Shown: one piece after another, positions 1-44,748 of the stretch
Numbering within the stretch: position 1 is the stretch's first letter
Layout of the letters: each line of letters begins with the position of its first letter
DNA from: Escherichia phage Schulenburg
Sequence record: MK931438.1
DNA: 44,748 nucleotides
Reading direction: 5' to 3' (one strand)
Made by a program: the position numbers and the translations under genes
The notes under the pieces: generated by a model
Databases searched by the model: none
Told to the model about the DNA's origin: nothing
Seen by the model: the letters and a program-made list of their open reading frames with translations, nothing else

Positions 1-12
1 AGGGCGTGTCTG

Positions 13-597
13 ATGCGCTCTGATGGTCAGACGCATATGTCAGGGGGTTATATGAAACTTACACTTAAGCAACCATCACCTGAGGTGGTGCAAGCTGCAC
101 ATGAAGAGGCTGTTAGCGCCAACCGTCGCCGTAAACGACCACGCGGCAAACAGAGCCTTTACCAGTCGTCCCGTAATTCCGCGGCATTGTGGAACCCGGA
201 CTATTGCGACGAGTTAATCCGGTTCTTCGACCGCAACTCGTGGGAACTCGTACCTACGTCCAAGGGTGACGAACGCCCGCTGATTCAGGATAAACCCCCG
301 TCACTGGCCCGCTTCGCCTTACACATCGGCGTCACTATCCCTATTATTAAGCTGTGGCTGCGTGAGATTCCGGCTTTCGCAGAAGCCTATGAAACCGCTC
401 AGGCGCTGGAAGAGGCGTATTTCACTGAGACCGGGGCCGCGGGTATCTCCGCTACGTTTGCTGCCGCGAAGTTAGGGTTAAGCAAAGAGAAACCGGTTGA
501 ATCCACCGAAGAGACCGCACCAACTGAGATTGTATTCACGGTAGCAGAGCCGGTAGGTAAAATCGTTACCACGAACATGGGCGAGGTAGAGGAATGA
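13..597 (+). CDS. terminase small subunit (putative)
   Basis: ORF immediately upstream of and overlapping (ATGA) the large terminase gene; start uncertain (ATG at 13, 37 or 52; GGGGG SD before 52); frame is open to the window edge so it may be 5'-partial. Confidence 0.45.
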   Translation: MRSDGQTHMSGGYMKLTLKQPSPEVVQAAHEEAVSANRRRKRPRGKQSLYQSSRNSAALWNPDYCDELIRFFDRNSWELVPTSKGDERPLIQDKPPSLARFALHIGVTIPIIKLWLREIPAFAEAYETAQALEEAYFTETGAAGISATFAAAKLGLSKEKPVESTEETAPTEIVFTVAEPVGKIVTTNMGEVEE

Positions 598-1844
598 GTA
601 TCCAGCTATCCGCCCCTCAGGCGCTGTTCCTGAACTGCGATAACAAATACAAGGCCTATGTTGGTGGTTTCGGTAGTGGCAAGACGTTTGTTGGCTGTCT
701 GGACCTTCTTACGTTCATGCTTAAGCACCCCGGTACGCGCCTGGGCTATTTCGGCCCGACCTACCCGGCTATCCGTGACATCTTCTACCCTACGTTCGAG
801 GAAGCGGCTAACCTCCTGGGCCTCGATGTACTGGTTAAATCTGGAGACAAAGAGGTCGTCGTCACACGCGGTAAGACGGTAATCGGTACAGTAATCTGCC
901 GCTCGATGGATAACCCCGGCTCTATCGTTGGCTTCAAAATTGCGGCTGCGGTCGTGGATGAACTTGACGTATTGAGTCGCGAGAAAGCGGAACTGGCGTG
1001 GAACAAAATCGTAGCCCGTATGCGTCTTGTTATTCCTGGCGTAATTAACCACATCTCCGTTACCACGACGCCGGAGGGATTCAAGTTCGTCTATGCCAAG
1101 TTCAAAGAGAACCCGACACCAAGTTACTCGATGGTGCAGGCTTCCACCCACGAGAACGCCAGATTCCTTCCGCCTGACTACATCAGCTCGCTGACCGAGA
1201 CTTACCCAGCGCAACTGATTAACGCGTACCTGAACGGTGAGTTCGTTAACCTGACATCCGGCAGCGTGTATTACGCGTATGACCGCCGCAAGCACCGCAG
1301 CAAAGAGACAATTCAACCTGGTGACACTTTGTACATCGGCCAGGACTTCAACGTTACGAAGAACGCCAGCGCCGTGTATGTGCAACGTAAAGACGGCTGG
1401 CACGCGGTAGCGGAACTGAAAGGCCTGTTCGATACGCCGGATACCGTGCGCGTAATTACAGAGAAGTGGAAGTCACAAGGCCACCGCATCGTCGTTTACC
1501 CCGACGCCAGCGGCAAGAATCGCAAAACCAACTCGGCGTCAATCTCTGATATTGCATTACTCCAGCAGGCGGGGTTTGATGTTCGCGCTAAATCCGCCAA
1601 CCCCCCGGTTAAAGACCGTGTTTTAGCCGTGAATACCGCACTGGAAAAAGGTAAGCTGTGGGTTAACGACCACTTATGCCCCGAGATAGCGAAGACGCTG
1701 GAGCAGCAGGCATACGACGATAATGGAGAGCCAGCTAAAGACGGCGTAATCGACCATATGGCGGATGCCCTCGGCTATCCTGTAGTTTACGAGATGCCGG
1801 TGGTTAAACCCGTAATCAACATCCCGGTGACTTTCGCACTTTAA
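594..1844 (+). CDS. terminase large subunit
   Basis: Walker A-like GGFGSGKT near N-terminus; 416 aa; sits between putative TerS and portal. Confidence 0.8.
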   Translation: MSIQLSAPQALFLNCDNKYKAYVGGFGSGKTFVGCLDLLTFMLKHPGTRLGYFGPTYPAIRDIFYPTFEEAANLLGLDVLVKSGDKEVVVTRGKTVIGTVICRSMDNPGSIVGFKIAAAVVDELDVLSREKAELAWNKIVARMRLVIPGVINHISVTTTPEGFKFVYAKFKENPTPSYSMVQASTHENARFLPPDYISSLTETYPAQLINAYLNGEFVNLTSGSVYYAYDRRKHRSKETIQPGDTLYIGQDFNVTKNASAVYVQRKDGWHAVAELKGLFDTPDTVRVITEKWKSQGHRIVVYPDASGKNRKTNSASISDIALLQQAGFDVRAKSANPPVKDRVLAVNTALEKGKLWVNDHLCPEIAKTLEQQAYDDNGEPAKDGVIDHMADALGYPVVYEMPVVKPVINIPVTFAL

Positions 1845-1856
1845 GAGGATTATTCA

Positions 1857-3338
1857 ATGTTAACTATGAACGGTCAGAATCAGGGTGTTAAGACAAAACA
1901 CCGGGAATGGCTGCATCACTTCGATAAATGGCAGAAGGTACGCCACGCACTGGAAGGCGACCTTATTCGCTATCTTCGCAACGTCGGGAAGAACGAGCCG
2001 GACCCGACCTACGCGGCACAGCGGCAGGAAGAATACGAGAACGGTGCTATCTGCTACAACTTCACTAAACGTACCCTGGCGGGGATGGTCGGCAGTGTCA
2101 TGCGCAAAGACCCTGAGCAGATTATTCCGCCTGAACTGGAGTACCTGCTACGTAATGCCGACGGTTCCGGTGTCGGGCTGTGGCAGCACGCGCAGGACAC
2201 GCTGATGGAAATTGACTCAGTAGGCCGTGGCGGGTTGCTGGTGGACGCGCCGGAGACCGCCGCCGCAACGGCAGCAGAGCAGAACGCAGGATTATTAAAC
2301 CCGGTCATCGCTTTCTATACCGCAGAGAACATCATCAACTGGCGCCTGACCCGCATCGGTTCAGTTAACCGCGTGACAATGGTCGTGTTGCGCGAAGTAT
2401 GGGAATACTCAGAACCAGGTGCAGAGTTCGAAACAAAGTTCGGTGAACAATACCGCGTTCTCGATTTGATTGACGGGCGCTACCGCCAGCGCATTTACCG
2501 CTTCGATGCCGAAGGTGGTGCGCAGGATGAAGTAATCGAAATATTCCCGGAACTCGGCGAACAGTTACGCGGTAAAATCCCGTTTACGTTCATTGGGGCA
2601 AGCAACAACGACGCCACTATAGACGATGCGCCTTTGCTGCCGTTGGCTGAACTCAATATCGGGCATTTCCGCAACAGCGCAGACAATGAGGAGTCCAGCT
2701 TCGTTGTAGGTCAGCCCACTCTGTTCATCGCCCCGGGCGGGAATATGAGCATGGAGCAGTGGAAAGAAGCCAACCCACACGGGGTACGCATGGGGTCGCG
2801 TTCAGGCCATAACATCGGTGAGGGCGGCAATGCGTTTCTGGTTCAGGCGGGGGAGAACAACCTCGCCAAGCAGAACATGCTGGATAAAGAGAATCAGGCC
2901 ATCCAGATTGGCGCACAGCTTATTACCCCGACGCAGCAAATCACCGCTGAATCGGCCCGTCTGCAACGTGGCGCTGATACGTCTGTTATGTCGACAATCG
3001 CACGTAACGTAAGCATGGCGTACACCGATGCGTTGCGCTGGGTAGCTGCGATGCTCGGGCTTAGTGACGGTACTGAGATTGAGTTCAAGCTGAATATGGA
3101 GTTCTTCCTGCAACCGATGACCGCTCAGGACCGCGCTCAGTGGATGGCGGACATTAATGCCGGTCTGCTGCCAGCGACCGCATACTACGCCGCGTTGCGT
3201 AAAGCAGGGGTGACTGACTGGACCGACGAGGATATTCAGAACGCTATTGAGGACGCACCTCTGCCGTTAGGTGCTGTTACTCAGGTGGCAGGAGAGATTC
3301 CGCAGTCGGTGCAGCAACAAGATGTCACTCAGCAGTAA
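1857..3338 (+). CDS. portal protein
   Basis: 493-aa ORF directly after TerL with GAGGA SD; synteny terminase-portal-MuF. Confidence 0.65.
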   Translation: MLTMNGQNQGVKTKHREWLHHFDKWQKVRHALEGDLIRYLRNVGKNEPDPTYAAQRQEEYENGAICYNFTKRTLAGMVGSVMRKDPEQIIPPELEYLLRNADGSGVGLWQHAQDTLMEIDSVGRGGLLVDAPETAAATAAEQNAGLLNPVIAFYTAENIINWRLTRIGSVNRVTMVVLREVWEYSEPGAEFETKFGEQYRVLDLIDGRYRQRIYRFDAEGGAQDEVIEIFPELGEQLRGKIPFTFIGASNNDATIDDAPLLPLAELNIGHFRNSADNEESSFVVGQPTLFIAPGGNMSMEQWKEANPHGVRMGSRSGHNIGEGGNAFLVQAGENNLAKQNMLDKENQAIQIGAQLITPTQQITAESARLQRGADTSVMSTIARNVSMAYTDALRWVAAMLGLSDGTEIEFKLNMEFFLQPMTAQDRAQWMADINAGLLPATAYYAALRKAGVTDWTDEDIQNAIEDAPLPLGAVTQVAGEIPQSVQQQDVTQQ

Positions 3339-3348
3339 GTTCACATAT

Positions 3349-3371
3349 AGCCCCGAAAGGGGCTTTCTTAT
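3349..3371 (+). terminator. intrinsic terminator-like hairpin after portal gene
   Basis: agcccc-gaaa-ggggct stem-loop followed by TTTCTTAT. Confidence 0.45.
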
Positions 3372-3407
3372 AGTATGCTATTAACTTTAGCGCCACAGGG
3401 TTTATCT

Positions 3408-4451
3408 ATGAGCTTACTTACATCTCTAATCAGCCACCAGATATGGCTGCAACGCACTGCATCCGGTGAGGTGAAAGACCTCGCGCCGTTCATTAAGGAG
3501 ATGCGGGACGAAATAAAACGGCAGGTGCTGTTATTCGGTGACGACGGGCGGAGCACTGCGCGACTGAATAAACTGTTACTCGACCTTGAAGAAGCGCTAA
3601 CCGGACTTACCGGCGATTGGCAAACAAAGCTGACAGAAGACCTTATGGAACTGGCGGCGTATGAGGCCGAGTGGAATGTAAAGACACTGACCACCAACGT
3701 AGATGCGGAATTTGTTACGCCTACTGCCGAACAGGTGTGGTCCGCTGCCGAGTTTCAACCCTTATCATTAAGCGACAAGCCTGTTGATTTCACTAAGCTG
3801 ATGTCGGGATGGGGTGAAACCGAAGTAGCACGTCTCGTAACCGGCGTTAAGATGGGCTTTGTTCAGGGTAAGACAACACGGCAGATTGTTAAGAATGTTG
3901 TTGGTGCTGGTGGTTTGGCGGACATTTCAGAACGTAACGCGGCTACTGTAATCCGCACCGCGCTGTCTCATGTATCCAACGAGGCCCGTAACGAGACGTA
4001 CCGCCAGAACGACGACATTATCGAGAAGTACGAGTGGGTGTCGACGCTGGACAGCCGTACCAGTACGATTTGTAGGGCCAGAGACGGAATGACGTGGGAA
4101 ATCGGTAAGGGGCCGATGCCCCCGGCCCATTTTGGGTGCCGAAGTACCACGGCACCTGTAATCAGTTCAGAGTTCGACTTCCTCGATAAAGGTGCAAAAC
4201 GTGCGGCTAAGGGCGCGGACGGAGGTACTCAGGTAAGCGCAGACACCACTTACTACGAGTTCCTGAAACAACAACCGGCGTGGTTCGTGGACGAAGCACT
4301 CGGGCCGACCCGCGGTGCGATATTCAGGAATAGTGGGATATCGCCAGAGGAATTCCGGGTAATATCTGTCGACGCTTTTGGTAGACCTTTAACCCTGAAG
4401 GAGATGGCGGAGTTAGACAACAGGGTTGCTGAATATCTTAGGTCGGTATAA
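3408..4451 (+). CDS. head morphogenesis protein (Mu gpF / SPP1 gp7-like)
   Basis: Follows portal; C-terminal motif AHFGCRSTTAP resembles the MuF-family H-x2-CRC signature; ATG 3408 (AGGG SD) preferred over ATG 3375, which lies in the terminator T-tract. Confidence 0.7.
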   Translation: MSLLTSLISHQIWLQRTASGEVKDLAPFIKEMRDEIKRQVLLFGDDGRSTARLNKLLLDLEEALTGLTGDWQTKLTEDLMELAAYEAEWNVKTLTTNVDAEFVTPTAEQVWSAAEFQPLSLSDKPVDFTKLMSGWGETEVARLVTGVKMGFVQGKTTRQIVKNVVGAGGLADISERNAATVIRTALSHVSNEARNETYRQNDDIIEKYEWVSTLDSRTSTICRARDGMTWEIGKGPMPPAHFGCRSTTAPVISSEFDFLDKGAKRAAKGADGGTQVSADTTYYEFLKQQPAWFVDEALGPTRGAIFRNSGISPEEFRVISVDAFGRPLTLKEMAELDNRVAEYLRSV

Positions 4452-4507
4452 AGTACACCTAGTAGCTAGCTTTGGTCGGTGAACTACTAAAAATAGAGAA
4501 AGAATAT

Positions 4508-4565
4508 AACCCCATGAAGGTATGCCTATCTCCGGCATCGACCAACCTTCATGGGGTTTTCTTAT
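4508..4565 (+). terminator. long hairpin plus T-tract (terminator-like)
   Basis: 12-14 bp stem ccccatgaaggt / accttcatgggg with ~23-nt loop, followed by TTTTCTTAT; the alternative ATG 4522 lies inside this hairpin. Confidence 0.45.
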
Positions 4566-4575
4566 AGGATTTAAT

Positions 4576-5145
4576 ATGGGAATTGTTTTTGGGGTAGGTA
4601 TTAATGATGTTTCACCAATAAGTTGCGGAGGGGTGCATATAGCGTCCTACGCCGGGTGGAAGAACATGTTAAAGAGGTGCTACGACAAGAAATGGCAGCA
4701 AAGAAACAGAACCTATACAGGTTGCCGTGTGTCTGACGATTGGTTGGTGTTCAGTAATTTCAAGGTCTGGTTTGATAATTTTTATGTACCTGGGTGGCAG
4801 ATAGATAAGGATTTACTGAACCCGGGAAATAAGGTTTACGATGCTTCTAACTGTGTTTTCATCCCCAAGTCCCTTAACACTTTCCTCACGGCCCACGACG
4901 CTCTTCGAGGCAAATACCCACTAGGTGTACATTTTCATAAACAAAAGAAAAGATTCATTGCCCAAGTATCCGTGGGTGGTGTATCTGAACAAATAGGCGC
5001 TTACGAAACCGCCCAAGAGGCACACGTAGCCTGGTTTCATAGAAAAATTGAATTAGCATATGAATACAAAGGCCTTTGCGATAGCATAGACCCACGCCTT
5101 TTCGAAGGCGTCTTACGTAAGATTAACTCAATGAAAGAGGTTTAG
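4576..5145 (+). CDS. HNH/AP2-type homing endonuclease-like protein
   Basis: N-terminal W-x2-M-x2-RC motif (GWKNMLKRC), degenerate His-Me-like region (IDKDLL..NCVFIP), C-terminal AP2-like segment (YETAQEAHVAW); AGGA SD 6 nt before ATG 4576. Confidence 0.55.
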   Translation: MGIVFGVGINDVSPISCGGVHIASYAGWKNMLKRCYDKKWQQRNRTYTGCRVSDDWLVFSNFKVWFDNFYVPGWQIDKDLLNPGNKVYDASNCVFIPKSLNTFLTAHDALRGKYPLGVHFHKQKKRFIAQVSVGGVSEQIGAYETAQEAHVAWFHRKIELAYEYKGLCDSIDPRLFEGVLRKINSMKEV

Positions 5146-5148
5146 TTT

Positions 5149-5607
5149 ATGGGCTTTTTTAAAGTAACTGATGTGCCGTCGCGTCGCGTAGTCCAATACG
5201 CCCGTGTATCCGGTTCTGGTGAGAACGTAACCTACGTTGAAGATGAAAGTGTACTAGGTACACCTGTAGACGAGATGCCGTATGTGGACAAGACCGGTAT
5301 CGCACTCTCTGCTGCTGGTATGCTTTATGAGATTCCGTATCTGGCAGATGCTGGTGATGTGTATTTCTCTGTGCAACCGAAAGACACCGAGCTGGTCGAC
5401 GGTAGCGCCACCATCACCGTCGAAGTTAAGGCGGGTAAAGCGCCGTATGTACTGACCTGGTACAAAGACGGGAAGGAAGTGGTGAACGCCCCGGAAGAGG
5501 CTCTGTCTCTGACTGTTAATGCGGCTGGTGAATACTTCACTAAAGTTACTGATGCCGATGGTGCGGAGGCCGTAAGCAAAGCGGCGAAGGTCTCTAAACC
5601 AGGATGA
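5149..5607 (+). CDS. Ig-like domain protein (possible capsid decoration)
   Basis: Beta-rich 152-aa ORF with Ig-like motif TVEVKAGKAPYVLTWYKDGKEV; AAAGAGG SD; in head module. Confidence 0.5.
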   Translation: MGFFKVTDVPSRRVVQYARVSGSGENVTYVEDESVLGTPVDEMPYVDKTGIALSAAGMLYEIPYLADAGDVYFSVQPKDTELVDGSATITVEVKAGKAPYVLTWYKDGKEVVNAPEEALSLTVNAAGEYFTKVTDADGAEAVSKAAKVSKPG

Positions 5608-5609
5608 TA

Positions 5610-5642
5610 AAAGGCCCCATAATGGGGCCTTAGTTTTATTTA
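5610..5642. terminator. bidirectional intrinsic terminator
   Basis: 8-bp stem aggcccca / tggggcct flanked by A-run upstream and TTTTATTT downstream; lies between convergent genes 5149-5607 (+) and 5636-6157 (-). Confidence 0.6.
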
Positions 5643-6157
5643 AATCGCGCAGGCATTAACACCATAAAGGCCGTGTTTGAAAATTGTATTTTGCATCCTC
5701 TGGTTTGGTCCTGGAAATCGAAACGAGCAATTTCATTTTTGTATGCCTTAGAAATCTTGTACGCGTCTGCCAAATAGCGCAGAGTGAACCCTATACTACC
5801 GACAACACCTGGTGTGATGTGCGCCACGCGTCTCCAGTCAGGAAAGTTTCCTTCTACAACATCTACCGGAAGTGTACATATAAGCGCACGATTATCGTCA
5901 TAGAAAGATACACTGCCGTTGTCGTGGTCTACCTCTGCGTAGTTAAATTTAGAAGGCTCTCTCCCTTTAATGTCGACGAGAACCCCTTTCTCAACGTTCG
6001 TCTTCACATTGTCGCAGAACAATCTATGACCGTCCGTAGACACTATCAATCCTTCAGGGTCTATGTAAAAAGCGTTCAAATAGTATCGAACATCATTTTT
6101 AGCCCTGCATATTTTCGCCCCTACATACGCAGGGAAAGTAATTACTGTAGTAACCAT
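5636..6157 (-). CDS. hypothetical protein (opposite-strand moron)
   Basis: 173-aa ORF on minus strand inside the head module; AGGAGG SD; own promoter motif upstream and convergent terminator; locally AT-rich. Confidence 0.6.
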   Translation of the reverse strand: MVTTVITFPAYVGAKICRAKNDVRYYLNAFYIDPEGLIVSTDGHRLFCDNVKTNVEKGVLVDIKGREPSKFNYAEVDHDNGSVSFYDDNRALICTLPVDVVEGNFPDWRRVAHITPGVVGSIGFTLRYLADAYKISKAYKNEIARFDFQDQTRGCKIQFSNTAFMVLMPARFK

Positions 6158-6184
6158 TTTATGCCTCCTGTTTAAGTTAACTGA

Positions 6185-6213
6185 ATAGTACCCTATTATA
6201 TTGGTGCGCGCAA
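6185..6213 (-). promoter_or_regulatory. type-B promoter/operator (TTGCGC-N17-TACTAT over palindrome AATAGGGTACTATT)
   Basis: Minus-strand TTGCGC, 17-nt spacer, TACTAT; inverted repeat AATAG-N4-CTATT overlaps the -10; about 30 nt upstream of moron start 6157. Confidence 0.45.
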
Positions 6214-6279
6214 ACTATTTATTTACGTATTCCAGTTATTCCACTCAATTGTAAACGTTGGAATAAACTATTCGAATAG

Positions 6280-6308
6280 TTGACTTTTCACTGAAAATAT
6301 GATAAGCT
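6280..6308 (+). promoter_or_regulatory. sigma70-like promoter (TTGACT-17-TAAGCT) of conserved RNA element, copy 1
   Basis: TTGACT, 17-nt spacer, TAAGCT; near-identical promoter and downstream sequence recur at about 37877. Confidence 0.5.
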
Positions 6309-6515
6309 CCACCTGAGCTTGTGAAGTATGAACAAGCGACCGCGGCGCGGGCAGGTAACGGAGCGGGACGTAAGTCCTGAGTGTAGTTACGCTGACGCGT
6401 TCGGAAGGGCCATAGTCTATTGCTTGTGTAAAAAGTAACTGGTTTACTGAGATTACGCCGTTTCTATGTTTAAATGATAAGGACTAGCGCCCCGCTTTAA
6501 GGCGGGGCTTTACTT
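6309..6515 (+). ncRNA. candidate promoter-proximal structured RNA / leader element (copy 1)
   Basis: About 40 nt (cctgagcttgtgaagtatgaacaagcgaccgcggcgcg) identical to copy 2, then about 130 nt diverged but alignable; hairpins gcttgt-N9-acaagc and ggac-GTAA-gtcc; ends with stem gccccgc/gcggggc plus TTTACTT just before the Rz SD. Confidence 0.3.
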
Positions 6516-6532
6516 ATCGAGAAAGGGGAAAC

Positions 6533-6919
6533 ATGAATCTTAAAGCAACTGTCGTAGCAGGAGCATGTTTCATCCTCCTGACATACGGCTACGGAATCTA
6601 CCAGTATCGCAGCGGCTGGGACGAAGGCCGGGCGAATCTCGTTTCGCAGCAACAGCAGAAAGCACAGGCTGAGTTAGCGAAGAAAACACAACGGCAGCAG
6701 CAGGATGAATCAAAGGCCGCCGCCGCTGACAACGAAGGCAAGACGAAATCAGAGGTGCTTACCCGTGAAGTCGTTAAGTACATTAAAACGCCTGGCCGCA
6801 GCGTGTGCACTTTCGACGATGCTCGCGTCCTGCTCAAGTCCCACGCCGTTGCCAACGCCAATTCCATCCCCGGATACGACGATGATGCAGCCGCCGTGCA
6901 AACTGGCACCGCCAAGTAG
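6533..6919 (+). CDS. i-spanin (Rz-like)
   Basis: N-terminal TM helix, then Q/A/K/E-rich coiled-coil region; 128 aa; contains an overlapping +1-frame lipoprotein ORF. Confidence 0.6.
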   Translation: MNLKATVVAGACFILLTYGYGIYQYRSGWDEGRANLVSQQQQKAQAELAKKTQRQQQDESKAAAADNEGKTKSEVLTREVVKYIKTPGRSVCTFDDARVLLKSHAVANANSIPGYDDDAAAVQTGTAK

Positions 6920-7028
6920 CGACGCTGACGAGGATTTAGCTATCGACGTTCAGAACGCCGAATGTGTACGGCAACTGAGACTGAAAGTGTTCATGTTGCA
7001 GGATTACGTGAGGAATATTCTGGAATAG
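6765..7028 (+). CDS. o-spanin (Rz1-like outer-membrane lipoprotein)
   Basis: +1-frame ORF overlapping the 3' half of Rz and extending past it; proposed GTG start with AGAGG SD; signal peptide KSLSTLKRLAAACALSTMLASC with lipobox LASC; Pro-rich mature region. Confidence 0.5.
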   Translation: MKSLSTLKRLAAACALSTMLASCSSPTPLPTPIPSPDTTMMQPPCKLAPPSSDADEDLAIDVQNAECVRQLRLKVFMLQDYVRNILE

Positions 7029-7110
7029 TTGCCTTGTATGTTGGAATAATTTATTCTTGACATGTAAATCCGGGAGGCCCGGATTCCAACGTCCAGGGGA
7101 CATACTGACT

Positions 7111-7812
7111 ATGAATCGTTTTTTACACTATCCGTTCCAGGAAGAAGCTGGGGCAGAAGATAAATCCGGCGGTGGCGACGCTCCAAAAATGTTCACCGCT
7201 GAAGAAGTTCAGGCGATGATTGAGAAAGAAGTTGCCGGACTTAAGGCCAATCAGGAAGCATTGCTGGCGGAGAAGAAAGAAGCCGCCCGTAAAGCAAAAG
7301 AGGCCGAAGAGGAACGTCAGCGCGCGCACCAGGAGGCGCTAAAAGCCGCCGGTAAGATGGACGAGTTCGAAAAGACGATTCGTAGCCAGTATGACCCGGT
7401 GTTAGCCGAGAAAGATGGTCGCATCACCAAAATGGCTGAGCGCATCCTCGGCAGCGAACGTAAAGCGGTGTTAGGCTCTTTCGCAGGTGATTTCATCACA
7501 CCGGAAGCAGTAGACATTCTTGCTCCGTTCGTTAAGACTGAGTTTGAAGGCGATGACGTGGTTACTAAGTTTGTTGGTGCAGACGGCAACGTAATCACAA
7601 CTGACCCGGAACAGTTCCGCAAGTACCTGCGCGAACACAAAGCGTTTTCGCATTTGATTAAAGCAAATGCAGCTTCCGGCGGCGGGGCTTCCGGTAGCAA
7701 AGGCGGCGGGGCCGCACCAGCGTTTAAAGACATGAACGAAGCGGAGCGTTTAGCTCTGTACAAATCGAACCCTGCCGAATTTGAACGGCAACTTAAAGCC
7801 CTGAGGAAATAA
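7111..7812 (+). CDS. scaffolding protein (putative)
   Basis: Ala/Glu/Lys-rich, coiled-coil-like, directly upstream of major capsid gene; ATG 7111. Confidence 0.55.
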   Translation: MNRFLHYPFQEEAGAEDKSGGGDAPKMFTAEEVQAMIEKEVAGLKANQEALLAEKKEAARKAKEAEEERQRAHQEALKAAGKMDEFEKTIRSQYDPVLAEKDGRITKMAERILGSERKAVLGSFAGDFITPEAVDILAPFVKTEFEGDDVVTKFVGADGNVITTDPEQFRKYLREHKAFSHLIKANAASGGGASGSKGGGAAPAFKDMNEAERLALYKSNPAEFERQLKALRK

Positions 7813-7814
7813 TA

Positions 7815-8864
7815 ATGGCAATTACCACTATCGGCGATATCGTAACTGGCAACGTACCCGTCCTTCTGTCCTATATGACTGAGGACCCGGTAGAGAAAAC
7901 TGCGTTCTTCCAGTCCGGCATCCTGGCCCCGACCCCGTACGCTGCTGAGATTGCTCGCGGTCCGTCCAACGTCGCTAATATTCCTTTCTGGAAAGCGATT
8001 GATACCTCTATCGAGCCGAACTACTCGAACGATGTATATCAGGACATCGCCACTCCACGCAACGTACAAACCGGTGAGATGATGGCACGCGTCGCTTATC
8101 TGAACGAAGGCTTCGGACAGGCAGACCTGACTGTTGAACTGACCAGCCAGAACCCGCTGCAATCTGTTGCCGCTCGTCTGGATAACTTCTGGCAGCGTCA
8201 GGCACAGCGCCGTCTGATTGCTACCGCTCTCGGCCTGTATAACGACAACGTAACGGCAACCGATGCTTACCACGAGCAGAACGACATGGTTATCGACGTG
8301 TCTGCGACTCTGGGCTTCGATTCTGGCGCGTTCATTGACGCTACCCAAACCATGGGTGACGCGCTGATGGGTAATGGTGGTGAAGTGCTGGGGGCAATCG
8401 CGATGCATAGCTTCGTGTATGCGCAGGCGCGTAAGCAACAGCTTATCGACTTCATCCGCGATGCCGACAACAACACCATGTTCGCCACCTACCAGGGCTA
8501 CCGCGTGATTGTTGACGACAGCATGACCGTAGTTGGTACTGACTCTAGCCGTAAGTTCATCTCCATCATCTTCGGCAACGGTGCTATCGGTTATGGTGAA
8601 GGCAACCCGTCCAACCCGCTGGAATATGAACGCGAAGCGTCTCGCGGTAACGGTGGTGGCGTAGAAACCCTGTGGACTCGTAAGACCTGGCTGCTGCACC
8701 CACTGGGCTACAGCTTCACCAGCGCGGTAATCACCGGCAACGGCACCGAGACTACCCCACGCTCCGCTTCCTGGCAGGACCTGGCAAACGCCTCCAACTG
8801 GAACCGTGTTGTTGACCGCAAGCATGTACCGATTGCCTTCCTGGTAACTGGTGTCGGGGCTTAA
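7815..8864 (+). CDS. major capsid protein
   Basis: 349-aa ORF after scaffold, followed by a strong terminator; synteny. Confidence 0.75.
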   Translation: MAITTIGDIVTGNVPVLLSYMTEDPVEKTAFFQSGILAPTPYAAEIARGPSNVANIPFWKAIDTSIEPNYSNDVYQDIATPRNVQTGEMMARVAYLNEGFGQADLTVELTSQNPLQSVAARLDNFWQRQAQRRLIATALGLYNDNVTATDAYHEQNDMVIDVSATLGFDSGAFIDATQTMGDALMGNGGEVLGAIAMHSFVYAQARKQQLIDFIRDADNNTMFATYQGYRVIVDDSMTVVGTDSSRKFISIIFGNGAIGYGEGNPSNPLEYEREASRGNGGGVETLWTRKTWLLHPLGYSFTSAVITGNGTETTPRSASWQDLANASNWNRVVDRKHVPIAFLVTGVGA

Positions 8865-8880
8865 GGTTAAGATATAATCG

Positions 8881-8908
8881 AGAGGGACTTCGGTCCCTCT
8901 TTTCATTT
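8881..8908 (+). terminator. intrinsic terminator after major capsid gene
   Basis: agagggac-ttcg-gtccctct hairpin followed by TTTCATTT. Confidence 0.6.
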
Positions 8909-8923
8909 ACTAAGAGGTGATTT

Positions 8924-9223
8924 ATGGCTAAGACCGGAAAAGGCTTGCCGCGCAGCCTTCAGAATGTCGACTTCGGCGACTTTGATATCCCCGTCACGCC
9001 CGCCACTACCAGCGTAGTTGGTGGCGTTAAAAAGTCAGCCACTGTAGCTGCACCCGCGGTCATTACCGCTGCCGCCGGGGCGCAGTCCGCTGCGGATCCG
9101 ACTAAAGTCGAGTTCGATGCTCTTGTAGCGGAGTACAACAAACTTCGAACCGATGTTACCGCGCTGCGCACTACCGTAGCAAATCTGTTGACTGCGCTTA
9201 AAAACGCAGGAACCGTAAGCTAA
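8924..9223 (+). CDS. hypothetical head-associated protein
   Basis: 99-aa ORF with SD, in head module. Confidence 0.5.
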   Translation: MAKTGKGLPRSLQNVDFGDFDIPVTPATTSVVGGVKKSATVAAPAVITAAAGAQSAADPTKVEFDALVAEYNKLRTDVTALRTTVANLLTALKNAGTVS

Positions 9224-9235
9224 AGGAGCTTAAAA

Positions 9236-9577
9236 ATGGTTGATGTAATTAAACGTCGTATTACTGGTGTGTCCGCCGATACCGTGGGTGCTAAAATCGA
9301 TATGGCAAATATCTCGCCAGCGTCTTTCTCTTCCGCGCTGGCGGCTACTACCTCCGTTACCGCAGGTGAAACCATGACACTGACCGTAACCGTAACGGGC
9401 GGTCTGGAGCCGTATTCCTACCAGTGGTACAAGAACAACAACGCTATCCCCGGCGCTAACGCTGCCACCTACAAGAAAACTTCGCTCGCTACTACCGATT
9501 CGGGTACGTATAAAGTGGTTGTTCACGATGTGTATGGTAATATTATCTCCAGCAGCACTGTAGCAACTGTGTCTTAA
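9236..9577 (+). CDS. Ig-like domain protein
   Basis: Motif PYSYQWYKNNNAIPGANAATY...SGTYKVVVHD typical of Ig-like folds; AAAGGAG SD. Confidence 0.55.
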   Translation: MVDVIKRRITGVSADTVGAKIDMANISPASFSSALAATTSVTAGETMTLTVTVTGGLEPYSYQWYKNNNAIPGANAATYKKTSLATTDSGTYKVVVHDVYGNIISSSTVATVS

Positions 9578-9613
9578 TACGACGGCCCTTCGGGGCCGTA
9601 ATAAGGAAAGGTC

Positions 9614-9793
9614 ATGGCAGATAATTATGTAATCCGCGAAAAGTACACCCACGTTGATGTTGTTGACGGTCAGGTAATGCCAGTTCGCGGTGCTGTAGAG
9701 GCGGATGAACTGGTTGCAACCCAACCGGACAACGAAGAAGCGCGCAACAACGGCGGTGGTACTAAGCGTCGTCGCCGTAAGTCGGAGGAATAA
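9614..9793 (+). CDS. small protein with basic C-terminus (59 aa)
   Basis: Not in ORF track (below 60 aa); AAGGAAAGG SD then ATG; ends KRRRRKSEE; fills the gap between flanking genes. Confidence 0.4.
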   Translation: MADNYVIREKYTHVDVVDGQVMPVRGAVEADELVATQPDNEEARNNGGGTKRRRRKSEE

Positions 9794-9796
9794 TTC

Positions 9797-10309
9797 ATGC
9801 CGCTAATCGTGGAGACAGGGGCAATCGTCCCGAATGCCGACAGTTACATTAGTCTGGCTGACGCCCGCGCGTTAGCGGCTAATTATGGCCTTGAGCTACC
9901 AGAAGACGATACCGCAGCAGAGGTGGCCTTACGCAACGGTGCTACTTATGTAGGGCTTGCAGAACCGCAGATGTGCGGTCGTCGAGTATCCGCCGAACAG
10001 TCTCTTGCATACCCCCGCACCGGCGTTACGTTAAACGGGTTCCCGGTGGTCAACAACGCCATTCCGAAACAGGTGATTCTTGCGCAGGTAATCGCTGCCG
10101 CTACATATGGCGCTGGTACTGAGGTGCGTGCTAACTCAGACGGGCGTTCAGTACAGACCGAACGCGTAGAGGGCGCGGTAACCGTCACCTACTTCAATAA
10201 CGGCAGCTCTGGCGCTACTACATCAATCACCGCAGCCGATGACGCCTTACGTCCGTTACTGTGCGGTGGTCTTAACAATGGTTTCTCGTTTAACGTGTAC
10301 CGGGGTTAA
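9797..10309 (+). CDS. head-tail connector/adaptor (putative)
   Basis: 170-aa ORF between head and tail genes; N-terminus MPLIVETGAIVPNADSYISLADA resembles head-tail adaptor N-termini; positional call. Confidence 0.45.
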   Translation: MPLIVETGAIVPNADSYISLADARALAANYGLELPEDDTAAEVALRNGATYVGLAEPQMCGRRVSAEQSLAYPRTGVTLNGFPVVNNAIPKQVILAQVIAAATYGAGTEVRANSDGRSVQTERVEGAVTVTYFNNGSSGATTSITAADDALRPLLCGGLNNGFSFNVYRG

Positions 10310-10311
10310 AA

Positions 10312-10926
10312 ATGGCGAAGACTAAATCAGAGATATTCACGCTAATCGGTTCCGAGCTACCGGACAACACGACCGGACTTATTACGCCTGCGAAGTTGCG
10401 CGGGGTATTAACCCAGATGGCTGACTCACCTATTTACGCCACTCCGGGTGTTAAAGAGGTTGAAGTTCTCCGCGCTGCGTTGACAGTAGCGCAAGCGCCT
10501 ACCGCAGTAGATACGGCGTTGCAGTTAACTTTCGGCTCTGCCCAGGGTAGTGCATCTGACCCGGTAATGATTAATGCTGCGGGTCTTGTTACGTTCAACA
10601 CCGCGGGTAACTACGCTGTTCGCATCAAGTTACAGGCCGGTCGTACAGGGGCCAGCGGTACATCTATCCTGTTATCGCGCATTCTTCTGAACGGTGCTCA
10701 GTACGGCTCTCCAGCTGCCACGAAACTGGTAAGCGCGGACACCACAATCCCGATTGAATCCCGCGTCGTTATTAACGCAACAGCAGGCCAGACGTTTGCC
10801 GTTCAGATTATGCGGGATAGCGCCGGGAGTAACTTCGGTGGCGTATACCCTCAAGCGGCTACCGTAACCGCATGGGGTGTAGCCCCCTCAGCGCTACTGG
10901 TTATTTCGAGACTGGAGGCCGCCTGA
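10312..10926 (+). CDS. hypothetical structural protein
   Basis: 204-aa ORF in neck region. Confidence 0.5.
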   Translation: MAKTKSEIFTLIGSELPDNTTGLITPAKLRGVLTQMADSPIYATPGVKEVEVLRAALTVAQAPTAVDTALQLTFGSAQGSASDPVMINAAGLVTFNTAGNYAVRIKLQAGRTGASGTSILLSRILLNGAQYGSPAATKLVSADTTIPIESRVVINATAGQTFAVQIMRDSAGSNFGGVYPQAATVTAWGVAPSALLVISRLEAA

Positions 10927-11285
10927 TGAGCACCGCTTTCAGTAAACGTATGCAAGGCGTTGGCACGCGCCTGCTAACCAAATTCGGTAGCACGGTATCT
11001 CTGGTTCGCGCTGGCTCGAAAGTGTGGGATGAGGTTCTCGGAGAGTACATCTGGTCTGCGGATGAAGTGCTGCCGCTGAAAGCCGTACCTGTTCCGGTTA
11101 ACGCGGGCTTGGTTAACGGCACAACCATTCAGGCGGGAGACATGATTGTTAAAGCCGATTACAGCGTCGTCCCGAAGATGGAAGACAAGGTGCAATTCGG
11201 CGGTGAGCAGTGGTCGGTAGTAGCCATCGAGAAGAAGATGGTTAACGATGACGTTGTGGCATATTTTATTCAGGTGAGAAAATGA
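10926..11285 (+). CDS. head closure / neck protein (putative)
   Basis: ATG 10926 overlapping upstream stop (TGATG); 119 aa. Confidence 0.45.
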   Translation: MSTAFSKRMQGVGTRLLTKFGSTVSLVRAGSKVWDEVLGEYIWSADEVLPLKAVPVPVNAGLVNGTTIQAGDMIVKADYSVVPKMEDKVQFGGEQWSVVAIEKKMVNDDVVAYFIQVRK

Positions 11286-11677
11286 GTTTCGCGCTTGATG
11301 TCTCTAAGTTCGTTGAGAAGGCGAAGAAGAACCCTGAAACGGTTATGCGTCAGGTGTCTATCAAGCTGTTTTCCGCTATTATAAAGGCGAGTCCGGTAGA
11401 CAAAGGGCGTTTTCGTATGAACTGGATGGCGTCGGGAGGAACCCCCGCTTCCGGAACTACAGACGCTACCGACAAGTCTGGTAACATCGCAATAGGAAAC
11501 GCCACTAGTTTTGTGCTGAAAGCCGCAGACTGGCACGAGTTCACGCTGACTAATAACCTGCCGTACGCCCAACCTCTTGAGTACGGTTGGTCGCAACAGG
11601 CCCCGCAAGGCATGGTCAGGACTAATGTGTCACGCTTCCAGCAACTAATTAATGAAGAAGCCAATAAGGTAAAATGA
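11282..11677 (+). CDS. HK97 gp10-like tail completion/neck protein
   Basis: Motifs PVDKGRFRMNW and LPYAQPLEYGW resemble the HK97 gp10 family signature. Confidence 0.55.
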   Translation: MSFALDVSKFVEKAKKNPETVMRQVSIKLFSAIIKASPVDKGRFRMNWMASGGTPASGTTDATDKSGNIAIGNATSFVLKAADWHEFTLTNNLPYAQPLEYGWSQQAPQGMVRTNVSRFQQLINEEANKVK

Positions 11678-12090
11678 TGGGCTACTTTGAAGACTTAACC
11701 AAAGCGTTCGACGTGCCGCTGGTAGCCTTCGGGGCCACCAACGGCATCAGGGTAGCGCTTGAGAACATCGACGCTCCGACGTCAACCGATACGCCATACC
11801 TTGCGAGTTACATGCTACTGGCGGATACCGAGCAGGCCGACTTATTTTTCACAGAGCAACGCGCCGGTGTTTATCAGGTGGACATTAACTACGCATCGGT
11901 GAAAGGTAGCGCGCCAATCAATAAAATGGCAGACTTACTTAACACGGCGTTTAAAGCAGGTAAGTCTTTTTCACGTAACGACATCTGCGCCGAAGTGCAA
12001 TCGGTTAGCCTGGGGCCGCTGATTGTAGAAAATGGATGGGCTAAAAGACCATTGTCGATTAACTTTATTGCATTCACCAAGAGGCTGTGA
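11674..12090 (+). CDS. tail terminator-like protein (putative)
   Basis: 138-aa ORF immediately upstream of major tail gene; positional. Confidence 0.45.
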   Translation: MMGYFEDLTKAFDVPLVAFGATNGIRVALENIDAPTSTDTPYLASYMLLADTEQADLFFTEQRAGVYQVDINYASVKGSAPINKMADLLNTAFKAGKSFSRNDICAEVQSVSLGPLIVENGWAKRPLSINFIAFTKRL

Positions 12091-13229
12091 ATATGGCTAC
12101 AACTCCTTTTAAGGGCGCGAATACCGCGCAATTCTATGTGGCGGAAACTACCCCGGGCGTGACACCGACTTCCCCGGTATGGTCGCCGTTGCGTAATACT
12201 GGCGGCGTTCCCGCGATTACCCGCGACACTTTGACCTCCAACGAACTGGACGGCAGCCGCGAAACTACGTCAATTCGCACTGGTAACAAACAGGTTAGCG
12301 GTGAATACGCCATCGAGCTTAGCTCTAAAAGTCAGGATGACTGGCTGGCAGGTGCTTTAGGCTCTACGTGGCAATCAGGTGTATCCTTAACTGACCTGTC
12401 AATTACCGTCGCACCGGCAGGCAAGACGTTCACCCGTGCTGATGGTAGCTTTATTACCGACGGCGTTGAAGTAGGCGACCTGATTGCGTTTACCGACTTA
12501 ACGGGAGATAACGCAAAACCGTTCATCGTCACTGCGGTAGAGGCACTGGTAGTGACCGGTGCGGGCATCCAGCACACTCTCACCACAGAGACCGCTACTA
12601 CTGCTGCTAAGACAGGCGACAAACTGGAAACCGGTAGCCAGTGTAAGACGTTCTCTATTCTCACATGGTACAAAGGCCAGTGCGGCGGGACTGACGCGTA
12701 CACGCTTACCAAAGGTGTAGAAGTTTCTGGTTTCACTGTTGAGCAGGCCGTTAACGCGATGGTAACGGGCAGCTTCCCGTTCATCGGGCGCAGCCAGGAG
12801 ATTCTCACCGAGCCGCCGTCTGGTTCTGATTTCTCCTCTGTTACGTTTGGTGATGAGCCGTTCTCCTCAGTTGACGTTTCTGTGTTCGATGGCTCTACGC
12901 CGTTGCGTTGTGATAGCCTTACCATCACCAACGACAACAGCGCGTCCGCGCAGTTCGAACTCGGCAACACTAACGTTGCGTTTGTGGAACGTAGCCGCGC
13001 GGCCAACACCTTCTCCATCTCCGGTAAGCTGTACGACATGGCGATGATTCAGAAGTTTATCAACGAACAGCAGGTAGAGATTAACTCTATTCTGGCGGGG
13101 GTAAACGGGGCTATGTCTTTCAGTCTGAAACGTGCAGAACTCACGGCGGTTACGCCAGAGATTGGTGGTCCTGAGTCAATCACTCAGAGCATAGAAGGAC
13201 AGTCAACAGGCAATCAATATCAATCTTAA
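12087..13229 (+). CDS. major tail protein (putative)
   Basis: 380-aa ORF upstream of chaperones and tape measure, followed by a strong terminator. Confidence 0.6.
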   Translation: MNMATTPFKGANTAQFYVAETTPGVTPTSPVWSPLRNTGGVPAITRDTLTSNELDGSRETTSIRTGNKQVSGEYAIELSSKSQDDWLAGALGSTWQSGVSLTDLSITVAPAGKTFTRADGSFITDGVEVGDLIAFTDLTGDNAKPFIVTAVEALVVTGAGIQHTLTTETATTAAKTGDKLETGSQCKTFSILTWYKGQCGGTDAYTLTKGVEVSGFTVEQAVNAMVTGSFPFIGRSQEILTEPPSGSDFSSVTFGDEPFSSVDVSVFDGSTPLRCDSLTITNDNSASAQFELGNTNVAFVERSRAANTFSISGKLYDMAMIQKFINEQQVEINSILAGVNGAMSFSLKRAELTAVTPEIGGPESITQSIEGQSTGNQYQS

Positions 13230-13243
13230 TCAATATCAATCTT
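13212..13243 (+). repeat. tandem direct repeat, 2 x 16 nt (aatcaatatcaatctt)
   Basis: Exact 16-mer duplicated back-to-back across the stop codon of the major tail gene. Confidence 0.5.
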
Positions 13244-13273
13244 CTATTGTAATACAGCGCATTAGCTACGCGT

Positions 13274-13310
13274 AAGGAAAAGGCCCCTTTCGGGGCCTTT
13301 TCCTTATTCC
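13274..13310. terminator. strong bidirectional intrinsic terminator
   Basis: Perfect 14-bp stem aaggaaaaggcccc / ggggccttttcctt with TTTC loop, A-rich 5' side and T-rich 3' side; between convergent genes. Confidence 0.7.
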
Positions 13311-13477
13311 TTCAATTGCATTGGGTAGAAGTTAACGAGTTCTCCTTTATCCCGAAGCCGTGAATATTCATCTAACGCATCTTCCCGGCTACTTACAGCA
13401 TAGATATCATTCCACTCGTCCCATTCTTTGTCGTATACGCGGATTATGTATATTGTTTTCATTACATTCTTACTCAT
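13304..13477 (-). CDS. hypothetical small protein (57 aa)
   Basis: Minus-strand ORF, ATG at 13477 (M15 of track ORF 13304-13519); last gene of the moron operon. Confidence 0.4.
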   Translation of the reverse strand: MSKNVMKTIYIIRVYDKEWDEWNDIYAVSSREDALDEYSRLRDKGELVNFYPMQLKE

Positions 13478-13700
13478 CAATATTACTCCTGTACTCTCGT
13501 AACTTCTCCAGACTTTCAATTGCTTCCGCTAAGTCGGTTCCGGTGTCTTTGTGCCCGCGAAGGCCCATACACAATAGCTTCTTCAATGCGTGCTGTAGCG
13601 CCGGGTCGCGAATGTCGAAGGCACGCAGCACATCATAAACGTCTACTGTCATAGTGCTGCCGTGAGTGTTTGTCATTGTGCGGTTGTATTTATTTGTCAC
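13470..13700 (-). CDS. hypothetical conserved small phage protein
   Basis: 76-aa ORF with GTG start preceded by AAGAGAG; motif DVYDVLRAFDI...HALKKLL..GLRGHK. Confidence 0.45.
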   Translation of the reverse strand: MTNKYNRTMTNTHGSTMTVDVYDVLRAFDIRDPALQHALKKLLCMGLRGHKDTGTDLAEAIESLEKLREYRSNIDE

Positions 13701-13890
13701 TGTTAACTCTCTTAAATCTGGCTATGCCTGACTCGTTAATGTTGCCTATTTCAAAGAAGCTGCGATATTTAGGCGAATACATTCTTACATCGCCATTCTC
13801 TAGGGTGACCCCTTCATATACAGCACCTACTTCGAATCCATTTTTCTCCGCGTACGGACTCACATCGGTGCATTCATACATGTCTTTCAT
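13690..13890 (-). CDS. hypothetical protein (66 aa)
   Basis: ATG overlaps stop of upstream gene (ATGA); same operon. Confidence 0.45.
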   Translation of the reverse strand: MKDMYECTDVSPYAEKNGFEVGAVYEGVTLENGDVRMYSPKYRSFFEIGNINESGIARFKRVNSDK

Positions 13891-15017
13891 CCAAGCATCT
13901 CCGGTGAAATAGTTAAACGTGCGACCTCGCCATATTCGGCGCTATAAGTAATTACATTTGCACTACGACCTGACATCCATCCGCCGCGAGAGGCGTAGGC
14001 GTCTTTAGCCGCCAGGGTGCGGTGTTGCTCAACAACCATGTTACGGCTTTCTACAATCTTCTGATGGTGCAGGTGGCCTACATGGGCGTAGCTGTAAACA
14101 CTCTCGCCGAACGCTTTGCGGAACTTGGCAATCATAACCGGTTCGATAGCGTCGAATCGTGCCTTATGCCCGTGGTGAAAGAACAGCGTCGTTTTGCCGT
14201 GTTGCACCATCTTGTAAACATCTGGCGACGTGTCGACGAACACCCGCGGCTCGTTGTCGTACAGCGTACTAAACATCTCAGCTAACCAAATCATTCCGCT
14301 TTCGTCGTGGTTTCCTTGCACGATAAGCAAGCGAACATTTTTATGCTTAACCAGCGCCATACCGACAACACGGCGTACCATACGAATCATGTAGCGGACC
14401 AGTTTCTGATAACGAGTGTCCGCATCAAGAACATGACCACTCGCTGGCGTAACCGCATCCAGACTATCGAAGTGCGCGAAGTCACCCAGCAGGTTAATAA
14501 CCCCAGTTCCTGCATCTGGTGCTTTCTGAAACGCCGCATCGAACCATCGGGAGAACAGGTCTTCTGCAATCTTCATGTCCCAGTCGTCGCCGCTCTCGTC
14601 GGCCCAGGCCAGCATACCGAGATGGAAATCAGATACAGTGTAAAGATTAAGTAGTTTATCGTCACGTTTGGCGCGAACGGCTTTAACAGGCGCAACCGGC
14701 GTAATCTCTGACTTCATGCCCTCGATTACAGCTTTCATCAACTCGACCTGACGTTCAGCGTCAGTGTCTGTCTTAACCCATTGCAACTTAGTGTTGCCGA
14801 ACTCGTCCACAAGCGACGACGTTCCTTTAATCTTGTAGCCGTCCGGGACAAGATGGCTAACGTCACGACCGTGACCTACGCCTTTCTTCGCCAGCTTCGC
14901 TTTACGGATACGAATAACTCGGTCTGAGATGCCGTATTTACGGGATATGTCGATAATCTTTGTTCCGGCGTTCAATTCTTCCTGTAACTGTTCGTCGGTT
15001 ATTTTAATCCGGGCCAT
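13887..15017 (-). CDS. HTH-domain + calcineurin-like metallophosphoesterase
   Basis: Metallophosphoesterase motifs in order: DFHLG, GDFAHFD, GNHDE, HHGH, GHLHH; N-terminal ~100 aa HTH-like; GAGGAAG SD. Confidence 0.7.
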   Translation of the reverse strand: MARIKITDEQLQEELNAGTKIIDISRKYGISDRVIRIRKAKLAKKGVGHGRDVSHLVPDGYKIKGTSSLVDEFGNTKLQWVKTDTDAERQVELMKAVIEGMKSEITPVAPVKAVRAKRDDKLLNLYTVSDFHLGMLAWADESGDDWDMKIAEDLFSRWFDAAFQKAPDAGTGVINLLGDFAHFDSLDAVTPASGHVLDADTRYQKLVRYMIRMVRRVVGMALVKHKNVRLLIVQGNHDESGMIWLAEMFSTLYDNEPRVFVDTSPDVYKMVQHGKTTLFFHHGHKARFDAIEPVMIAKFRKAFGESVYSYAHVGHLHHQKIVESRNMVVEQHRTLAAKDAYASRGGWMSGRSANVITYSAEYGEVARLTISPEMLG

Positions 15018-15056
15018 GCTTTACTTCCTCGTGTTTAGGATTTGTCCTATACTAGC

Positions 15057-15248
15057 TCACTTCTCTTTGACATTCGAGTTGCAAGCCCAGATTAAAATAA
15101 ATACCCACGGCAGCAGAACCCAGCCAAGAAACAGATTGGCCATGAATATCGCTAATTTCGCTTTATGACCCCGCATATGGGCCACTAAAAACGGGATAAA
15201 ATAAACTAAAACGATAATGATTAAGAAGAACATAGTAATACCTGTCAT
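15057..15248 (-). CDS. superinfection-immunity-like small membrane protein
   Basis: 63 aa, two predicted TM helices, motif YFIPFLVAHMRGHK...LGWVLLPWVFILIWA resembling Imm-type families; AGGAG SD. Confidence 0.5.
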   Translation of the reverse strand: MTGITMFFLIIIVLVYFIPFLVAHMRGHKAKLAIFMANLFLGWVLLPWVFILIWACNSNVKEK

Positions 15249-15289
15249 GGTGTAGCTCCTGTTTGAGTTAACATTGTTGGTGTAAGTGA

Positions 15290-15318
15290 ATAGTATCCTA
15301 TTATGTTGGGGTGCGCAA
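15290..15318 (-). promoter_or_regulatory. type-B promoter/operator (TTGCGC-N17-TACTAT over palindrome AATAGGATACTATT)
   Basis: Same architecture as sites near 6185, 38175 and 39101; about 40 nt upstream of the Imm-like gene. Confidence 0.45.
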
Positions 15319-15426
15319 GTAATGTGATAGAATAATTTTGCGCCTAGTGTCGCACACGAAAAGCGGGTGGTTCCCGTCTGGCGCATTTACCATTAACCTG
15401 TAACCTCTTAACCAAAGGATTAAAGA

Positions 15427-15843
15427 ATGAAACTTTCTGATTTTTATTACGAAGCTGAGGCAGAAAAAGGCGCCCGTATGCCGATACCACTGAAAGACGG
15501 CACCGATTCAGGGGAGTGGCTGAACGTTGTTTCACCGGAGGCAGACGTTGCTGTTAAAGCTATGAGGGCGTTTACACTTGCGTACCGCGCGGCATTAGGT
15601 AAATTGAAACCGCTTCGCGATAAATGCGAGGAACTGAAAGATTTCTCGGAATACAACATCAAGATGGAAGACGCCGCAACGGACCTTAACCGCCAGTTAG
15701 CGCTTGAACTGGTTAACGGTTGGAGTCTCGACGATGAATTTAATAAAGAGAACCTGAATACTCTTTTCTCACAATATAAACGACTCGCTGAACACGTTGT
15801 TGTTTTCCACAATGAACAGCTTCACCAATTGCAGGAAAAGTAG
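15427..15843 (+). CDS. tail assembly chaperone (gpG-like, putative)
   Basis: 138-aa ORF immediately upstream of tape measure gene. Confidence 0.5.
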   Translation: MKLSDFYYEAEAEKGARMPIPLKDGTDSGEWLNVVSPEADVAVKAMRAFTLAYRAALGKLKPLRDKCEELKDFSEYNIKMEDAATDLNRQLALELVNGWSLDDEFNKENLNTLFSQYKRLAEHVVVFHNEQLHQLQEK

Positions 15844-15848
15844 ACGCG

Positions 15849-16208
15849 TTGCTCCAGTTTGCCCGTTGGAACTTCATAACCCGCCACAAACGGCGGGAGT
15901 TTGACAGTATCGCCGACGGGCATAAAGCCGCGCTAATTGCTATGGGGGTTATGCAAGACGCGCCGGAAGCAACGCAGGACACAGGGCCGGAATGCCCCCC
16001 TGAGCTATTAACCACCTTCGAGAAGTACAGGGAAATCAAATTCACCCGCCGAGTGGACGATGATGGCATCAAGATGTACCCGCGCGAACAGTTAAGATGG
16101 TCGGATTTAGTGGCATACAGCACCGTTTCAGGCCAGAATATAGGCATGTTCGAATCTGACATCATCATGAGCTTAGACGCTATTTTCGAGGGTAGAAACG
16201 ATGGCTGA
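15849..16208 (+). CDS. tail assembly chaperone, second ORF (TTG start or frameshift extension)
   Basis: -1-frame ORF between chaperone 1 and TMP, overlapping TMP start; no ATG, only a TTG. Confidence 0.4.
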   Translation: MLQFARWNFITRHKRREFDSIADGHKAALIAMGVMQDAPEATQDTGPECPPELLTTFEKYREIKFTRRVDDDGIKMYPREQLRWSDLVAYSTVSGQNIGMFESDIIMSLDAIFEGRNDG

Positions 16209-18537
16209 TGTAGCTAGTTTAGTTGTAAAGGTATCAGAGCAAGGCGCGAAAGCTACATCGGACCGTCTTGATAATCTCTCCAAGTCGGCAAAAGTAGCGG
16301 GGGCAGCCGTAGCCGGACTCGCTTCAATCGTCGCCGCGACAGCGTACAAGGCCGCACAGGAACTGGTAGACTCCCAACGGCAACTGGACAAGATGTCCGC
16401 CAGCCTGAAAACGCTAACCGGAAGCACGCAGGGGGCAAGACAGGCGTTAAGCATCCTGCAAGACTTCGCGCGCGACACTCCGTATGGCCTTGAACAGGCG
16501 GTAGAGGGATTCCGTAAACTGGTGGCTCTCGGCCTTACCCCCTCAGAAGAAGCGTTGCGCTCCTATGGCAACACTGCCGCTGCTATGGGTAAAGACCTTA
16601 ATCAGATGATTGAGGCCGTTGCGGACGCCAGTACATTTGAATTTGAGCGCCTTAAAGAATTCGGCATCAAGGCCAAGCAGAACAAAAACGATGTTGAATT
16701 TACATTCCAGGGCACCACTACGGTAGTTAAGAAGAGCGCTGCCGACATCGAGCAATACCTGCTCAACATTGGTAACGTAAACTTCGCGGGGGCTATGGCG
16801 GACCAGGCCAACACACTTAACGGGGCCATCGCCAGTGCCAGCGACTCATGGTCGCAGTTAAAAATGACACTGGCTACCAGCCTTGATGTTGGTGCTCTTG
16901 CGGAGCCTATCCGGTACATCGATGATTTAATCCAGGAACTTAACGCACAGGTAGCATCCGGCGAACTCGCTGCTGAGATGCGTATGTGGGGCGACATCGC
17001 GTCAGAAGTGGGAAGCGCGATAGAGATGTCGTTCGACGCGGCATTTGGTTTCGTAGGCGACGCAATAAACGGGCTGAATGAACTTTGGGACTTTAGCAGT
17101 AAAAGTATCACCGATAGCGGCGAACAAACGGCGACAACCATCGCGGAATCAGCTGCCGATGCGCTCGATTTCATCGCGGAAGAATTTACCGCGATGGAGC
17201 GCTTCTTTGAAGATATGGTTAAAGGGGCACAGGACGCTGGCCGGTTGGTGAAAGCTGCCTTCACACCAGGGGAATCCGTAGACGTAGCAAAAAACATTAA
17301 CTTCCAGCTAGGGATGGCACTGGATACTCAGCGTGATGTTGCGGACCTGACCCGTAAAAGTTTCCGCGAACAGGTGGAGGCTCAGCAAAATATCGTCGCG
17401 CTTAAACGCGCGGCATATGACATCGACAAAGAAGCCGCTAAGGAAGAAGGGCTTAGTAAGTTTAAGGTAACTGGTGCCGGTGGCGGATCCGAAGATGATA
17501 GCGCAGGTGCAAAAGCCGCTAAGAAAGCGGCGGACGCGTTCGAGCGCCAGAAGAAAGCCGCTGAGGATTTCTACTACCAGTCGATTCATCTCAATGATGA
17601 CGTATTCCAGAAAATAGAAGCCAACCAGGAACAGCAGCTAACCAAGCTACAGGAGTTTTACGGCAATCAGCTTCTTAGCGACCAGCAATACGAGAACGCT
17701 AAAACTCAGATTATGTTGGAGGCGGACACCGCTCGCCAGGAAGAACTCGCCAAGCGGGAGAAAGAACGACAGGAGAAGAACCAGAAAGGTGAAGACTTCA
17801 TGGCTCAGACTATGGGTCAGAATGCCGCAGAGCTTGAGCTTTTGGAGATTCAGGAACAACAAAAACTGGACGTTGCGGACCGATACCGTGAACAGAATCT
17901 TATTAACGAGGAACAGTACCAGGCTGCGGTTAATGCTATAAACGACCAGTACGCGTTAAAACGCGCCAACGCTACAGGTAACGCTTTCGGCATGATGGCG
18001 GATAATATTAAATCGTCGCTTGGCGAAGCGTCTACCGCTTATAAAGCGTTTGCCATTGCGCAGGCCACCATCGCCACATACACATCCGCCATCGAGGCTT
18101 ATAAATCTGCATCGGCTATCCCTATTGTTGGATGGGTGCTCGGGCCTGTAGCAGCAGCTACAGCGGTAGCGGCAGGTCTCGCTAACATCAGCAAGATTCG
18201 TTCGGCCCGTGAGCAGGGCGGTAACTTAGCCGCAGGTCAGTTATCTACTATCGCGGAACGTAACAAGCCAGAAGTTATTATGCCTGCAGGGGCGTCACGC
18301 GTACGTACCGCGGAACAGATGCGCCAGATTATGGGCGAGAACGGCAACAAGTCAGGCGGTGACAGCGTGACAATCGTCAACAACACCACCGGACGAGTTG
18401 ATTCCGCCGTTACAGAGCGTGACGACGAAGGGCGGTTACGTGTTATCATCAGTGAAACAGTATCGGCGGCGTTACAAGACAGCAACAGTGCAATCTCCAA
18501 GTCCCGCCGGGCTACACGAAACCAGCCGGGGTATTAA
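16201..18537 (+). CDS. tail tape measure protein
   Basis: 778 aa, long Ala/Glu/Gln-rich coiled-coil segments, C-terminal hydrophobic stretch; position after chaperones. Confidence 0.85.
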   Translation: MADVASLVVKVSEQGAKATSDRLDNLSKSAKVAGAAVAGLASIVAATAYKAAQELVDSQRQLDKMSASLKTLTGSTQGARQALSILQDFARDTPYGLEQAVEGFRKLVALGLTPSEEALRSYGNTAAAMGKDLNQMIEAVADASTFEFERLKEFGIKAKQNKNDVEFTFQGTTTVVKKSAADIEQYLLNIGNVNFAGAMADQANTLNGAIASASDSWSQLKMTLATSLDVGALAEPIRYIDDLIQELNAQVASGELAAEMRMWGDIASEVGSAIEMSFDAAFGFVGDAINGLNELWDFSSKSITDSGEQTATTIAESAADALDFIAEEFTAMERFFEDMVKGAQDAGRLVKAAFTPGESVDVAKNINFQLGMALDTQRDVADLTRKSFREQVEAQQNIVALKRAAYDIDKEAAKEEGLSKFKVTGAGGGSEDDSAGAKAAKKAADAFERQKKAAEDFYYQSIHLNDDVFQKIEANQEQQLTKLQEFYGNQLLSDQQYENAKTQIMLEADTARQEELAKREKERQEKNQKGEDFMAQTMGQNAAELELLEIQEQQKLDVADRYREQNLINEEQYQAAVNAINDQYALKRANATGNAFGMMADNIKSSLGEASTAYKAFAIAQATIATYTSAIEAYKSASAIPIVGWVLGPVAAATAVAAGLANISKIRSAREQGGNLAAGQLSTIAERNKPEVIMPAGASRVRTAEQMRQIMGENGNKSGGDSVTIVNNTTGRVDSAVTERDDEGRLRVIISETVSAALQDSNSAISKSRRATRNQPGY

Positions 18538-18540
18538 CCA

Positions 18541-19941
18541 ATGAGTGATTTGAGATTCCCTATGTCCCTTCGACCAATAGTGTCGAAGGGGTACTCCCAA
18601 ACGCGAGGGAGTAATATCTGGCGTACAGAAGTGCAAGGTGGCGTGCCGCGACAGGGGCGTGATACATACTTTGAGCCAGTGCCGATTAGCGTTACGCTCG
18701 TCGTATCGTCGCTCGGGCGACAGGTGTTCTATAGCTTCCTGAACAACATAGACGGCGGTGCGTCTTCATTTATCATGCCGCACGATACGGGTTTAGGTCT
18801 CGAAGACCACCGGGTACTTATTACGTCGGACATTAGCGACAGCACCGACGATGGTAAAAACTGGGTAATTACTTTCACAGCAACCGCGGAGCGGACTGCG
18901 ATTCAGGAAGATACCTGCCTTACGAAGAATCTGCCAGATTTGTATGGTTGCTACGGGGATTGTCTGGGTAGTTTCCTGAAAATATACGCGAACTATGAGA
19001 CTACGTTCCCGCGCATCTGGAGCGATGAAGGGCCTGCAGGATACCCGCCGATTAACCTTCTGGCGTCCGCCCTGGATAGCCGCATTGTGTACGACGGGCC
19101 GCAGGTTTATTACATCAACCGCAACGGCAATCTTGTGCAATCAGCCACTAATGAATGGCCTCTAACATTTATTGATGGTGTTGCCGTTGGGCGTGTGCCG
19201 CCGGAGGTTGGTGGTCTAAACCTACTAAAAATGTCAGAGGACTTATCGGATCCCGTATGGGCGAAAACAAGGACTACTGTTACCTACGGTGGAACGCAAG
19301 ACCCTACCGGCGGAACGGGCGCATCCAAACTAGTCCCAACAACAACCACTGGTACTCATAACGTTTTACAATTGATAACCCCGGAAGCATCTACGGCATA
19401 CACCTATTCTGTTTTTGTGAAAGCAAATGGGTACAATAATGCTCTTGTTCAGATCGGAGTATTTGCTAGTCAGGTGGCAAGTAATCCTGTTTATGTAGAC
19501 CTATCTACGGGGGTGATAACATCAGCTAATGACTATTCAAGATGCGGTATAATAGCAGTAGGTGATGGCTGGTTTAGAGTATGGGTGCGAGTTATTACTA
19601 ATTCCTCCCCGACAAGTATAAACGCGTCTGTGTGGGCCTCTGACGCTGCTAACAACACGTCTTTCCCAAGTGATGGTGTTAGTGCTATATCAGTTTTTGG
19701 TGCCCAAATGGAGAAATCTACTAATTCATCGTCGTATATTAAAACCGAAGAAAATTTAATTACACGCCCTACAGCCTCGGCAAAAGTAGTAATGAGCGGA
19801 GCAACAAGCATCGACATTACATATTCCGACGACTCTGTGGTAAACGTTCCGTCTGTTGACGGTTATGCCTCCATACCCCAAGCGGATTCGGCGTGGGGTA
19901 GTAAATACATCACTCGTATCGACTTTAATGTGGACGGTTAA
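18541..19941 (+). CDS. distal tail protein (putative)
   Basis: 466-aa ORF immediately after TMP; positional. Confidence 0.45.
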   Translation: MSDLRFPMSLRPIVSKGYSQTRGSNIWRTEVQGGVPRQGRDTYFEPVPISVTLVVSSLGRQVFYSFLNNIDGGASSFIMPHDTGLGLEDHRVLITSDISDSTDDGKNWVITFTATAERTAIQEDTCLTKNLPDLYGCYGDCLGSFLKIYANYETTFPRIWSDEGPAGYPPINLLASALDSRIVYDGPQVYYINRNGNLVQSATNEWPLTFIDGVAVGRVPPEVGGLNLLKMSEDLSDPVWAKTRTTVTYGGTQDPTGGTGASKLVPTTTTGTHNVLQLITPEASTAYTYSVFVKANGYNNALVQIGVFASQVASNPVYVDLSTGVITSANDYSRCGIIAVGDGWFRVWVRVITNSSPTSINASVWASDAANNTSFPSDGVSAISVFGAQMEKSTNSSSYIKTEENLITRPTASAKVVMSGATSIDITYSDDSVVNVPSVDGYASIPQADSAWGSKYITRIDFNVDG

Positions 19942-19944
19942 TTT

Positions 19945-20460
19945 ATGAGCCAGGAATCAGTAGAAGCTGCCTATCGCCGTAAGCTGGCCTCAAATCCCGA
20001 CGGCGAAATTGACTACACGACGCTGGAGATAGTACACCCGCTTCTTTCAAAGCGGTATTTGCTTGTGCGCGGAACTTCCGACCTGACGGCGACGTTAGAG
20101 ACCGGAGAAGTCGTAACGTTTGAGGCTACCCCTATGGAGGCTAAAGGGGCCGCCAACAATAACGACATGGACCAGCGGGCGTCGTTCGCATTACCTGATA
20201 TTGGTAACCAGTTAGATGATGAGATGGACAGGATACCGCCTGATAATACCGTGCTACCTAAATTCATATTCCGCCGTTTTGTTGGTACTGATTTGTCTTA
20301 CCCGGCTGACGGGCCTGTTGTGTACGAGTTGCAGTCGATAAACCAGGAAAAGGGGCTATTTACCGCCGACGTTGGCGTTCCTATGTTGAACCAAAGGGCC
20401 ACTGGTGAACTAATGACCCCTTCAGTAATCCCATTGTTACGGGGCGTTTTGTTCACATGA
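19945..20460 (+). CDS. minor tail protein
   Basis: 171-aa ORF in tail tip cluster. Confidence 0.45.
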   Translation: MSQESVEAAYRRKLASNPDGEIDYTTLEIVHPLLSKRYLLVRGTSDLTATLETGEVVTFEATPMEAKGAANNNDMDQRASFALPDIGNQLDDEMDRIPPDNTVLPKFIFRRFVGTDLSYPADGPVVYELQSINQEKGLFTADVGVPMLNQRATGELMTPSVIPLLRGVLFT

Positions 20461-20822
20461 ATATTAATTCTTATACAGGGTTGCCGTACGACTTTCGCCG
20501 TCGTAATTGCTGGCACCATGTCCGTAACGTTCGTGCGGATGTAGGCCTCTTTACGCCTGAGTTTAACGTCGCTTCGCCAACACAGATTAACGACGCCTTC
20601 GAAGAAGGCCATAAAGATACTAAAGGCCTTGTACGCGTAGAAACTCCGCAAAACTTCGATGCCGTGCTGATGGCAACACGGCACAGAAACCGTGTAATCT
20701 GGCACGCCGGAGTATACTATGACGGTATGGTTAGTCATTGCGAGCTGGCGAGTCGCCAGGTACGGTTAGACCGTCTGGAAGACTTGCGCGAAACTTATGC
20801 GGAGATAGAATTTTGGCGCTGA
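20457..20822 (+). CDS. minor tail / tail assembly protein
   Basis: 121-aa ORF, ATGA overlap with upstream gene; Cys/His-containing (NCWHH, HAGVYYDG). Confidence 0.45.
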   Translation: MNINSYTGLPYDFRRRNCWHHVRNVRADVGLFTPEFNVASPTQINDAFEEGHKDTKGLVRVETPQNFDAVLMATRHRNRVIWHAGVYYDGMVSHCELASRQVRLDRLEDLRETYAEIEFWR

Positions 20823-20884
20823 CATTACATTACACCCGTAACGAAGCCGGTACTTTCGACCGCGAACGGCACAACGTACCGCCG

Positions 20885-23368
20885 ATGGAATACGTCGTCG
20901 CTAACATCCCCGACGGGGTGCCTGTACGTATTTACCGTGGCGAGATCGGCGAGGACACGGAAGTAACTGAAGATTTCGAAGCGCTGAAAGAAGACGATGT
21001 TTTCCATATTATCGAAGGCGCTGGTGACGGTGGCGGTTTTCTGGGTAAACTCCTGGACCCTTTGGGTGTGCTTAAATTTGTTACCAAGTTGATTTCTCCG
21101 TCGCAGAAAACGCCTAAAACGAGTTTAGCGAACCAGCAGGCTGAGTCCCCCAACAACAGCCTGACGGACCGAAACAATAAACCCCGTCCATATGAACGGT
21201 CGTATGATATTTGCGGCAGAGTCCAGACTATCCCTAATGACCTCATGACTACCTATAAAATATTCGATGAATCTGGTCGCATTATTGAATACGGATACTA
21301 CGATGCCGGTCGTGGGTATCTGGACATCAAGGCCGAAGATATTACCGACGGCGATACTAAGGTACAGGAGATTACGGGGACCTCTGTCGCGGTGTACGCG
21401 CCGTTTACATCCCCCAACAATACAAATACCCCGCAGCTTCTGGTGGGGGAACCTATCAATCAGAATCTTTATATAACTATCGCGTCTAATGAAGTAGATG
21501 GAGCCGTTCTTAAAGCCCAGAACGATATTCGGGTCAACCCAAGCGACACGGGCCGCGTGAGATATGACTCTGCTACAAAAATTGGATACCTGTATGACGA
21601 CACGGGGGATTCTGGCTTCGCGGAAATATTATCTGTTGGTGACACCGCGTCGTTCAATAACTTTGACGTTCCGGACGTAACAAATACCAACGGCAACTTT
21701 CGTGTTCTTTATGTCGATAACTTCGAGCTGCGGGTCGACACCGGCGGCGCGTCTAATTGGGCTGCTTTAGGCTCAACCACCTATTCACTTTCCCGGAGAA
21801 GTGACACGTGGGTAGGCCCCGTGGATACGTATGAAAGAACATTAACCGACTGGACCACCTTAAACCGCCTGGAAGTTGAACGCGTAGTAGCCAACATCGC
21901 TGCCGCTAACGGTATGTATAAAGACAACGGCAGTAAATTGCGTACGTCGGTAACTATTGAACTCCAATACCAACTACTCGATGAAACCGGTGCCCCATAC
22001 GGGAGTATCTATTCAAAACAGGCCGTTATATCTGGTCGGTCCGCCGACTACACCGGAGTTACTATTTACGCCGACTTGCCCATGAGGTCGAAAGTTAGGG
22101 TACGTGCCCGTCGTGTTACCAACCTGGACCTTGATTTCGAGGGCACCGTGGTAGACGAGGTTTCCTATATCAACCTTTACGGTCAGGTCCGTGACACTAC
22201 GCCACATTACGGCAATCGTACTACCGTACACTCGGCACGTAAGCAGACGCCGCGGGCCGCAGAGATTAAGCAACCACAGTTACGTATGGTCGCCACAGAG
22301 ATGGTGTACAAATACCTCGGTAATGGTGTATTCGACACCGTAATGACACCGAATACTCAGGCCATTCAATCATTAATACGTCTCGCCCGTGACCCAGTAG
22401 TAGGTAATCTCAACCTAACAACATCCAATATGGACAAGTTGTTAGCGACTCAGACCGAGATTGAGAATTATTTCGGTAACGTGGAGGCGGGTCAATTCTG
22501 CTACACTTTTGACGACTATAAAATGACCATGCAGGATATCATCAGCACAATAGCCGATGCTATTTTCTGCACTCCATATCGTAAAGGGCAAGACATATTA
22601 CTGGATTTCGAGCGCCCGCGTATGGGGCCGGAAATGGTATTCACACATCGAAGTAAGACAACAGCTTCGGAAAAGTGGACGCGCACATTCAACGACGCTC
22701 AGGTATACGATAGTCTTAAGTTCTCCTACATCGACCCAGATACTAACGTAAAAGAGACCATCAGCATTCCCGCCGAGGGCGGTGTTAACACAGAAACGTA
22801 TGACTCTAAAGGTATACGTAATTATCGTCAGGCGTACTGGGCGGCGTACCGTCGGTACCAGAAGAACCTGTTGAAGAAGGTGACGGTATCATTCACGGCG
22901 ACAGAAGAAGGGGTTTTTGTGCTTCCAGGACGGGCAATAAGCGTAGTTAAAGGCTCGCGAGTAGCACCTCAAGATGGTTATGTCGTTGCCGTTAATGGGC
23001 TTACCCTTACTCTTTCTCAGCCGGTTACGTTTACTCCGGGTGATGACCACTCACTGATTCTTAAGAAGAGAGACGGCGGAGTTCAAAGTGTTGCTGTTGT
23101 GCCTGGAAGCCACGACCGTGAAGTGGTTATGCTCTCTGCGCCTCAAGAGGCGATATACACAGGGAATAGCGCACTAAAAACTGAGTTTTCATTCGGTAAC
23201 GAAGCAAGGCATAATGCTCAGATGATTCTTGTTTCTACAGTTGACCCCGGAGACGACAGAACGGTTAAGATTACCGGGATTAACTATGAAGCAGATTTCT
23301 ATAAATACGACGGCGTCGCGCCATACGGCAGCGGTTTCTCCGACGGATTCAGCGATGGTTTTAATTAA
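20885..23368 (+). CDS. tail tip / host specificity protein (gpJ-like, putative)
   Basis: About 827 aa from first ATG (track ORF begins at TTG 20738); large beta-rich protein between minor tail genes and tailspike. Confidence 0.5.
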   Translation: MEYVVANIPDGVPVRIYRGEIGEDTEVTEDFEALKEDDVFHIIEGAGDGGGFLGKLLDPLGVLKFVTKLISPSQKTPKTSLANQQAESPNNSLTDRNNKPRPYERSYDICGRVQTIPNDLMTTYKIFDESGRIIEYGYYDAGRGYLDIKAEDITDGDTKVQEITGTSVAVYAPFTSPNNTNTPQLLVGEPINQNLYITIASNEVDGAVLKAQNDIRVNPSDTGRVRYDSATKIGYLYDDTGDSGFAEILSVGDTASFNNFDVPDVTNTNGNFRVLYVDNFELRVDTGGASNWAALGSTTYSLSRRSDTWVGPVDTYERTLTDWTTLNRLEVERVVANIAAANGMYKDNGSKLRTSVTIELQYQLLDETGAPYGSIYSKQAVISGRSADYTGVTIYADLPMRSKVRVRARRVTNLDLDFEGTVVDEVSYINLYGQVRDTTPHYGNRTTVHSARKQTPRAAEIKQPQLRMVATEMVYKYLGNGVFDTVMTPNTQAIQSLIRLARDPVVGNLNLTTSNMDKLLATQTEIENYFGNVEAGQFCYTFDDYKMTMQDIISTIADAIFCTPYRKGQDILLDFERPRMGPEMVFTHRSKTTASEKWTRTFNDAQVYDSLKFSYIDPDTNVKETISIPAEGGVNTETYDSKGIRNYRQAYWAAYRRYQKNLLKKVTVSFTATEEGVFVLPGRAISVVKGSRVAPQDGYVVAVNGLTLTLSQPVTFTPGDDHSLILKKRDGGVQSVAVVPGSHDREVVMLSAPQEAIYTGNSALKTEFSFGNEARHNAQMILVSTVDPGDDRTVKITGINYEADFYKYDGVAPYGSGFSDGFSDGFN

Positions 23369-23380
23369 AGAGGACTCTAT

Positions 23381-25753
23381 ATGTCAAGCGGATGCGGTGA
23401 CGTTTTAAGCCTGGCGGATTTACAAACCGCCAAGAAGCACCAGATTTTCGAAGCCGAGGTTATTACCGGTAAATCCGGCGGCGTAACCGGTGGTGCGGAT
23501 ATCGATTATGCGACCAACGCGGTTACTGGTCAGATGCAGAAGACTCTCCCTGCCGTGTTGCGAGATGCGGGGTTCTTCCCGGCATCTTTTGATTTCACTA
23601 CCGGCGGGACATTATCGGCTACAGACCGCAATAAGGTCGTTTATGACCCAGTAAGCATGGCCTGGTATTCATGGGGCGGTTCTTTACCAAAGGTTGTCCC
23701 CGCGGAAACTAACCCGTTACTGGACACAAATTGGAAACCGCAAACAGACCCGAATCTACGCAATGACCTTGAAAATGGCATGTACAGAACGGACGCAACC
23801 GCCGTTAAATATGTTCCTGGGGTGGTTATAAACAGCACAACAGATAACCGGGCCGCATTGTATGCATTCCCTGGCAAAGTTTATATCCCAAAAGACGTCC
23901 AGCTACGCTGTAATTTCCTGCCAGATGATGATGTAACAAAATTTACTGGTGAAGGAAAAATTCTCACGCGCGACCCATGGGGTAACGAGCACATTTTCGA
24001 CGTTTCACTGGCAACTCATGGGAGCAAATACACTGCATTCAACGTAATAAACCAGTTCGCTCGCCGCAATACGCTATGTCGTGTTGGTATCATTGGTGAC
24101 TCAATCACAGACGGCGCATACGGAACCGACTGGGTAGCCAACCCAACTGATTCAAACGGGGACCTTTCTTCGACTAATTACGACCACAATGGCAATGGTG
24201 GCGCAGGTTCCTGGTTCCGTACCTTCACGGACTGGCTTAACCAATTTACAAAAAATGGTGCTTTCATCTTTAAAGCAGAAAACTGCGCATCTTCTGGAAA
24301 GCGACTTATTGACGGGTGGGCTAATCGTAATTTCGACCATGGCTTTTTCAAAAACACTGCATACGGGAATGTTCCACCGGATGTCTGCTTTATGTCTATG
24401 GGCGTTAACGATAACGGCCAACTGGATACGTTAGGGTTCGATCAGTACTTATTCCGTTTTGAGCAGTTTATCCGTAAAGCATGGGGCTATGGATGTGCTG
24501 TCTGCGTTGTTTCAATGAACCAGAATGGCTCACAATGGGCGGCTCTCGAGGCATCAATCAAGAAGCATATTGAACGCCTGTTCCCCGCGGTAGAGTTCCT
24601 CGATCTCTCTCAGGCAGTAACTGAGATGTACAGAGATGTCGGTAGCTACACCTTAGAAGAAATTTGCCGTCGTCCTACCAATGGCTCTTTCGACTACACG
24701 CACTTTGCGCCCCTTGGTCACCAATATATTGGCGCTTATGCCGCGACCAAGGTTATGCCTTATCGCGTCCATAAGGCCGCAAAAGGGAATAATTTCCTGC
24801 CTGTGTCGCCTAACGATATCCAACCATTCGGGTACCCTTCCGGCAGTACATATGACGTTTCTATGGAGCGACTTAGCGGAAATTCATACCTGAATGGGCT
24901 TACCGGATGGGGCGTGGTTAAACCCGCTACTGAAAATTTAACCATACGATATTTTGTCTGGTGTGATACTTCTGACATATCAATGGTTATTTTTGAGCCA
25001 TATAACCCTACTTACATTGGTTCCGGGCGCGCAAATACTGTATCAATACGCCAACAAGATACCCGTAATACAGCATATATCTCCGGTAATATCGCGAGTA
25101 ATGGCGTCTCATCGTTTACGAACAAACTCACCACACGAACTGGGATCCTTAGAAAAGGACTGAATAAGATTGAGATTGTTTACGATGGTACGCCGTCGAA
25201 AGTATACCCTCCCGCTCTGTTATTCAGAGGAGAGCTGAACGAATCATGTTCTCAGAACACCTCTGTATACTTGGCTGCAAATGCGATAAAGGGTGTTTAC
25301 GGTCAATTAAGGGATAAAGCTGATTTGTTATTGTCATATGCGGCTGAAACCGCAAATGATGAAGCGCCGGATATGTACGGCGCTACTAAGTCATCAAATG
25401 TTCAAAATGTTGTCCTGTCAGCTTTGCCCGTTGATTGTGGTGTTGTTTTTTACTACAAACCCACGTCACAAAGTGGAGTTGTCGCCAAGCGAGTGGCGAC
25501 TGGCATCGAGATCTCGACGATGCTTTTTGGCGCACTTACTGTTATCGGCACCTTGACTTGCGATGTGACCGGCGAAGTCATGCTCACAGCCGGCCTGGCA
25601 CCTTCAGTACCTACAATAACAGTTAAACCCACTACCGGCGGCACTGTTCAACAAACTGTTACTGGTCACTCTGGCGGCAAGATAGCCCTGATTAACAAGG
25701 GGGCTTCCGGTAACACAATAACGGTTAAATCTTCATCTCAATTCGTCATTTAA
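23381..25753 (+). CDS. tailspike / receptor-binding protein with SGNH (GDSL) esterase domain
   Basis: SGNH blocks in order: GDSITDG (block I), GVNDNG (block III), DYTHFAPLGH (block V D-x2-H); 790 aa; last gene of tail module; AAAGAGGA SD. Confidence 0.7.
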   Translation: MSSGCGDVLSLADLQTAKKHQIFEAEVITGKSGGVTGGADIDYATNAVTGQMQKTLPAVLRDAGFFPASFDFTTGGTLSATDRNKVVYDPVSMAWYSWGGSLPKVVPAETNPLLDTNWKPQTDPNLRNDLENGMYRTDATAVKYVPGVVINSTTDNRAALYAFPGKVYIPKDVQLRCNFLPDDDVTKFTGEGKILTRDPWGNEHIFDVSLATHGSKYTAFNVINQFARRNTLCRVGIIGDSITDGAYGTDWVANPTDSNGDLSSTNYDHNGNGGAGSWFRTFTDWLNQFTKNGAFIFKAENCASSGKRLIDGWANRNFDHGFFKNTAYGNVPPDVCFMSMGVNDNGQLDTLGFDQYLFRFEQFIRKAWGYGCAVCVVSMNQNGSQWAALEASIKKHIERLFPAVEFLDLSQAVTEMYRDVGSYTLEEICRRPTNGSFDYTHFAPLGHQYIGAYAATKVMPYRVHKAAKGNNFLPVSPNDIQPFGYPSGSTYDVSMERLSGNSYLNGLTGWGVVKPATENLTIRYFVWCDTSDISMVIFEPYNPTYIGSGRANTVSIRQQDTRNTAYISGNIASNGVSSFTNKLTTRTGILRKGLNKIEIVYDGTPSKVYPPALLFRGELNESCSQNTSVYLAANAIKGVYGQLRDKADLLLSYAAETANDEAPDMYGATKSSNVQNVVLSALPVDCGVVFYYKPTSQSGVVAKRVATGIEISTMLFGALTVIGTLTCDVTGEVMLTAGLAPSVPTITVKPTTGGTVQQTVTGHSGGKIALINKGASGNTITVKSSSQFVI

Positions 25754-25757
25754 ATAC

Positions 25758-25790
25758 AAAAGGCCCCGAAAGGGGCCTTTTCTCTACTTT
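25758..25790. terminator. bidirectional intrinsic terminator at structural/replication module boundary
   Basis: aaaaggcccc-gaaa-ggggcctttt hairpin with flanking A and T runs. Confidence 0.65.
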
Positions 25791-25917
25791 TCTAATAACT
25801 TCTCCAGTACAAACGCCAGTTGCGCATTGGCGGCGTCTCTCTGCTGCCGTAGTCGTAGAACCTCCTCTTCGAGTCCCTTGATACGTTTTTGCAATGCTGG
25901 AATCGGGGCTGTGATGT

Positions 25918-26409
25918 TCACGCGGTTTCTCCGTGGTTTTCATGAAATCCGTAAGCAGCTTCCGCAGCTTTACGCGCGGCGACAGCTTCGTCAAAATTAT
26001 CAAACCTTCCAATAGTTTTTGTCTTTCTAAATTTGGTTATTTGTACCAACCACTTGCACCGCTCTTTGTCAAATGACACCCCTACCGCCCCAGACCTATT
26101 ACGCCCGGTAGCCAGCCTGTTCATAGCGTTTTCCTGCTTAGTAACTACCCTTAAATTTGCGAGCCTGTTATCTGCGCGATTATGGTTCTGATGGTCTATT
26201 TCCATGCCGTCTGGTATAGGCCCATTGAACATTTCCCATATGACCCGGTGTGCGCGGTAGATAACCCCGTTGTAGCGAAACTGAATGTAGCCGAACTTGT
26301 TTAGTGTTCCGGCTACAGCACCTTTAGCAACATTTTTAGCAGGTTTTATAACCCATATTAGATTTCCGGTCTCCGGTTCATACCGTAGTACATTCTTCCA
26401 GATAAACAT
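25918..26409 (-). CDS. HNH endonuclease with AP2 domain
   Basis: HNH motif EIDHQNHNRADNRLANLRVVTKQEN; C-terminal AP2-like GVSFDKERCKWLVQI...GRFDNFDEAVAARKAAEAAYG. Confidence 0.8.
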   Translation of the reverse strand: MFIWKNVLRYEPETGNLIWVIKPAKNVAKGAVAGTLNKFGYIQFRYNGVIYRAHRVIWEMFNGPIPDGMEIDHQNHNRADNRLANLRVVTKQENAMNRLATGRNRSGAVGVSFDKERCKWLVQITKFRKTKTIGRFDNFDEAVAARKAAEAAYGFHENHGETA

Positions 26410-27830
26410 TATCGTTTCCTTCTCTTCATATAATTAAGTAGTTCGTCCTGTACAGACCTTTTCTCGTCTGTACGCGCGGCGACAACTTCATCAAGAGTAT
26501 CTCGGGCTATTATTTTATAAATGAATACAGACCGTTTGTATCCGGATTGCATCTGCCTTACTGGGCCTATACGCTCGATAACCTGCAGATAATGTTCCAG
26601 GTTCCACCCCTGACTCATAAAAGCCATGTGATGCCCGCCGTGTTGTAGCGACAGCCCGTGGCCCGCGGAGGCTGGGTGTATCAGGAGCATAGGTATCTCG
26701 CCACGGTTCCACGCTTCCATCTGCTTATTACCCTTGGCCCCTTTGGCAAACGCCTGGGCTTGTGGGAATCTCTTAAGGATGCGCTCCAGTTCATGCTTGA
26801 ACTGATAGGCCACCAGTAACGGCGCACCATGCAACTCTTCAACAATGGACTCCAGCGCGTCCAGCTTCGTGTCATGCACTTTCTCCCAGTCTTTCGTTGC
26901 TTCGCCATCTGGCCCTGATACATACACGGCACCGGACGCAATCTGCAAACACTTAGATGTCTTCGCAGCCGCGTTAGCCGCTTCAACTTCTCCGCTCTCC
27001 AGTTCCGCGAATAGCTTCTCCTCCATATCTATGTACGCCTGACGCGCTTTCTTCGGCAGGTCAATTTCCACCGGCACGATAATCGGCGCTTCACAACCGA
27101 ACCACTCGGCGGCGTCAATCGTCAGGCTAATGTCTTTCATCTTCTGGTGAATTTCATTATCCGCACCAGGGCGTGCATGATACTCACGCGCCATAGCCGA
27201 TTTGCCTTTCTGTACCGAGTTAAACCATCGGTCGGTGAATGCCGTGTATGAAGAACCGAGGCGCTCGCCCGCGTCGATAAACCAGTTCTGACCCCACAAG
27301 TCTTTGAGGCCGTTCGGTGACGGCGTTCCCGTCAGGTTTATAAAACGCTTGACCCTACCGAACGCAACCTTGCTAAGCGCCTTTGCCCGCTTGCTGCCAC
27401 CTGAACGACTGCGGAATGATTTCAGTTTCGTGCTCTCATCGGCAACGATAACCGTAAAAGGCCAGTCGTCTTTGCCGTAATAGTCAATAAGCCACTCGAT
27501 AACTTCGTAGTTTGTACAGACCACATTAGCGTCTGACTCCAGTGCCGCGATGCGGCGCTTCTCTGAACCTGTCGCATCTACGACGCGCAGACACGGGAAT
27601 CGCCATTTCTCTTGTTCTGATGGCCATGTGCCGGACGCAACACGCAGCGGGGCGAGGATTAACACGCGGTCGTCGTCCGTAAGCTGCCCGTTGCGGAACA
27701 GTCGGTTAAGCACCCACATCGTTGCGGAACTTTTGCCGGCGCCCATCGAAGCCCAAATATTACAGCGAGGATGCTGTAGCATGAACGAAGTCATGAGCTT
27801 CTGGTACTCGCGCCTTTGAAACTTACTCAT
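26409..27830 (-). CDS. SNF2/DEAD-like helicase
   Basis: Walker A ASMGAGKSS; DExx box VIVADESTKLK; 473 aa. Confidence 0.75.
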   Translation of the reverse strand: MSKFQRREYQKLMTSFMLQHPRCNIWASMGAGKSSATMWVLNRLFRNGQLTDDDRVLILAPLRVASGTWPSEQEKWRFPCLRVVDATGSEKRRIAALESDANVVCTNYEVIEWLIDYYGKDDWPFTVIVADESTKLKSFRSRSGGSKRAKALSKVAFGRVKRFINLTGTPSPNGLKDLWGQNWFIDAGERLGSSYTAFTDRWFNSVQKGKSAMAREYHARPGADNEIHQKMKDISLTIDAAEWFGCEAPIIVPVEIDLPKKARQAYIDMEEKLFAELESGEVEAANAAAKTSKCLQIASGAVYVSGPDGEATKDWEKVHDTKLDALESIVEELHGAPLLVAYQFKHELERILKRFPQAQAFAKGAKGNKQMEAWNRGEIPMLLIHPASAGHGLSLQHGGHHMAFMSQGWNLEHYLQVIERIGPVRQMQSGYKRSVFIYKIIARDTLDEVVAARTDEKRSVQDELLNYMKRRKR

Positions 27831-28018
27831 TTTGCCACCAGCACCAGCTCTTTACGCCCGAACGCCGTAACGTTACCTGTTACGTCTTCAATAACCAGTT
27901 TACCGTTCGACTCGACGAACACCGTATCAACGGCAACAGGTTGACGGGTCTTAACATTGAAAATCATGTCGCCAGGTACGATGTCACGTGCGGGTTTGCG
28001 GTCATATTCGTGTTTCAT
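27827..28018 (-). CDS. hypothetical protein (63 aa)
   Basis: AAGGAA SD; first gene after the 28052-28080 promoter; overlaps helicase start. Confidence 0.5.
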   Translation of the reverse strand: MKHEYDRKPARDIVPGDMIFNVKTRQPVAVDTVFVESNGKLVIEDVTGNVTAFGRKELVLVAK

Positions 28019-28048
28019 TTCTCAATTCCTTATATTGTTGGTGTAGGA

Positions 28049-28348
28049 CTAACTATAATAGTTTGCTATTATGTCGTCAACCTCTTCTTTTGTTCCTACT
28101 ACAAAAACATTTGCGTCACGTTTACGAAGCCGTTTGTGCTCCCGTAACTGATGTTCCTCCGGTTCCGTGTTTTCATCCTTCTTCACCTCTACAAACCATA
28201 TAACCCCTCCCGGAAGGACAACCAACAGGTCAGGCGCTCCGTTTCTACCCTCATACACTATCTTACGAACGAGGCCGCCAAGGGCCTCGAATTGCTCTTT
28301 TGCGTATTTCTGAATCTTGCCTTCCGGAGTCATGAGCGCAAAACCCAT
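28049..28348 (-). CDS. VRR-NUC domain nuclease
   Basis: PD-(D/E)xK-type motif PDLLVV...WFVEVKKDE; 99 aa. Confidence 0.6.
   Translation of the reverse strand: MGFALMTPEGKIQKYAKEQFEALGGLVRKIVYEGRNGAPDLLVVLPGGVIWFVEVKKDENTEPEEHQLREHKRLRKRDANVFVVGTKEEVDDIIANYYS
28052..28080 (-). promoter_or_regulatory. type-A promoter with operator in spacer (TTGACG-17-TATAGT; ATAATAG-N4-CTATTAT)
   Basis: Minus-strand -35/-10 with 17-nt spacer containing a perfect 7-bp inverted repeat; overlaps the 3' end of the VRR-NUC gene. Confidence 0.55.
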
Positions 28349-28476
28349 GCAAGGAAAGCCCCACCAACAACGGCAGCACCAACAAACTTAAAGAACAGGT
28401 CATAATAGAACATCGAAGCTATTCCCGCACTGAGTAACAGTGCGAGCATGGTTACTATCGTCCAAAATACAAACAT
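28330..28476 (-). CDS. small hydrophobic protein (48 aa, putative)
   Basis: Not in ORF track; ATG-initiated, stop overlaps VRR-NUC start; one of several overlapping small-ORF candidates in 28350-28690. Confidence 0.3.
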   Translation of the reverse strand: MFVFWTIVTMLALLLSAGIASMFYYDLFFKFVGAAVVGGAFLAWVLRS

Positions 28477-28685
28477 TGTCATAATACACACCCCTCACGT
28501 TTCGTATGCTCAATTCCGCAGCGCGGACAGATTCGACAATCTTCTTCATATAACCGGTATATTTTCATTCCGGCACCCACAGATAAATTGCGATTAACAT
28601 ACCCAATACGGCAACCATCATGCCGTACTGTCCCTCGTGACAGTAACCACCGGCGGCGAATCCAGCCAGTACCGCGATAATCAGT

Positions 28686-30857
28686 TTACTTAGCATAGCG
28701 CTTCATCTCCGCACCTTCTGCAACCAAAGGGAATCCCTCCGCCCAGTCAGGCAATTCACACATCAACCTCTCAAGCTCTGCAACATTGTATTCAGGCGAA
28801 TCTGGCGTCTCGCAGATAATCTCATCGTGTACATGAAGCACAATCGGGTAGCCGTTTGCTTCAACTTTAAGTAGCGCGTTAGCCAGCAAATCACGGCACA
28901 ACGCCTGCGTACAGTTTTCCACCAGTTTGCCTGAGTACGTGTACTGGAATCCCCACTGACGCGTTAACTGGTTCTCCCCCTGGTACTTGATGCGCACGTT
29001 AGTAGAAACTTTTCCGTCTTCGTCTGTCTCTTTCGACACGCTTAAACCGACGCCAGGGTAGGACATAACACGTCCCGACGGCAACGTCATGCGCAACCAC
29101 CAACCCGCTACCTTGTTGCCGTTGTTGTCTGTTTCTACGTTGCGGGAAAACTTAACTCCGCGCGGGCCAGCGGAGAACTCTTTCCCCGGATTACGTATAG
29201 CTGCCATAGCTGCGTCTTCAATATCGCGCCAGAATTGTACTATCGCCGGGTTGGCTTCCCGGTACATTCGTTTCAGAGCGTCACATGTACGCCAGACTTT
29301 CTTATCAAGGATATATGATGGTCGGTCATCCTTTTCACCCGGACGCGGAGGACGTTTAGCTTCCTGAATACGTGCCCACTCGTAACCACGTGCCGTAGCG
29401 GCCCATATATGGTCAGGGAAAGTTCCAGCTAAAATGTTAGTCATGTCGTTCAAATCAAGCCCTAAGTTTTTAGCAAACGTGACGAAAGCGCCCACACCCC
29501 CCGCGTAGCCCAGTCCGAGAACCATTGCTTTGGCTATTTGTCTTTGGTCTTTTGTTACGTCGTCATAACTAACATTGAACACGGTTGATGCGAGTTTCTT
29601 GTACACATCAACTCCGTTTACAAATACTTCTATTAAATCGTCTTCACCCGCCAGCCAGGCCAGCCCACGACCTTCAACGTTAGAGTAATCGGCAACAACA
29701 AACTTGTGTCCGGCTTCCGGGATGATGCAGCTACGCACCGTCGATGCCGTCAGCTTGGCGACATCAAAGCGGCGATGTGCACGTCCTTTCAGTAGCGCAG
29801 AAATACCTTTATCCAGTTCATCGTCATGATAGTACCCGCGGGCCAGGTTCTGTGGCTGGAAGCCTTTGCCAGCGAATCGTAGCGTACGCTTAGCCCCGCC
29901 GTACTGGATACAACCACGGCGGCGGTCGTCTGACGAGCGGCCTAGCAACAGCGGGTTATATTTCGTTGACGCAGTTGACGCGGCCCCGAGGCGCATTTCG
30001 ATAATCATGCGTGCATCGTCGGGTAAATCCTCGTCAGCCAGCAGGTCGTTAAGAGTAGACTTCTGTGCGTTATGGATGCGATGCGCAGGGGCCAGTTCAC
30101 GCAGAATCGGCAGGAAGTCTTTACCGGTAAGCGAGCCGCCGTATTTGCGCTGGGCTTCTTCCTGCAACTGCGCCTTGTGCTTCTCTACGGCTTCAATCGC
30201 TGCTTCCGCCAGCGCAACATCAACCTTGAACCCACGGTCATTGATTAACTGGTCCAGTTCCAGTACACGGTCTTCGAACTCAGAGTTACCCCACCGCGGC
30301 AGCTTATGGAAGACTTCACGCATCGCGGTGATGTCGCTCACGGCGTACTTGATGAACAGCGCCCACTCGTCCAGGTGCGTTTCGGCGGTGTAGCGGCGGA
30401 TTTTGTAGTTCTTCGGCGTAGGTTTAGAGAAACGCTGAATCAGCGCCTTGCCGCGTTTATCTTTCGCGTTGTCTGCCGATACACCCAGCACTTCGCACAA
30501 CGCATCAAGTGAACCCGGCAGCGCGTGGCGAAACGCCCAAATCATCGTATCAATGGTGTTGCTTACAGGAATATCAAAACCCCAGCAGTGTTTCATGATG
30601 AGCCTGTCGAACATTGAGCCGTTGTGCCACACCATCTTGATACGGCTGTTCGGCTTAACCAGGCGGCGTAAGGCGCGGTGCAAATCCCCCGGCATGTCGC
30701 TGCCGTCGGTGCAATCCCATACCTGCACAGGCTCGTCATCAAAAGCATAGGTACAGATTAGCACTTCGGTAGTTGGATGTTCGGCGTAAGCGTAAGAACC
30801 GACTTTCTTTAAATCGGCCTCGGAGAATGTTTCAAAGTCCAGGTATAAGTAGCTCAT
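28686..30857 (-). CDS. DNA polymerase, family A, with 3'-5' exonuclease domain
   Basis: Exo I motif YLDFETFS; Pol I motif A VVADYSNVEGR, motif B RQIAKAMVLGLGYAGG, motif C HVHDEIICE; ATG at 30857 (AAGGAAAAAG SD) preferred over TTG 30911. Confidence 0.85.
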   Translation of the reverse strand: MSYLYLDFETFSEADLKKVGSYAYAEHPTTEVLICTYAFDDEPVQVWDCTDGSDMPGDLHRALRRLVKPNSRIKMVWHNGSMFDRLIMKHCWGFDIPVSNTIDTMIWAFRHALPGSLDALCEVLGVSADNAKDKRGKALIQRFSKPTPKNYKIRRYTAETHLDEWALFIKYAVSDITAMREVFHKLPRWGNSEFEDRVLELDQLINDRGFKVDVALAEAAIEAVEKHKAQLQEEAQRKYGGSLTGKDFLPILRELAPAHRIHNAQKSTLNDLLADEDLPDDARMIIEMRLGAASTASTKYNPLLLGRSSDDRRRGCIQYGGAKRTLRFAGKGFQPQNLARGYYHDDELDKGISALLKGRAHRRFDVAKLTASTVRSCIIPEAGHKFVVADYSNVEGRGLAWLAGEDDLIEVFVNGVDVYKKLASTVFNVSYDDVTKDQRQIAKAMVLGLGYAGGVGAFVTFAKNLGLDLNDMTNILAGTFPDHIWAATARGYEWARIQEAKRPPRPGEKDDRPSYILDKKVWRTCDALKRMYREANPAIVQFWRDIEDAAMAAIRNPGKEFSAGPRGVKFSRNVETDNNGNKVAGWWLRMTLPSGRVMSYPGVGLSVSKETDEDGKVSTNVRIKYQGENQLTRQWGFQYTYSGKLVENCTQALCRDLLANALLKVEANGYPIVLHVHDEIICETPDSPEYNVAELERLMCELPDWAEGFPLVAEGAEMKRYAK

Positions 30858-31009
30858 TTCTTTTTCCTTAAATCCAGTGCCTTCGTTTCGCTTAATCTTA
30901 TTTTCATACAATCACAGCAAATCCACACATGCTTGTACCCGGCCCGGTACTCATCTGCATACCACGGAAGCGGTTTCATATAGCGATAAACGTGCTTACA
31001 GAAAAACAT
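30854..31009 (-). CDS. small Cys-rich protein (51 aa, putative zinc-binding)
   Basis: Not in ORF track; MFFCKH...WICCDCMK; stop overlaps polymerase ATG (ATGA), suggesting translational coupling. Confidence 0.35.
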   Translation of the reverse strand: MFFCKHVYRYMKPLPWYADEYRAGYKHVWICCDCMKIRLSETKALDLRKKK

Positions 31010-31021
31010 TATTTTCGACCC

Positions 31022-31049
31022 TTAGTAAAAAGGCCCAATGAAGGGCCTT
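31022..31049 (-). terminator. intrinsic terminator-like hairpin (minus strand)
   Basis: aaggccc / gggcctt stem followed on minus strand by TTTTT; downstream of the DUF2815-like gene. Confidence 0.45.
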
Positions 31050-31068
31050 AGTTAAATTGATTCAGATA

Positions 31069-31695
31069 TTAGCGGCGACGACGTTCGCGGCGCGGTGCTT
31101 CATCTTCTTCGTCGTCTTCCAGGTCAGTAACACTTGCAGAGACTTTAGAACCGCCAAACGCTTTACCTTCGCCGGCGTATTTAATCGCCAGCAGGTTAAC
31201 GCCGAGGACTTTATATTTCTGGCTGAACCAGATTTCAACGCTTACGTTAGCGACGCAGCCGCTGTAAACCTGTTCACCTTCAATCTGTTCGCCTTCGACG
31301 TTGAAGTCAGGCTCTACCTGAGTTTCACCTTTTTTAGAGGTTACAATCAGAGGTTGTTTCTGTGCCTTCGCTTTGAAGTAGAAGCCTTCCGGGAAGTCTT
31401 CAAAAGGATTATCACGCTCGGCGATGTCCTTAATAGCACATTTATCCATGTGCTTGCCTTCGCCGTAGTTTGACTTCATCCACTTCTCGGCAGCAGCGGC
31501 CCCCAGTGCTTCCTCTACAACCGCATAAACAGTGTCGTACATTTCGTCGATTTGCGCATGGTCAGACGGCAGAATGATAGTCGCGCTGTACTGACCTTTA
31601 GTGATAGAGCCATCGTCGTTTTCACGGTCTTTTTCGCGTTCGAATACGTTAACCCATGCAGTGTTTACTTTACGCAGATTTAATTTCAGTCCCAT
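31069..31695 (-). CDS. ssDNA-binding-like protein (DUF2815-like)
   Basis: 208 aa with acidic Asp/Glu-rich then Arg-rich C-terminal tail; adjacent to DUF2800-like nuclease and polymerase. Confidence 0.5.
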   Translation of the reverse strand: MGLKLNLRKVNTAWVNVFEREKDRENDDGSITKGQYSATIILPSDHAQIDEMYDTVYAVVEEALGAAAAEKWMKSNYGEGKHMDKCAIKDIAERDNPFEDFPEGFYFKAKAQKQPLIVTSKKGETQVEPDFNVEGEQIEGEQVYSGCVANVSVEIWFSQKYKVLGVNLLAIKYAGEGKAFGGSKVSASVTDLEDDEEDEAPRRERRRR

Positions 31696-31753
31696 TTGAT
31701 TTCTCGCTTTTAAGTTTCGTTTACTCCGGGAAGCTGCCCGGCCAGTGATTAGA

Positions 31754-31782
31754 ACTATAATAGCTAACTATTCAGGTGTCAA
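31754..31782 (-). promoter_or_regulatory. type-A promoter with operator in spacer (TTGACA-17-TATAGT; AATAG-N4-CTATT)
   Basis: Perfect -35, 17-nt spacer containing inverted repeat gAATAGTTAGCTATTat; immediately after the DUF2800-like stop. Confidence 0.55.
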
Positions 31783-31786
31783 CACT

Positions 31787-33031
31787 TTATTCTAAATCTT
31801 CTTCACTAACCTGATTCCACTCAGGCCGTTTGTCGTCTGCCGTTGCTACACATGGTGCACCTGGCTTACGTGTGATGAAGTCTTTCAGTTCTTCTTCCGG
31901 TATAACTTTAACCGCTTCGGTCGGCGTCATGAGAACGACTTTGTTCAGCATAGTGCCGTATTTCTCAGCCACCTTATCAGCGTCTTTCCACGCACGATTA
32001 CCCGGACGACCCTCGACCAGCTTGTAACCCGGCACTTTCTTGCCAGAATGCAACGCGGCAGCCATAGCTTTCTCAACCTTGTCGATGTGCTGGCGCAACA
32101 ACGGCAGCTTCTCATACTCGGCGACGAGTTGCTCGGGTGTCAGTTCCAGCGCAAAGTCGTCCTCCAGTTCTTCCACCAGTACAGAATTAACAGTCTTCGT
32201 CCTGGCGACGCACTGTTCCGAGAACCGGCACCACTGGCAACCATCGACTGACGGCTTAAAGTCGGACGCTTTCAGGTTCTTCTTACCACGGAAGTACGCA
32301 TCGAGTGCTAACAGCGCGCGTTTATGTGCGAACTTAGTGAACAGTTCCAGGCCTTCAACCGAGATATCCCACTCCGACGCACCGCCAGCATACGGCTGGA
32401 AGATGACCAGACGAACAGTTGTTATGTTATATCGTCTCTTTAGTCGGCGATAAACACCGAGAGCGTAAAGCATAAGCTGCTTGTTTTCTTTCGCTTCGAC
32501 ACGATGCCGTCCGGTTTTCAGGTCACCAATAATGAGCATGTGCTCGTCGGTGTTCGCCAGTTCCTGCACGGCAACAAGGTCAGCGGTCCCGAACGTCTCA
32601 ACGCCTTCATATCCCGGATGCAGCACCTCTGTAAGATTGACGCGCATTTCCAGCTTGGCGTAAGTCGCTACGTCGATAATCGGTTTGCAGTAGTCGGTGT
32701 ACTTACGCACCTGCTCAATCATGTCCGCCGTAATAAGTACCGCACCTTTCATAAGGCTGATTAACGCCTTAATCTGGCCTTTGCCTTCATCCAGCACGTA
32801 AGCCCCGACTTCACGCTCTAACGGCAACGCAGTGCCTTTGATGTACTGGTTAAGGTGAATCTCAGCTATGGTGTGCATGGCTGTGCCCAATACGGCGGCT
32901 TTACCTGACGTATTTGGAATGTCTTTTTCACATGCCAGTGATGCACTGCACGTCAGCCACTTCTTAGCGCCTGACGGCGACAACAGGGCGTGCACATCGT
33001 TATTGCCGCCGCGTTCTTTTAGTTTCATCAT
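31787..33031 (-). CDS. PD-(D/E)XK Cas4-like nuclease (DUF2800-like)
   Basis: N-terminal HALLSPSGAKKWLTC, nuclease motif TADLVAV...IIGDLKTG, C-terminal Cys cluster CQWCRFSEQC. Confidence 0.7.
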   Translation of the reverse strand: MMKLKERGGNNDVHALLSPSGAKKWLTCSASLACEKDIPNTSGKAAVLGTAMHTIAEIHLNQYIKGTALPLEREVGAYVLDEGKGQIKALISLMKGAVLITADMIEQVRKYTDYCKPIIDVATYAKLEMRVNLTEVLHPGYEGVETFGTADLVAVQELANTDEHMLIIGDLKTGRHRVEAKENKQLMLYALGVYRRLKRRYNITTVRLVIFQPYAGGASEWDISVEGLELFTKFAHKRALLALDAYFRGKKNLKASDFKPSVDGCQWCRFSEQCVARTKTVNSVLVEELEDDFALELTPEQLVAEYEKLPLLRQHIDKVEKAMAAALHSGKKVPGYKLVEGRPGNRAWKDADKVAEKYGTMLNKVVLMTPTEAVKVIPEEELKDFITRKPGAPCVATADDKRPEWNQVSEEDLE

Positions 33032-33285
33032 TTGGACTCCACCGGTAACTCAGGTAAATACATCCAGTGTGTTATACCCATCTCTATATACCGTTTCGTG
33101 TATAACTGTTTTCCGTTTTCATCCAGACCGGCGGTGATATCGTCGAAGTAATCCTGGATGTGAACAAAATCAATTCCACCTTCAGGGAAGCCGTTGTCAT
33201 CATATTTACTTCCGTCTACGGAGCAAACCAAAACAGCATCATCTTTTGATTCCGGTAACGCATCATTTACGCTAACCCAATTCAT
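33028..33285 (-). CDS. hypothetical protein (85 aa)
   Basis: ORF with overlapping start/stop coupling in the leftward operon. Confidence 0.5.
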   Translation of the reverse strand: MNWVSVNDALPESKDDAVLVCSVDGSKYDDNGFPEGGIDFVHIQDYFDDITAGLDENGKQLYTKRYIEMGITHWMYLPELPVESK

Positions 33286-33554
33286 ACCCTAACCTCCCAC
33301 TGGTCGATTAAATGTCGTGTCTTATGGTCGCAGTGCATAGCCCATCCATACATCGACTCGAAGACATAAAAGTCACTTTTAACAAAAGTCGTGCGCTTAA
33401 TCTGCGACATGTGACGGCCTATATCTTTAGGCCGTGGTACTTTGCCTAAGTACGCCATCTCTTCCATCTGGTGTGCGCCGGACGGAGCGCGCAACAGCCA
33501 TAGCGCCTCTGCGTTATCCCGCCGGTCAACGGCGCGGTAGAGTTGGTAAATCAT
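33282..33554 (-). CDS. hypothetical protein (90 aa)
   Basis: ORF in leftward operon. Confidence 0.5.
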   Translation of the reverse strand: MIYQLYRAVDRRDNAEALWLLRAPSGAHQMEEMAYLGKVPRPKDIGRHMSQIKRTTFVKSDFYVFESMYGWAMHCDHKTRHLIDQWEVRV

Positions 33555-33597
33555 AATTACGACCCTCAGTTAAAGCGGCCCGAAGGCCGCGAGATAG

Positions 33598-34095
33598 TTA
33601 TTCTTCTTCGAAATACTTGTTCTTGATTGCCGTCAGGCGTTCCAGGTATTCGGCCAGGTCTTCGTCTTTAATCGCGGCAATCTTCATCTTCTTGCCGGTG
33701 AACTCTTCTAGCAGTTCATCCGAATCATCGCACGCGGCATCGCTCGGGCCTTCGTTAATTGCATCGTCGATAGCCTGAATCTGGTCGCGCAGAGACTGGT
33801 AATCGACTTCTTCCTTCTCTTCCGTCTCTGGCGTCGATTCCTCTACTTTAGCTTTACGCGGCTTACGTTTCGGCTTCTCTTCTTCCGCCGGTTTAGTGTC
33901 AACCAGGTCTTCACCTTCGACCGGGATTTCTTTTGTTTCTTCTTTAATACTTTCAGAGAACTGCTCAATTTTATGCGCGGCTACTGCGGCGGCCTCTTTG
34001 GCAGTAGTTGGCGCGAACTGTTTTGCACTGTTCGCAGCAATCAGTTCATGGGCAACTACGAAACGCTCCAGTAATTTCAGAAATTGTTCTAACAT
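33598..34095 (-). CDS. highly acidic protein (165 aa)
   Basis: Glu/Asp-rich, low-complexity central region; AGGAGAG SD; early position in leftward operon. Confidence 0.55.
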   Translation of the reverse strand: MLEQFLKLLERFVVAHELIAANSAKQFAPTTAKEAAAVAAHKIEQFSESIKEETKEIPVEGEDLVDTKPAEEEKPKRKPRKAKVEESTPETEEKEEVDYQSLRDQIQAIDDAINEGPSDAACDDSDELLEEFTGKKMKIAAIKDEDLAEYLERLTAIKNKYFEEE

Positions 34096-34110
34096 TTGTT
34101 TCTCTCCTGT

Positions 34111-34260
34111 TTATTTATACTTAACGGTTTTGACTAACTGGCCTGTTGCTTTGTCGAAGAAGCCAACACGATTGTTGCTTACGCTATATCGTGCGGTTTC
34201 TTTAGTTACAAATGCGATATCAAGGCCTAACAGAATCTTTGCTTTGCGGTTGTTAACCAT
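34111..34260 (-). CDS. small basic protein (49 aa, putative)
   Basis: Not in ORF track; AGGAGAG SD then ATG; first ORF after the 34291-34319 promoter. Confidence 0.35.
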   Translation of the reverse strand: MVNNRKAKILLGLDIAFVTKETARYSVSNNRVGFFDKATGQLVKTVKYK

Positions 34261-34290
34261 TGTGTCTCTCCTCTCGTTTGGTATGGGCTA

Positions 34291-34319
34291 ACTATAATAG
34301 CGAACTATTCACTTGTCAA
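34291..34319 (-). promoter_or_regulatory. type-A promoter with operator in spacer (TTGACA-17-TATAGT; AATAG-N4-CTATT)
   Basis: Minus-strand promoter divergent from the HTH regulator gene; inverted repeat gAATAGTTCGCTATTat in spacer. Confidence 0.55.
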
Positions 34320-34322
34320 TGG

Positions 34323-34352
34323 GCTTTTCTAAAATAATTAATATGGTACTAT
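34323..34352 (+). promoter_or_regulatory. candidate promoter of HTH regulator with half-palindrome AATATGGTACTATT
   Basis: TACTAT -10-like hexamer with weak -35; operator-like motif related to the type-B sites. Confidence 0.35.
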
Positions 34353-34383
34353 TCACGCATCAACTAACTAAGGAGTAACTGAC

Positions 34384-34599
34384 ATGCAACCATCTGAACT
34401 AGGCATCCGTGTAGAACAACGCCGTAAAGAACTCGGCATCTCCCAGCGCCGTCTGGCTGTCCTGACTGGCGTTTCCCAGGGCGCGATTAACCAACTGGCA
34501 CTTGGGGTAACTCAGGACGTCCGCCCGGCGACGCTGTTTAAACTGGCGGAAGTGCTGGAGGTAGACGCCAAGTGGCTGGCGTTAGGTGAAGGGGCTTAA
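34384..34599 (+). CDS. HTH XRE-family transcriptional regulator (Cro/CI-like)
   Basis: 71 aa; HTH region ELGISQRRLAVLTGVSQGAINQLALG; AAGGAG SD; divergent from operator-containing promoters. Confidence 0.7.
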   Translation: MQPSELGIRVEQRRKELGISQRRLAVLTGVSQGAINQLALGVTQDVRPATLFKLAEVLEVDAKWLALGEGA

Positions 34600-34616
34600 T
34601 GCCCCTTTCTTTTTAT
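34589..34616 (+). terminator. intrinsic terminator after HTH regulator gene
   Basis: aaggggc-ttaat-gcccctt hairpin followed by TCTTTTTAT. Confidence 0.55.
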
Positions 34617-34630
34617 AGCAACTTATCGAG

Positions 34631-34927
34631 CTATTCCAAATTCTTAATCGTGTGTTGCACGTTCAGGTACTGAATCCACGCAAAAAGCCATACGCTTAAC
34701 GGAAAACTAACCACAGCTGCCGTTCTGAAAACAATGTGGACGGTACACGCTACAATTTCCTTTACCGTCATATCCAGAACGTGGCGCAATTCTGCAACTT
34801 CCTCTAACGCTAGCTTGCAAGCAGGCCACCATTGGTGTGCTACACAAGAAACACATGTCAGGTACGACGGGCGGTATCCAGCCCTCACTGCTTTAAACGG
34901 GTTATCTATAAAATCGTAGATATTCAT
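34631..34927 (-). CDS. hypothetical Cys-containing protein (98 aa)
   Basis: ORF downstream of primase in same operon; hydrophobic C-terminus. Confidence 0.5.
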   Translation of the reverse strand: MNIYDFIDNPFKAVRAGYRPSYLTCVSCVAHQWWPACKLALEEVAELRHVLDMTVKEIVACTVHIVFRTAAVVSFPLSVWLFAWIQYLNVQHTIKNLE

Positions 34928-37185
34928 TCCAAATCCTCTTCTGTCACTATCAGCATCTCATTCGGCTCGTATATTGTCTTCGGAATCTTGTTATCGTTTA
35001 TGCCCCACGGCAGCCGATATTGCTTAGGTATAGGCCTGTTGTTATTATCCAGCCCAGAGACGATAACCCCAGCCTCGTGCATCTCCTCCAGTTTCTTTCG
35101 AAGGTCGTTATTAGCGTTAATCGGTACACCATAACTATCTTCTTTCGCCGCTTTGACGATAGCGGACATAGAAAACCCTCGCTTGTCGTCGCCCTGCTCC
35201 TGCAATTTACCTAATGCGTAAATAACCGTAGCTTCTTTGGTACCCAGTTTCTCGAACTGGCCTACCTTTTCTTTAACGGCTTCCTTCTGTTCGTCGGTCA
35301 TACCTTCTACTTTCTTCACGAAGACAGAGAAGGCGTTAAAGTTAACAAAGACATCGATGTGCGGATTTCCCGCGTCAAAATCTCGCACATCGTCACTGCT
35401 ATACCCTTCCGGAAGCACCATGAAGTTGTGAGTTGGTTCTTTCTTTTCCGGTGGCTCCGCTATCTGAATCTTCTGTATTACGAATCCTCTGGCTTTCTGC
35501 CGTTCTCCGTTTCGGTTCTTTATGTGATACAGGTTTATCTCTAAGTTATTGTCGTTGTCTGGTTTATGCAGGAACATCCCGTTATCGATGGAGTTGTGAA
35601 AGTCGCTCCCACCCTTCGGCATCATGCCGTTTTCAGACGGTACGGTTTCGTCGATGTTTTTAGTCGGGTGCACCATAGCGCCTACCGCAGCGTTAAGCGT
35701 CGACGCTATTTCGTTAAGCGCCTGCGCCGCTTCTTTCATCGACCTGTTGTCGTTCTCGTCGAAGCCTGGTATGCAAGTTTGTAGGGTATCAAACGTAACC
35801 TTTACAATTTTCTCTTCACCGGCGACACGGCGCATCATTCTTACCGCCTGGCGGCGCCATGCTTCATCAAGTAAATTACACCCATCGGCAACACAATCGA
35901 TAATGTGCAAGCGGTCCAGGCTATCCCCGAGGGCAATCTGCAAAGACTTTTTATGTCGCCCGAACGACTGTGCGCCTTCACCGGCGAAAATGAACGCATG
36001 TCCTTCTGCAACCTCTGCCCCACCGAACGCATATCTTTTTTCGGCGGCAATAGCGGCGTCAATCGCCATACTAAATGTCGACTTACCAGTGTGGGACTTT
36101 GCGCAAATGTAAAACGATTCGTTAGTCTGCATAAGGCCGTCTACGACGGAGTAAGCAGGTTCTTTTTCAACTTCCGGCTCGTCTTCGAGGTCTTCCAGAG
36201 TGCAAGTTACAGGCTCTTCATTCTCTGTGCGGTGTAATTCCTCAATCTCTTCGTCCGGTAAATCAGGCAGAGCCGCACGAATGCTGTTAATACTGATAGG
36301 TTGCTTGTCTACGTTAAGCTCGTCCGGAAGACCGCACATACGCAGAGCCAAATGTTGTCGGCGGTTAAGCTCGGTGCAAGCGCCGTTGTTTGTGTGCTGG
36401 CACACGAAGCGCACTTCTTTACCATCAAGCATAATGCTGGTGGAGCCTTTGCCGGTGTGCAGGTGTTCGTTAGGGCAAGGCACTTCGTACCCGCGACCGG
36501 AAGATAAAGCGTCAAGGCCAAGCTCCGCTTCGCAGAAATGCGCTATATCCGCGTTAAGCCCATGCTCATCGGCAGCAAGGGTCTTAGCTTCACGTTTACG
36601 CAACCCCATTTCTTCGGCTTTCTTGATGTACCGCTCGGCACGGATAACACGCCCTTCTGTAACCGTTATCTTCGACTCTTTATGCGGCAGGTAGATAAGG
36701 CGGTTGCCATCTTCTGTGCAGTGGTCACGCAGCGCTTCGTCTATCTCTAACTCTGCACAAATGGCGCGTTGTACCATCCACGCATCGTTAGAGTTAAACG
36801 GCGTGCGTGCAGGTACAAGAACGCGAAAGGCGTAATCCCCGTTTTTACACGCGTGCTGATGCGACGCCGTTGTGTGCAGAATGTTGAAGAACGGCGCGTT
36901 CTTGAATTTGCGCGTCAGGTCGCGGTACTGAGCGCGGTTGAGATGGTCGAAGTCGAACTTAACCACACTGTCTTCCAGAATCGCGTTCTTACGGCGACCG
37001 CCAACCGGCGCAATAGCTTTCTGCTTAATCTTGGCCGCGTCGTACTCTTCCTTAGTCCATGACGGGTCTACGGACAGACGCTTCGATGTATCGCAGACAT
37101 ACTCTACAAACTGCTCCAGTGGCATTTCACGGGCTACCGGGTTTTTATCGAATGTGTTACGCAGCGTTGCAAAAACAATATTCAT
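34924..37185 (-). CDS. DNA primase/helicase (P-loop NTPase)
   Basis: 753 aa; Walker A AKSHTGKST; large N-terminal domain; position in replication module. Confidence 0.65.
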   Translation of the reverse strand: MNIVFATLRNTFDKNPVAREMPLEQFVEYVCDTSKRLSVDPSWTKEEYDAAKIKQKAIAPVGGRRKNAILEDSVVKFDFDHLNRAQYRDLTRKFKNAPFFNILHTTASHQHACKNGDYAFRVLVPARTPFNSNDAWMVQRAICAELEIDEALRDHCTEDGNRLIYLPHKESKITVTEGRVIRAERYIKKAEEMGLRKREAKTLAADEHGLNADIAHFCEAELGLDALSSGRGYEVPCPNEHLHTGKGSTSIMLDGKEVRFVCQHTNNGACTELNRRQHLALRMCGLPDELNVDKQPISINSIRAALPDLPDEEIEELHRTENEEPVTCTLEDLEDEPEVEKEPAYSVVDGLMQTNESFYICAKSHTGKSTFSMAIDAAIAAEKRYAFGGAEVAEGHAFIFAGEGAQSFGRHKKSLQIALGDSLDRLHIIDCVADGCNLLDEAWRRQAVRMMRRVAGEEKIVKVTFDTLQTCIPGFDENDNRSMKEAAQALNEIASTLNAAVGAMVHPTKNIDETVPSENGMMPKGGSDFHNSIDNGMFLHKPDNDNNLEINLYHIKNRNGERQKARGFVIQKIQIAEPPEKKEPTHNFMVLPEGYSSDDVRDFDAGNPHIDVFVNFNAFSVFVKKVEGMTDEQKEAVKEKVGQFEKLGTKEATVIYALGKLQEQGDDKRGFSMSAIVKAAKEDSYGVPINANNDLRKKLEEMHEAGVIVSGLDNNNRPIPKQYRLPWGINDNKIPKTIYEPNEMLIVTEEDLE

Positions 37186-37202
37186 TTCTTTTTCTCCGCA
37201 CG

Positions 37203-37310
37203 TTATAAGGCTTCATGCATACGGCGCATTGCGCGGTTCATCTTTACCGGTGCGGAGAAGTCTGCGCCGTGTTTCTGGCGGCGTAGCTGTGGACCTATTA
37301 ATTTCGCCAT
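37203..37310 (-). CDS. small ORF (35 aa, speculative)
   Basis: AAGGA SD then ATG just upstream of primase; could be a leader peptide or non-coding. Confidence 0.25.
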   Translation of the reverse strand: MAKLIGPQLRRQKHGADFSAPVKMNRAMRRMHEAL

Positions 37311-37350
37311 TGTATAATCCTTGTGCTTACTTTGATGATTTGTGCTTCGG

Positions 37351-37384
37351 CCCCGACGTCCTAGCGTTGGGGTTTCTTTTATTT
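37351..37384 (+). terminator. plus-strand intrinsic terminator-like hairpin in a minus-strand operon
   Basis: ccccgacg / cgttgggg stem (with one G-U pair) followed by TTTCTTTTATTT; preceded about 35 nt upstream by TGTATAAT. Confidence 0.4.
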
Positions 37385-37591
37385 ATCGCCTGCAAACCAC
37401 GCGTGCGCAGAATCATAGAAACGACATTTACTTAATACCTCGATTGGCATCTTAATAATGCGCGTCGGTTCCGACAAATGATTAGGCTTACATATTTCTA
37501 CATAGAATCCGCTGTCAGTAATTTCTGACGCAAACTTAAACCGGTATTTAACTTTACCGTCTTCAAAGTAACAACCCATACGCCCAATCAT
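37379..37591 (-). CDS. hypothetical protein (70 aa)
   Basis: ORF coupled to upstream AlpA-like gene. Confidence 0.5.
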   Translation of the reverse strand: MIGRMGCYFEDGKVKYRFKFASEITDSGFYVEICKPNHLSEPTRIIKMPIEVLSKCRFYDSAHAWFAGDK

Positions 37592-37770
37592 TTCACGTTC
37601 TCCTTAATCCATGCTTCAACTTTATTACGGTCAAATGTACCCGGTAAACGGCGGCCCATTACTTTAATACAGCAGTCAGGGAATTTACCACTGCGCAGCC
37701 AGTTATTAATTGTCTGACGTGTCACACCGATACGTTCTGCTACTTCATTCTGGGTCATGTAATGTTGCAT
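37588..37770 (-). CDS. AlpA/Xis-like DNA-binding protein
   Basis: MTQNEVAERIGVTRQTINNWLRSGKFP HTH; ATG at 37770 with AGGAGA SD. Confidence 0.5.
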   Translation of the reverse strand: MQHYMTQNEVAERIGVTRQTINNWLRSGKFPDCCIKVMGRRLPGTFDRNKVEAWIKENVK

Positions 37771-37801
37771 TTTTATATCTCCTGTTTGTTTGGTGAAGCT
37801 G

Positions 37802-37830
37802 AGTATAGGATAGCGGGAATGTAAAAGCAA
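37802..37830 (-). promoter_or_regulatory. sigma70-like promoter (TTGCTT-17-TATACT) for AlpA-like operon
   Basis: Minus-strand -35/-10 with 17-nt spacer about 30 nt upstream of ATG 37770. Confidence 0.45.
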
Positions 37831-37876
37831 CCAAAACGCCACACAAAGTTACTAAGATACAAAAGATGCTACTGGT

Positions 37877-37905
37877 GTTGACTTTTACTAAGAAATATGG
37901 TAAGC
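37877..37905 (+). promoter_or_regulatory. sigma70-like promoter (TTGACT-17-TAAGCT) of conserved RNA element, copy 2
   Basis: Same hexamers and spacing as the copy at about 6280. Confidence 0.5.
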
Positions 37906-38105
37906 TCAGCCTGAGCTTGTGAAGTATGAACAAGCGACCGCGGCGCGCGGCAGGCGAAACGAGCACGTGTAGCGTGTGGAGTGAGGCTCGCTAGCGCGTT
38001 TGGGAGGCCCAAAGTCTATTGTAATTCCCGCCTAAATATCTAAGTTACTGATTTGCCGTAGGTTATATCCGCAAGCTCACTCACTCTTGGTGCCTTCGGC
38101 ACCAC
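37906..38105 (+). ncRNA. candidate promoter-proximal structured RNA / leader element (copy 2)
   Basis: Shares the about 40-nt core and a further diverged about 130 nt with copy 1; hairpin gcttgt-N9-acaagc; ends near the ggtgcc-ttcg-ggcacc hairpin. Confidence 0.3.
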
Positions 38106-38174
38106 GTTCGTTTCGCTCGCTACACCATTAAACAAAAGAATCACAACGGCAACGTAACCATTTTCAATGAATCT

Positions 38175-38203
38175 CTTGCACACCCCAACATAATAGGATA
38201 CTA
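38175..38203 (+). promoter_or_regulatory. type-B promoter/operator (TTGCAC-N17-TACTAT over palindrome AATAGGATACTATT)
   Basis: About 35 nt upstream of first early gene. Confidence 0.45.
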
Positions 38204-38238
38204 TTCACTTATCGGAACGAGACAGAGGAGTGAGGGTT

Positions 38239-38421
38239 ATGTTTAAGAAGGGTCAGTTGGTTAAAGTAAAAGGGACCAGGGCTTTTTGCTGCGTAGAGTG
38301 GTGTATTGAAATAGATGGGCTTGTTAAGGTTAAAAATGTATTCATAGGCCACTACAGTATATTGCACACGAAAGACATAGAACTCATCGGCAACAATTTT
38401 AAATTCAAAGGGGCGAAGTGA
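38239..38421 (+). CDS. hypothetical early protein (60 aa)
   Basis: ATG with GAGGAG SD; first gene of rightward early cluster. Confidence 0.5.
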   Translation: MFKKGQLVKVKGTRAFCCVEWCIEIDGLVKVKNVFIGHYSILHTKDIELIGNNFKFKGAK

Positions 38422-38609
38422 TGGGAGAATTAATTTACGACGTATACGTCGACGGGGTTATCTCAGAGACGACAAGTAATAAAGATTACGCAATAAAGCT
38501 GTATGTGTATTACGCCGCAGAGGTAGGAAGGATGGTCGAAGTGCGGGAGAGAACGGCATCGAATCATGGTGCCAGTGCCGACGACTCTGAGGGAGGTTGC
38601 CGTAAATGA
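38418..38609 (+). CDS. hypothetical early protein (63 aa)
   Basis: ATGA overlap coupling. Confidence 0.5.
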   Translation: MMGELIYDVYVDGVISETTSNKDYAIKLYVYYAAEVGRMVEVRERTASNHGASADDSEGGCRK

Positions 38610-38797
38610 GAATTCGTATAACTGATGTTGAACAAACATGCCCTGAGGAATACCAGGACGTTAGCCTTGCGTACTTTGGCGTCTCTGTTGGTGATGAGTT
38701 CGACGTAGGTATTAGTTGCGAATATGGGTTTGTTGTAAATCATCGCGGCGAGAATTTGTTCGTCCGTAATTCTGAATGCGAAGTTCTGGAGGACTAA
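38606..38797 (+). CDS. hypothetical early protein (63 aa)
   Basis: ATGA overlap coupling. Confidence 0.5.
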   Translation: MRIRITDVEQTCPEEYQDVSLAYFGVSVGDEFDVGISCEYGFVVNHRGENLFVRNSECEVLED

Positions 38798-38800
38798 GTT

Positions 38801-38962
38801 ATGAGAGAAGCGTTCGAACGGTGGGCCGTCGTCGAGGGTCTGCCGGTTAACAAGGGTTCGAAGAAAGAGTACCTGAACGTTAAGACGCGTCTCGCGTGGC
38901 GGGCGTGGAAAGCTGGTGTGCAATATCGTGCCGGTATGACAGGTGGTGTAACAGGTCAATAG
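38801..38962 (+). CDS. hypothetical early protein (53 aa)
   Basis: Not in ORF track; GGAGGA SD then ATG 38801. Confidence 0.4.
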   Translation: MREAFERWAVVEGLPVNKGSKKEYLNVKTRLAWRAWKAGVQYRAGMTGGVTGQ

Positions 38963-38984
38963 TTTAGGATTTTACTGAGTGACT

Positions 38985-39025
38985 TACGCTGCTGTGTAGC
39001 AGCGTATCATTTTTCTCATTTTTTG
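38985..39025 (+). terminator. intrinsic terminator
   Basis: 9-bp stem tacgctgct / agcagcgta with GTGT loop followed by TCATTTTTCTCATTTTTT. Confidence 0.6.
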
Positions 39026-39100
39026 TCCTATTTCGCCAAACGCAACAATCGAATCGACTATTGCAGGAGATGCAATAATACAAACACCAATAAAATTTAC

Positions 39101-39129
39101 TTGCACGATGGGGAAGAATAGGATACTAT
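39101..39129 (+). promoter_or_regulatory. type-B promoter/operator (TTGCAC-N17-TACTAT over palindrome AATAGGATACTATT)
   Basis: About 35 nt upstream of ATG 39161. Confidence 0.45.
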
Positions 39130-39160
39130 TCATTTACACAAACGAGAGGAGAGGCAGAAT

Positions 39161-39310
39161 ATGGTTACTTTGATGATTATGGAGTTCGAAAACAGCGCTG
39201 CAACTTACCGCGAGATGACTATGGCGCAGGCGTACCACCTGGCTAAACACGGCAACTTCTACAAGGCTCAAATCATTAATGAGTTTGGGGTAATTGACTA
39301 TGAATTTTAA
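39161..39310 (+). CDS. hypothetical protein (49 aa)
   Basis: Not in ORF track; GAGGAGAGG SD then ATG. Confidence 0.4.
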   Translation: MVTLMIMEFENSAATYREMTMAQAYHLAKHGNFYKAQIINEFGVIDYEF

Positions 39311-39572
39311 CAGCTACACCGTGACCGTTGATTTTGAGGGGCTGGAGTTGCCCCTCCCTAACAACTACCGGTACATAACGCGCGATAGTAATGGGTTTAT
39401 TCAGGGGTGGAGGAACAAACCGACGGACACTGAGTTCGGGATGTCAGGAGGGGAAGAGCTGCCGATCACTTTCGGGCACCAAAGTAGTAATGAAGAACTT
39501 AAAACGGTGATTCGTAAGTATCGTCGCCGCGGTAACACCGGGCTTATCGCAATAACAGGCGCTGTTGAATAA
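39300..39572 (+). CDS. hypothetical protein (90 aa)
   Basis: ATG 39300 overlapping upstream ORF end. Confidence 0.5.
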   Translation: MNFNSYTVTVDFEGLELPLPNNYRYITRDSNGFIQGWRNKPTDTEFGMSGGEELPITFGHQSSNEELKTVIRKYRRRGNTGLIAITGAVE

Positions 39573-39591
39573 GTGAGAGGAGAGACAGAAG

Positions 39592-39711
39592 ATGTATAAG
39601 TATTTGACGGTGGAGAAACTGGAGCAGCTTTATGCTGAGTTGCGAGTTTGCAGCGTATGCAACGGCGACAACGAGCATGTTTACGGAGAACTGGAGGTAG
39701 CTGATGAGTAA
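39592..39711 (+). CDS. small ORF (39 aa, speculative)
   Basis: GAGAGGAGAG SD then ATG; contains C-x2-C. Confidence 0.3.
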   Translation: MYKYLTVEKLEQLYAELRVCSVCNGDNEHVYGELEVADE

Positions 39712-40180
39712 CAAAAACGAAGTATTCGAGTACCTGATTGACCAGTTACGGCAGCAGGTAAATAGTAACCAGTGCGAAGACCTGGCGCACGAGGTGCTGT
39801 CACTCAAGAATCAGTTACGTGATGTGTCAGAACATATTAAGGAGTTGCATAAGGCGTTGGCTACAGCTACAGGTGACGTAGGCGCTTATATAGCAGCAGA
39901 GCAATCTGGTTGCCGTAAGGAAGATACTCAGTACAACGCCTGGAGGCCGCATTACGGTGCACGACAACCTGTGCCGGATGGGACTATGGTATTTATCCGG
40001 TATCGCAACGGGGAGGAGCCGAAACACAGTGTAGCAGCAGAAAAGCGGTCGTGGATTTGGGATGGAACATACGCAGACATAGTGGAATACAAGATTGACA
40101 CACAGGAATGCGAGCACAATTGGTTATATAGTAAACACAAAAGTGGCTTCGTTTGCTTTAATTGTGGGGCGCGTAAGTAA
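39704..40180 (+). CDS. hypothetical protein with C-terminal zinc-ribbon-like motif
   Basis: 158 aa; C-terminus CEHNW...CFNCG. Confidence 0.55.
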   Translation: MSNKNEVFEYLIDQLRQQVNSNQCEDLAHEVLSLKNQLRDVSEHIKELHKALATATGDVGAYIAAEQSGCRKEDTQYNAWRPHYGARQPVPDGTMVFIRYRNGEEPKHSVAAEKRSWIWDGTYADIVEYKIDTQECEHNWLYSKHKSGFVCFNCGARK

Positions 40181-40383
40181 TGACCAGCATCTTATTTATC
40201 TGGACACTTACCGCAGGCCAGATGCAACTGGCGGCATCAGAAACGTTTTACTCGATGGAGGCGTGCCAGTCAGCGGCACGCGCCGCAGAGAACGCGCACT
40301 TCCTGTTTCAGGGTGACAAGCCCAACGATTCAGAGGTACGCGCTATCTGCTCACCTAAGCGACTTGGTAAACAGGAGAGATAA
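40180..40383 (+). CDS. hypothetical protein with N-terminal hydrophobic segment
   Basis: 67 aa; ATGA overlap. Confidence 0.45.
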   Translation: MTSILFIWTLTAGQMQLAASETFYSMEACQSAARAAENAHFLFQGDKPNDSEVRAICSPKRLGKQER

Positions 40384-40385
40384 TT

Positions 40386-40568
40386 ATGGCTGTTCGCAAA
40401 GGCTTTTATGAAGATGGCCACTTCGATAGCAAAGTAAACGGGGAGTACGTAAGTTATGAAGACTACGCGAAACTCGAAGCCGAGTTACAGAAATACAAAG
40501 ACCAGTTCCCGGATTACGTCGAGTGCGCGAACTGTGGGTCAATTACACATGTGGAAGGGGTGGAGTGA
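40386..40568 (+). CDS. hypothetical protein (tandem paralogue 1)
   Basis: 60 aa; shares motif YV-YEDYAKLEAEL with the next ORF. Confidence 0.45.
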   Translation: MAVRKGFYEDGHFDSKVNGEYVSYEDYAKLEAELQKYKDQFPDYVECANCGSITHVEGVE

Positions 40569-40762
40569 TGGTGCAGAGATATGAGGTAAAAGCGTGGGGC
40601 CTGCCAGAGCCTGAGATGGCTGAGTACGCATACGGCGATTATGTAGAGTATGACGCTTATCTGAAACTTGAAGCAAAGTTACGTGAATTCGCCGAACAGG
40701 TAATGTACGCACCTTGTTCGAAAGTTACAGAAGAAATGGCCCGCGAGATTCTCGGAATATGA
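40568..40762 (+). CDS. hypothetical protein (tandem paralogue 2)
   Basis: 64 aa from ATG 40568; motif YVEYDAYLKLEAKL. Confidence 0.45.
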   Translation: MVQRYEVKAWGLPEPEMAEYAYGDYVEYDAYLKLEAKLREFAEQVMYAPCSKVTEEMAREILGI

Positions 40763-41052
40763 GCCTCGCAACTGACATCCTGAAACGAAGCGGCCTTGCG
40801 CCGCTGTCGCCGAGAGCGAATACACGAATACACAAGCGCCGCCGTAACGCGCTGTACCATGAGATTCAGGCCAGACGCAAAGCGGTCCGCGCCTGCGGAT
40901 TCCAGAGCGGGAAGGCCGTTAATCTAGGCGAGTTTAAGACGAAGGAACGCGCAGCAATCGCTAATCGGATATTTAATTACTGGAAATCGCTGGGATATGA
41001 TGATATTCCGACGAAACCGCAGAGACGACAATACATCTGGAGACATAAATAA
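40759..41052 (+). CDS. hypothetical basic protein (97 aa)
   Basis: Arg/Lys-rich; ATG 40759 overlaps upstream stop. Confidence 0.45.
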   Translation: MSLATDILKRSGLAPLSPRANTRIHKRRRNALYHEIQARRKAVRACGFQSGKAVNLGEFKTKERAAIANRIFNYWKSLGYDDIPTKPQRRQYIWRHK

Positions 41053-41082
41053 ACCGTTATTAAGATAATTCCTAACCGTGCT

Positions 41083-41122
41083 ATCCTCCAGTTACTGCAT
41101 ACTTAATACGCACCTGGAGGAT
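41083..41122 (+). promoter_or_regulatory. SD-sequestering hairpin upstream of holin start
   Basis: 9-bp stem atcctccag / ctggaggat with about 22-nt loop; the 3' arm contains the GGAGGA SD for the TTG start at 41128. Confidence 0.4.
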
Positions 41123-41127
41123 TCATC

Positions 41128-41436
41128 TTGGATAAATTTACTGAAACAGTGACAGGCTGGCTTCTGGCTGCCGCACTAGCCGGTGGGGTAATCGGACTAA
41201 GGCAACATAAGTCCGCTATTTCCGGCCCTATCGACGGCTTCTGCTTTATTGCAACTGGATTCACTTGCGCCGTATTCGGTGCACCTCTCGCTGCCCAATG
41301 GTTTGGCATTACCGGTGAGCGTGAGATAGCTGGCCTTGGCTTCATTATCGCTATTCTCTGGATGCCTATTTATTCCCGTCTCTCCGGTATCGTCGCCGGA
41401 GAATACATCGCACGTCGAGGAGGTGGCAATGAATGA
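41128..41436 (+). CDS. holin (putative)
   Basis: 102 aa, predicted 2-3 TM helices, charged C-terminus; TTG start; immediately upstream of endolysin. Confidence 0.5.
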   Translation: MDKFTETVTGWLLAAALAGGVIGLRQHKSAISGPIDGFCFIATGFTCAVFGAPLAAQWFGITGEREIAGLGFIIAILWMPIYSRLSGIVAGEYIARRGGGNE

Positions 41437-41710
41437 GTTATTCTGGTTTGGCGGTATGCTCGCTATCGGAGGCACATCGCTGTTTAACGTATACCACCCC
41501 AGCGTTGACGACGGGCTATTCGGTCGGGTGCTCTATATCCTGACCGCTATCGTCTGCGCCGCCGGGTGTATCCACCTGCTACAGGGCAGCGTGTCACCAA
41601 CGTTGCCGGAAACACTAATCACCCTGGTAGCGCTGCGACAGATTCGTCAATCGTGGCTGCATTACCAGTCGAAAGGAGGACATAAGCGTGTCTCGAAACA
41701 TTTCAGATAA
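41429..41710 (+). CDS. holin-like / antiholin membrane protein (putative)
   Basis: 93 aa from ATG 41429 (AGGAGG SD), two predicted TM helices, basic C-terminus; overlaps both neighbours. Confidence 0.45.
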   Translation: MNELFWFGGMLAIGGTSLFNVYHPSVDDGLFGRVLYILTAIVCAAGCIHLLQGSVSPTLPETLITLVALRQIRQSWLHYQSKGGHKRVSKHFR

Positions 41711-42191
41711 TGGATTGCAGTTCAAGAAAGCGTGGGAGAAGTTTCGTGGAACTGCGTACAAAGCCACAAAGAACGAGAAATACTGGACTATAGGCTGGGG
41801 CCATACCGGACCAGATGTGTACGAAGGGCAGAAGATTACCGAGGGTCAGGGGTTGCTGTTACTTAACCGTGATATGCAGTGGGCGGTGAAAGCAGTAGAC
41901 GAGGTGGCGCATCCATCGCTTACCCAGGCCCAGTTTGATGCCGTTGTTGACCTGGTGTTTAACGCCGGAACTGGTGTTATCGCAGCGACTACCGGAACCG
42001 GTAAGGCGCTACGGCAGGGGGACATCGCAGCCTTACGGCACAAGATGAGCCAGTTCATTAACCAGCGCAACCCTAAGACCGGTAAACTTGAACCTGTTCT
42101 GGGCCTGCGCCGTCGTGTAGCGGGTCGCCTGGCGCTGTTCGACGGTAAACCGTGGCAGGAGGCGGAGGATATCGGGAGGGCTGTTAAGTGA
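41688..42191 (+). CDS. endolysin, GH24 phage lysozyme
   Basis: T4-lysozyme-like motifs WEKFRGTAYK and YWTIGWGHTG; GTG start with AAAGGAGGA SD. Confidence 0.85.
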   Translation: MSRNISDNGLQFKKAWEKFRGTAYKATKNEKYWTIGWGHTGPDVYEGQKITEGQGLLLLNRDMQWAVKAVDEVAHPSLTQAQFDAVVDLVFNAGTGVIAATTGTGKALRQGDIAALRHKMSQFINQRNPKTGKLEPVLGLRRRVAGRLALFDGKPWQEAEDIGRAVK

Positions 42192-42323
42192 TGGACGAAT
42201 ACGAAGGTGTTTAGTATTATGGTTAAGCCAAGTTTTTCGTATTTGCATACTAAGCCTTGGTAAACCTGAAGCAGCAGCCCAAGCGGTGGAGACTGCGTAG
42301 GGTTCAGAGGCTTATGACCGAAA

Positions 42324-42352
42324 CCCGGACCGCGAATCCGGGTTTTATTTTA
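42324..42352 (+). terminator. intrinsic terminator 1 after lysis cassette
   Basis: acccgga-ccgcgaa-tccgggt hairpin followed by TTTATTTT. Confidence 0.6.
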
Positions 42353-42356
42353 CCAA

Positions 42357-42385
42357 TTGACACCTGAGAATAATCCGACGATACT
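42357..42385 (+). promoter_or_regulatory. candidate promoter (TTGACA-17-GATACT)
   Basis: Perfect -35 with weak -10, located between the two terminators. Confidence 0.3.
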
Positions 42386-42424
42386 TAAATCACCTCCTGT
42401 TCCATCCCTCTGCTCTCCAGTTTT

Positions 42425-42457
42425 ATCCCGGCCCTGACCCAGCCGGGATTTTTTTTA
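42425..42457 (+). terminator. intrinsic terminator 2 after lysis cassette
   Basis: 8-bp stem atcccggc / gccgggat followed by 7-8 T. Confidence 0.65.
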
Positions 42458-42478
42458 TCTATTTTCTGTAATGACTAG

Positions 42479-42507
42479 TTGACTATTACCTACGACCCTA
42501 TTATATT
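42479..42507 (+). promoter_or_regulatory. sigma70-like promoter (TTGACT-17-TATATT)
   Basis: About 35 nt upstream of ATG 42541. Confidence 0.5.
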
Positions 42508-42540
42508 TACTTCATCGACAACGAGAACGGAGTAGAGAAG

Positions 42541-42741
42541 ATGAAGCGTTACCAGAAGAAAACGGTAGAGCAGTTTATGGGGTACCTTAACGAGATGGGT
42601 CTTTCTGTTTACGGGCCGAGTATGACGCCAGAAGGAGAAGAAACAGGTGCGCTAATGGATTATGACGCGGATACGATAGTGGCCCGCTATAAATATATAA
42701 CTAAAGGCACTTTATGTAAGTTTGGGGGTTTCCGTAAATGA
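42541..42741 (+). CDS. hypothetical protein (66 aa)
   Basis: GGAG SD; first gene after promoter. Confidence 0.5.
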   Translation: MKRYQKKTVEQFMGYLNEMGLSVYGPSMTPEGEETGALMDYDADTIVARYKYITKGTLCKFGGFRK

Positions 42742-42887
42742 AAATCAAAGATATCGAAGCATTCAAAGACGCACAACTGATGGCGCGTATCGCCGTTAGT
42801 AACCTGAGCAACAATATCCCAGCGGACGCGTTCTGGTTCGCTGCGATGCAGACACTGAAATCAGCTTATGCAGGAGAGAAGAAATGA
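42738..42887 (+). CDS. hypothetical protein (49 aa)
   Basis: Not in ORF track; ATGA overlap chain. Confidence 0.4.
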   Translation: MKIKDIEAFKDAQLMARIAVSNLSNNIPADAFWFAAMQTLKSAYAGEKK

Positions 42888-43042
42888 GCGAACAAGGTCT
42901 AGTAAGCCAACCGTTACGTGTAGGCCGTAAAGTCAGTCATACCCCGTTCCCGACACGCGAGGAACTGATGAAACGTAACAGTTTCCCTGGGCCGGACAAG
43001 AACAAGTATCTTAATCGCATGTGGGGAGAGCGTAAAGAATGA
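42884..43042 (+). CDS. hypothetical protein (52 aa)
   Basis: Not in ORF track; ATGA overlap chain. Confidence 0.4.
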   Translation: MSEQGLVSQPLRVGRKVSHTPFPTREELMKRNSFPGPDKNKYLNRMWGERKE

Positions 43043-43212
43043 CTAACAACGAATACGAAAAAGCATGCGTAGAATCGGCGACCGGTGAATCTGAAATAGC
43101 GTGGATTGACGCCCACATCGAGCACCACTTACGGCAGGTAGATAATCTTATGGCACGCCGCCGTGAGCTGATTAATCGCTTCAACCTGAACAAAGGTGAC
43201 ACCAATGCCTAA
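43039..43212 (+). CDS. hypothetical protein (57 aa)
   Basis: Not in ORF track; ATGA overlap chain. Confidence 0.4.
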   Translation: MTNNEYEKACVESATGESEIAWIDAHIEHHLRQVDNLMARRRELINRFNLNKGDTNA

Positions 43213-43444
43213 AATCACAATCGCATCACTCGAGCGCCGCATTCTGGTGCTTGAGTCGGAGAAACGGACGCTAGGCGGTCAACTGTCAATTAATGGTGAG
43301 TTTCAGCTGGAGGCGTTTAAGTTGTTGCTTGATAAGTTGAAAGAGGGTGAAAAATCTTGCGAGCACGATTACTGCATACGTGTTGTTGGCGAGGCACGAC
43401 TTATCGCATGCCTGAAATGTGGTAAAGCGTATGGATTCGCCTAA
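43205..43444 (+). CDS. hypothetical protein with C-terminal C-x-C pairs
   Basis: 79 aa from ATG 43205; CEHDYC...CLKCG. Confidence 0.45.
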   Translation: MPKITIASLERRILVLESEKRTLGGQLSINGEFQLEAFKLLLDKLKEGEKSCEHDYCIRVVGEARLIACLKCGKAYGFA

Positions 43445-43613
43445 ACCGGTAGTTATTGATGGCGTCCTGTGGAAACCCTACTCGGTTAACCACATCGACG
43501 CCGACGGGAAGAAGTTCAGCTTCTACATTTTTGCGATTAGCCGCGAGCACGCCGCTTGTGTGGTCGACGATATACGAGAAACGGCGTGGCTAGGCGATGA
43601 GATAGTTGGGTAG
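43431..43613 (+). CDS. hypothetical protein (60 aa)
   Basis: ATG 43431 overlapping upstream gene. Confidence 0.4.
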   Translation: MDSPKPVVIDGVLWKPYSVNHIDADGKKFSFYIFAISREHAACVVDDIRETAWLGDEIVG

Positions 43614-43759
43614 TTATGTTCAGTGACATTAACGCAGCAATCGAAGAAGCAATCTGGCGTCGTTACAACGGCGAGCAACAACGGCACTTCTGCCTGGTGC
43701 AACGGGGGTAACATGATTGCCGTAGTGCAGGACCGCGATAACAAATACCCAAATGCGAT

Positions 43760-43978
43760 GTGGACAACGAGGAATTTCTTAGGATGAAACAGTTCTTTAT
43801 CAGCTACAACTGGTCAAACGGTCGGAGTTCAGGCTTCGGAAACTGCACCGCGTCGCCGAAAAACGGGGAAAAGTTCACATTGTCAGAGCTTAGAATAATT
43901 GAAGATGAAGCGAAAGAGCATGTGCCGCACGGCGCAAAAGCCATAATCATGTGCATAACGGAGATTGCCCCAGAATGA
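43760..43978 (+). CDS. hypothetical protein (start GTG 43760 or ATG 43784)
   Basis: ORF with ambiguous start. Confidence 0.4.
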   Translation: MDNEEFLRMKQFFISYNWSNGRSSGFGNCTASPKNGEKFTLSELRIIEDEAKEHVPHGAKAIIMCITEIAPE

Positions 43979-44211
43979 TTACCAGCATTCCGAACCTGAT
44001 TAAAGAATACGGCACGATGGCGGAGACATGCCGACAAACCGGCATCAATGAAATGACAATTCGCAAGTACAGCAAAGACGTGGATTGCGAGCGACATGTA
44101 ATTTATAACAACCGTCTGATGACGCACGTTAAAACAAGCCCGGTGTTATTCACGCGCCGCGGTATCACGAAGACTGAGCAACGCATTGCACGAGAGGAGA
44201 GTGAAGAATGA
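43975..44211 (+). CDS. small HTH-like DNA-binding protein (putative)
   Basis: 78 aa; segment AETCRQTGINEMTIRKY is HTH-like; ATGA overlap. Confidence 0.4.
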   Translation: MITSIPNLIKEYGTMAETCRQTGINEMTIRKYSKDVDCERHVIYNNRLMTHVKTSPVLFTRRGITKTEQRIAREESEE

Positions 44212-44426
44212 GCCGAAATATAGAGTACAAAGGTTCACATTTTTGCGTGTGGGATAACATAAACTATGTTGCCACTGATGAAGATGGTGGCGTGTACGGT
44301 TTCGAGCATGAACCCGTTATTGAAGGACTTGAATGGGTCTGGACAAGCGATAACGGTGAGGTGCAGTGCTTGGGGTGTATTGAGAATCAGGACGTAGACT
44401 GGAAGGAGTCATTGGTGCGGATATGA
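44208..44426 (+). CDS. hypothetical protein (72 aa)
   Basis: ATGA overlap coupling. Confidence 0.45.
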   Translation: MSRNIEYKGSHFCVWDNINYVATDEDGGVYGFEHEPVIEGLEWVWTSDNGEVQCLGCIENQDVDWKESLVRI

Positions 44427-44538
44427 AACTACTAATCATCCCGAACGCCTGGGTAATCGCTGTAGCTAACGACCACTACGGCGGCGATGGTAAACGAGCA
44501 CAGCGTCACGGACTATACAACTGATTGGAGAGTAAGAG

Positions 44539-44676
44539 ATGAGTATTCTGAATAAAATAGGCAACTGGATTGTGGCTAAACCGTACCGATATTGGGTAGT
44601 GCAATGGTTGCTGAACTGCGTTACGTTCTTCGCTGCGTGTATTACAGTGGCCTTCATATTTAAGGCCATATCCTGA
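44539..44676 (+). CDS. small membrane protein (45 aa, putative)
   Basis: Not in ORF track; GGAGAG SD then ATG; hydrophobic core; followed by terminator. Confidence 0.3.
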   Translation: MSILNKIGNWIVAKPYRYWVVQWLLNCVTFFAACITVAFIFKAIS

Positions 44677-44682
44677 CCATCA

Positions 44683-44707
44683 AGCCCTCTACGGAGGGCT
44701 TTTCTGT
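44683..44707 (+). terminator. intrinsic terminator-like hairpin
   Basis: agccctc-tacg-gagggct followed by TTTCTGT. Confidence 0.45.
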
Positions 44708-44748
44708 ACATCCCGCCCAATCCCCTTATATAATCCCTTTAGACGCGT

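Follow-up and report, generated by a model that had tools for sequence, protein, structure and literature searches.

What does the lone antisense gene inside the head module of Escherichia phage Schulenburg encode, and what might its product do during infection? We addressed this question in the window, that is, the whole 44,748-nt stretch of sequence record MK931438.1. By sequence similarity, the window groups with the Guernseyvirinae, genus Kagunavirus, which is a virulent genus. Its gene order runs from the terminase through the portal, an SPP1-gp7-like minor capsid protein, an HNH endonuclease and a Hoc-like Ig-domain decoration protein to the gene of interest, and continues with the spanins, the scaffold and the major capsid protein. 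The same order is found in the Escherichia phages fPoEco01, fFiEco02, Ivi and Snoke, which share 96-97% identity with Schulenburg over a ~2-kb segment spanning the gene. The annotation of phage Ivi includes an excisionase-like regulator; no integrase was seen in it. For reasons given below, we refer to the gene product as the mini-clamp.

An antisense promoter-ORF-terminator unit

The first-pass annotation had described a 173-aa minus-strand ORF between the Ig-like head gene and the spanins, with a strong Shine-Dalgarno sequence, its own promoter/operator at 6185-6213 and a bidirectional terminator shared with the neighbouring gene. All of these elements were recovered, the promoter at exactly these coordinates, and they are arranged as follows:

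5149-5607, convergent to the mini-clamp gene: Ig/Hoc-like head decoration gene
5607..6214, minus strand: mobile promoter-ORF-terminator cassette of ~608 bp, delimited by homology to Sciku; in K1ind3, ~12 bp stand in place of ~5611-6227
5611..5631, both strands: bidirectional intrinsic-terminator hairpin, common to the mini-clamp gene and the convergent Hoc-like decoration gene, travelling with the cassette
5636..6157, minus strand: mini-clamp CDS (truncated β-clamp homolog), 173 aa, ATG start; retains domain II, the C-terminal half of domain III and the clamp-binding-motif (CBM) pocket
6164..6169, minus strand: Shine-Dalgarno sequence AGGAGG, 6 nt before the ATG; annotated as RBS in phage Snoke
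6184-6197, minus strand: operator-like palindrome AATAG-N4-CTATT, overlapping the -10 box
6185..6213, minus strand: promoter with -35 box TTGCGC (6208-6213), 17-nt spacer and -10 box TACTAT (6185-6190)
from 6533: i-/o-spanin genes

The core of the promoter, ATAATAGGRTACTATTCA, occurs seven times in the window where 0.05 copies are expected, so the promoter is not a chance match to a consensus. The full cTTGCrC-N17-TACTAT-TCA architecture is present in four of the seven copies, namely the mini-clamp promoter and those at 15287(-), 38190(+) and 39115(+), the latter three each leading into a Shine-Dalgarno sequence and an ATG. The copy at 15287(-) precedes a superinfection-immunity/exonuclease island that lies antisense within the tail module, while the copies at 38190(+) and 39115(+) precede small early genes at 38-39 kb. 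Read on the minus strand, the remaining three copies are TTGACA-N17-TATAGT promoters carrying the same palindrome inside the spacer; they are located upstream of the replication operons and on both sides of an HTH regulator gene (34384-34599), whose product is a candidate ligand of the AATAG-N4-CTATT palindrome. The predicted promoter/operator of the mini-clamp gene is of the type found at the small early genes and at another accessory island, and this resemblance suggests that the gene may be expressed early.

At the other end of the unit, the GC-rich hairpin comprises 9 bp; its folding energy is -16.3 kcal/mol for the plus and -15.8 kcal/mol for the minus strand. Each strand has a U-run after it, the one on the minus strand being shorter (UUUUAU). 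A terminator is marked on both strands in the annotation of Snoke, and the Sciku copy of the gene keeps the hairpin despite occupying a different slot. An Rfam search of the whole window, and a permissive one of the adjacent intergenic element, returned nothing significant.

A mobile, dispensable and probably old gene

The alignment with Sciku (88% nucleotide identity) opens at the -35 box and closes just past the terminator hairpin. These limits define a mobile unit at ~5607-6214 that comprises the promoter, the Shine-Dalgarno sequence, the ORF and the terminator. In K1ind3, K1H and Bas73, the flanks are ~91% identical to those in the window and the mini-clamp gene is cleanly absent. Overall, the present allele (at least 88% nucleotide identity) was found in only 22 phage records, compared with 301 records holding the flanking region. 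The gene is dispensable among close relatives.

The slots of the gene also vary. In Sciku, it lies antisense between the portal and the capsid-morphogenesis (gp7) genes, and in Salmonella phage SE1 between the spanins and the scaffold gene. The Dhillonvirus TheodorHerzl carries a homolog in antisense orientation between the o-spanin gene and the gene at the scaffold position, and in SaI_NFG_5577 the same slot as in the window is occupied by an allele with 43% amino acid identity.

Together, the Sciku homology limits, the different slots and the relatives devoid of the gene bear out the earlier description of the locus as a single-gene moron on the opposite strand. Its presence among related phages is patchy. 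Like the morons of tailed phages, the cassette has, in silico, its own promoter and terminator around one gene, is present in some collinear relatives and absent from others, is inserted at several intergenic sites and has a lower GC content than its neighbours, although low GC is common to other early and accessory genes of this phage. It differs from classical morons, which are expressed from prophages and benefit the lysogen, in that it belongs to a virulent genus and has a promoter of the putative early-lytic type.

The low GC content had previously been taken as a sign of horizontal acquisition. The ORF has 43.1% GC against 50.0% for the window, which places it at the 3.5th percentile of all 522-nt windows (~1.9 SD low), and its GC3 is 0.437 compared with a gene mean of 0.523 ± 0.071. 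About 10 of the 69 ORF calls are as low in GC or lower, nearly all of them small early or accessory genes, together with the HNH gene next to it. Compared with the structural genes, the region is AT-rich, yet it is ordinary among the accessory genes of this phage; the AT-richness itself is real and its uniqueness is not. A recent foreign origin as the cause of the low GC is disfavoured both by this early-gene-like composition and by the divergence of the TheodorHerzl homolog, which is 39% identical at the amino acid level. The corresponding values for core genes are 29% (portal), 41% (TerL), 36% (SSB) and 61% (polymerase). As the homolog falls within the core-gene range, we consider that the comparison points to a mobile gene that has long resided in this phage group and is frequently lost, rather than to a recent import.

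The mini-clamp is a truncated homolog of the β sliding clamp

The first-pass annotation had seen no recognisable motifs in the protein. This part has to be revised: RYYLN, TDGHRL, FPDWRRV and MPAR are signature pocket motifs of the β sliding clamp, and the predicted 19.6-kDa product is a truncated homolog of this protein (DnaN). A phmmer search against the PDB sequences retrieved the Escherichia coli β clamp at E = 3e-5 in two collinear blocks, where residues 16-116 correspond to β 144-252 (domain II) and residues 117-171 to β 312-365 (second half of domain III). The E. coli DnaN reference sequence used here is identical to PDB 1MMI over 366 of 366 residues. The mini-clamp comprises three contiguous β-α-β-β-β half-domains, namely both halves of domain II and the C-terminal half of domain III, and its clamp-fold domains can be superposed on those of β. 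Missing from it are domain I and the N-terminal half of domain III (β 1-124 and 253-311).

The Pfam and NCBIfam models of the β clamp return weak scores. The only Pfam match is to DNA_pol3_beta_2, the central domain, at 17.4 bits against a threshold of 27, and the NCBIfam model for dnaN (TIGR00663) gives 20.8 bits against a cut-off of 137.65. At 173 aa, the protein lacks the three-domain architecture of ~366 aa (PF00712, PF02767 and PF02768) that characterises DnaN. Among the PHROGs, on the other hand, it matches phrog_3007 at 2e-36 and also the processivity-factor family phrog_947, and it is a clear member of the PHROG 3007/BFVD cluster of phage 'Pol III beta' proteins of 163-250 aa.

The best PHROG match carries the label of a RusA-like Holliday junction resolvase, which has been copied into many GenBank records and would make the protein a resolvase. 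There is no RusA Pfam match even at E <= 1 and the fold is that of the β clamp, so that the family label appears to be an annotation error and we attach practically no credence to a RusA-like activity.

A mainly phage-borne family of short proteins

Searching 1.84 billion cluster representatives (50% identity) with a profile brought up 2,109 proteins at E <= 1e-10. The 150 top-scoring ones are all 72-234 aa long, which identifies a family of short proteins rather than a collection of dnaN fragments. BFVD contains numerous phage proteins of 163-250 aa that share this truncated fold. The matches from Serratia and Pantoea phages reach TMq values of 0.83-0.86, and those from Burkholderia, Rhodococcus, Gordonia and Bacillus phages are weaker (0.55-0.71). 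Using tblastn, we found a family member in 237 phage records from many genera, while a scan of bacteria with one genome per species gave only 17 loci, and dnaN itself probably accounts for some of these. The mini-clamp family is mainly phage-borne.

In these other phages, too, the member lies in accessory or early regions. In Bas81, ZCKP8 and Gorganvirus, the member lies in short antisense islands beside capsid or tail genes, together with ParB-like or regulator genes. Vibrio phage XM1 carries it within the early recombination region, and a T4-like Morganella phage amid small early genes. T4-like phages have a clamp of their own, gp45.

The docking pocket is conserved

In the β clamp, the CBM-binding pocket consists of subsite I (R152, L155, T172, G174, H175, R176, L177, P242, R246, V247, V360 and M362) and subsite II (H175, N320, Y323, V344, M362, P363, M364 and R365), as compiled in a 2024 review (PMC11139829). 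Comparison with E. coli β showed 15 of these 18 pocket residues to be identical in the mini-clamp, compared with 37 of 134 residues elsewhere (Fisher p = 8e-6). Subsite I is fully identical (12/12), being formed by R24, L27, T41, G43, H44, R45, L46, P106, R110, V111, V166 and M168. The three mismatches replace β N320 by T, V344 by T and M364 by A. The mini-clamp has a conserved CBM-binding pocket with both subsites and is predicted to bind peptides there.

The same residues stand out across the family. An alignment of 203 diverse members has 17 positions with a conservation of 80% or more, and 11 of them are pocket residues (p = 4e-9), namely R152, L155, T172, G174, H175, P242, R246, Y323, M362, P363 and R365 in β numbering. 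Most of the other positions conserved at this level are immediate neighbours of pocket residues. The window and Sciku alleles differ with a dN/dS of 0.16, indicating purifying selection on the protein, and the conservation pattern identifies the docking pocket as preserved under strong selection.

The alleles of Sciku and of P0005 (from a Salmonella Dublin assembly) both have H44 changed to R, accompanied by a change of M168 to I or A. The equivalent residues of β, His175 and Met362, bridge subsites I and II (PMC11139829). The paired changes suggest a coupled tuning of what would be a working pocket.

The ring interface is missing

In the β dimer, the subunits are joined by the packing of I78 and F106 of domain I onto I272 and L273 of domain III, with ion pairs that involve K74, R96, E298 and E300 (PMC11139829). 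All of these residues fall in the segments absent from the mini-clamp (1-124 and 253-311). With every residue of the head-to-tail β dimer interface missing, the protein cannot close a ring in the way β does. It further differs from the bacterial clamp, an acidic protein of 366 aa (pI 5.25), in being basic (pI 8.3), less than half as long, phage-borne, accessory and unaccompanied by an annotated loader.

The closest experimental analogue is an engineered monomeric β (I272A/L273A), likewise a non-ring form with an intact pocket. It binds the clamp-loader subunit δ ~50-fold tighter than the ring does and still binds DNA, but does not support processive synthesis by Pol III (PMC11139829). Whereas this variant keeps all three domains, the mini-clamp is a natural deletion form of 1.5 domains, for which binding is a prediction.

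Could the protein nevertheless be a genuine minimal clamp? Three contiguous half-domains amount to a quarter of a ring, so that four 1.5-domain subunits (4 × 3 half-domains = 12), or some other oligomer, might assemble into a ring of six domains around DNA and work with the phage polymerase. The GenBank name 'DNA polymerase III sliding clamp' would fit such a role, as would the half-domain left alone, which must presumably bury the surface that is packed on the missing half in β. However, such a ring would have to form with none of the β-type interface residues, and the score against the dnaN model lies far below its cut-off. No clamp-loader gene is annotated in the near-identical Ivi or in TheodorHerzl, the family A polymerase of the phage has no CBM, the gene is accessory, and the family extends to a T4-like phage, a group supplied with gp45. 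We therefore regard a complete minimal clamp as improbable.

Oligomerisation of a different kind deserves separate mention. Since the orphan half of domain III would expose a surface that is packed on the missing half in β, self-pairing is plausible, and this half-domain is likely to find a partner in a second copy or in another protein. More speculatively, pairing of 1.5-domain subunits through their orphan half-domains may give rise to a new clamp architecture of two or four subunits.

A possible decoy of host clamp partners

A protein that keeps the docking pocket and lacks the parts that close the ring probably does not serve as a clamp but captures or diverts proteins of host replication and repair. 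The version we favour, which we put at a little under an even chance, is that the accessory mini-clamp is made early and titrates host clamp partners away from the clamp hub. It would bind the QL[SD]LF-type motifs of these partners, the candidate ligands being the clamp-loader subunit δ, the α and ε subunits of Pol III, Hda, Pol II/IV/V and MutS/MutL, with δ and Pol III first. Titration of such partners would cause host replication, clamp loading or repair to stall, while the replisome of the phage, based on Pol A, helicase and primase with no recognisable CBM, would be spared.

A phage-encoded partner was sought with strict and relaxed CBM patterns on 76 ORF calls. None matched in the polymerase, helicase, primase, SSB or exonucleases, although CBMs are degenerate and a phage-encoded partner could escape such pattern scans. 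Matches were limited to internal sites of structural proteins and to the N-terminus of a holin-region protein (SLSLF), and we treated all of them as chance. Because the phage replication proteins lack the motif and the gene is dispensable in near-identical phages, host clamp partners are the likeliest ligands. Both the target and the direction of the effect, inhibition or recruitment, are predictions at the level of sequence.

Attacks on the clamp hub by phages have precedents. Staphylococcus phage G1 produces an early inhibitor of the host clamp, ORF240. Gp168 of phage Twort is an early protein that attacks the β-clamp hub and arrests host replication (PMC8565349). Gp168 and ORF240 act on the host clamp itself by binding in its channel or pocket, whereas the mini-clamp would imitate the pocket and capture the partners of the clamp.

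The electrostatics of the protein speak against a pure decoy. Its pI of 8.3 compares with 5.25 for whole β and 5.6 for the equivalent β segments (the family median is 7.7), and the equivalent of the channel-lining helix carries a conserved lysine, K134 (81%), as well as K137. These features suit direct DNA binding and favour a role as an adaptor or non-ring processivity factor, in which the mini-clamp would hold directly on to phage DNA, much as UL42/UL44 of herpesviruses do, while its CBM pocket tethers a CBM-bearing enzyme, helping the phage without inhibiting the host. Candidates for the tethered enzyme are Pol III, Pol I, ligase or a repair factor of the host, or else a phage protein that has escaped recognition. 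Viral clamp homologs that work without a loader have a raised pI and probably bind DNA directly (Kazlauskas and Venclovas, PMC3201878), and, as described above, monomeric β retains DNA binding. The same monomeric β cannot tether Pol III processively (PMC11139829), and an adaptor for replication sits uneasily with a gene that is dispensable in close relatives with near-identical replisomes, lies in accessory or early islands away from the replication genes and has no CBM to engage in the phage polymerase, helicase, primase or SSB. The non-ring processivity factors of herpesviruses (UL42, UL44, PF-8 and BMRF1) have two full domains, bind the C-terminus of their own polymerase and are essential parts of the replisome; the mini-clamp, by contrast, is encoded by an accessory gene and its pocket matches the bacterial CBM site. 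On balance, we consider the adaptor role rather unlikely, though the most probable of the alternatives.

The pocket evidence that underlies the decoy of replication partners would equally serve a decoy against host defence, which would capture a CBM-bearing host nuclease, defence or repair factor, such as RecBCD, and block its recruitment to clamp-marked phage DNA. A direct interaction between RecBCD and the clamp is reported in a preprint (10.1101/2025.08.20.671105), the patchy and mobile distribution of the gene is typical of conflict genes, and ParB-like and small early genes are its neighbours in Bas81 and ZCKP8. Still, the proposal is wholly inferential, no particular defence system being implicated; PADLOC gave no match with its models, which cover defence rather than anti-defence genes. 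We assign this counter-defence role a low probability.

Returning to the titration of host clamp partners, we propose, with somewhat greater reserve than for Schulenburg alone, that mini-clamps constitute a large unrecognised class of 'hub-mimic' phage proteins, in which a ring-free pocket soaks up host CBM proteins early while the phage replisome is spared. The ligands would be δ, Pol III, Hda, translesion and mismatch-repair factors and possibly RecBCD, and the outcome either a shutdown of host replication and repair or the disarming of clamp-dependent nucleases.

Bacterial replication and repair have their central protein hub in the β clamp, which is also a validated target of antibiotics. 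If the proposal is correct, a natural and widespread phage protein that copies only the docking pocket would represent a new takeover strategy, mimicry of the hub instead of its blockade. The mini-clamp would then also offer a ready genetic tool for the in vivo titration of clamp partners, as well as a minimal scaffold on which to screen pocket-binding compounds.

Annotation of the family

Relatives of the mini-clamp are named in GenBank as 'DNA polymerase III sliding clamp', 'beta clamp domain-containing protein' or 'RusA-like Holliday junction resolvase'. The first of these names attributes to the protein a role for which its architecture gives no support. Literature searches over 8 million papers turned up one genome paper that repeats the β clamp description without analysis (PMC9825357), but no study that addresses the function or structure of the truncated form. 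The mini-clamp is best described as a pocket-only, non-ring derivative of the β clamp that is widespread in phages. Given the size of the family, with more than 2,000 clusters at 50% identity and members in 237 sequenced phages, a corrected description would touch many annotations, including those of therapeutic-phage candidates.

A conserved non-coding element adjoins the cassette

Directly adjoining the cassette, the mobile promoter-ORF-terminator unit that encodes the mini-clamp (a truncated beta sliding clamp homolog), we found a non-coding element with its own promoter and terminator, of which a second copy is present elsewhere in the genome.

6279-6520 (+), non-coding element, 242 nt
Within 6279-6520 (+), element promoter read from the sequence: TTGACT-N17-TAAGCT, with a TG before the -10 (extended -10)
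6489-6508 (+), strong terminator of the element, just 5' of the spanin, scaffold and capsid genes
6268-6279, perfect inverse palindrome CTATTCGAATAG, abutting the -35 box of the element
37877-38021 (+), paralog of the element, 79% identical over ~145 nt

Transcription from the element promoter is predicted to yield an RNA of about 200 nt. Its sequence is conserved at 95% identity or more in 177 of 180 Guernseyvirinae records, among them Salmonella phages in which identity of the flanking genes falls to 60-90%. Common to both copies are the promoter and the initial ~110 nt of the transcript; the second copy, too, is closed by a hairpin, some 200 nt further downstream. An annotated 36-aa ORF is disrupted by a 1-nt indel between the copies. 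MFE z-scores were modest (-1.7 and -0.7), and Rfam returned no significant match for the element, either in a scan of the whole window or when the element was searched again at a permissive threshold. By analogy, its layout resembles that of lambda PR'-6S RNA-tR' or of a put-like antitermination leader, which would here precede the late genes.

An operator-like palindrome is shared by seven promoters

Scanning the window for the palindrome AATAG-N4-CTATT, which overlaps the -10 of the cassette promoter, we located it inside seven promoters of two architectures.

6184-6197, 15287-15304, 31757-31774, 34294-34311, 34338-34355, 38190-38207 and 39115-39132, palindrome-bearing motif copies
34384-34599, gene of an HTH regulator, flanked by two copies of the palindrome

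This distribution of sequence motifs, together with the inverse palindrome at 6268-6279, suggests that one phage regulator controls the early and accessory genes, including the mini-clamp.

Head-module insertions and a tail-module island

4522-5145 (+), AT-rich HNH endonuclease gene (43.3% GC), flanked by the genes of the minor capsid protein and the Hoc-like protein
5633-5645 and 6214-6226, direct repeats TTTATTTA and TATTTATTTA, both short and AT-rich, one at each edge of the region missing in the relative K1ind3
13251-15420 (-), second antisense island, inside the tail module, with the same promoter type as the cassette

The HNH gene is found in the relatives fPoEco01, fFiEco02 and K1ind3 and is missing from Snoke and Ivi; Snoke has an intein in the capsid-morphogenesis gene instead. 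The head-module stretch around this gene is a hotspot of selfish or mobile insertions. The direct repeats could represent recombination microhomology, or chance similarity in AT-rich DNA.

The tail-module island encodes a small membrane 'superinfection immunity' protein and a 376-aa SbcD-like exonuclease. The latter is 76% identical to a protein of the Dhillonvirus TheodorHerzl, the highest value among all shared genes and a hint that the two genera have exchanged genetic material recently.

Pocket alleles and family label of the mini-clamp

Two mini-clamp alleles (Sciku L013, 2501-3022, and protein P0005), compared with window 5636-6157 (-), combine replacement of H44 (beta His175) by Arg with replacement of M168 (beta Met362) by Ile or Ala. 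The positions correspond to the two residues bridging the subsites of the clamp pocket, and changing both together may act as a specificity switch.

PHROG 3007, the best-matching phage family, is labeled 'RusA-like Holliday junction resolvase', a function that we rejected, as both the sequence and the fold of the family contradict it. The resolvase label is propagating into many new phage genome records, e.g. Bas81, vB_VIPECOMC04 and SHAK7693.

Follow-up and report, generated by a model that had tools for sequence, protein, structure and literature searches.

What is the conserved sequence that follows two separate promoters in the genome of Escherichia phage Schulenburg, and what might it do at the head of two long operons? 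The stretch of DNA analyzed here (record MK931438.1; 44,748 nucleotides, hereafter the window) is a near-complete Kagunavirus (Guernseyvirinae) genome, that of a virulent siphophage of E. coli/Raoultella. Around the first locus, it is 97 to 98% identical to Escherichia phage Snoke, while the second locus is identical in Raoultella phage RP180. Such phages carry no RNA polymerase gene of their own and use the host enzyme. An earlier note on this DNA had proposed a paralogous, promoter-proximal structured RNA, either a cis-acting antitermination leader of the kind known from phage HK022 put or, alternatively, a trans-acting small RNA. The first part of that proposal stood: a structured leader RNA family, with two paralogs in the window genome, is real and strongly supported.

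Two promoters at two operon heads

Both copies of the element are on the + strand and lie in divergent intergenic regions, spanning 6158 to 6532 for copy 1 and about 37843 to 38229 for copy 2. Downstream of the copy 1 leader, the Rz gene starts at 6533, and the operon proceeds in the order Rz/Rz1 spanin, scaffold, capsid, connector, and tail tube. The copy 2 operon opens with small ORFs, the first starting near 38230 to 38240, and continues to holins, endolysin, and nin-like genes, towards the terminase genes at the opposite end of the map. Two HTH proteins are encoded nearby, as are many small ORFs without an assigned function. The tail genes from 15427 form another rightward block, the third; the intergenic space there is only 40 nt, and a covariance model search found no copy of the element.

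The copy 1 promoter (6280 to 6308, + strand) comprises a -35 hexamer, TTGACT, at 6280 to 6285, a 17-bp spacer, and an extended -10, TGaTAAGCT, at 6300 to 6308 (TG at 6300 to 6301, TAAGCT at 6303 to 6308). Its counterpart at copy 2 (37878 to 37906, + strand) consists of TTGACT, a 17-bp spacer, and TGgTAAGCT. In agreement with the TTGACT-17-TAAGCT promoter proposed earlier, the 29-nt pattern TTGACTTTT-N6-AAATATGNTAAGCT occurred exactly twice in the window, with 0 matches expected and none found in 100 shuffles. The site homologous to the copy 1 promoter in phage PVP-SE2 also carries a promoter annotation. Judged from promoter spacing, the predicted transcript start is G6315 or A6316 for copy 1 and a position near 37913 for copy 2. 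At both copies, the sequence AAGCTC-N5-GAGCTT overlaps the -10 and the start, and the spacing of this -10/P1 repeat varies by leader class (5, 12, and ~10 nt). The earlier note had taken aagctc..gagctt (6304 to 6320) for an RNA hairpin competing with its downstream neighbor. However, it contains the -10 hexamer, which is untranscribed with a start near 6315, and the notion of two mutually exclusive RNA hairpins is unsupported for that reason.

Fold and covariation of the leader RNA

The two loci match almost perfectly between the -10 and about +35; farther 3' they have diverged yet remain alignable, as the earlier note had described. The element totals ~110 nt: a hairpin (P1) is joined by a GA linker to a second hairpin (P2), which is long and irregular, and a conserved tail with CUAUUG at its 3' end follows. 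In copy 1, P1 (6317 to 6337, + strand) is GCUUGU-GAAGUAUGA-ACAAGC, with an N9 loop, and starts 2 to 3 nt past the predicted 5' end; this is the gcttgt-N9-acaagc hairpin recognized previously, and it folds in RNAfold. The GA linker (6338-6339, + strand) separates P1 from P2 (6340 to 6404, + strand), a hairpin of 65 nt whose fold is the same in 37 variants. From base to apex, copy 1 P2 contains the helices CCG:CGG, GGCGCG:CGCGUU, CAG:CUG, and GUAAC:GUUAC, the internal loop GGAG/AGUGUA, and the apical hairpin CGGGAC-GUAA-GUCCUG at 6364 to 6379. Thus the proposed ggac-GTAA-gtcc hairpin exists, although its GNRA loop is not kept among homologs, where AUUA, UUUA, GUUA, GUCA, UGUAG, or CACA stands in place of GUAA. 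The block gtgtag, also listed earlier as shared, is conserved, not as part of a helix but as the 3' internal-loop motif GAGUG(U)AG. Downstream of P2, the copy 1 tail (6405 to 6422, + strand), AAGGGCCAUAGUCUAUUG, is conserved and single-stranded, and in alignments its motif GGGCC..CUAUUG was common to all leader classes, including the Jersey type and type B described below. The rest of the copy 1 leader (6423 to 6532, + strand) holds a terminator-like hairpin, UUUACUU, and the Shine-Dalgarno sequence of Rz.

Copy 2 follows the same order. Its P1 (37915 to 37935, + strand) is identical in sequence to that of copy 1, and the base helices of its P2 (37938 to 38003, + strand) are as in copy 1 (CCG:UGG and GGCGCGC:GCGCGUU). 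The inner helix, CGAGC:GCUCG, and the apical hairpin, ACG-UGUAG-CGU, differ from their copy 1 counterparts. The tail (38004 to 38021, + strand) reads GAGGCCCAAAGUCUAUUG, and the rest of the leader (38022 to 38239, + strand) contains a GC-rich hairpin, after which the first small ORF begins. The untranslated leaders are 220 to 330 nt long. A small ORF or leader peptide was considered and rejected: close variants differ by indels of 1 to 2 nt, which, like the pairing pattern, speaks against coding. Several small CDSs to which the label "hypothetical protein" has been given in annotations of this region are probably not genes. For the P1 loop, a sigma-dependent pause element (AAGTAT, of the NANNAT type) was likewise discarded, as the copy 2 variants do not keep it.

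Homologs gathered from GenBank phages and IMG/VR yielded 37 distinct sequences. When folded singly, all 37 gave the P1-linker-P2 shape despite differing inner-helix sequences, and Jersey-type variants did likewise. With the plain MAFFT alignment as input, RNAalifold recovered only P1 and fragments, the variable apex being misaligned; it was replaced by single-sequence folds, a structure specified by hand, and covariance-model alignment. On the MAFFT alignment, which was not fitted to structure, 92.8% of cells were paired under the hand-specified structure, compared with 31 to 39% when the 3' partners were slid by 1 to 3 columns. Compensatory types in this alignment included C-G/U-A/A-U at one base-helix pair and U-A/A-U/G-C at one middle-helix pair, and a U-A pair of P1 becomes U-G in variants. 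A covariance model (R1), built from the MAFFT alignment with the hand-specified structure, found exactly two matches in the window, at 6314 to 6431 (144.5 bits) and 37912 to 38030 (88 bits), the next scoring 13 bits. In the model-fitted alignment of 46 distinct sequences (73 matches), which leans to the model by construction while agreeing in result with the unfitted alignment and the single-sequence folds, 95.6% of cells were paired, compared with 29 to 41% in slid controls. Changes on both sides affected 15 of the 29 pairs in this alignment, against 2 to 5 such pairs in the slid controls. Alignment of the two copies with their relatives, which the earlier note had suggested as a check, revealed abundant compensatory changes, and each variant folds to the same shape. 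Conservation is not confined to the promoter hexamers: the leader is conserved and its stems covary.

The fold is also specific to one strand. G-U pairs at two positions were retained in 40 of 44 sequences, and the fold energy of the + strand was -38 kcal/mol, compared with -25 to -27 kcal/mol for the - strand, an asymmetry of 11 to 13 kcal/mol. Given the retained G-U pairs and this asymmetry, the fold belongs to + strand RNA and not to DNA.

Distribution across Guernseyvirinae

Copy 1 is carried by about 450 Guernseyvirinae genomes. Its kagunavirus form was found at 93 to 99% identity in 180 phage records and its jerseyvirus form in 268 records, and together these forms cover essentially all of the ~460 genomes whose capsid protein is at least 88% identical to that of the window. 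The paralogous copy 2 was detected by BLAST in only about 42 kagunaviruses. In Salmonella jerseyvirus Ent2, the covariance model detected a diverged copy in the corresponding position ahead of Rz, with a score of 38.8 bits (E about 3e-8). In this Ent2/Jersey type, P1 is wholly replaced by ACGCU:AGCGU, so that 3 pairs are changed on both sides, and the inner P2 helices differ, while the base helix and tail (CGGAAGGGCC..CUAUAUUG) match the window copies. P1 starts at +1 to +3 in both kagunaviruses and jerseyviruses. Jersey itself (KF148055) has a full P2. In one jerseyvirus genome on deposit, Jersey UPWr_S1, a deletion between two ACCGCG repeats has removed P2; since this phage is still viable, P2 is not essential for propagation.

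We refer to the class found twice in the window as type A and to the leader at the second promoter of most relatives as type B. The latter occupies the copy 2 locus in 361 other genomes, the majority of Guernseyvirinae, and comprises a TTGACA-17-TAAGTT promoter and one long hairpin of about 110 nt with a few compensatory changes. Further downstream, the type B tail, GGGCGAGCUAUAUUC, resembles that of type A. Among 15 distinct kagunavirus loci, positions 6229 to 6547 were 96 to 100% conserved; the Rz coding sequence was less conserved and the upstream region much less so. In these loci, conservation spans the whole copy 1 leader and not the folded part alone.

Among the genomes searched, the family is confined to virulent Guernseyvirinae phages. 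The element was absent from 5,426 complete E. coli genomes (BLAST) and from PMBT28, a more distant capsid relative. A pattern scan of one genome from each of 185,579 species returned 90 chance matches in GC-rich genomes and otherwise one phage contig; this single bacterial match, in a Bacillota MAG, is probably a mis-binned phage contig. A looser pattern, GGCAGG..AG...CGCT..GGRAGG, matched about 80 loci in IMG/VR and was abandoned, as these were chance matches save for kagunavirus contigs. With Rfam 15, nothing in the window matched at the gathering threshold, and under permissive settings the best scores were 15 to 18 bits against thresholds of 42 to 55 bits. Literature searches, one of them framed too broadly to be of use, yielded no description of the element, and published kagunavirus RNA-seq gives gene-level timing only (PMC12645636). 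The leader RNA family is new.

Candidate functions and known systems

Each operon combines the element with terminator-like sites. In the copy 1 leader, the hairpin at 6489 to 6508 (+ strand), GCCCCGC-UUUAA-GGCGGGGC, has 8 pairs followed by UUUACUU and is GC-rich and terminator-like. It is the top-scoring terminator-like site in the first 20 kb and lies just before the Rz ribosome-binding site, matching the hairpin and T-tract (TTTACTT) that the earlier note had placed directly before the Rz Shine-Dalgarno sequence. Jerseyviruses retain this leader hairpin with different stem bases. The copy 2 leader hairpin (38088 to 38104, + strand), GGUGCC-UUCG-GGCACC, has a weak U tract, as do the corresponding hairpins of the jerseyviruses; with such tracts, efficient termination may be doubtful. 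Within the operons, an intrinsic terminator follows the major capsid gene at 8880 to 8901 (+ strand), and a strong one is found at 38985 to 39006 (+ strand; TACGCUGCUGUGUAGCAGCGUA then UCAUUUUU). The homologous site of each is annotated as a terminator in Snoke. The first takes up the 59 nt that separate the capsid gene from the gene that follows, which starts at 8924, so close to the terminator that there is no room for a promoter before it. We also scrutinized the leaders and surrounding ORFs for known antitermination apparatus. No boxA (CGCUCUUA-like) was found within 1 mismatch in either leader, and no ops element (GGCGGUAGnnUG) within 2 mismatches in the leaders. Similarly, a scan of 26 ORFs near the two copies and downstream of them revealed no N, Q, or NusG-like Pfam domain, the Pfam families present being HTH_17, NinH, and DUF only.

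The best reading of the element, which we hold tentatively and at well short of an even chance, is a cis-acting antiterminator RNA that would control elongation in a manner analogous, not homologous, to put. Host sigma-70 polymerase, at the extended -10 promoter, would make a transcript whose first ~110 nt are the element, and the nascent RNA would fold cotranscriptionally into the 5'-terminal P1, the long P2, and the conserved single-stranded tail. We infer the transcription start, a contact with polymerase, and antitermination: the folded leader would stay on the polymerase that made it, which would then resist pausing and intrinsic or Rho-dependent termination. Read-through of the leaders with their hairpins, and of the terminators located at 8880 and 38985, would be restricted to polymerases from the two promoters and would allow expression of the long rightward operons (Rz-head-tail in one case, small ORFs-lysis-packaging direction in the other). 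Extreme conservation would be expected if the binding partner of the RNA is a host machine that does not vary.

Several observations suggest such a function, namely a real, strand-specific structure, its promoter-proximal position, and two paralogs heading long operons. Terminator-like sites in the copy 1 leader and inside both operons, the lack of any alternative apparatus among the sites and domains searched, and the extreme conservation of a family limited to virulent Guernseyvirinae point the same way. Against it stand the lack of homology to HK022 put, the 65-nt length of P2, and the viability of UPWr_S1 without P2, together with the weak U tracts, the missing copy at the 15427 block, and the presence of type B at most copy 2 loci. 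Whole-leader conservation fits other leader functions equally well. It is possible, if doubtful, that Guernseyvirinae use RNA-only processive antitermination that arose independently of put and comprises at least two structural classes, type A and type B.

Other functions for a conserved leader have to be weighed against a put-like antiterminator. An RNA processing or stability element is unlikely; here P2 (about 23 bp) would serve as an RNase III site and P1 as a shield against 5'-end decay, and cleavage would free a structured fragment from the 5' end and determine how stable the downstream mRNA is or how well it is translated. P2 is indeed long and irregular, is double-stranded over about two helical turns, and keeps its internal loops conserved, and P1, at +1 to +3 in both genera, sits where 5' stabilizer hairpins must sit, a positional requirement established for the ompA 5' UTR. 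Consistent with such a role, the type B leader at the other locus is likewise one long hairpin, and a viable P2-deleted phage fits a modulatory element. However, RNase III needs double-stranded RNA and not a specific sequence, while the linker, base helices, and tail are nearly invariant over hundreds of genomes; moreover, each genome has two sites, both at operon heads, whereas T7 sites lie between many genes. Were the element the trans-acting small RNA of the earlier note, transcription would stop at the leader hairpin (giving about 195 nt in the case of copy 1), and the product would target host or phage, e.g., as a decoy for a host protein or defense system, with downstream genes expressed only by leaky read-through. 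That promoter, structured RNA, and terminator-like hairpin form a self-contained, phage-specific unit conserved at 96 to 100% throughout is in keeping with this account, which we nevertheless regard as improbable: no separate promoter stands between the leader and the first gene of each operon, which comes immediately after it; the two copies are unlike in their 3' parts; the U tracts are ill suited to efficient termination or to Hfq binding; and BLAST, at its sensitivity, revealed no complementary target in E. coli genomes.

A nut-like site, at which an unrecognized phage protein, with or without host Nus factors, would bind the leader and modify polymerase or control translation, shares the positional arguments of the put-like model and could draw on the many small ORFs of unassigned function and the two nearby HTH proteins. 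We consider it decidedly improbable given that neither a boxA nor a boxB-like conserved loop is seen in the leaders, the P2 apical loop varying freely, that no N or Q family domain was found in the 26 ORFs, and that known protein-recruiting nut sites are much smaller and less conserved than this RNA. The conserved unpaired nucleotides in the internal loops, set among stems that vary, and the 5' UTR location upstream of a terminator-like hairpin would also suit a riboswitch or attenuator in which P1, P2, and the tail form a metabolite or ion aptamer controlling the 6489 to 6508 hairpin. Such an aptamer is very improbable, as no Rfam family matched even at permissive thresholds, the hairpin lies about 85 nt past P2 with no conserved alternative pairing seen by eye, the expression platforms of the two copies differ, and the U tracts are weak in relatives. 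Finally, the conserved sequence might act as DNA only, as repressor operators or a replication origin or primer site, its RNA fold being incidental. While the AAGCTC-N5-GAGCTT sequence over the -10 and start at both copies and the position of the copies in divergent control regions adjoining HTH genes agree with operators, a DNA-level role alone is hardly credible beside the G-U pairs kept at two positions in 40 of 44 sequences, the strand asymmetry of 11 to 13 kcal/mol in fold energy, the compensatory changes along a 65-nt bulged helix, and a -10/P1 repeat spacing that differs between classes (5, 12, and about 10 nt).

To our knowledge, RNA-only control of RNA polymerase in phages is essentially limited to HK022 put and a few lambdoid relatives. 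The put RNAs are about 70 nt long with two stem-loops and follow PL and PR, putL beginning at +3; they need no phage protein, work through binding to the beta' zinc-binding domain of RNA polymerase, suppress pausing and termination over >10 kb, and have a triple helix in stem I (Hwang et al. 2022, PMC9378689). In the HK022 genome, putL is at about 28310 on the - strand and putR at about 29440 to 29530. Like put, the Guernseyvirinae element occurs as two paralogous copies, each after a sigma-70 promoter heading a long terminator-containing operon, and has two adjacent stem-loops with bulges, the first at about +3 as in putL, with no phage N-like factor evident. Unlike put, it is about 90 to 110 nt long with hairpins of 21 and 65 nt, the second much longer than put stem II, and has a conserved 3' tail and no counterpart of the stem I triple helix; furthermore, HK022 is a lambdoid temperate phage, whereas the window phage is a virulent siphophage. 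With filters off, the covariance model R1 gave no match at HK022 putL or putR, and Smith-Waterman comparisons of the element with the HK022 put RNAs against shuffles gave p = 0.09 to 0.93, none of them significant. The 5' half of put stem II (GAGCGCGGCGGGUUCAGGAUGAACGG) shows a string likeness to the stretch made up of the linker and the 5' half of P2 (GACCGCGGCGCGGGCAGGUAACGG); it reached p = 0.09, was absent for copy 2, the Jersey type, and putR, and was rejected as evidence of homology. The put-like reading of the earlier note fits strikingly well in arrangement (two copies, promoters, stem-loops, terminators, and no N, Q, boxA, or ops) but has no support from sequence homology. By sequence and covariance-model comparison, homology to HK022 put is not detectable and the element cannot be assigned to the put family, though by analogy the leader may work like put.

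The element also shares features with other known systems. As with lambda nutL and nutR, paired sites lie in two operon leaders upstream of terminators; unlike lambda nut, there is no boxA, no conserved boxB-type loop, and no N homolog found, and the RNA is much larger. The lambda PR'-qut-6S RNA-tR' region resembles copy 1 in having a constitutive-looking promoter, a ~200-nt leader, and a terminator-like hairpin ahead of lysis (Rz) and structural genes, and in both a -10-like sequence recurs just downstream of the -10. In contrast to the lambda Q system, no Q family protein was found, and a conserved folded RNA is present here, whereas qut acts as DNA. T7 RNase III sites (R0.3, R1.1) and the lambda N-leader hairpin are likewise long, irregular, looped hairpins after early promoters; unlike the T7 sites, those described here number only two, and their sequence is conserved beyond the requirement for double-stranded RNA. 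EAR of the Bacillus subtilis eps operon and other processive-antitermination leader RNAs are, like this element, structured RNAs of at least 100 nt in long operons, and EAR-type leaders have been proposed to render polymerase terminator-resistant. The organism and fold differ, and no Rfam match to such families was obtained in the window.

Beside HK022 put, the Guernseyvirinae leader is a second, unrelated, and very well conserved promoter-proximal phage RNA, and it would make the generality of RNA-only polymerase control directly testable on E. coli polymerase. Its host phages include Salmonella jerseyviruses and K1-specific kagunaviruses, widely used in therapy and biocontrol work. Even if the element functions in processing or stability, it marks the start of the main structural-gene transcript and offers a compact, portable leader for phage engineering. 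If RNA-only antitermination does operate here, cis-acting RNAs that modify polymerase would be a recurrent phage strategy extending beyond the few lambdoid phages that carry put.

Type B leaders at the second rightward promoter

In most Guernseyvirinae (361 records), the leader at this promoter is not type A but a different form, type B. The example in Salmonella phage Ent2 spans positions 37546-37760 and corresponds to about 37870-38100 of the window, the homologous copy 2 locus. The type B promoter, TTGACA-17-TAAGTT, precedes an irregular hairpin about 110 nt long, in which comparison of Salmonella with E. coli phages reveals some compensatory changes, and then a tail, GGGCGAGCUAUAUUC, similar to that of type A. 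Types A and B may be two classes of one kind of element. An element of the copy 2 type, scoring 95.9 bits, lies at positions 2135-2254 of JAEWLW010000073.1, a 6.2-kb contig labelled as a Bacillota metagenome-assembled genome and probably a wrongly binned kagunavirus contig.

Promoter sequences and their recurrence in the first hairpin

Three near-consensus sigma-70 promoters on the minus strand (34291-34319, 31754-31782, and 28052-28080; TTGACA or TTGACG, 17-bp spacer, TATAGT) point leftward into the replication genes. Unlike these, the rightward leader-RNA promoters have a non-consensus -10, TAAGCT, and depend on an extended TG. The first hairpin of each of the three leader classes repeats the sequence of the -10 hexamer (window 6303-6320 and 37901-37918; Ent2 5777-5806 and 37566-37605), for example as TAAGCT..TGAGCT in the window copies, where AAGCTC and GAGCTT are complementary, and elsewhere as TACGCT-acc-TACGCT..AGCGTA or TAAGTT..AACTT-c-AAGTT..TAAGTT. 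Spacing between the -10 and its repeat differs among the classes. Possible explanations for the recurrence are a sigma-dependent pause element, an operator, or a relic of evolution.

Within the copy 2 operon, a strong internal terminator (window 38985-39006; TACGCTGCTGTGTAGCAGCGTA) has stem ends, TACGCT..AGCGTA, identical to those of the jerseyvirus leader -10 and P1, and a near-identical hairpin is present in Ent2 at 38283-38306.

Gene context, overlapping annotations, and a natural P2 deletion

Upstream of copy 1, a minus-strand gene encodes a sliding-clamp-like protein of 173 aa (window 5636-6157). Jerseyviruses lack this gene, and their leader directly follows a Hoc-like gene and terminator; in certain relatives (fEg-Eco19, vB_VIPECOMC04), an HNH endonuclease gene has been inserted in this region. 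In several GenBank records, small 'hypothetical protein' CDSs are drawn across the leader RNA, namely Snoke_007 (Snoke 6449-6559), Snoke_056 (Snoke 37709-37816, minus strand), Jersey_08 (303-494 of the original phage Jersey record), and PVP-SE2 ORF_53 (PVP-SE2 376-495). Given the pairing pattern and frame-breaking indels, these CDSs are probably not genes.

The original Jersey record contains the full element, P2 included. At 38254-38321 of Jerseyvirus jersey strain UPWr_S1, the entire P2 interior has been lost between two ACCGCG direct repeats. UPWr_S1 is, in effect, a ready-made P2 deletion mutant.

Follow-up and report, generated by a model that had tools for sequence, protein, structure and literature searches.

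Two-component spanins have been curated from phage genomes by Kongari et al. 2018 in SpaninDB, where the overlapped class includes a 'Jersey' family (PMC6139136). The 27 members of this family include K1G, K1H, K1ind1-3, SETP3, and SO-1; the overlap reported for Jersey is 155 bp, and the o-spanin has cysteines at positions 45 and 67 that are constant (PMC6139136). P2 lysB/lysC, whose o-spanin gene continues beyond the i-spanin stop, serves as the prototype for overlapped spanins (PMC6139136). T4 has its spanin genes, pseT.3/pseT.2, away from both the holin gene (t) and the endolysin gene (e) (PMC6139136).

The gene pair at 6533-7028 of the window (the whole 44,748-bp stretch analyzed) is very probably the two-component spanin of this Kagunavirus and a member of the 'Jersey' overlapped family. 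By every sequence criterion of that family the pair belongs to it. The overlap of 155 nt, Cys45, Cys67, and the 87-aa product agree exactly, and both subunits are homologous (93% identity to K1G and 62.6% to SETP3; phrog_2536 and phrog_5672/1267). The counterparts are K1G ORF5/ORF6, Snoke CPT_Snoke_008/009, and SETP3 gp07/gp08, which share the 155-nt +1 overlap, the 87-aa o-spanin with its two cysteines, the i-spanin cysteine, and a site in the genome flanked by head decoration and scaffold genes. There is no difference of substance: the window i-spanin differs from that of Snoke by a 2-residue indel in the transmembrane domain (TMD), and the lipobox is LASC in the window and LSAC in K1G. The spanin pair is thus already known: its family is catalogued, and the position it occupies is the usual one and has been annotated before.

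Other described spanin systems resemble this locus in part. Lambda Rz/Rz1 has the same functional class and predicted topology (a type-II inner-membrane protein paired with a small, Pro-rich lipoprotein of the outer membrane that is encoded in the +1 frame) and the same presumed fusion of inner and outer membranes once murein is removed. However, it has no sequence similarity to the window pair detectable with Pfam, and Rz1 is wholly embedded in Rz, whereas the window o-spanin gene overlaps its partner only in part and ends 109 nt past the i-spanin stop. Rz/Rz1 also ends the S-R-Rz lysis cassette under pR'/Q, while the window pair is in the head module with its own predicted promoter. P2 lysB/lysC shares the overlapped architecture but is unrelated in sequence and sits inside its lysis cassette. 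T4 is alike in that its spanins are unlinked to the holin and endolysin, and also in its o-spanin, which in T4 has two essential periplasmic cysteines and a structured C-terminus. In contrast, the T4 spanin genes are separated rather than overlapped and of an unrelated family, and all three T4 lysis functions are scattered, whereas in the window the holins and endolysin are together and only the spanins are apart.

Gene structure and family assignment

The locus contains the following coding features:

6533-6919, + strand: i-spanin gene, 128 aa, full-length match to phrog_2536 'Rz-like spanin' (E=1.5e-54)
6752-6757, + strand: Shine-Dalgarno sequence GAGGTG of the o-spanin, inside the i-spanin gene, 7-nt spacer to GTG 6765
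6765-7028, + strand: o-spanin gene, 87 aa, +1 frame, matches to phrog_5672 (E=4.7e-30) and phrog_1267 (E=2.3e-18), both 'Rz-like spanin'

The i-spanin has a predicted N-terminal TMD at residues ~5-23, its sole hydrophobic stretch (Kyte-Doolittle 19-mer maximum 1.54), and the Snoke record likewise annotates a single TMD, N-in, from TMHMM. A Gln/Ala/Lys-rich predicted helix follows, then a conserved C-terminal block (ITREVVKY..PGRxVCxFD). The periplasmic Cys92 is invariant in all nine relatives compared. A single-sequence AlphaFold2 model places helices at residues 3-84 and 94-105 with low confidence (pLDDT 63, pTM 0.29); usable as a helix indication only, it supports helicity of the periplasmic domain and nothing beyond that. 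In tblastn searches the i-spanin is 93% identical to the K1G 'putative spanin' and 62.6% identical to the SETP3 protein; it is present in 519 phage records, near full length in 504 of them.

The open stretch of the +1 frame, 6678-7028, offers three candidate starts, ATG 6705, GTG 6765, and ATG 6819. The first was rejected, as it has no Shine-Dalgarno sequence and adds 20 hydrophilic residues to give a 43-aa hydrophilic N-terminus; the last leaves only 4 residues before the lipidated-type cysteine. GTG 6765 is preceded by the Shine-Dalgarno sequence listed above, and the Center for Phage Technology annotation of Snoke gives an identical GTG start and ribosome-binding site. Translation from this codon yields a predicted signal peptide, VKSLSTLKRLAAACALSTMLAS, with a basic n-region (K/K/R), an uncharged h-region, and the lipobox LASC in a rule-based scan. 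The signal peptide is followed directly by the cysteine (VKSLSTLKRLAAACALSTMLAS then CSSPTPLPTPIPSP...), leaving CSS at the mature N-terminus. This cysteine is Cys23 (codon 6831-6833), and the +2 residue is Ser, compatible with outer-membrane sorting. The mature protein would be 65 aa long (Cys23-Glu87) with a Pro-rich linker, and contains Cys45 (PPC) and Cys67 (NAEC), each invariant in 9/9 relatives. In SETP3, the o-spanin lipobox is LNGC, atypical at position -2.

The whole genome was also scanned in six frames for a start codon followed by n-region, h-region, and lipobox. Two ORFs match, the o-spanin and one dubious TTG ORF, compared with a mean of 0.3 in 30 shuffled genomes. Apart from the o-spanin, the genome has no credible lipoprotein ORF.

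Judged by the Summer 2007 and Kongari 2018 criteria for the two-component spanin class, the i-spanin combines a single predicted N-terminal TMD with a largely helical periplasmic domain, and the o-spanin has an SPII signal, a lipobox, a non-Asp +2 residue, and a small mature protein (all rule-based). The genes form an out-of-frame overlapping pair (+1, 155 nt; +1 in 9/9 relatives), and the proteins have at least one periplasmic cysteine (Cys92, Cys45, and Cys67 are all invariant in the nine relatives). Around the locus, DNA identity is 97% to Kagunavirus genomes that have an i-spanin and an o-spanin annotated at exactly the same site.

Outside of PHROG, database searches with both proteins gave only sub-threshold noise in Pfam (FTZ, DUF4148) and no match in NCBIfam or among PDB sequences; the Pfam families of lambda Rz and Rz1 do not include the pair. 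The assignment of function therefore relies on signals, architecture, and family curation, and the pair is a predicted functional analog of lambda Rz/Rz1 with no demonstrable homology to it. This qualifies a sequence-only reading of the window, which had called the pair Rz/Rz1: the i-spanin and o-spanin identities hold, based on PHROG matches and signals, but a relationship in sequence to lambda Rz/Rz1 does not (Pfam, NCBIfam). The same reading had described an i-spanin-like protein with a transmembrane segment and a coiled coil, and a Pro-rich +1-frame lipoprotein with lipobox LASC, starting at GTG and extending about 110 nt past the Rz stop. The TMD and the phrog_2536 match agree with the former, whose periplasmic part is supported as helical rather than specifically as a coiled coil, and the signal peptide, Cys23, Ser +2, and GTG 6765 with its ribosome-binding site and Snoke counterpart agree with the latter; the extension measures 109 nt.

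A different role for the two proteins is conceivable. An inner-membrane protein and a lipoprotein could act in superinfection exclusion or receptor masking, in the manner of T5 Llp or Cor-like proteins, or in head assembly, with the outer membrane breached in some other way. In line with this, the pair is in the head module and not in the lysis cassette, no curated Pfam or NCBIfam spanin model matched, and we found no experimental test of any Jersey-family spanin in the literature. We nevertheless consider such a role very unlikely, given that the pair has all of the hallmarks of a two-component spanin (a type-II TMD protein, a Pro-rich outer-membrane lipoprotein, the +1 overlap, and cysteines in both), that no other spanin or lipoprotein was found in the genome scan, and that the curated SpaninDB family assignment agrees with a spanin. 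Moreover, exclusion lipoproteins are usually early, single genes.

The spanin assignment also requires the +1 ORF to be a gene. Overlapping ORFs arise by chance in GC-rich frames, and several database records annotate only one 'putative spanin' here, so that the i-spanin-like gene alone might be real and the second frame open by accident in and past it. Conservation argues strongly against this. The lipoprotein frame is kept in 9/9 relatives whose i-spanin identities are 36-97%, always at +1 and always with the signal peptide, the lipobox, the PPC cysteine, and a D-x-DL..DV.N.EC..LR motif that contains the second cysteine. Among the 33 C-terminal codons read in the o-spanin frame only, dN/dS is 0.005-0.33 where dS is unsaturated, and judged by these ratios the o-spanin-only region is under purifying selection. 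A Shine-Dalgarno sequence at the right spacing and the PHROG o-spanin family match (E=4.7e-30) point the same way, and the absent annotation reflects a known gene-caller bias (PMC6139136). An accidental frame is effectively refuted, leaving it next to no probability. For annotation pipelines, this locus is a reminder that an overlapped o-spanin is still missed in many records.

Position relative to the holins and endolysin

The holin and endolysin genes are near the right end of the window:

41128-41436, + strand: first holin, phrog_2359 holin (E=6.9e-30)
41429-41710, + strand: second holin, phrog_2508 holin (E=6e-30), match from residue 32 of the long ORF; likely start ATG 41429, longest ORF from TTG 41336
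41688-42191, + strand: lysozyme-type endolysin, phrog_7 endolysin (E=1.9e-37)

The window is a complete, circularly representable Kagunavirus (Guernseyvirinae) genome, opened just 5' of the small terminase gene. As for the DISPLACEMENT, the spanin pair lies 34.1 kb away from the holin along the linear record. However, the two ends of the window (its last 73 nt and its first 4.4 kb) run together in phage Ivi, whose record has a different start point, and circular records have been deposited for K1G, BPS11T2, and SO-1. Drawn as a circle, the genome therefore has 9,090 nt (9.1 kb) between the endolysin stop and the i-spanin start, which lies downstream of it on the same strand; the corresponding gap in Ivi can be read directly and is 7.8 kb. 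Genes for the terminase subunits (terS, terL), the portal, head morphogenesis, an Ig-like decoration protein, and, on the reverse strand, a beta-clamp-like protein occupy the interval, along with ~10 small ORFs and an additional ORF of 207 aa.

The sequence-only reading had placed the pair in the head module, directly downstream of the first copy of an RNA element (6307-6416), and displaced about 35 kb from a holin-endolysin cassette (41128-42191) with no neighboring spanin. The head-module site and the separation from the cassette are borne out, the latter by the three PHROG matches (phrog_2359, phrog_2508, and phrog_7) and by 42191-42541 downstream of the endolysin, in which there is no lipoprotein or TMD ORF. 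The figure of 35 kb is an artifact of this linearized record, since Ivi contiguity reduces it to 9.1 kb. Nor is the separation peculiar to this genome; it is the conserved, annotated layout of Guernseyvirinae and Dhillonvirus. The comparison with related genomes that had been proposed finds the same pair at the same site in Kagunavirus, Jerseyvirus, Tsm2, TS33, and SO-1.

Over 6200-7100, the window is 95-97% identical to ~50 Kagunavirus coliphages, including fPoEco01, fFiEco02, Ivi, Snoke, Golestan, and RP180, and 299 phage records match in total. An i-spanin and o-spanin are annotated at this site in Snoke, Ivi, K1G, Golestan, SETP3, and BPS11T2; the K1G record describes ORF6 as 'putative spanin ... 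overlapping gene'. The recurring order is head morphogenesis/decoration, spanins, scaffold, and major capsid protein, with holin-holin-endolysin upstream of terS. It is found in Kagunavirus (K1G, Snoke, Ivi, Golestan) and Jerseyvirus (SETP3, BPS11T2), and also in Serratia phage Tsm2 and Hafnia phage TS33 (unclassified Guernseyvirinae) and Sodalis phage SO-1 (Dhillonvirus). In this phage lineage, the spanins are the first genes of the predicted scaffold/major-capsid transcription unit. Because the layout recurs across the clade and the i-spanin in 519 phage records, comparison of these genomes indicates that the split arrangement is ancestral to a large clade, and it is already in public annotation. 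In the Kagunavirus and Jerseyvirus literature we found gene lists only and no explicit discussion of the displaced spanin position.

A recent rearrangement, moron-like insertion, or assembly artifact specific to this genome, for which one could cite the pair's own predicted promoter, the partly repeated GGAATAA..TATTC..TTGAC motif that flanks it, and the neighboring reverse-strand clamp-like gene found in only some relatives, is hardly credible against a position common to Kagunavirus, Jerseyvirus, unclassified Guernseyvirinae, and Dhillonvirus and a near-full-length i-spanin in 504/519 phage records; any insertion would be ancient.

Proposed lysis mechanism

By analogy with the lambda Rz/Rz1 model, the i-spanin would insert its N-terminal TMD into the inner membrane and extend its helical domain into the periplasm. 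The o-spanin, starting at GTG 6765, would be exported, lipidated at Cys23 via Lgt/LspA/Lnt, and sorted to the outer membrane, as the Ser at +2 allows. The C-terminal regions of the two proteins may then bind across the periplasm, through the murein meshwork, and disulfides involving Cys92, Cys45, and Cys67 probably stabilize the spanin complex. In the peptidoglycan-caging model for Rz-Rz1 as summarized in PMC6139136, such complexes would build up harmlessly, caged by peptidoglycan. Once the holins (41128-41710) have triggered and the murein has been stripped by the endolysin (41688-42191), the spanins would be free to fuse the inner membrane with the outer one, and the cell would burst.

With lysis timed by the holin alone, the spanin genes can lie outside the lysis cassette, and expression with the late structural genes would be enough. 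The split layout illustrates a known principle, namely that spanin activity is gated by murein removal, so that linkage to the holin and endolysin is not needed. A lysis cassette without an adjacent spanin consequently need not mean a spanin-less phage.

Predicted promoter, hairpin, and structured leader RNA

The region upstream of the pair, and a second site in the rightward operon of the holin and endolysin genes, contain the following features:

6280-6308, + strand: predicted sigma70-type promoter of the spanin unit; -35 TTGACT at 6280-6285, 17-nt spacer, extended -10 TG-n-TAAGCT at 6300-6308
6307-6416, + strand: leader RNA copy 1, ~110 nt, at the 5' end of the predicted spanin transcript (131.7 bits with covariance model R1)
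6489-6508, + strand: terminator-like GC-rich hairpin from a terminator scan, GCCCCGC-UUUAAG-GCGGGGC followed by UUUACUUAU
37588-37842: divergent HTH regulator gene adjoining leader copy 2 (Pfam HTH_17/HTH_3)
37905-38015, + strand: leader RNA copy 2, 5'-terminal in the rightward holin/endolysin operon (95.7 bits with covariance model R1)

The spanins are predicted to be driven by their own sigma70-type promoter at 6280-6308. Its sequence shares 87% identity with a second predicted promoter, at 37878, and SETP3 and BPS11T2 have a corresponding arrangement (TAGACT-17-TGnTACGCT). The hairpin, downstream of leader copy 1, ends 24 nt upstream of the i-spanin start, and its stem covaries in the Jerseyvirus phages SETP3 and BPS11T2.

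The leader RNA has the architecture of a three-way junction, composed of P0, a P1 hairpin, and a long, irregular P2 hairpin, and its two copies align with compensatory differences. Thirty-five distinct variants from IMG/VR and GenBank loci fold into the same junction. Four IMG/VR pattern matches (L012, L013, L035, L039), out of 39 matches listed in all, were set aside as chance-like; they lack the P1 hairpin and are unrecognized by the covariance model. The structure was specified by hand and with a covariance model, replacing RNAalifold on a MAFFT alignment that contained leaders from the distant Tsm2 and TS33 and was out of structural register. Among 14 Kagunavirus variants, 91% of cells are paired, compared to 31-43% in controls with slid partners, and double-change cells number 29 versus 11 +/- 2.3 in shuffles. 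With the Jerseyvirus copies added, 15/33 pairs have a compensatory change, in an alignment fitted with the covariance model and thus leaning towards that model.

Searches with the covariance model recover two copies, no more, from the window and a single copy from each Jerseyvirus locus, where it precedes the spanins; SETP3 has one detectable, spanin-proximal copy. The model has no hit in Tsm2, TS33, SO-1, or the HK022 regions fetched. Rfam gives no match for the whole window at gathering thresholds, and at E<=10 on 6250-6540 only chance-level ones, such as wcaG at 18 bits versus a gathering score of 42. We also considered a 36-aa ORF (6328-6438, 'hypothetical' in Snoke) as a leader peptide and rejected it: a 1-nt indel between the copies breaks the frame while base pairing is kept, which argues for an RNA rather than a peptide.

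Of the described systems, HK022 putL/putR is the nearest in form, as a multi-helix RNA of ~70-110 nt at or near the 5' end of sigma70-promoter transcripts; like put, the leader has two copies per Kagunavirus genome, heading long operons with terminator-like hairpins. The differences are that put consists of two stem-loops and the Guernseyvirinae leader of a three-way junction, that SETP3 has one detectable copy, and that covariance model R1 has no match in the HK022 record 24000-40751, including the immunity region, although a distant relationship is possible given that the model was built from Guernseyvirinae. The leader thus appears to resemble put rather than to belong with it, as it has no sequence or structure similarity to put-type RNA by this model. 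These observations fit put-like antitermination, but also a 5' stabilizer or a terminated small RNA of ~200 nt. Tentatively, and with considerable doubt, we suggest that the leader at 6307-6416 may be a new cis-acting regulatory RNA, possibly a put-like processive antiterminator that would allow read-through of the hairpin at 6489-6508 and of later terminators in the scaffold/capsid/tail operon. If the leader is a shared control RNA, both halves of the split lysis system would be under one RNA element in Kagunavirus. Within this locus, the leader alone may merit separate attention, for the control of late and lysis transcription in virulent Guernseyvirinae.

Palindromes occur on both sides of the spanin pair. 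One, CTATTCGAATAG, abuts the -35 element of the promoter at 6280-6308. The other lies between the o-spanin stop and the scaffold gene, just upstream of a TTGACA at 7054-7059:

7043-7056, + strand: palindrome GGAATAATTTATTC

This palindrome is a partial repeat of the motif at 6260-6273 and may be an operator or promoter element. In the whole genome, TGGAATAA occurs only at 6236 (- strand), 6259, and 7042.

Leader RNA and hairpin upstream of the spanins

Two near-identical predicted sigma70-type promoters would each drive a transcript with a copy of the leader RNA at its 5' end, an element of about 110 nt that folds into a three-way junction with strong covariation.

6307-6416, plus strand: leader RNA copy 1, heading the spanin transcript
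37905-38015, plus strand: leader RNA copy 2, heading the holin/endolysin operon
6489-6508, plus strand: terminator-like hairpin with an 8-bp GC stem and a UUUACUUAU tail, between leader RNA and i-spanin RBS

Kagunavirus genomes carry the leader RNA twice, and Jerseyvirus has one copy upstream of the spanins. Rfam contains no family for the element, and a covariance model returned no match to it in HK022 (record coordinates 24000-40751), the phage of the put antiterminator RNAs. A put-like antiterminator, a 5' stabiliser and a small RNA are candidate roles. The stem of the hairpin at 6489-6508 covaries in the Jerseyvirus phages SETP3 and BPS11T2, where the tail is not U-rich. The early-rightward operon of SETP3 has an untranslated leader of about 400 nt (37484-37910 in SETP3) that lacks the Kagunavirus-type RNA element; a short motif, AAGTAACTGAAATGCCG, is common to this leader and to the regions 3' of both leader RNA copies in the window.

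The annotation of phage Snoke places a hypothetical protein within the leader RNA (CPT_Snoke_007, a 36-aa ORF, at 6328-6438 on the plus strand of the window). This ORF is unlikely to be a gene, because a 1-nt indel between the element copies destroys the frame yet preserves base-pairing.

Motifs flanking the spanin pair

The genome has just three occurrences of the sequence TGGAATAA, all of them flanking the spanin pair (regions 6236-6279 and 7042-7059). At both 6260 and 7043, a GGAATAAnnTATTC palindrome lies directly upstream of TTGAC. Imperfect relatives of the flanking motif are found at 9787, 11258, and 41430, and allowing up to two mismatches yields 13 matches against 3.1 expected. The motif is likewise present in SETP3 and in TS33, an unclassified member of the Guernseyvirinae. 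It probably serves as an operator for a phage regulator or as part of a late promoter. The palindrome of the spanin promoter, CTATTCGAATAG, is built of the same inverted AATAG..CTATT half-sites that are present in two repeat families, and those of D1 sit within strong predicted promoters (TTGACA-17-TATAGT type) of the leftward replication genes.

28051-28094, 31753-31796, 34290-34333, promoters on the minus strand: D1 repeats
38192-38222, 39117-39147: D5 repeats
5608-5640, 13278-13302, 25757-25789, 31026-31058: repeat families D4 and D6, whose near-palindromic hairpins (AAAAGGCCCC-loop-GGGGCCTTTT) lie at operon boundaries

The D4 and D6 hairpins are probably bidirectional intrinsic terminators.

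Possible accessory genes in the head module

5636-6157, minus strand: 173-aa gene embedded in the head module and adjoining the spanins
4522-5145, plus strand: 207-aa ORF encoded by an insertion of about 0.7 kb

Annotations of the 173-aa gene conflict: its PHROG label is 'RusA-like Holliday junction resolvase' (phrog_3007, 2e-36), it is annotated as beta-clamp-like in Snoke, Ivi, and SO-1, and its only Pfam match is a weak one to DNA_pol3_beta_2. The gene is absent from K1G, SETP3, and BPS11T2, and its counterpart in SO-1, a Dhillonvirus, lies on the opposite side of the spanins; judged from this genome comparison, its patchy presence and switched side make it moron-like in behaviour.

Relative to Ivi, the window carries the insertion at 4438-5132, between a head-morphogenesis gene and an Ig-like decoration gene. 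Its 207-aa ORF, which has no match in Pfam, may be a mobile gene of the homing-endonuclease-like kind. In Snoke, the adjacent capsid morphogenesis gene contains an intein, and the insertion spot therefore seems prone to selfish elements.

Follow-up and report, generated by a model that had tools for sequence, protein, structure and literature searches.

A minus-strand island between tail genes

The window, by which we mean the whole 44,748-nt stretch of Escherichia phage Schulenburg DNA analyzed here (MK931438.1), comes from a close relative of Escherichia phage Snoke. It contains a minus-strand island (13304–15386) that lies between the tail tube gene (12087–13229, plus strand) and the tail assembly chaperone (15427, plus strand). 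The island holds the gene of a helix–turn–helix (HTH) metallophosphoesterase (MPE), denoted HTH-MPE, and has the following features.

15289–15318, minus: putative promoter of the island, TTGCGC, 17 nt, TACTAT, with the −10-like hexamer inside the palindrome AATAGGATACTATT
15057–15248, minus: Imm-like superinfection-immunity gene, probably 63 aa, upstream of and co-oriented with HTH-MPE (PHROG 1039, E = 5.8e-27)
15024–15030, minus: Shine–Dalgarno sequence GAGGAAG, 6 nt 5' of the HTH-MPE ATG (read directly from the sequence; a ribosome-binding site is annotated there in Snoke)
13887–15017, minus: complete coding sequence of HTH-MPE, 376 aa, ATG start (open reading frame list; full-length match to PHROG 704)
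13304–13890, minus: three small co-oriented downstream open reading frames of 66, 76, and 71 aa (open reading frame list)

The preliminary description had singled out the reading frame at 13887–15017, and it is a real phage gene, on the minus strand and with its ribosome-binding site in place. Its protein is 100% identical to CPT_Snoke_024 of Snoke (Kagunavirus, Guernseyvirinae), which is annotated as a "phosphoesterase" with an HHpred note pointing to a calcineurin-like phosphoesterase of M. jannaschii, and the surrounding 4-kb region shows 99.5% identity to MK931441. HTH-MPE is thus already deposited and annotated, and is an ordinary member of a common family. The GC content of the gene (∼0.51) is like that of the phage backbone, and its small neighbors are more AT-rich.

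A longer, 109-aa reading of the Imm-like gene contains the promoter-like element; the annotation in phiEc3 gives 63 aa. On the other side, the first small downstream frame overlaps the HTH-MPE stop by 4 nt, and the 76-aa frame is conserved in Jersey. The slot directly after the phosphoesterase gene is variable, holding the 66-aa frame here, a HAD-PNKP phosphatase in phiEc3, and an HNH endonuclease with a Rha/ANT protein in Jersey. Comparison of neighbors in Rtp, Jersey, phiEc3, Geezett, Vibrio K371a, and Dinoroseobacter DS-1410Ws-06 revealed no conserved partner gene.

The palindrome AATAG-N4-CTATT, already pointed out in the preliminary description, occurs seven times in the window (0.03 expected), and all seven copies sit in promoter-like contexts with 17-nt spacing, which fall into two classes. 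In four (6184, 15289, 38192, and 39117), the arrangement is TTGC(G/A)C, 17 nt, TACTAT, with the −10-like hexamer within the palindrome. The other three (28057, 31759, and 34296), all in the replication module, read TTGAC(A/G), 17 nt, TATAGT, and carry the palindrome in the spacer of strong promoters. The copy at 15289–15302 is oriented into the minus-strand island, suggesting that the phosphoesterase is probably transcribed with early-type genes and not with tail genes. The early small-gene clusters at 38192 and 39117 are preceded by the same element, which agrees with the sigma-70 consensus at ∼7/12 positions and was missed by a generic promoter scan, but is conserved across the four sites. 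Based on this conserved element, with its modest sigma-70 match, the HTH-MPE gene probably has an early-type promoter. A second palindrome, TAGGA-N4-TCCTA, was rejected as an operator for the HTH-MPE gene: Its single site, ahead of the start codon, is neither significant nor conserved in phiEc3 or Jersey.

Domain architecture and the PHROG 704 family

Since our first homolog search returned near-identical proteins only (97%–99% identity) and was unfit for alignment, we turned to HMMER and searched 1.84 billion representatives exhaustively. Counted at 50% identity, this search gave 4595 clusters of relatives at E-values up to 1e-3 and 1146 at E-values up to 1e-30. Conservation was assessed on 64 diverse representatives with 32%–50% identity to HTH-MPE; the motif residues below refer to this alignment.

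14883–15005, minus: N-terminal three-helix HTH (aa ∼5–45), LuxR/GerE/sigma-region-4 type, basic (pI 10.2)
14706–14837, minus: family-specific beta-hairpin (aa 61–85) and long helix (aa 87–104)
13890–14663, minus: calcineurin-like metallophosphoesterase catalytic domain (aa ∼119–376)
14616–14630, minus: motif I, DFHLG (aa 130); D130 and H132 invariant
14466–14486, minus: motif II, GDFAHFD (aa 178); G178 and D179 invariant, H182 at D+3
14301–14315, minus: motif III, GNHDE (aa 235); N236 and H237 invariant
14166–14177, minus: motif IV, HHGH (aa 281); H282 invariant
14064–14078, minus: motif V, GHLHH (aa 314); G314 and H317 invariant, H315 in at least 90%

The five motifs of the calcineurin-like superfamily (D-x-H, G-D, G-N-H-[DE], H, and G-H-x-H) are all present in canonical order, confirming the preliminary description, and the catalytic domain has the alpha/beta sandwich of the metallophosphoesterase fold. 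The residues marked as invariant are so in all 64 homologs, and H182, H284, and H315 are kept in at least 90% of them. Invariance of metal-binding and catalytic residues at 32%–50% identity indicates that the metal center is under strong purifying selection. Both Pfam scores fell below the gathering cut-off (PF00149, 18.5 bits against 21.5; PF12850, 21.9 against 27). Pfam misses the divergent PHROG 704 family, and because motifs and fold are present these scores do not argue against superfamily membership. Other searches with HTH-MPE were uninformative: A single-sequence search of PDB chains found no meaningful match, NCBIfam returned noise only, and the defense and antidefense models of PADLOC-DB had no match at E-values up to 1.

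AlphaFold2, run on the 64-sequence alignment, gave a confident model, with a mean pLDDT of 92.3 and values of 94–99 over residues 119–376. A structural comparison had been called for, and its top matches were nucleases: The closest folds are DP1, SbcD, and Mre11. Close structural neighbors also include the cNMP and generic phosphodiesterases Rv0805, GpdQ, YfcE, and MJ0936. The modeled fold therefore places HTH-MPE in the nuclease/phosphodiesterase branch and not among PPP phosphatases, with DNA and small-diester substrates inseparable by fold alone.

In the N-terminal region, the model has helices at residues 8–16, 21–28, and 32–44, a low-confidence linker (46–60), the hairpin (61–85), and the helix at 87–104. 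Sequence profiles and fold both assign the tri-helical segment to the LuxR/GerE and sigma-70 region 4 type, so the HTH-like domain noted earlier is a genuine HTH fused to the phosphoesterase. The HTH is kept family-wide and is predicted to bind DNA, a single datum, the basic pI, speaking for binding. Within the hairpin module, G74 and W80 are invariant and K82 is kept in at least 90% of homologs, and structural comparison of the hairpin and helix found no match. This module is more conserved than the HTH, whose sequence varies more than any other part of the protein. Unusually long homologs proved to carry a duplicated HTH or a duplicated hairpin module and no other informative domain, as expected of nucleic-acid-binding modules.

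The combination of HTH and phosphoesterase had been described as unusual, which was not borne out. HTH-MPE matches the PHROG 704 profile ("DNA repair exonuclease") nearly end to end (E = 3.8e-164; residues 5–375 on profile positions 3–389 of 390). All 64 aligned members have 117–165 residues ahead of motif I with a shared HTH pattern, and nearly all members of the HMMER clusters are 370–420 aa long, with matches extending into the N-terminal region. By tblastn, HTH-MPE was found in ∼2040 phage records, 1957 of which cover at least 80% of the query. Their hosts include Escherichia, Klebsiella, Salmonella, Vibrio, Flavobacterium, Rhodobacter, and Ruegeria, and the matches include Jerseyvirus, Rtp, tonijn, Shfl1, Webervirus-type Klebsiella phages, and an N4-like roseophage. 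The family is found in Drexlerviridae, Guernseyvirinae, Webervirus- and Jedunavirus-type Klebsiella phages, many Vibrio phages, and some N4-like roseophages; its standard architecture is kept in thousands of virulent siphoviruses and in some N4-like podoviruses.

The Rtp homolog (rtp61) is annotated as "highly similar to gp16 of phage T1," and we found no difference in architecture, length, or invariant residues between HTH-MPE and PHROG 704/T1 gp16, rtp61, or CPT_Snoke_024. Database names of family members vary ("phosphoesterase," "DNA repair exonuclease," "DNA polymerase II small subunit," "winged helix-turn-helix domain-containing protein"), and all were assigned from fold similarity. Our literature search gave no biochemical or genetic data for any T1 gp16/PHROG 704 member, in agreement with the preliminary description, which had called the target of the enzyme undefined. 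Papers on Lamassu, Metis, PUA-Cal-HAD, daunorubicin, and "conserved folds" mention metallophosphoesterases in other contexts only.

Relation to known metallophosphoesterases

Mre11/SbcD enzymes, including T4 gp47 and T5 D13, share with HTH-MPE the nuclease-type core and a motif II of the form GDxxH; in Mre11 this motif is GDLFH, with the histidine at D+3. They have a C-terminal capping domain and Rad50-binding helices, whereas HTH-MPE has neither and ends ∼59 residues after motif V, all of them assigned to the final core strands in the AlphaFold2 model. In place of the cap it carries the N-terminal HTH and hairpin, and it has no Rad50/SbcC partner: No such ATPase was found among the open reading frames of the replication module or in the Snoke annotation from ∼8 kb to the end of the record. 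A search of PDB sequences with the HTH-MPE profile reached Thermotoga Mre11/SbcD at E-values of 0.23–0.6, which are not significant. DP1, the small subunit of archaeal PolD and a 3'–5' proofreading exonuclease, is 11%–13% identical to HTH-MPE. It has an OB-fold and a catalytic partner, DP2, both of which HTH-MPE lacks, and the polymerase of this phage is of family A.

Two stand-alone phage enzymes offer functional precedents. In T5, the predicted metallophosphatase A1 is both required and sufficient to degrade host DNA; its authors likened it to nucleases of double-strand-break repair and to polymerase proofreading subunits (doi:10.64898/2026.04.02.716235). It is a pre-early protein, and the structural neighbors reported for it are those of HTH-MPE; it is much longer (556 aa), however, and belongs to a separate family, matching PHROG 1745 only. 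Aligning PHROG 704 with the A1 family by hhalign gave probabilities of 18%–59%, confined to the motif III region and a "WL" stretch (GNHD..SS.WLR against SNHDLAL.RWL.D, with "NHD-x4-WL" shared), and the N-terminal HTH-like regions scored 28%. We did not accept homology to T5 A1 as demonstrated, as single-sequence, full-profile, and catalytic-domain-only profile comparisons gave a local motif III match only. T5 A2 showed no similarity to the N-terminal module of HTH-MPE. Many non-T5 homologs of A1 do start with an HTH (Pfam HTH_23, HTH_38, and HTH_7) that is recognized by the N-terminal profile of PHROG 704, indicating that an HTH joined to a nuclease-like phosphoesterase is a recurring architecture.

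The second precedent is the phosphoesterase of cluster-A mycobacteriophages (A10ZJ24 Gp48, Bxb1 gp47, L5 gp54; PHROG 221), which like HTH-MPE is stand-alone and has the five motifs, and is expressed early, as HTH-MPE probably is. Gp48 is toxic. It breaks down host DNA in vivo and, in vitro, DNA in linear, plasmid, or genomic form, and phage DNA replication in M. tuberculosis depends on it (PMC12287305). These proteins are shorter (∼255 aa), have no HTH or hairpin module, and belong to a different PHROG, Bxb1 gp47 matching 221 and not 704. Homology of Bxb1 gp47/Gp48 to HTH-MPE is not supported (hhalign probability 8.7%). With no demonstrable homology to T5 A1 or Bxb1 gp47, both precedents are analogies.

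Altogether, HTH-MPE is most likely a two-metal (Mn2+/Fe/Zn-type) phosphodiesterase of the nuclease-like branch of the calcineurin-like superfamily, with DNA as its most likely substrate.

Proposed function and alternatives

We propose that HTH-MPE is an early, HTH-tethered, metal-dependent DNA nuclease, a reading to which we give about an even chance. The enzyme would be expressed from its early-type promoter together with the Imm-like superinfection-exclusion gene and not with the adjoining tail genes. The HTH, probably with the conserved W80 hairpin module, would tether the catalytic domain to duplex DNA, which the enzyme may then nick or resect unaided by a Rad50/SbcC ATPase. By attacking the host chromosome early, it could supply nucleotides and shut off host and defense gene expression. 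By analogy to the two precedents, such an attack is the most likely role; processing of phage replication and recombination intermediates comes a close second. The backbone-like GC content of the gene and its near-core status in several phage families fit DNA metabolism better than a recently acquired moron. Among the genes of this phage are those for a family-A polymerase that has an exonuclease region itself, a primase-helicase, a second helicase, and a gp2.5-like SSB. It also already has a PHROG 69 exonuclease, a VRR-NUC-like endonuclease, and an HNH endonuclease, so a further nuclease is not obviously needed.

The preliminary description had listed a protein phosphatase, a nuclease, and a phosphodiesterase acting on immune signals as possible roles. 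It is supported in part, since the nuclease that we favor was among them; the other two fared worse. Of the alternatives, the one that survives best, although we consider it unlikely, is hydrolysis of a small molecule, for instance antidefense destruction of the cyclic (oligo)nucleotide signals of CBASS, Pycsar, Thoeris, or type III CRISPR, or turnover of another nucleotide. The structural closeness of Rv0805, GpdQ, YfcE, and MJ0936 speaks for it, as does the setting: The gene shares its counter-oriented island with a superinfection-immunity gene and an accessory slot of variable content (HAD-PNKP in phiEc3, HNH with Rha/ANT in Jersey), and in T1-like phages the family gene is found among small early genes. 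But a signal hydrolase has no obvious use for a conserved, predicted DNA-binding HTH, motif II is Mre11-like, and nucleases head the structural matches. The gene is also near-core in thousands of genomes and compositionally native, unlike typical, patchy antidefense genes, and the literature searched provided no signal degrader of this fold as a precedent.

Two further readings appear improbable, to an equal degree. One is end healing, in which HTH-MPE would act as a 2',3'-cyclic phosphodiesterase or 3'-phosphatase on RNA or DNA ends, like the phosphoesterase of bacterial Pnkp, and repair tRNAs and other nucleic-acid ends after attack by host anticodon nucleases. Metallophosphoesterase domains carry out this chemistry in Pnkp, and the gene directly downstream in phiEc3 encodes a HAD-type polynucleotide-kinase-phosphatase domain (Pfam HAD_PNKP, 8.7e-20). 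That neighbor is missing, however, here and in Jersey, T1/Rtp, Geezett, and the Vibrio and Dinoroseobacter phages; no kinase or ligase gene lies nearby, and the HTH points to duplex DNA and not to RNA ends. A PNKP-type partnership, suggested by "polynucleotide kinase / acid phosphatase" neighbors in sister phages, was considered and rejected, as HAD-PNKP is confined to phiEc3 and the content of the slot varies.

The other is transcriptional regulation, with an HTH dimer on the promoter-embedded AATAG-N4-CTATT sites and the phosphoesterase serving as a sensor, an oligomerization scaffold, or a moonlighting module. Proteins with a LuxR/GerE-type HTH typically bind inverted repeats as dimers, and the strong excess of palindromes, each in a promoter-like element and one upstream of HTH-MPE's own island, also speaks for this reading. 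There is a possible noncatalytic precedent, in that the Bxb1 gp47 phosphoesterase reportedly moonlights as a recombination directionality factor, according to work from the Hatfull laboratory. Against regulation, the invariant catalytic residues imply that catalysis is selected for, the HTH is where sequence is least conserved, and the family spans phages with unrelated promoters. The phage also encodes a Cro/C2-like regulator (34384–34599) ∼75 bp from one of the palindromes, as well as a second small HTH protein. A hybrid is somewhat less probable still: A LuxR-type HTH dimer docked on AATAG-N4-CTATT, combined with phosphodiesterase activity other than bulk DNA degradation, would make HTH-MPE a bifunctional early regulator and enzyme, linking the control of early and replication promoters to catalysis and engaged in site-directed nicking at phage promoters or origins or in the destruction of immune signals.

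Least credible of all is a Ser/Thr (or Tyr) protein phosphatase of the lambda/PPP type acting on host proteins: The lambda enzyme shares the superfamily fold and the intact five-motif metal center and nothing else, having no HTH and ranking low as a structural neighbor, and the PPP signatures GDxHG, GDxVDRG, and GNHE are replaced in HTH-MPE by SDFHLG, GDFAHFD, and GNHDE, with no arginine after motif II. Missing PPP signatures and a motif II of the Mre11 form (GDFxH) count against a protein phosphatase and for the nuclease-like branch, and the closest structural neighbors are not PPP enzymes, so the framing of HTH-MPE as a phage Ser/Thr phosphatase is not supported.

The appeal of HTH-MPE lies mainly in the abundance of its family, combined with a complete lack of experimental characterization. 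Should the T1 gp16 family prove to be one of HTH-tethered nucleases, stand-alone phage metallophosphoesterases that attack DNA early in infection would have evolved independently a third time, T5 A1 and the cluster-A mycobacteriophage enzyme being the other two cases, and the T1 gp16 lineage would be by far the most widespread of the three. A function would be assigned to a gene carried by many therapeutic-candidate phages, and the enzyme behind host-DNA breakdown in T1-like phages could be identified. The finding would also bear on the risk of transduction and on the triggering of defenses that sense chromosome degradation through m6dAMP, such as Metis and PUA-Cal-HAD.

Palindromes in promoter-like elements

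The window contains seven AATAG-N4-CTATT palindromes, against 0.03 expected:

6184-6197
15289-15302
28057-28070
31759-31772
34296-34309
38192-38205
39117-39130

All seven coincide with a promoter-like element that has a 17-nt spacer, and these elements fall into two classes. In the first (TTGC(G/A)C-N17-TACTAT), the palindrome encloses the -10-like hexamer; in the second, found in the replication module (TTGAC(A/G)-N17-TATAGT), the palindrome is held within the spacer. The pattern suggests an early/middle promoter-operator system spanning the phage genome. Among proteins that might bind these palindromes, the most conventional candidate is a regulator annotated in the closely related phage Snoke. 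Its gene sits in a divergent promoter region, some 75 bp away from the 34296-34309 palindrome:

34384-34599, plus strand, Cro / P22 C2-like regulator

The promoter-like element with the palindrome at 15289-15302 is enclosed by the 5' part of an ORF that carries its name from the Snoke annotation:

15057-15386, minus strand, 109-aa ORF, "superinfection immunity protein"

The deposited 109-aa annotation seems over-extended, and the true start of the gene is probably the ATG at 15248 (MTGITMFF..., 63 aa), which is preceded by CAGGAG. The sister phage phiEc3 is likewise annotated with the 63-aa form.

HTH domains among T5 A1 homologues

In the host-DNA-degradation family of T5 A1, an N-terminal HTH (HTH_23, HTH_38, HTH_7) is present in many of the non-T5 members, among them the metagenomic homologues P0343, P0345-P0347, P0349, P0373, and P0385, whereas the counterpart in T5 A1 itself is degenerate. 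No mention of an N-terminal HTH in A1 homologues was found in the available part of the T5 preprint (10.64898/2026.04.02.716235).

Mosaic segment and accessory slot

In blastn, the window matches Snoke at 100% identity up to 25920; similarity is then absent through at least 26700, so the two genomes differ by a mosaic segment. This segment carries a divergent helicase 3' end and a likely homing endonuclease:

25918-26409, minus strand, HNH endonuclease, 163 aa (phrog_99, E 4e-65)

The minus-strand island holding the HTH-fused metallophosphoesterase ends near an annotated terminator that lies between it and the convergent tail tube gene, an arrangement consistent with transcription of the island as a unit of its own. 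The terminator is listed here with two of the three small ORFs downstream of the phosphoesterase:

13278-13301, bidirectional terminator (Snoke annotation)
13470-13700, minus strand, 76-aa ORF matching the C-terminal part of PHROG profiles
13690-13890, minus strand, 66-aa orphan ORF, directly downstream of the phosphoesterase

The 76-aa ORF aligns to only the C-terminal ~70 positions of far longer profiles (phrog_2452, 235 positions, E 8.6e-37; also phrog_17613, "ATPase") and is a stand-alone form of a domain that ends larger proteins elsewhere; an ORF of equal size occupies the equivalent position in Jerseyvirus. The slot taken by the 66-aa orphan, directly downstream of the phosphoesterase, is a hotspot of variable accessory genes: phiEc3 (locus L005, 3628-4116) has a HAD-type PNKP phosphatase there, and Jersey (locus L003, 5181-6696) has both an HNH endonuclease and an antirepressor-like Rha/ANT protein.

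Follow-up and report, generated by a model that had tools for sequence, protein, structure and literature searches.

An Imm-family membrane protein gene beside the tape measure gene of Escherichia phage Schulenburg: a probable superinfection exclusion protein

Results

The locus and its genes

The window analyzed here is the whole stretch of 44,748 nucleotides deposited as sequence record MK931438.1 (Escherichia phage Schulenburg), and all positions refer to it. The order of its open reading frames tracks the gene map of Escherichia phage Snoke (MK931441; Guernseyvirinae, Kagunavirus) from the terminase to the lysis genes, and we therefore consider the record to be a complete lytic siphovirus genome. 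The approximately 3.5 kb surrounding the imm locus are 99.5% identical to Snoke, and 447 phage records match this 3.5-kb region, chiefly from Kagunavirus and the Salmonella phages of Jerseyvirus. The two otherwise near-identical genomes seem to differ in an intein region: Snoke has one intein-containing capsid morphogenesis gene at 3408-5267, and Schulenburg has two ORFs (3375-4451 and 4522-5145) at 3375-5145.

The imm gene heads a counter-oriented operon of five genes that is set inside the rightward tail-gene module (Table 1). Between the imm stop codon and the second gene, for a phosphoesterase, are 39 nt; in our reading of the sequence no T-run terminator lies between the two, and the sequence scan lists none there. 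Of the three small ORFs at the end of the operon, only the one of 76 aa has PHROG matches, and these are to families of unknown function or with weak labels. The hairpin at 13278-13302, where the leftward operon and the tail-tube gene both end, is annotated as a terminator on both strands in Snoke and in fBC-Eco01. The small-ORF block and the phosphoesterase gene keep the same leftward orientation as imm.

GC-rich hairpins of the form AAAAGGCCCC-loop-GGGGCCTTTT (repeat families D4, D15, and D16) are found at gene-orientation switches in the Schulenburg genome, at 3343-3366, 5608-5640, 13278-13302, 25757-25789, and 31026-31058. Several of these orientation-switch hairpins are bidirectional terminators in the Snoke annotation.

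Table 1. Features of the imm locus and of related motifs in the Schulenburg genome.
Feature	Position	Strand	Evidence
imm; Imm-family (PF14373), 63 aa, predicted two-helix inner-membrane hairpin	15057..15248	-	ORF, Pfam, PHROG, BLASTP, dN/dS, AlphaFold2
Shine-Dalgarno sequence of imm, AGGAG	15256..15260	-	7 nt 5' of the ATG at 15248; read from the sequence
5' region wrongly read as coding in the 109-aa ORF (coding in Snoke CPT_Snoke_025)	15249..15386	-	109-aa ATG in 4/25; holds the promoter and the opposite-strand RNA motif
Putative sigma-70-like promoter: TTGCGC (-35, 15318-15313), 17-nt spacer, TACTAT (-10, 15295-15290)	15290..15318	-	Motif recurrence, Jerseyvirus conservation
Partly palindromic 18-nt motif ATAATAGGATACTATTCA within the imm promoter	15304-15287	-	
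Copies of the promoter motif	6182-6199(-), 15287-15304(-), 28055-28072(-), 31757-31774(+), 34294-34311(+)		
Copies of the promoter motif, remainder	34338-34355(+), 38190-38207(+), 39115-39132(+), 42472-42489(-)		
Second operon gene; calcineurin-like phosphoesterase / "DNA repair exonuclease"	13887..15017	-	phrog_704 (E 3.8e-164); weak Metallophos Pfam matches
Operon end; three small overlapping ORFs (66, 76, and ~57-71 aa)	13304..13890	-	ORF list, Snoke annotation
Bidirectional intrinsic-terminator-type hairpin AAAAGGCCCCTTTCGGGGCCTTTTC; ends the leftward operon and the tail-tube gene	13278..13302	both	Repeat family D15
Tape measure protein, 778 aa, TM-like segment at residues ~636-664; proposed target class on incoming virions	16201..18537	+	ORF, Snoke annotation; role as target by inference
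Segments divergent between allele types	imm codons 1-25, 15173-15248; TAC-TMP, 15427-18537		IMG/VR loci L013-L036

Start codon and selection

The ORF on the minus strand at 15057..15248 encodes the 63-aa protein MTGITMFFLIIIVLVYFIPFLVAHMRGHKAKLAIFMANLFLGWVLLPWVFILIWACNSNVKEK. Mechanical ORF calling extends the frame to 109 aa (15057..15386), and the Snoke gene CPT_Snoke_025 is annotated in this longer form. A Shine-Dalgarno sequence precedes the ATG of the shorter version; at its position the relatives show GGAG, GGAGGG, or AAGGGG. The ATG of the 63-aa version is present in all 25 Kagunavirus sequences, whereas that of the 109-aa version occurs in only four; in the others the longer frame is shut by stop codons or indels. 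Jerseyvirus phages contain only an ORF of 58/59 aa with an equivalent start. The start codon, Shine-Dalgarno sequence, and stop codon of imm are kept across two genera, Kagunavirus and Jerseyvirus.

We compared the 25 Kagunavirus copies of imm for signs of selection. Within allele types the dN/dS ratio is 0.05, and it is 0.01-0.06 at codons 28-63, with dS between 0.3 and 0.7. A ratio of about 0.05 indicates that imm is a coding gene under selection and not a chance ORF.

Two other readings of the frame were weighed against this one. The longer product, as annotated in Snoke, might be the true protein and carry a cytoplasmic N-terminal extension of 46 residues; the frame is indeed open from the ATG at 15386 in Schulenburg, Snoke, fBC-Eco01, and three IMG/VR contigs. 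However, that ATG is missing or its frame is shut in 21 of the 25 Kagunavirus sequences, and likewise in Jerseyvirus; the 18 nt before it, gttacaggttaatggtaa, contain no visible purine run resembling a Shine-Dalgarno sequence; and five relatives (K1ind1, fBC-Eco01, phiEc3, phiWAO78-1, and UTEC10) annotate the 192-nt gene. The conserved promoter sits inside the extension, and the nucleotide conservation of the extension is accounted for by an int-alpA-like RNA motif on the other strand (described below). We regard the longer product as highly improbable. The shorter start is preferred because the 109-aa ATG is rare among the relatives, because stop codons and indels occur upstream, and because the promoter falls within the extension; these comparisons support the 63-aa start as correct and the 109-aa start as over-long. 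An imm ORF without function, present by chance or decaying, could be suspected from its short length and AT-rich composition (GC 0.39), but this reading is effectively refuted by the selection analysis (dN/dS 0.05 against dS of 0.3-0.7), and it also conflicts with the retention of start, Shine-Dalgarno sequence, and stop in two genera and with a profile match over the full length. We give it next to no chance.

The original prediction had placed the start at a Shine-Dalgarno-supported ATG at 15248 and had considered the 109-aa ORF over-extended. Both claims hold: AGGAG at 15260-15256 lies 7 nt upstream of this ATG, the two start codons are found in 25/25 and 4/25 of the Kagunavirus sequences, respectively, and the promoter is within the extension.

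Family membership and predicted structure

The 63-aa protein matches the Pfam family PF14373 (Imm_superinfect) over profile positions 1-42 of 42, with 51.6 bits against a cut-off of 27.9 (E 8.7e-14), and phrog_1039, "immunity to superinfection", with an E-value of 1.4e-23. T4 Imm is also grouped in phrog_1039 (PMC9409062). BLASTP gave a gapless alignment of 54 aa between Schulenburg Imm and T4 Imm (from NC_000866), in which 30% of the positions are identical and 57% positive (E 2e-12). A word-indexed protein search returned only nine near-identical relatives and added nothing beyond the Pfam result. NCBIfam and PADLOC have no model for either Schulenburg Imm or T4 Imm, sequence searches of a copy of the PDB with each of the two proteins gave no match, and a Foldseek search of the AlphaFold2 model against viral predicted structures gave none either, as expected for a helical hairpin of 63 residues. 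Judged by its sequence, the imm product is a minimal member of the T4 Imm family.

Conservation was assessed in T4 Imm and 150 representatives of the family, 151 sequences in all. The family motif Y-F-x-P-x-x-x-A-x-x-R-x-H ... N-x-x-x-G-W-x-x-x-G-W ... W is found in Schulenburg Imm with one exception, residue 47, where Schulenburg has P and 91% of the family have G. The near-invariant residues present are Y16, F17, P19, A23, R26, H28, I34, N38, G42, W43, W48, and W54. In the gapless alignment R26 and W43 correspond to R33 and W50 of T4 Imm, and 97% and 99% of the 151 sequences, respectively, share these residues. The family as a whole is large: an exhaustive HMMER search (E <= 1e-3) yielded 7,673 clusters at 50% identity. 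In a Pfam scan its longest members showed occasional fusions to zinc-ribbon, SHOCT, or other domains, which gave no functional clue.

In Schulenburg Imm, residues 1-25 and 32-60 form two hydrophobic stretches free of charged residues, the basic loop R26-G-H-K-A-K31 lies between them, and a C-terminal tail of eight residues has a net charge of +1. The AlphaFold2 model contains helices at residues 2-25 and 29-61 (mean pLDDT 77.7). The protein is predicted to be an inner-membrane helical hairpin whose two termini face the periplasm and whose basic loop, R26-K31, faces the cytoplasm. The original prediction had described a 63-aa protein with two transmembrane segments and an Imm-like identity, and had named an HMM search against superinfection-immunity profiles as a check. 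The ORF is as quoted there, the two hydrophobic stretches and the two modeled helices agree with the transmembrane segments, and the profile search (PF14373, 51.6 bits; phrog_1039, E 1.4e-23) together with the BLASTP match to T4 Imm (E 2e-12) confirms the family assignment.

T4 Imm (UniProt P08986; PF14373, phrog_1039) and Schulenburg Imm are homologous, and both come from strictly lytic phages. T4 Imm has hydrophobic stretches at residues 3-32 and 37-65 joined by the loop RGSK, and the two proteins have the loop pattern M-R-G-x-K in common. Compared with T4 Imm, the Schulenburg protein is 20 residues shorter, with seven fewer residues at the N-terminus, and it lacks the hydrophilic C-terminal tail. 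It is also nearer to the family consensus, with H28, N38, and G42 where T4 Imm has S, S, and N. The genes differ in their surroundings: the neighbors of Schulenburg imm are the genes for the tail chaperone and the tape measure protein, and those of T4 imm are genes of DNA metabolism (gene 42, imm.1, and gene 43).

Within the Guernseyvirinae, the genes CPT_Snoke_025 of Snoke, gp28c of fBC-Eco01, gp22 of K1ind1, gp53 of SE2, and Gp_027 of SeF1 represent the same gene at the same locus, with 58-100% protein identity; they show no substantive difference from Schulenburg imm, and the Snoke record has the over-long 109-aa start. The annotation of imm is already known from public records: the labels "superinfection immunity protein" or "immunity to superinfection" appear in the records of Snoke, fBC-Eco01, K1ind1, SE2, SS3e, and many others, and published papers on fBC-Eco01, on a Jerseyvirus, and on K1B4 (PMC12645636) treat the gene as one for superinfection immunity, in each case as a homology call.

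Promoter, repeated motif, and operon

The promoter-like site upstream of imm belongs to a set of repeated sequences. A near-identical copy of its 29-mer is present at 38176-38204, and the core motif ATAATAGnnnACTATTCA occurs nine times in the Schulenburg genome against 0.06 copies expected by chance. Six of the copies lie 25-35 nt ahead of a ribosome-binding site and ATG. On the Snoke map, the genes behind these copies are those for the sliding clamp, imm, a small gene near 28 kb, a Cro-like regulator, and small genes at 38-39 kb. A promoter class common to the sliding clamp, the Cro-like regulator, and the small genes at 38-39 kb fits non-late expression of imm. The same promoter motif was reported in the PHIRE analysis in the published paper on fBC-Eco01. 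In Jerseyvirus the position of the imm promoter and its 17-nt spacing are kept, in the form TTGCAT-17-TATTAT. By our own count, the hexamers of the Schulenburg site agree with the sigma-70 consensus at 7 of 12 positions, and the consensus scan did not report the site, which is a putative promoter.

The motif forms an imperfect palindrome, TAATAG-N4-CTATT(C/A), over the -10 element, and Jerseyvirus retains both half-sites with the same 4-nt spacing. Two tandem copies lie immediately 5' of the gene for the Cro-like regulator, which suggests that the palindrome is an operator for a phage HTH regulator. The imm palindrome also yields a promoter-like site on the plus strand, TTAACA-17-TAGTAT (15268-15296), which faces the tail operon and whose -10 element overlaps that of the imm promoter. 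Elsewhere in the genome, a 71-nt direct repeat with 87% identity (family D2; 6279-6349 and 37877-37947, both on the plus strand) has a promoter-like start, GTTGACTTTT...ATATGATAAGCT, followed by 40 identical nucleotides, GAGCTTGTGAAGTATGAACAAGCGACCGCGGCGCG; this repeat may be a second class of promoter with a shared leader.

A match to the Rfam family RF02996 (int-alpA RNA) lies on the plus strand at 15337-15401, between the imm promoter and the ATG of the tail assembly chaperone gene at 15427. It covers the full model with 32.5 bits against a gathering threshold of 35.8 (E 2.4e-5 for a 201-nt stretch, 0.005 for the whole genome), and it is the only copy in the Schulenburg genome. All six relatives tested match RF02996, phiEc3 with 36.6 bits, above the gathering threshold. 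The core of the motif is nearly invariant over Kagunavirus and its flanks are variable. In hairpin 1, two base pairs are compensatory between Kagunavirus and Jerseyvirus (GUG/CAC to CGG/CCG). The motif may act as a leader for the operon that holds the tail chaperone and tape measure genes.

The original prediction had imm driven by a type-B promoter and as the first gene of a moron island. The promoter part stands in that the repeated motif is present and its position and spacing are kept in Jerseyvirus; against it are the 7/12 agreement with the sigma-70 consensus and the failure of the consensus scan to find the site. As to the moron, imm is the first of five genes in an operon with its own promoter and terminator, as far as these signals can be predicted, and its GC content, 0.39, is below that of the genome (0.50) and of the tail-tube and tape measure genes (0.53). 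A Phe/Ile/Leu-rich membrane protein would lower the GC content in any case. The promoter-like motif and the hairpin at 13278-13302 bound the five-gene unit and not imm alone. In the sense of Juhala and Hendrix, a moron differs in base composition from its surroundings, as imm does, and is absent from close relatives, which imm is not: it lies between the phosphoesterase and tail assembly chaperone genes in every Kagunavirus and Jerseyvirus locus examined. Because it was found in every one of these loci, imm is not "extra" relative to the close relatives, and the term moron is only partly apt, as it suits the appearance of the gene but not its distribution.

Allele types of imm and of the tail assembly chaperone and tape measure genes

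The imm genes of Kagunavirus fall into two types, type A (MTGITMFF...AHMRGHK) and type B (MSSLPVSL...AYFRNHK). They differ at codons 1-27, with a dN of 0.53 and a saturated dS in the comparison of A with B, and hardly at all at codons 28-63. Schulenburg carries type A. The divergently transcribed TAC and TMP genes, for the tail assembly chaperone and tape measure protein, also occur as two types, 1 and 2, with approximately 54% and 52% protein identity between them, respectively. The divergent segments of imm and of TAC/TMP are separated by a conserved island of 100-150 nt with 96-98% identity. The flanking phosphoesterase and tail tube genes do not split into types, with the exception of the phosphoesterase of one IMG/VR locus (L033; 60%).

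The types of imm and TAC/TMP agree in 22 of 24 IMG/VR loci and in 49 of 53 GenBank phages, counts that come from phylogenetically non-independent genomes. Among the GenBank phages, 21 are A/1, 28 are B/2, one is A/2 (fEg-Eco19), and three are B/1 (HSE2, LM02P1, and UTEC10). These four natural recombinants were isolated as plaque-forming phages; the two recombinants among the IMG/VR loci are L016 and L024. In the loci profiled, the small-ORF block 1.2 kb away has no association with the imm type. Plain linkage alone is sufficient to account for the association between the alleles, because the divergent segments are less than 200 bp apart and the small-ORF block at 1.2 kb does not follow the imm type.

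Tentatively, the part of Imm encoded by codons 1-27 might set specificity and be matched to the TAC/TMP allele of the same phage, with which the agreement of the types would fit, and the Kagunaviruses would then form at least two mutual-exclusion groups (A/1 and B/2); we rate this well short of an even bet. If such matched pairs exist, the rare recombinants would exclude the other group and not their own.

Discussion

The imm gene of Schulenburg encodes a 63-aa protein of the Imm family, predicted to reside in the inner membrane, and is the first gene of a leftward operon. By analogy with T4, its most likely role is to block the entry of DNA from later phages of the same kind by binding their tape measure protein; we assign this reading a probability of about 0.65. 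Transcription would run leftward from the sigma-70-like promoter at 15318-15290, with imm as the first of the five genes. The protein would be made in the infected cell, and the DNA of later phages of the same kind would be stopped at the inner membrane. As in the proposal for T4 Imm, it would bind the tape measure protein put into the membrane by the incoming tail, and with the tape measure protein so bound, the DNA conduit would stay shut.

The analogy draws on what has been described for T4. T4 Imm keeps superinfecting DNA out of the cytoplasm (note in the T4 record, NC_000866). In a 2026 preprint, T4 Imm was co-purified with part of gp29, the tape measure protein of T4, and is reported to be positioned against a helical-bundle domain of gp29; the substitutions R33A and W50A weakened exclusion, and the proposal is that Imm prevents gp29 from opening a conduit for the DNA (bioRxiv 10.64898/2026.03.06.709160). 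A block of DNA entry by Schulenburg Imm is a reasonable inference from its kinship with T4 Imm, and tape measure binding would be a further step along the same analogy. Schulenburg is a siphovirus, and its tape measure protein is unrelated in sequence to gp29: BLASTP between the two detected no similarity (best E 0.55), so the binding partner of Imm is not transferable from T4 by homology. A TM-like segment is present in both proteins, at residues 636-664 of the Schulenburg tape measure protein and at residues 227-259 of gp29. This segment and the association of the imm and TAC/TMP alleles bear on tape measure binding only indirectly.

HK97 gp15 is reportedly a small inner-membrane protein whose gene lies in the tail-gene module, near the tape measure gene. 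It is a moron for superinfection exclusion, encoded among the tail genes of a siphovirus, and is an analogue of Schulenburg Imm in logic. HK97 is temperate and gp15 is expressed from the prophage, whereas Schulenburg is lytic and imm is conserved across the subfamily. A parallel between T4 Imm and HK97 gp15 has been drawn before (bioRxiv 10.64898/2026.03.06.709160). SieA of phage P22 is likewise an inner-membrane protein and stops the entry of DNA from superinfecting phages (PMC10883804). It is expressed from the prophage, and it showed no sign of kinship to Schulenburg Imm, whose Pfam and PHROG matches were to the Imm family only.

The fold of PF14373 could also serve another purpose, for instance in a small inner-membrane protein that alters the physiology of the host membrane through protection from lysis from without, lysis timing, or modulation of a transporter. 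The family is very large and mostly uncharacterized, with its 7,673 clusters and its zinc-ribbon and SHOCT fusions, and because T4 Imm is the only member with a tested function, the family name may over-generalize. Our literature search, which included the BASEL paper on Kagunavirus isolates, found no exclusion experiment or other functional data for a Guernseyvirinae Imm homologue. T4 Imm is toxic at high induction (bioRxiv 10.64898/2026.03.06.709160), and in K1B4, the one Kagunavirus with a transcriptome paper among those found, the imm homologue is placed among the late-peaking genes, loosely tied to lysis (PMC12645636), although this "late" class is weak evidence on timing in either direction because it also holds DNA polymerase and the sampling spanned 15-120 min. 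On the other hand, T4 Imm, the sole member with a tested function, acts in exclusion, Schulenburg Imm keeps the residues important for T4 exclusion, and the lysis genes are distant from imm: the holins and endolysin of Snoke are at 41458-42521, and the matching Schulenburg ORFs are at approximately 41.1-42.2 kb. We consider a role in membrane physiology unlikely, while still giving it some weight. A holin or an antiholin-like lysis protein would resemble the imm product in its small size, its two hydrophobic helices, and its charged C-terminus. Neither Pfam nor PHROGs, however, gave a match to a holin family, and the match to PF14373 is strong and specific; the C-terminal tail is just eight residues long with a net charge of +1, and imm is 26 kb away from the holin and endolysin cassette at about 41-42 kb. 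This very improbable identity was rejected.

Superinfection exclusion thus remains our preferred reading of imm. The result confirms the existing homology-based annotation and corrects an over-long start in at least one GenBank record, that of Snoke. With imm beside the tape measure gene, two allele pairs, and natural recombinants, this small and easily engineered group of siphoviruses makes a simple cross-exclusion experiment possible. Such an experiment could show whether Imm proteins generally recognize tape measure proteins and what sets their specificity, which is of relevance to therapeutic cocktails that mix related phages.

Follow-up and report, generated by a model that had tools for sequence, protein, structure and literature searches.

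What does the last tail gene of this phage do at the surface of its host, and through which glycan could it define the host range? The gene lies in a window of 44,748 nucleotides (the window being the whole stretch of DNA that we analysed), which holds the whole genome of a Snoke-like Kagunavirus (Guernseyvirinae) and starts at Snoke base 1. The initial annotation took the gene product to be a receptor-modifying tailspike. Our analysis points to a more specific reading, to which we give a probability of roughly 0.8: the gene is predicted to encode the tailspike with which this Snoke-like Kagunavirus binds its receptor, a member of the G7C gp63.1 family that deacetylates the O-acetylated O-polysaccharide of the host and sets the host range.

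The tailspike gene and its domains

The gene directly follows a J-like tip-attachment gene, which ends at position 23368. Because the next genes downstream, encoding an HNH endonuclease and a helicase, run on the opposite strand, the tailspike gene is the last of the tail module, as had been proposed initially. At the position of the hairpin that closes the operon, the Snoke record likewise has a terminator, annotated on each of the two strands. The protein matches the tail fiber family PHROG 21878 with an E value of 2.6e-150. The features identified are given in Table 1.

Table 1. Features of the tailspike locus, in window coordinates.
Feature	Residues	Nucleotides	Strand	Basis
Ribosome-binding site GAGG, 7 nt 5' of the ATG		23370..23373	+	Sequence; RBS at the equivalent position in the Snoke annotation
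Tailspike gene, 790 aa, ATG start	1-790	23381..25753	+	ORF list; final gene of the tail module
Kagunavirus-type N-terminal anchor, presumed tail-tip attachment	1-~95	23381..23665	+	Shared nucleotides, PHROG
Tail_spike_N	71-112	23591..23716	+	PF18668, 27.9 bits (above GA of 25)
Gp63_3rd_G7C ('domain 3' of G7C gp63.1)	145-208	23813..24004	+	PF21562, E 9.7e-30, 102.7 bits
SGNH esterase domain	~233-460	24077..24760	+	Motifs, 4QNL homology, predicted fold
Block I, GDSITDG	239-245	24095-24115	+	Motif reading
Ser241, predicted nucleophile	241	24101-24103	+	Block I
Block II, NCASSG, with N301 and G306			+	Motif reading
Gly306, predicted oxyanion hole	306	24296-24298	+	Block II
Block III, GVNDNG	341-346	24401-24418	+	Motif reading
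Asn343, predicted oxyanion hole	343	24407-24409	+	Block III
Block V, DYTHFAPLGH	438-447	24692-24721	+	Motif reading
Asp438, predicted triad member	438	24692-24694	+	Block V
His441, predicted triad member	441	24701-24703	+	Block V
Galactose-binding-domain-like β-sandwich, presumed glycan-binding	483-615	24827..25225	+	PF21988 (G7C_GBD), 35.8 bits (above GA of 27); model strands
C-terminal β-sandwich	617-790	25229..25750	+	Model strands; hhalign to the G7C_C clade
Bidirectional intrinsic terminator hairpin, end of tail operon		25758..25781	.	10-bp stem with 6 GC pairs, then a T-run

The first ~290 nucleotides of the gene are common to about 100 other Kagunavirus tailspike genes at ~80–85% identity, after which the sequences diverge. 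Two PHROG tail-spike families, 29731 and 20900, cover residues 1–114 and 1–132, respectively. The N-terminal virion-attachment region described in the initial annotation is thus confirmed. Homology to gp63.1 of Escherichia phage G7C and to prophage spikes starts at the Tail_spike_N domain, and the alignment with the structure 4QNL begins at residue 72. The three Pfam domains score above their cut-offs, and the order Tail_spike_N, Gp63_3rd_G7C, SGNH and G7C_GBD is that of the gp63.1 type.

A search of ~5.8 billion proteins gave 1,669 homologues at E ≤ 1e-5. We aligned 27 of these, among them G7C gp63.1, with identities between 28% and 85%, and an AlphaFold2 monomer model was built from the alignment. 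The mean pLDDT of the model is 83.4; it is ~90 from residue 150 to the end and is low only in residues 1–60. β-Strands run through residues 481–616 and 627–789, which confirms the β-rich C-terminal region noted earlier, and the pLDDT of the C-terminal domain is ~85–95. Foldseek also matches β-sandwiches of the CBM66 and galectin types, matches that we do not tie to any one domain. In hmmscan at E ≤ 1, the C-terminal 174 residues matched no Pfam family, including G7C_C (PF22245), and BLASTP gave no similarity between this domain and G7C gp63.1. A profile of the C-terminal clade aligned by hhalign to that of the G7C_C clade with a probability of 91% (E = 9e-7), and the structural alignment with 4QNL extends through the domain. 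The domain of residues 617–790 may therefore be a remote, diverged homologue of G7C_C.

The predicted esterase and its catalytic residues

The SGNH blocks I, III and V on which the initial annotation relied are all present where it had placed them, and we additionally found block II, which it had not listed. The DYTH motif (residues 438–441) is the sole DxxH of the protein, and GDS likewise occurs only once. Fourteen positions are invariant in the alignment of 27 sequences: the whole of block I (G239, D240, S241, I242, T243, D244 and G245), N301, G306, G341, N343, D344, D438 and H441. Seven of them (S241, N301, G306, N343, D344, D438 and H441) align to S276, N340, G345, N382, D383, D470 and H473 of the G7C protein. 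The positions found invariant here are those that serve as nucleophile, form the oxyanion hole and supply the acid and base in SGNH hydrolases. This motif set is far beyond chance. The Ser, Asp and His on which the proposed activity depends are conserved throughout the alignment.

The search against the Lipase_GDSL profiles, suggested earlier as a check, did not give clear support. The match to Lipase_GDSL_2 (PF13472) scores 22.7 bits, under the gathering score of 32.9. G7C gp63.1 itself barely passes PF00657 (26.7 vs 23.6 bits), and precomputed matches to PF13472 or PF00657 are present on several homologues. A search of the protein against NCBIfam returned only one meaningless sub-threshold match. 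With the Pfam GDSL score under its cut-off, the case for membership of the SGNH family is made by the motifs, by the homology to 4QNL and by the predicted fold, which is the three-layer α/β/α arrangement of SGNH hydrolases.

The homology to 4QNL is extensive. This entry, the tailspike gp63.1 of Escherichia phage G7C (Prokhorov et al. 2017), was the one strong match when phmmer was run against all PDB sequences (E = 5.9e-98; residues 72–616 aligned to residues 104–664). It was also the top match of the model in Foldseek against the PDB, with an E value of 3.5e-65, a TM score of 0.72 and 823 aligned columns. The next matches were the esterase spikes of the Shigella phages Moo19 (E = 2e-11) and B2 (E = 2e-18). 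On these sequence and model comparisons, the protein belongs with the esterase tailspikes of the G7C gp63.1 family. The earlier call of a tailspike with an SGNH esterase domain thus holds, with a predicted catalytic apparatus that is complete and a homologue of defined structure.

Could the SGNH domain nevertheless be catalytically dead? The spike would then only bind its glycan, or a depolymerase would be hidden in the β-rich C-terminal domains. The sub-threshold GDSL score is compatible with a vestigial enzyme, and a C-terminal region that matches no family leaves room for a second activity. Against this, the catalytic and oxyanion residues are all invariant even in homologues of 28% identity, a sign that catalysis is under selection. 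The C-terminal domains appear to be β-sandwiches homologous to those of G7C, with neither a β-helix nor a lyase or hydrolase fold, and gp63.1, which has the same architecture, is reported to keep the polysaccharide backbone intact. We consider a dead or vestigial domain very improbable. The hidden depolymerase in particular was rejected, since the model has no β-helix and the matches are only to β-sandwiches.

A second question is whether the esterase could act on something other than a glycan, such as a lipid, an acyl chain of lipid A or O-acetylated peptidoglycan, and so aid penetration of the envelope. Generic SGNH-fold proteins do match the domain, but at 12–19% identity; the homologue that matches specifically deacetylates O-antigen. 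The esterase is also placed distally, in the part of the spike that binds the receptor, between sandwiches of carbohydrate-binding type, and its distribution follows exchangeable host-range modules. We regard such a substrate as extremely improbable.

Relatives, hosts and the probable substrate

The window is closely related to Snoke (MK931441), with 98.5% identity over 95% of bases 1–20000 and 97.7% over 93% of bases 20001–44748, and the gene order is identical. The tailspike gene is 99.8% identical in nucleotides to CPT_Snoke_033 (QEG06979.1), from which it differs by 5 nucleotides and 2 amino acids. Both substitutions, L232R and N434D, are at non-conserved positions. The Shashou and Sciku genes, in the same slot and the same genus, are about 97.7% identical to it. 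Near-identical tailspike sequences have been public since 2019. In the records of the three phages the gene is labelled 'tail fiber protein', 'tailspike endosialidase' (Shashou) or 'tail spike protein'. The GenBank note for the Snoke gene mentions only that HHpred matched it to the tail fibre of G7C. An esterase is not mentioned in any of the three genome announcements, and our literature search returned no paper joining a Kagunavirus and an SGNH spike. The endosialidase label of Shashou is probably wrong, as no domain found here supports it.

When the region from the esterase to the C-terminus was searched by tblastn against 50,697 phage records, 18 records matched: Snoke, Shashou, Sciku, G7C, Pectobacterium CB1-like phages, Nepra, Aeromonas ST4, Penshu1, Pisces and SKA64. 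Snoke, Shashou and Sciku were the only Kagunaviruses among these records with the esterase module. According to the genome announcements, E. coli 4s served as host for the isolation and propagation of each of the three. E. coli 4s is the strain from horse faeces that was used for G7C. Its O-antigen is described as O22-like, with lateral glucosylation and O-acetylation, and wclK− mutants (which lack the acetyl group) as well as rough mutants are described as resistant to G7C. The confinement of the esterase module to Kagunaviruses selected on a host with a proven receptor for an esterase spike is strong correlative evidence. The idea that an acetylated glycan sets the host range fits here because every near-identical relative comes from a strain with an O-acetylated O-antigen. 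Of the candidate substrates, we consider the O-acetylated, O22-like O-antigen of E. coli 4s-type strains the most likely. The acetyl group removed, or the glycan, may not be exactly that of G7C, given that the identity between the two proteins is about 30–36%.

Homologues in prophages bear on the same point. Window-by-window identity in the alignment of 27 sequences showed that residues 1–~90 of the Enterobacter hormaechei prophage spikes are unrelated to our protein. From residue ~120–180 to the C-terminus they are 73–100% identical, reaching 100% in the esterase core, and over residues ~95–790 the overall identity is ~85%. In the homologue P0046, the N-terminus is of the P22 Head_binding type and the similarity joins at residue ~180; further homologues have N-termini of the T7-fibre or tail-collar type. 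The spike gene of E. hormaechei sits in a siphovirus-like (long-tailed) prophage, in which the order of the tail genes resembles that of the window, and it is followed by a gtrA/gtrB/glucosyltransferase cassette of O-antigen modification genes. P0046 fills the tailspike slot of a P22-like prophage and adjoins the integrase. These genomic contexts fit an O-antigen receptor. They are also an example of a host-range module exchanged among lytic coliphages and the prophages of Enterobacter and E. coli.

An active esterase could also act on another acetylated glycan, such as a capsule (K-antigen), colanic acid or the enterobacterial common antigen. Klebsiella prophages commonly carry SGNH receptor-binding proteins directed at capsules, the acetyl esterase of the Vi phages acts on a capsule (as the initial annotation had pointed out), and capsule-specific K1 endosialidase spikes sit on the same anchor in other Kagunaviruses. 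However, the closest characterised relatives, those of G7C, Moo19, B2 and Possum, all act on O-antigen; the three near-identical phages all come from E. coli 4s; the prophage homologues adjoin gtr genes or fill the tailspike slot of P22; and the esterase of the window has no sequence similarity to that of the Vi phages. We consider a glycan other than the O-antigen unlikely. The earlier proposal that an acetylated glycan defines the host range is thus retained as regards the acetylated receptor, and modified in that a capsule is less likely than the O-antigen.

Proposed mechanism and comparison with known systems

In the mechanism that we propose for O-antigen deacetylation, the N-terminal ~95 residues would anchor the spike at the tip of the siphovirus tail; like 4QNL, the spike is presumably a homotrimer. 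The distal part, made up of the SGNH domain, the galactose-binding-like sandwich and the C-terminal sandwich, would bind the O-acetylated O-polysaccharide. Ser241, activated by His441 and Asp438, would attack the acetyl ester, and the amide of Ser241 would stabilise the oxyanion together with Gly306 and Asn343. Acetate would be freed and the sugar backbone left uncut. As has been proposed for G7C, repeated cycles of binding and deacetylation could bring the virion across the layer of O-antigen and down to the outer membrane, and there the tail tip would trigger ejection of the DNA. If the spike sets the host range, strains without the O-antigen or without its O-acetyl group should resist the phage. 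Our analysis establishes the gene, the order of its domains, the conservation of the catalytic residues, the homology to an esterase spike of known structure and assayed activity, and the host from which the near-identical phages came; the activity, the substrate, the trimeric state, the absence of depolymerisation and the essentiality of the spike are what we infer.

Esterase tailspikes are already well established, namely in G7C, Moo19 and B2, Possum and PP99, and as the SGNH receptor-binding proteins of Klebsiella prophages. The tailspike of the window adds no new type of system to these, and in this respect the finding is an ordinary one. Its value is that a small group of Kagunaviruses would gain a concrete mechanism of receptor recognition, probable O-antigen deacetylation, for a gene that has been vaguely labelled. 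A further idea, which we put forward tentatively, as somewhat less likely than not, is that a siphovirus can cross the smooth O-antigen using only a processive deacetylase spike that does not depolymerise, and that G7C and the Snoke-like phages, which share a host strain but are unrelated, acquired their ~35%-identical enzymes independently for the same acetyl group. If so, the two would form a natural pair for testing deacetylation as the podovirus-type 'molecular motor' apart from the tail machine, and the near-identity of the E. hormaechei spikes would imply an acetylated O-antigen epitope common across genera.

The Vi-capsule phages, given as an example in the initial annotation, are functional analogues and not homologues. 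VIP0040 of phage Vi II-E1 shares with our protein the concept of a tail-protein acetyl esterase acting on an acetylated surface polysaccharide, and a domain of the Tail_spike_N type precedes the enzyme. In contrast, its esterase is of the SASA type (PF03629), with a Peptidase_S74 chaperone domain after it, and its substrate is a capsule. Pfam finds PF03629 in VIP0040 but not in the protein of the window, BLASTP aligns only the Tail_spike_N stretch (E = 0.004), and no Vi phage was among the tblastn matches in the 50,697 phage records. Vi II-E1 belongs to Macdonaldcampvirus according to its record, not to Guernseyvirinae. Since the enzyme domains show no sequence similarity that we could detect, we rejected the Vi-phage esterase as a homologue.

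The SGNH receptor-binding proteins of E. hormaechei, E. coli and Klebsiella prophages, which reportedly rank with the most frequent receptor-binding enzymes of prophages, belong to temperate phages, and those of Klebsiella target capsules. The esterase spikes of the Shigella phages Moo19 (gp82) and B2 (gp48/gp49; PDB IDs: 9D81 and 9D84) hydrolyse pNP-acetate, and the proteins of the Pectobacterium phages Possum (gp66) and PP99 have O-antigen deacetylase activity. All four phages depend on an O-acetylated O-antigen. Their proteins are much more distant from our tailspike, at 10–13% identity in the structural alignment; the phages are podoviruses of the Schitoviridae, and the B2 spike is a complex of two proteins.

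G7C gp63.1 is the nearest known system. It has been reported that this protein removes the O-acetyl group from the host O-antigen, leaves the backbone intact and is needed for infection. The sequence homology covers residues 72–616 and the structural homology nearly the whole length, although the identity of gp63.1 to our tailspike is as low as stated above, and the likeness of the C-terminal domains in sequence emerges only through profile–profile comparison and not through PF22245. The N-termini differ: the spike of the window carries the Kagunavirus tail-tip anchor, whereas that of G7C binds gp66 on a branched podovirus adsorption apparatus. The virions differ as well, the phage of the window being a siphovirus with a single spike and G7C a podovirus whose spike signals through gp66. 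The tailspike described here thus adds a siphovirus example to a family that has been studied mainly in N4-like podoviruses.

Relation to Snoke and the HNH_3 endonuclease gene

The window and the Snoke GenBank record begin at the same base, and their lengths are 44,748 and 44,454 bp, respectively. The window is probably a complete genome, representing a new isolate of Snoke's species. The Snoke record lists a capsid morphogenesis protein with an intein. When the two sequences were compared, the interval at approximately 25921-26420 of the window had no counterpart in Snoke, which carries a 61-aa ORF at the site of the HNH_3 gene. This gene sits between the helicase gene and the tailspike terminator region. 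In the adjoining 3' end of the helicase gene, identity to Snoke falls to approximately 82%, which looks like a homing-associated conversion tract.

Features compared in the window and in related phages and prophages
Feature	Location	Strand	Annotation or domains
HNH_3 homing-type endonuclease, 163 aa	window 25918-26409	-	PF13392, E 1.6e-23, weak AP2 tail
Snoke tailspike gene	MK931441.1 23491-25863		'tail fiber protein'
Shashou tailspike gene	MK931440.1 22348-24720		'tailspike endosialidase'
Esterase spike locus, Enterobacter hormaechei GCA_041980485.1 prophage	L003 8001-13131		siphovirus-like (long-tailed) prophage
Esterase module in tailspike slot, P22-like prophage of GCA_902842825.1	L005 8001-10379		P22 Head_binding N-terminus
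Salmonella phage Vi II-E1 tail protein	L002 29858-32245		Tail_spike_N, SASA-type acetylesterase, Peptidase_S74 intramolecular chaperone domain

Residue differences and public labels of the tailspike

The spike encoded at 23381-25753 of the window differs from that of Snoke only at residues 232 (L232 versus R) and 434 (N434 versus D), which lie nine residues ahead of the catalytic Ser241 and four ahead of Asp438, respectively. Both alignment columns are variable among homologues; therefore, no functional effect is implied for L232R or N434D.

The Sciku copy of the gene is annotated 'tail spike protein', so that three public labels are in conflict. The tailspike has no endosialidase domain, and thus the Shashou label was probably inherited from K1-specific Kagunaviruses, which have only the N-terminal anchor in common with the Shashou tailspike.

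Esterase spikes in other phages

The E. hormaechei prophage resembles the window in tail-gene order, and its spike is approximately 85% identical across residues ~95-790. A gtrA/gtrB/Glucos_trans_II O-antigen glucosylation cassette directly follows the spike gene. Together, these features suggest that a host-range module has been exchanged between lytic and temperate phages, across genera. The P22-like prophage, which encodes gp7/gp20/gp16 ejection proteins, an antirepressor and an integrase, carries the same esterase module as the window spike, joined there to the P22 Head_binding N-terminus. The Vi II-E1 tail protein, with its SASA-type acetylesterase and Peptidase_S74 domains, represents a different way of arriving at an esterase spike.

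Follow-up and report, generated by a model that had tools for sequence, protein, structure and literature searches.

A putative promoter-operator in the last codons of a nuclease gene of Escherichia phage Schulenburg, one of seven promoter-like sites sharing a palindrome

Do the last codons of a small nuclease gene in Escherichia phage Schulenburg (MK931438.1) double as a regulated promoter for the genes that lie downstream? A preliminary description of this DNA had proposed such an element, with the promoter hexamers TTGACG-17-TATAGT and an inverted repeat in the spacer. Here the proposal was followed up in the window, that is, the whole stretch of DNA analysed (44,748 nucleotides), which at 44.7 kb is a complete Kagunavirus genome (Guernseyvirinae) with Escherichia phage Snoke as its closest relative (96.6% identity over the tested 5.5 kb) and with about 450 related Escherichia and Salmonella phage records. 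Overall it is probable that a sigma-70 promoter lies in the last ten nuclease codons, serves the helicase module and carries a palindrome through which a phage protein controls it. The element is already known from public records and the literature and is an ordinary feature that will not surprise specialists; the addition made here is a corrected, unified interpretation.

Layout of the element and its transcription unit

The nuclease gene and the parts of the element are located as follows:

28049-28348, minus strand: ORF for a 99-aa PD-(D/E)XK-type nuclease, named VRR-NUC or Holliday junction resolvase in relatives
28075-28080, minus strand: −35 hexamer TTGACG, 5/6 match to TTGACA, in nuclease codons 90-92
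28055-28072, both strands: 18-bp palindrome ATAATAG-N4-CTATTAT, a putative operator
28052-28057, minus strand: −10 hexamer TATAGT, 5/6 match, in nuclease codons 98-99 (TAT AGT)
28019-28045, minus strand: 5′ leader ACACCAACAATATAAGGAATTGAGAA with Shine-Dalgarno sequence AAGGA, the predicted transcription start being at about 28044-28045

The arrangement TTGACG-17-TATAGT was found on the minus strand in the 3′ end of the nuclease gene, as had been described. The 17-nt spacer is ACATAATAGCAAACTAT, and the hexamers together give 10/12 sigma-70 matches, the −10 having the expected A and T at its positions 2 and 6. In the correct orientation for a sigma-70 promoter, they are followed by the AAGGA Shine-Dalgarno sequence and by an ATG at 28018, 33 nt past the −10. 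The start of the leader, ACACCAAC, also trails the −10 of a second promoter-like site at 15318-15290. The inverted repeat reads ATAATAG-caaa-CTATTAT on the minus strand and ATAATAG-TTTG-CTATTAT on the plus strand; it is exact over 7 bp, but the preliminary description placed it wholly in the spacer, whereas the last TAT of its right arm forms the first three bases of the −10. Its core, AATAG-N4-CTATT (28057-28070), spans −25 to −12 relative to the predicted transcription start. The −35 does overlap the last codons of the gene, but so does the rest: because the nuclease stop codon (TAG, 28051-28049) stands immediately 3′ of the −10, the entire element is contained in the last 10 sense codons.

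The nuclease ORF matched phrog_93 (endonuclease, E=4e-31) and phrog_5702 (resolvase, E=3e-17) among the PHROGs. The name VRR-NUC given to it beforehand has its basis in the annotation of homologs, as in the Jersey record, which names a VRR_NUC motif for the homologous nuclease, but Pfam VRR_NUC (PF08774) gave no match to the 99-aa protein at E≤0.01 and there was only a weak PD-(D/E)XK-type match. Residues T86, K87, E88, E89 and I93 (28085-28100 and 28070-28072, minus strand) are each unique to the window in a comparison with 47 relatives, and the C-terminal region of the nuclease shares 92% identity with phage vB_EcoS_XY1 rather than with Snoke. This suggests local recombination at the nuclease C-terminal region, and the promoter and palindrome are intact despite the unusual C-terminus.

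Downstream, the leftward unit is composed of the following features:

27827-28018, minus strand: 63-aa ORF, the first downstream gene, its stop codon overlapping the helicase start (ATGA)
26409-27830, minus strand: 473-aa SNF2-type helicase (Pfam SNF2-rel_dom, E=3.5e-12; phrog_62, E=6e-165)
25918-26409, minus strand: 163-aa HNH endonuclease (Pfam HNH_3, E=1.6e-23; phrog_99)
25758-25781, both strands: strong bidirectional intrinsic terminator, AAAAGGCCCC-tttc-GGGGCCTTTT plus a T-run, ending the leftward unit

A small ORF follows the HNH gene and is itself followed by the terminator. A transcript starting at about 28044 would thus cover the 63-aa ORF, the SNF2 helicase, the HNH endonuclease and the small ORF before reaching the terminator at 25781-25758. 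The helicase and HNH genes, for which the promoter had been proposed, are both downstream of it, but the first gene to be served would be the 63-aa ORF. At the place corresponding to the HNH gene, Snoke has a 61-aa hypothetical gene instead, and the HNH gene at the end of the helicase unit is probably a mobile (homing-endonuclease) insertion. Relatives differ in what follows the promoter, some having a Dcm methyltransferase, an intein-containing helicase or other genes.

A reason for a promoter at this internal position may be found upstream, where a terminator-like hairpin, AAGGCCC-ttcatt-GGGCCTT plus a T-run (31025-31051, minus strand), stands directly past the single-stranded DNA-binding protein (SSB) gene. 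This hairpin, which lies between a promoter-like site at 31782 and the DNA polymerase gene, fell just below the threshold of the terminator scan and carries no annotation in Snoke. Because transcripts from 31782 must pass it, an internal promoter restoring helicase transcription would make sense, and the promoter at the nuclease end would most likely top up expression of the helicase module.

The palindrome family and its conservation

Sigma-70-like matches as such occurred at chance density (19 found vs 17.1 expected in a 16-kb scan); the three best, with 11, 11 and 10 of 12 matches and located at 28080, 31782 and 34319 on the minus strand, all bear the palindrome. The core AATAG-N4-CTATT is present in 7 copies in the genome against 0.03 expected, a number reached in 0 of 100 shuffles, and it ranks first in an unbiased scan of 5-Nx-5 palindromes both in the window and in Salmonella phage Jersey, the remaining top matches being terminator stems. 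All seven perfect cores lie within −35/17-bp/−10 layouts and at either of two fixed positions, counted with the last −10 base as −7. In type A, TTGAC(A/G)-17-TATAGT, the core spans −25 to −12; this layout is seen at three sites, all on the minus strand, including the one at the nuclease end (28080-28052). In type B, TTGC(A/G)C-17-TACTAT, it spans −19 to −6, and there are four such sites. The six sister sites are:

31754-31782, minus strand: type A, TTGACA-17-TATAGT, predicted to drive the ssDNA-binding protein gene; homolog annotated in Jersey at 32925-32953
34291-34319, minus strand: type A, divergent from a gene for a Cro-like protein
6185-6213, minus strand: type B, TTGCGC-17-TACTAT, palindrome at −19 to −6
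15290-15318, minus strand: type B, TTGCGC-17-TACTAT, palindrome at −19 to −6
38176-38204, plus strand: type B, TTGCAC-17-TACTAT, palindrome at −19 to −6
39101-39129, plus strand: type B, TTGCAC-17-TACTAT, palindrome at −19 to −6

Downstream of each of the seven come a leader of similar sequence (ACACCAAC or ACCAAAC...), a Shine-Dalgarno sequence and an ATG, and the palindrome consensus across them is (T/G)AATAG-N4-CTATT(A/C), 14-18 bp. The possibility that the type A sites are type B promoters firing in the opposite direction was rejected, since a fitting −35 at the 17-bp distance is lacking and 31757 has no gene running rightward.

Conservation was assessed in two genera over 49 distinct sequences, taken from IMG/VR loci and from the phages Jersey and AG11. 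At the nuclease end, TTGA is conserved in 100%, TAATAG in 96-100% and CTATTATA in 98-100% of these sequences, against 55-88% for the N4 centre of the palindrome and 59-78% for the bases past TTGA; the leader, although it is non-coding, is 76-100% conserved as far as the following ATG. This conservation exceeds what the protein needs. In a codon set of 41 sequences, the third base of the arm codons is 100% fixed (Leu xTA, Ile ATA, Tyr TAT, Tyr TAT), whereas only 24% of comparable conserved-residue columns of the nuclease gene are equally fixed at the third base. The arm codons are also in the minority in the phage, with ATA making up 20% of the Ile codons, CTA and TTA together 24% of the Leu codons and TAT 38% of the Tyr codons, and the residues beside or between the arms are variable (D/T/K, A/E, N/D/S/H and S/I). 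Perfect 7-bp arms were found only in the window and in phage fBC-Eco01; most relatives have 6-bp arms, TAATAG/CTATTA, because codon 93 encodes Leu (CTA or TTA in 46/47 relatives). The locus provides a clean example of dual coding, in which a regulatory site limits both the choice of codons and a protein's C-terminal sequence.

The conservation of hexamers and arms, the frozen synonymous positions, the geometry shared with two sister promoters, the conserved leader leading to a Shine-Dalgarno sequence and ATG, and the annotation of the homologous site in Jersey and AG11 bear out the promoter reading, which is strongly supported by this comparative evidence. The operator reading is plausible. 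The presence of the palindrome at two positions and in two orientations with respect to transcription argues for a separate protein-binding module rather than for polymerase recognition. At every one of the seven promoters the palindrome would cover DNA contacted by RNA polymerase, from −25 to −12 at three and from −19 to −6 at four, so that a dimeric phage-encoded protein most likely binds there and represses all seven together. Activation instead of repression is conceivable at the four type B promoters because their −35 hexamers are weak. Promoter activity, repression and the identity of the binder are what we infer from these sequence comparisons, the literature on Guernseyvirinae relatives having yielded no transcript-start or binding experiments. 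RNA-seq of the Kagunavirus K1B4 sampled infection from 5 to 120 min and classed genes by peak time, with no start sites, a resolution too coarse for the timing of promoters.

Several imperfect copies of the palindrome were also observed. One of them, AATAT-GGTA-CTATT with one mismatch, lies at 34340-34353, 31 nt upstream of the Cro-like gene, and is kept in LM02P1 and L112. Another, ACTAG-TTGA-CTATT (42474-42487, plus strand), overlaps the −35 of a promoter-like site, TTGACT-17-TATATT, upstream of small genes that precede the terminase genes; it is likewise retained in LM02P1 and L112, and at the homologous annotated promoter Jersey has AATAG-TTGA-CTAGT (L075, 42338-42351), with the mismatch in the opposite arm. 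A third one-mismatch copy, TATAG-TATG-CTATT (3369-3382, plus strand), follows immediately on the terminator hairpin downstream of the portal gene, and LM02P1 has kept it as well (L115, 2790). Lying ahead of the head genes, it may represent an eighth site of regulation. At 37877-37905 (plus strand), promoter-like hexamers TTGACT-17-TAAGCT, with an extended −10 of the TGn type, face some 300 nt without a convincing ORF. The stretch 37877-38180 on this strand is G+C-rich and has a terminator-like hairpin at 38088-38104; it gave no Rfam match and could encode a small RNA.

Candidate binders of the palindrome

Two helix-turn-helix (HTH) proteins encoded in the window were considered as binders:

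34384-34599, plus strand: 71-aa HTH_3 Cro-like protein (Pfam HTH_3, E=2e-12; 434 Cro, E=8e-6; PHROG transcriptional repressor families)
37588-37770, minus strand: 60-aa HTH_17 (excisionase/MerR-like) protein (Pfam HTH_17, E=1.6e-8)

The 434-Cro-like protein is favoured, at a probability a little short of even; the HTH_17 protein comes second, as a possible but doubtful binder, and a phage or host factor that has gone unrecognised comes third and is unlikely. The sites have several features of operators of the Cro/CI (HTH_3) type, namely a dyad of 14-18 bp that is repeated at promoters and overlaps polymerase contacts, together with an HTH_3 gene in the same genome that has sites beside it (34296-34309 and 34340-34353, with the gene at 34384). 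A perfect and a one-mismatch palindrome within 90 bp upstream of the Cro-like gene support its product as the binder, and members of its protein family are dimeric dyad binders. The Kagunaviruses have one and the same recognition helix, a variant protein with only 78% overall identity included. Across the Kagunavirus loci, the protein itself is 94-100% identical in 36 of 37, far above neighbouring genes (70-81% for the nuclease).

Against the Cro-like protein, Jersey has the same palindrome core and yet a different helix (SQSLITH vs SQGAINQ in the window), which is nearer to that of the Cornellvirus FSL SP-031 (TQSAISH), and Cornellvirus is without any palindrome. Covariation of operator and helix is consistent within Kagunavirus, with Jersey and Cornellvirus pointing the other way. 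Such comparisons, made with Jersey, Cornellvirus FSL SP-031, Dhillonvirus EK99P-1, LM02P1 and L112, gave mutually contradictory results as a whole.

The same comparisons bear on the HTH_17 protein, which, made early, would bind the palindrome and turn the seven promoters on or off once the first minutes of infection have passed, a scenario that we regard as unlikely. The palindrome and the HTH_17 protein co-occur in 4/4 genera, both being present in Kagunavirus and Jerseyvirus and absent from Cornellvirus and Dhillonvirus, and just as the palindrome core is the same in the window and in Jersey, their HTH_17 proteins are 80% identical. The protein would also be made from a palindrome-free promoter, that of its gene being TTGCTT-17-TATACT (37831-37803). 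In K1B4, the HTH gene at the matching position by gene order, which is probably HTH_17, is one of only four "early" genes. However, the helix in LM02P1 reads SPMTLNRW against TRQTINNW (4-5 substitutions, including R to P) with eight perfect palindromes unchanged, and no palindrome adjoins the HTH_17 gene. Small excisionase-like HTH_17 proteins, moreover, usually bind direct repeats or single sites, not dyads.

Neither phage candidate covaries cleanly with the palindrome, and its core is identical in phages of both hosts, as would be expected if the binder were a host DNA-binding protein that E. coli and Salmonella have in common. This is improbable, since Cornellvirus, with a Salmonella host, and Dhillonvirus, with an E. 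coli host, have the same genome layout without the motif; we know of no host regulator with the palindrome consensus.

Other small proteins of the phage were rejected as binders. The 63-aa ORF downstream of the promoter fitted in phyletic pattern and in its 95% conservation, but its confident structural model (pLDDT 90) is a barrel like domain I of EF-P/eIF5A, and it was set aside because this fold is not one of sequence-specific DNA binding. The lineage-specific small ORFs at 13470-13700, 28565-28696, 30854-31009 and 33282-33554 showed no DNA-binding domains.

Other readings of the repeat and precedents in related phages

With the phage-controlled promoter as the preferred reading, two further explanations of the repeat itself were weighed. 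At the nuclease end, the palindrome could work at the RNA level rather than as a DNA site, with the nuclease mRNA folding into a hairpin at its 3′ end for stability or processing. A 61-nt stretch folds at −10.1 kcal/mol (z = −3.2 vs shuffles), and the arms are conserved with a variable loop, as a hairpin would have them. However, the sequence of the arms is fixed, without compensatory changes, and the six other copies lie upstream of the predicted transcript starts and would be untranscribed there. The stem is mostly A-U and no U-run follows, unlike an intrinsic terminator, and the terminator scan has no entry at this place; an Rfam scan of the whole window gave no family match. An RNA hairpin is therefore very improbable.

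The second explanation is the published one. In fBC-Eco01, seven sites found with PHIRE, with the consensus tgAATAGTa-ccTATTat-T, were assigned to a phage RNA polymerase (PMC9825357), and a second Kagunavirus paper also gives seven PHIRE promoters (PMC7203180). The fBC-Eco01 site PP4, ATAATAGTTTGCTATTATGT (Supplementary Table S2, PMC9825357), is base-for-base identical to 28055-28074 of the window, and the seven sites form the same family. Although the motif emerges from PHIRE as a phage-specific repeat and all seven sites, PP4 included, are labelled "Phage RNAP promoter", the reading of this 20-mer as a promoter for a phage-encoded polymerase is effectively refuted, since the motif is a dyad, takes two positions and two orientations with respect to the genes downstream, and is found in a genome whose large ORFs (DNA polymerase A, primase-helicase, DUF2800 nuclease, SNF2 helicase and tail proteins) contain no RNA polymerase domain, nor does the annotation of Snoke list such an enzyme. 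The label of "phage RNA polymerase promoters" in the Kagunavirus papers is a mislabel that is now corrected. The dyad symmetry goes unremarked in the fBC-Eco01 paper, and its list of host promoters omits the surrounding TTGACG-17-TATAGT (PMC9825357).

Promoters have been annotated at the homologous site in Jersey (NC_021777.1, 29238..29266) and in vB_SenS_AG11 (NC_041991.1, 25608..25636). As in the window, these occupy the final codons of the gene for the Holliday junction resolvase (VRR-NUC), with the same strand logic and a 63-aa ORF downstream; unlike in the window, the hexamers are TTGATA and TATATT and both arms are TAATAG. The annotations derive from a consensus scan ("2 bp mismatch") and are silent on the palindrome and on the genome-wide family. 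In the searchable papers and records, no link of sigma-70 hexamers to the palindrome and no operator label was found. The sigma-70 annotations of the Jersey type and the PHIRE motifs of Kagunaviruses can now be brought together as one feature, a set of seven promoters sharing a palindrome. This promoter/operator set offers a starting map for transcript studies and for engineering, Kagunaviruses and Jerseyviruses being widely proposed for phage therapy and biocontrol.

The arrangement resembles the Cro/CI operators of lambdoid phages (434 Cro, P22 C2) in its 14-18-bp dyad, in the spacing of the half-site centres by about one helical turn, in the overlap of the dyad with sigma-70 promoter elements and in the 434-Cro-like 71-aa protein encoded between divergent promoters with two sites. 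Unlike lambdoid phages, Schulenburg is virulent, with no CI or integrase, and its operators would be seven single sites spread across the genome rather than clustered triplets, with a different half-site and with putative binding only.

A promoter-like element at the nuclease end is also present outside these two genera. Dhillonvirus EK99P-1 has the same gene order, and there TTGCTG-17-TATAGT lies across the stop codon of the nuclease homolog, with conservation in 10 loci. This element has its own genus-specific motif, TATTGGTTGC, in place of the AATAG palindrome, and neither HTH homolog is present. In Cornellvirus, no promoter-like element was found at the nuclease-end position. A more far-reaching reading, which we put forward only tentatively and think unlikely to hold as a whole, would have one palindromic operator, in two positions, controlling seven promoters of a strictly virulent siphophage, with one copy constraining a protein C-terminus to L-I-x-x-Y-Y; the regulator would be neither of the obvious HTH proteins acting in textbook style, but an unrecognised binder or two proteins sharing the site, and the nuclease-end promoter would be an old positional feature in which the control motif has been swapped between genera.

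In the EK99P-1 genome, TATTGGTTGC occurs in 7 copies against 0.12 expected, mostly at promoter-like sites and often paired around the hexamers. One copy lies at 29827-29836 (L113) and the others at six further sites, one of the copies being in the 3′ end of a VRR-NUC-type gene.
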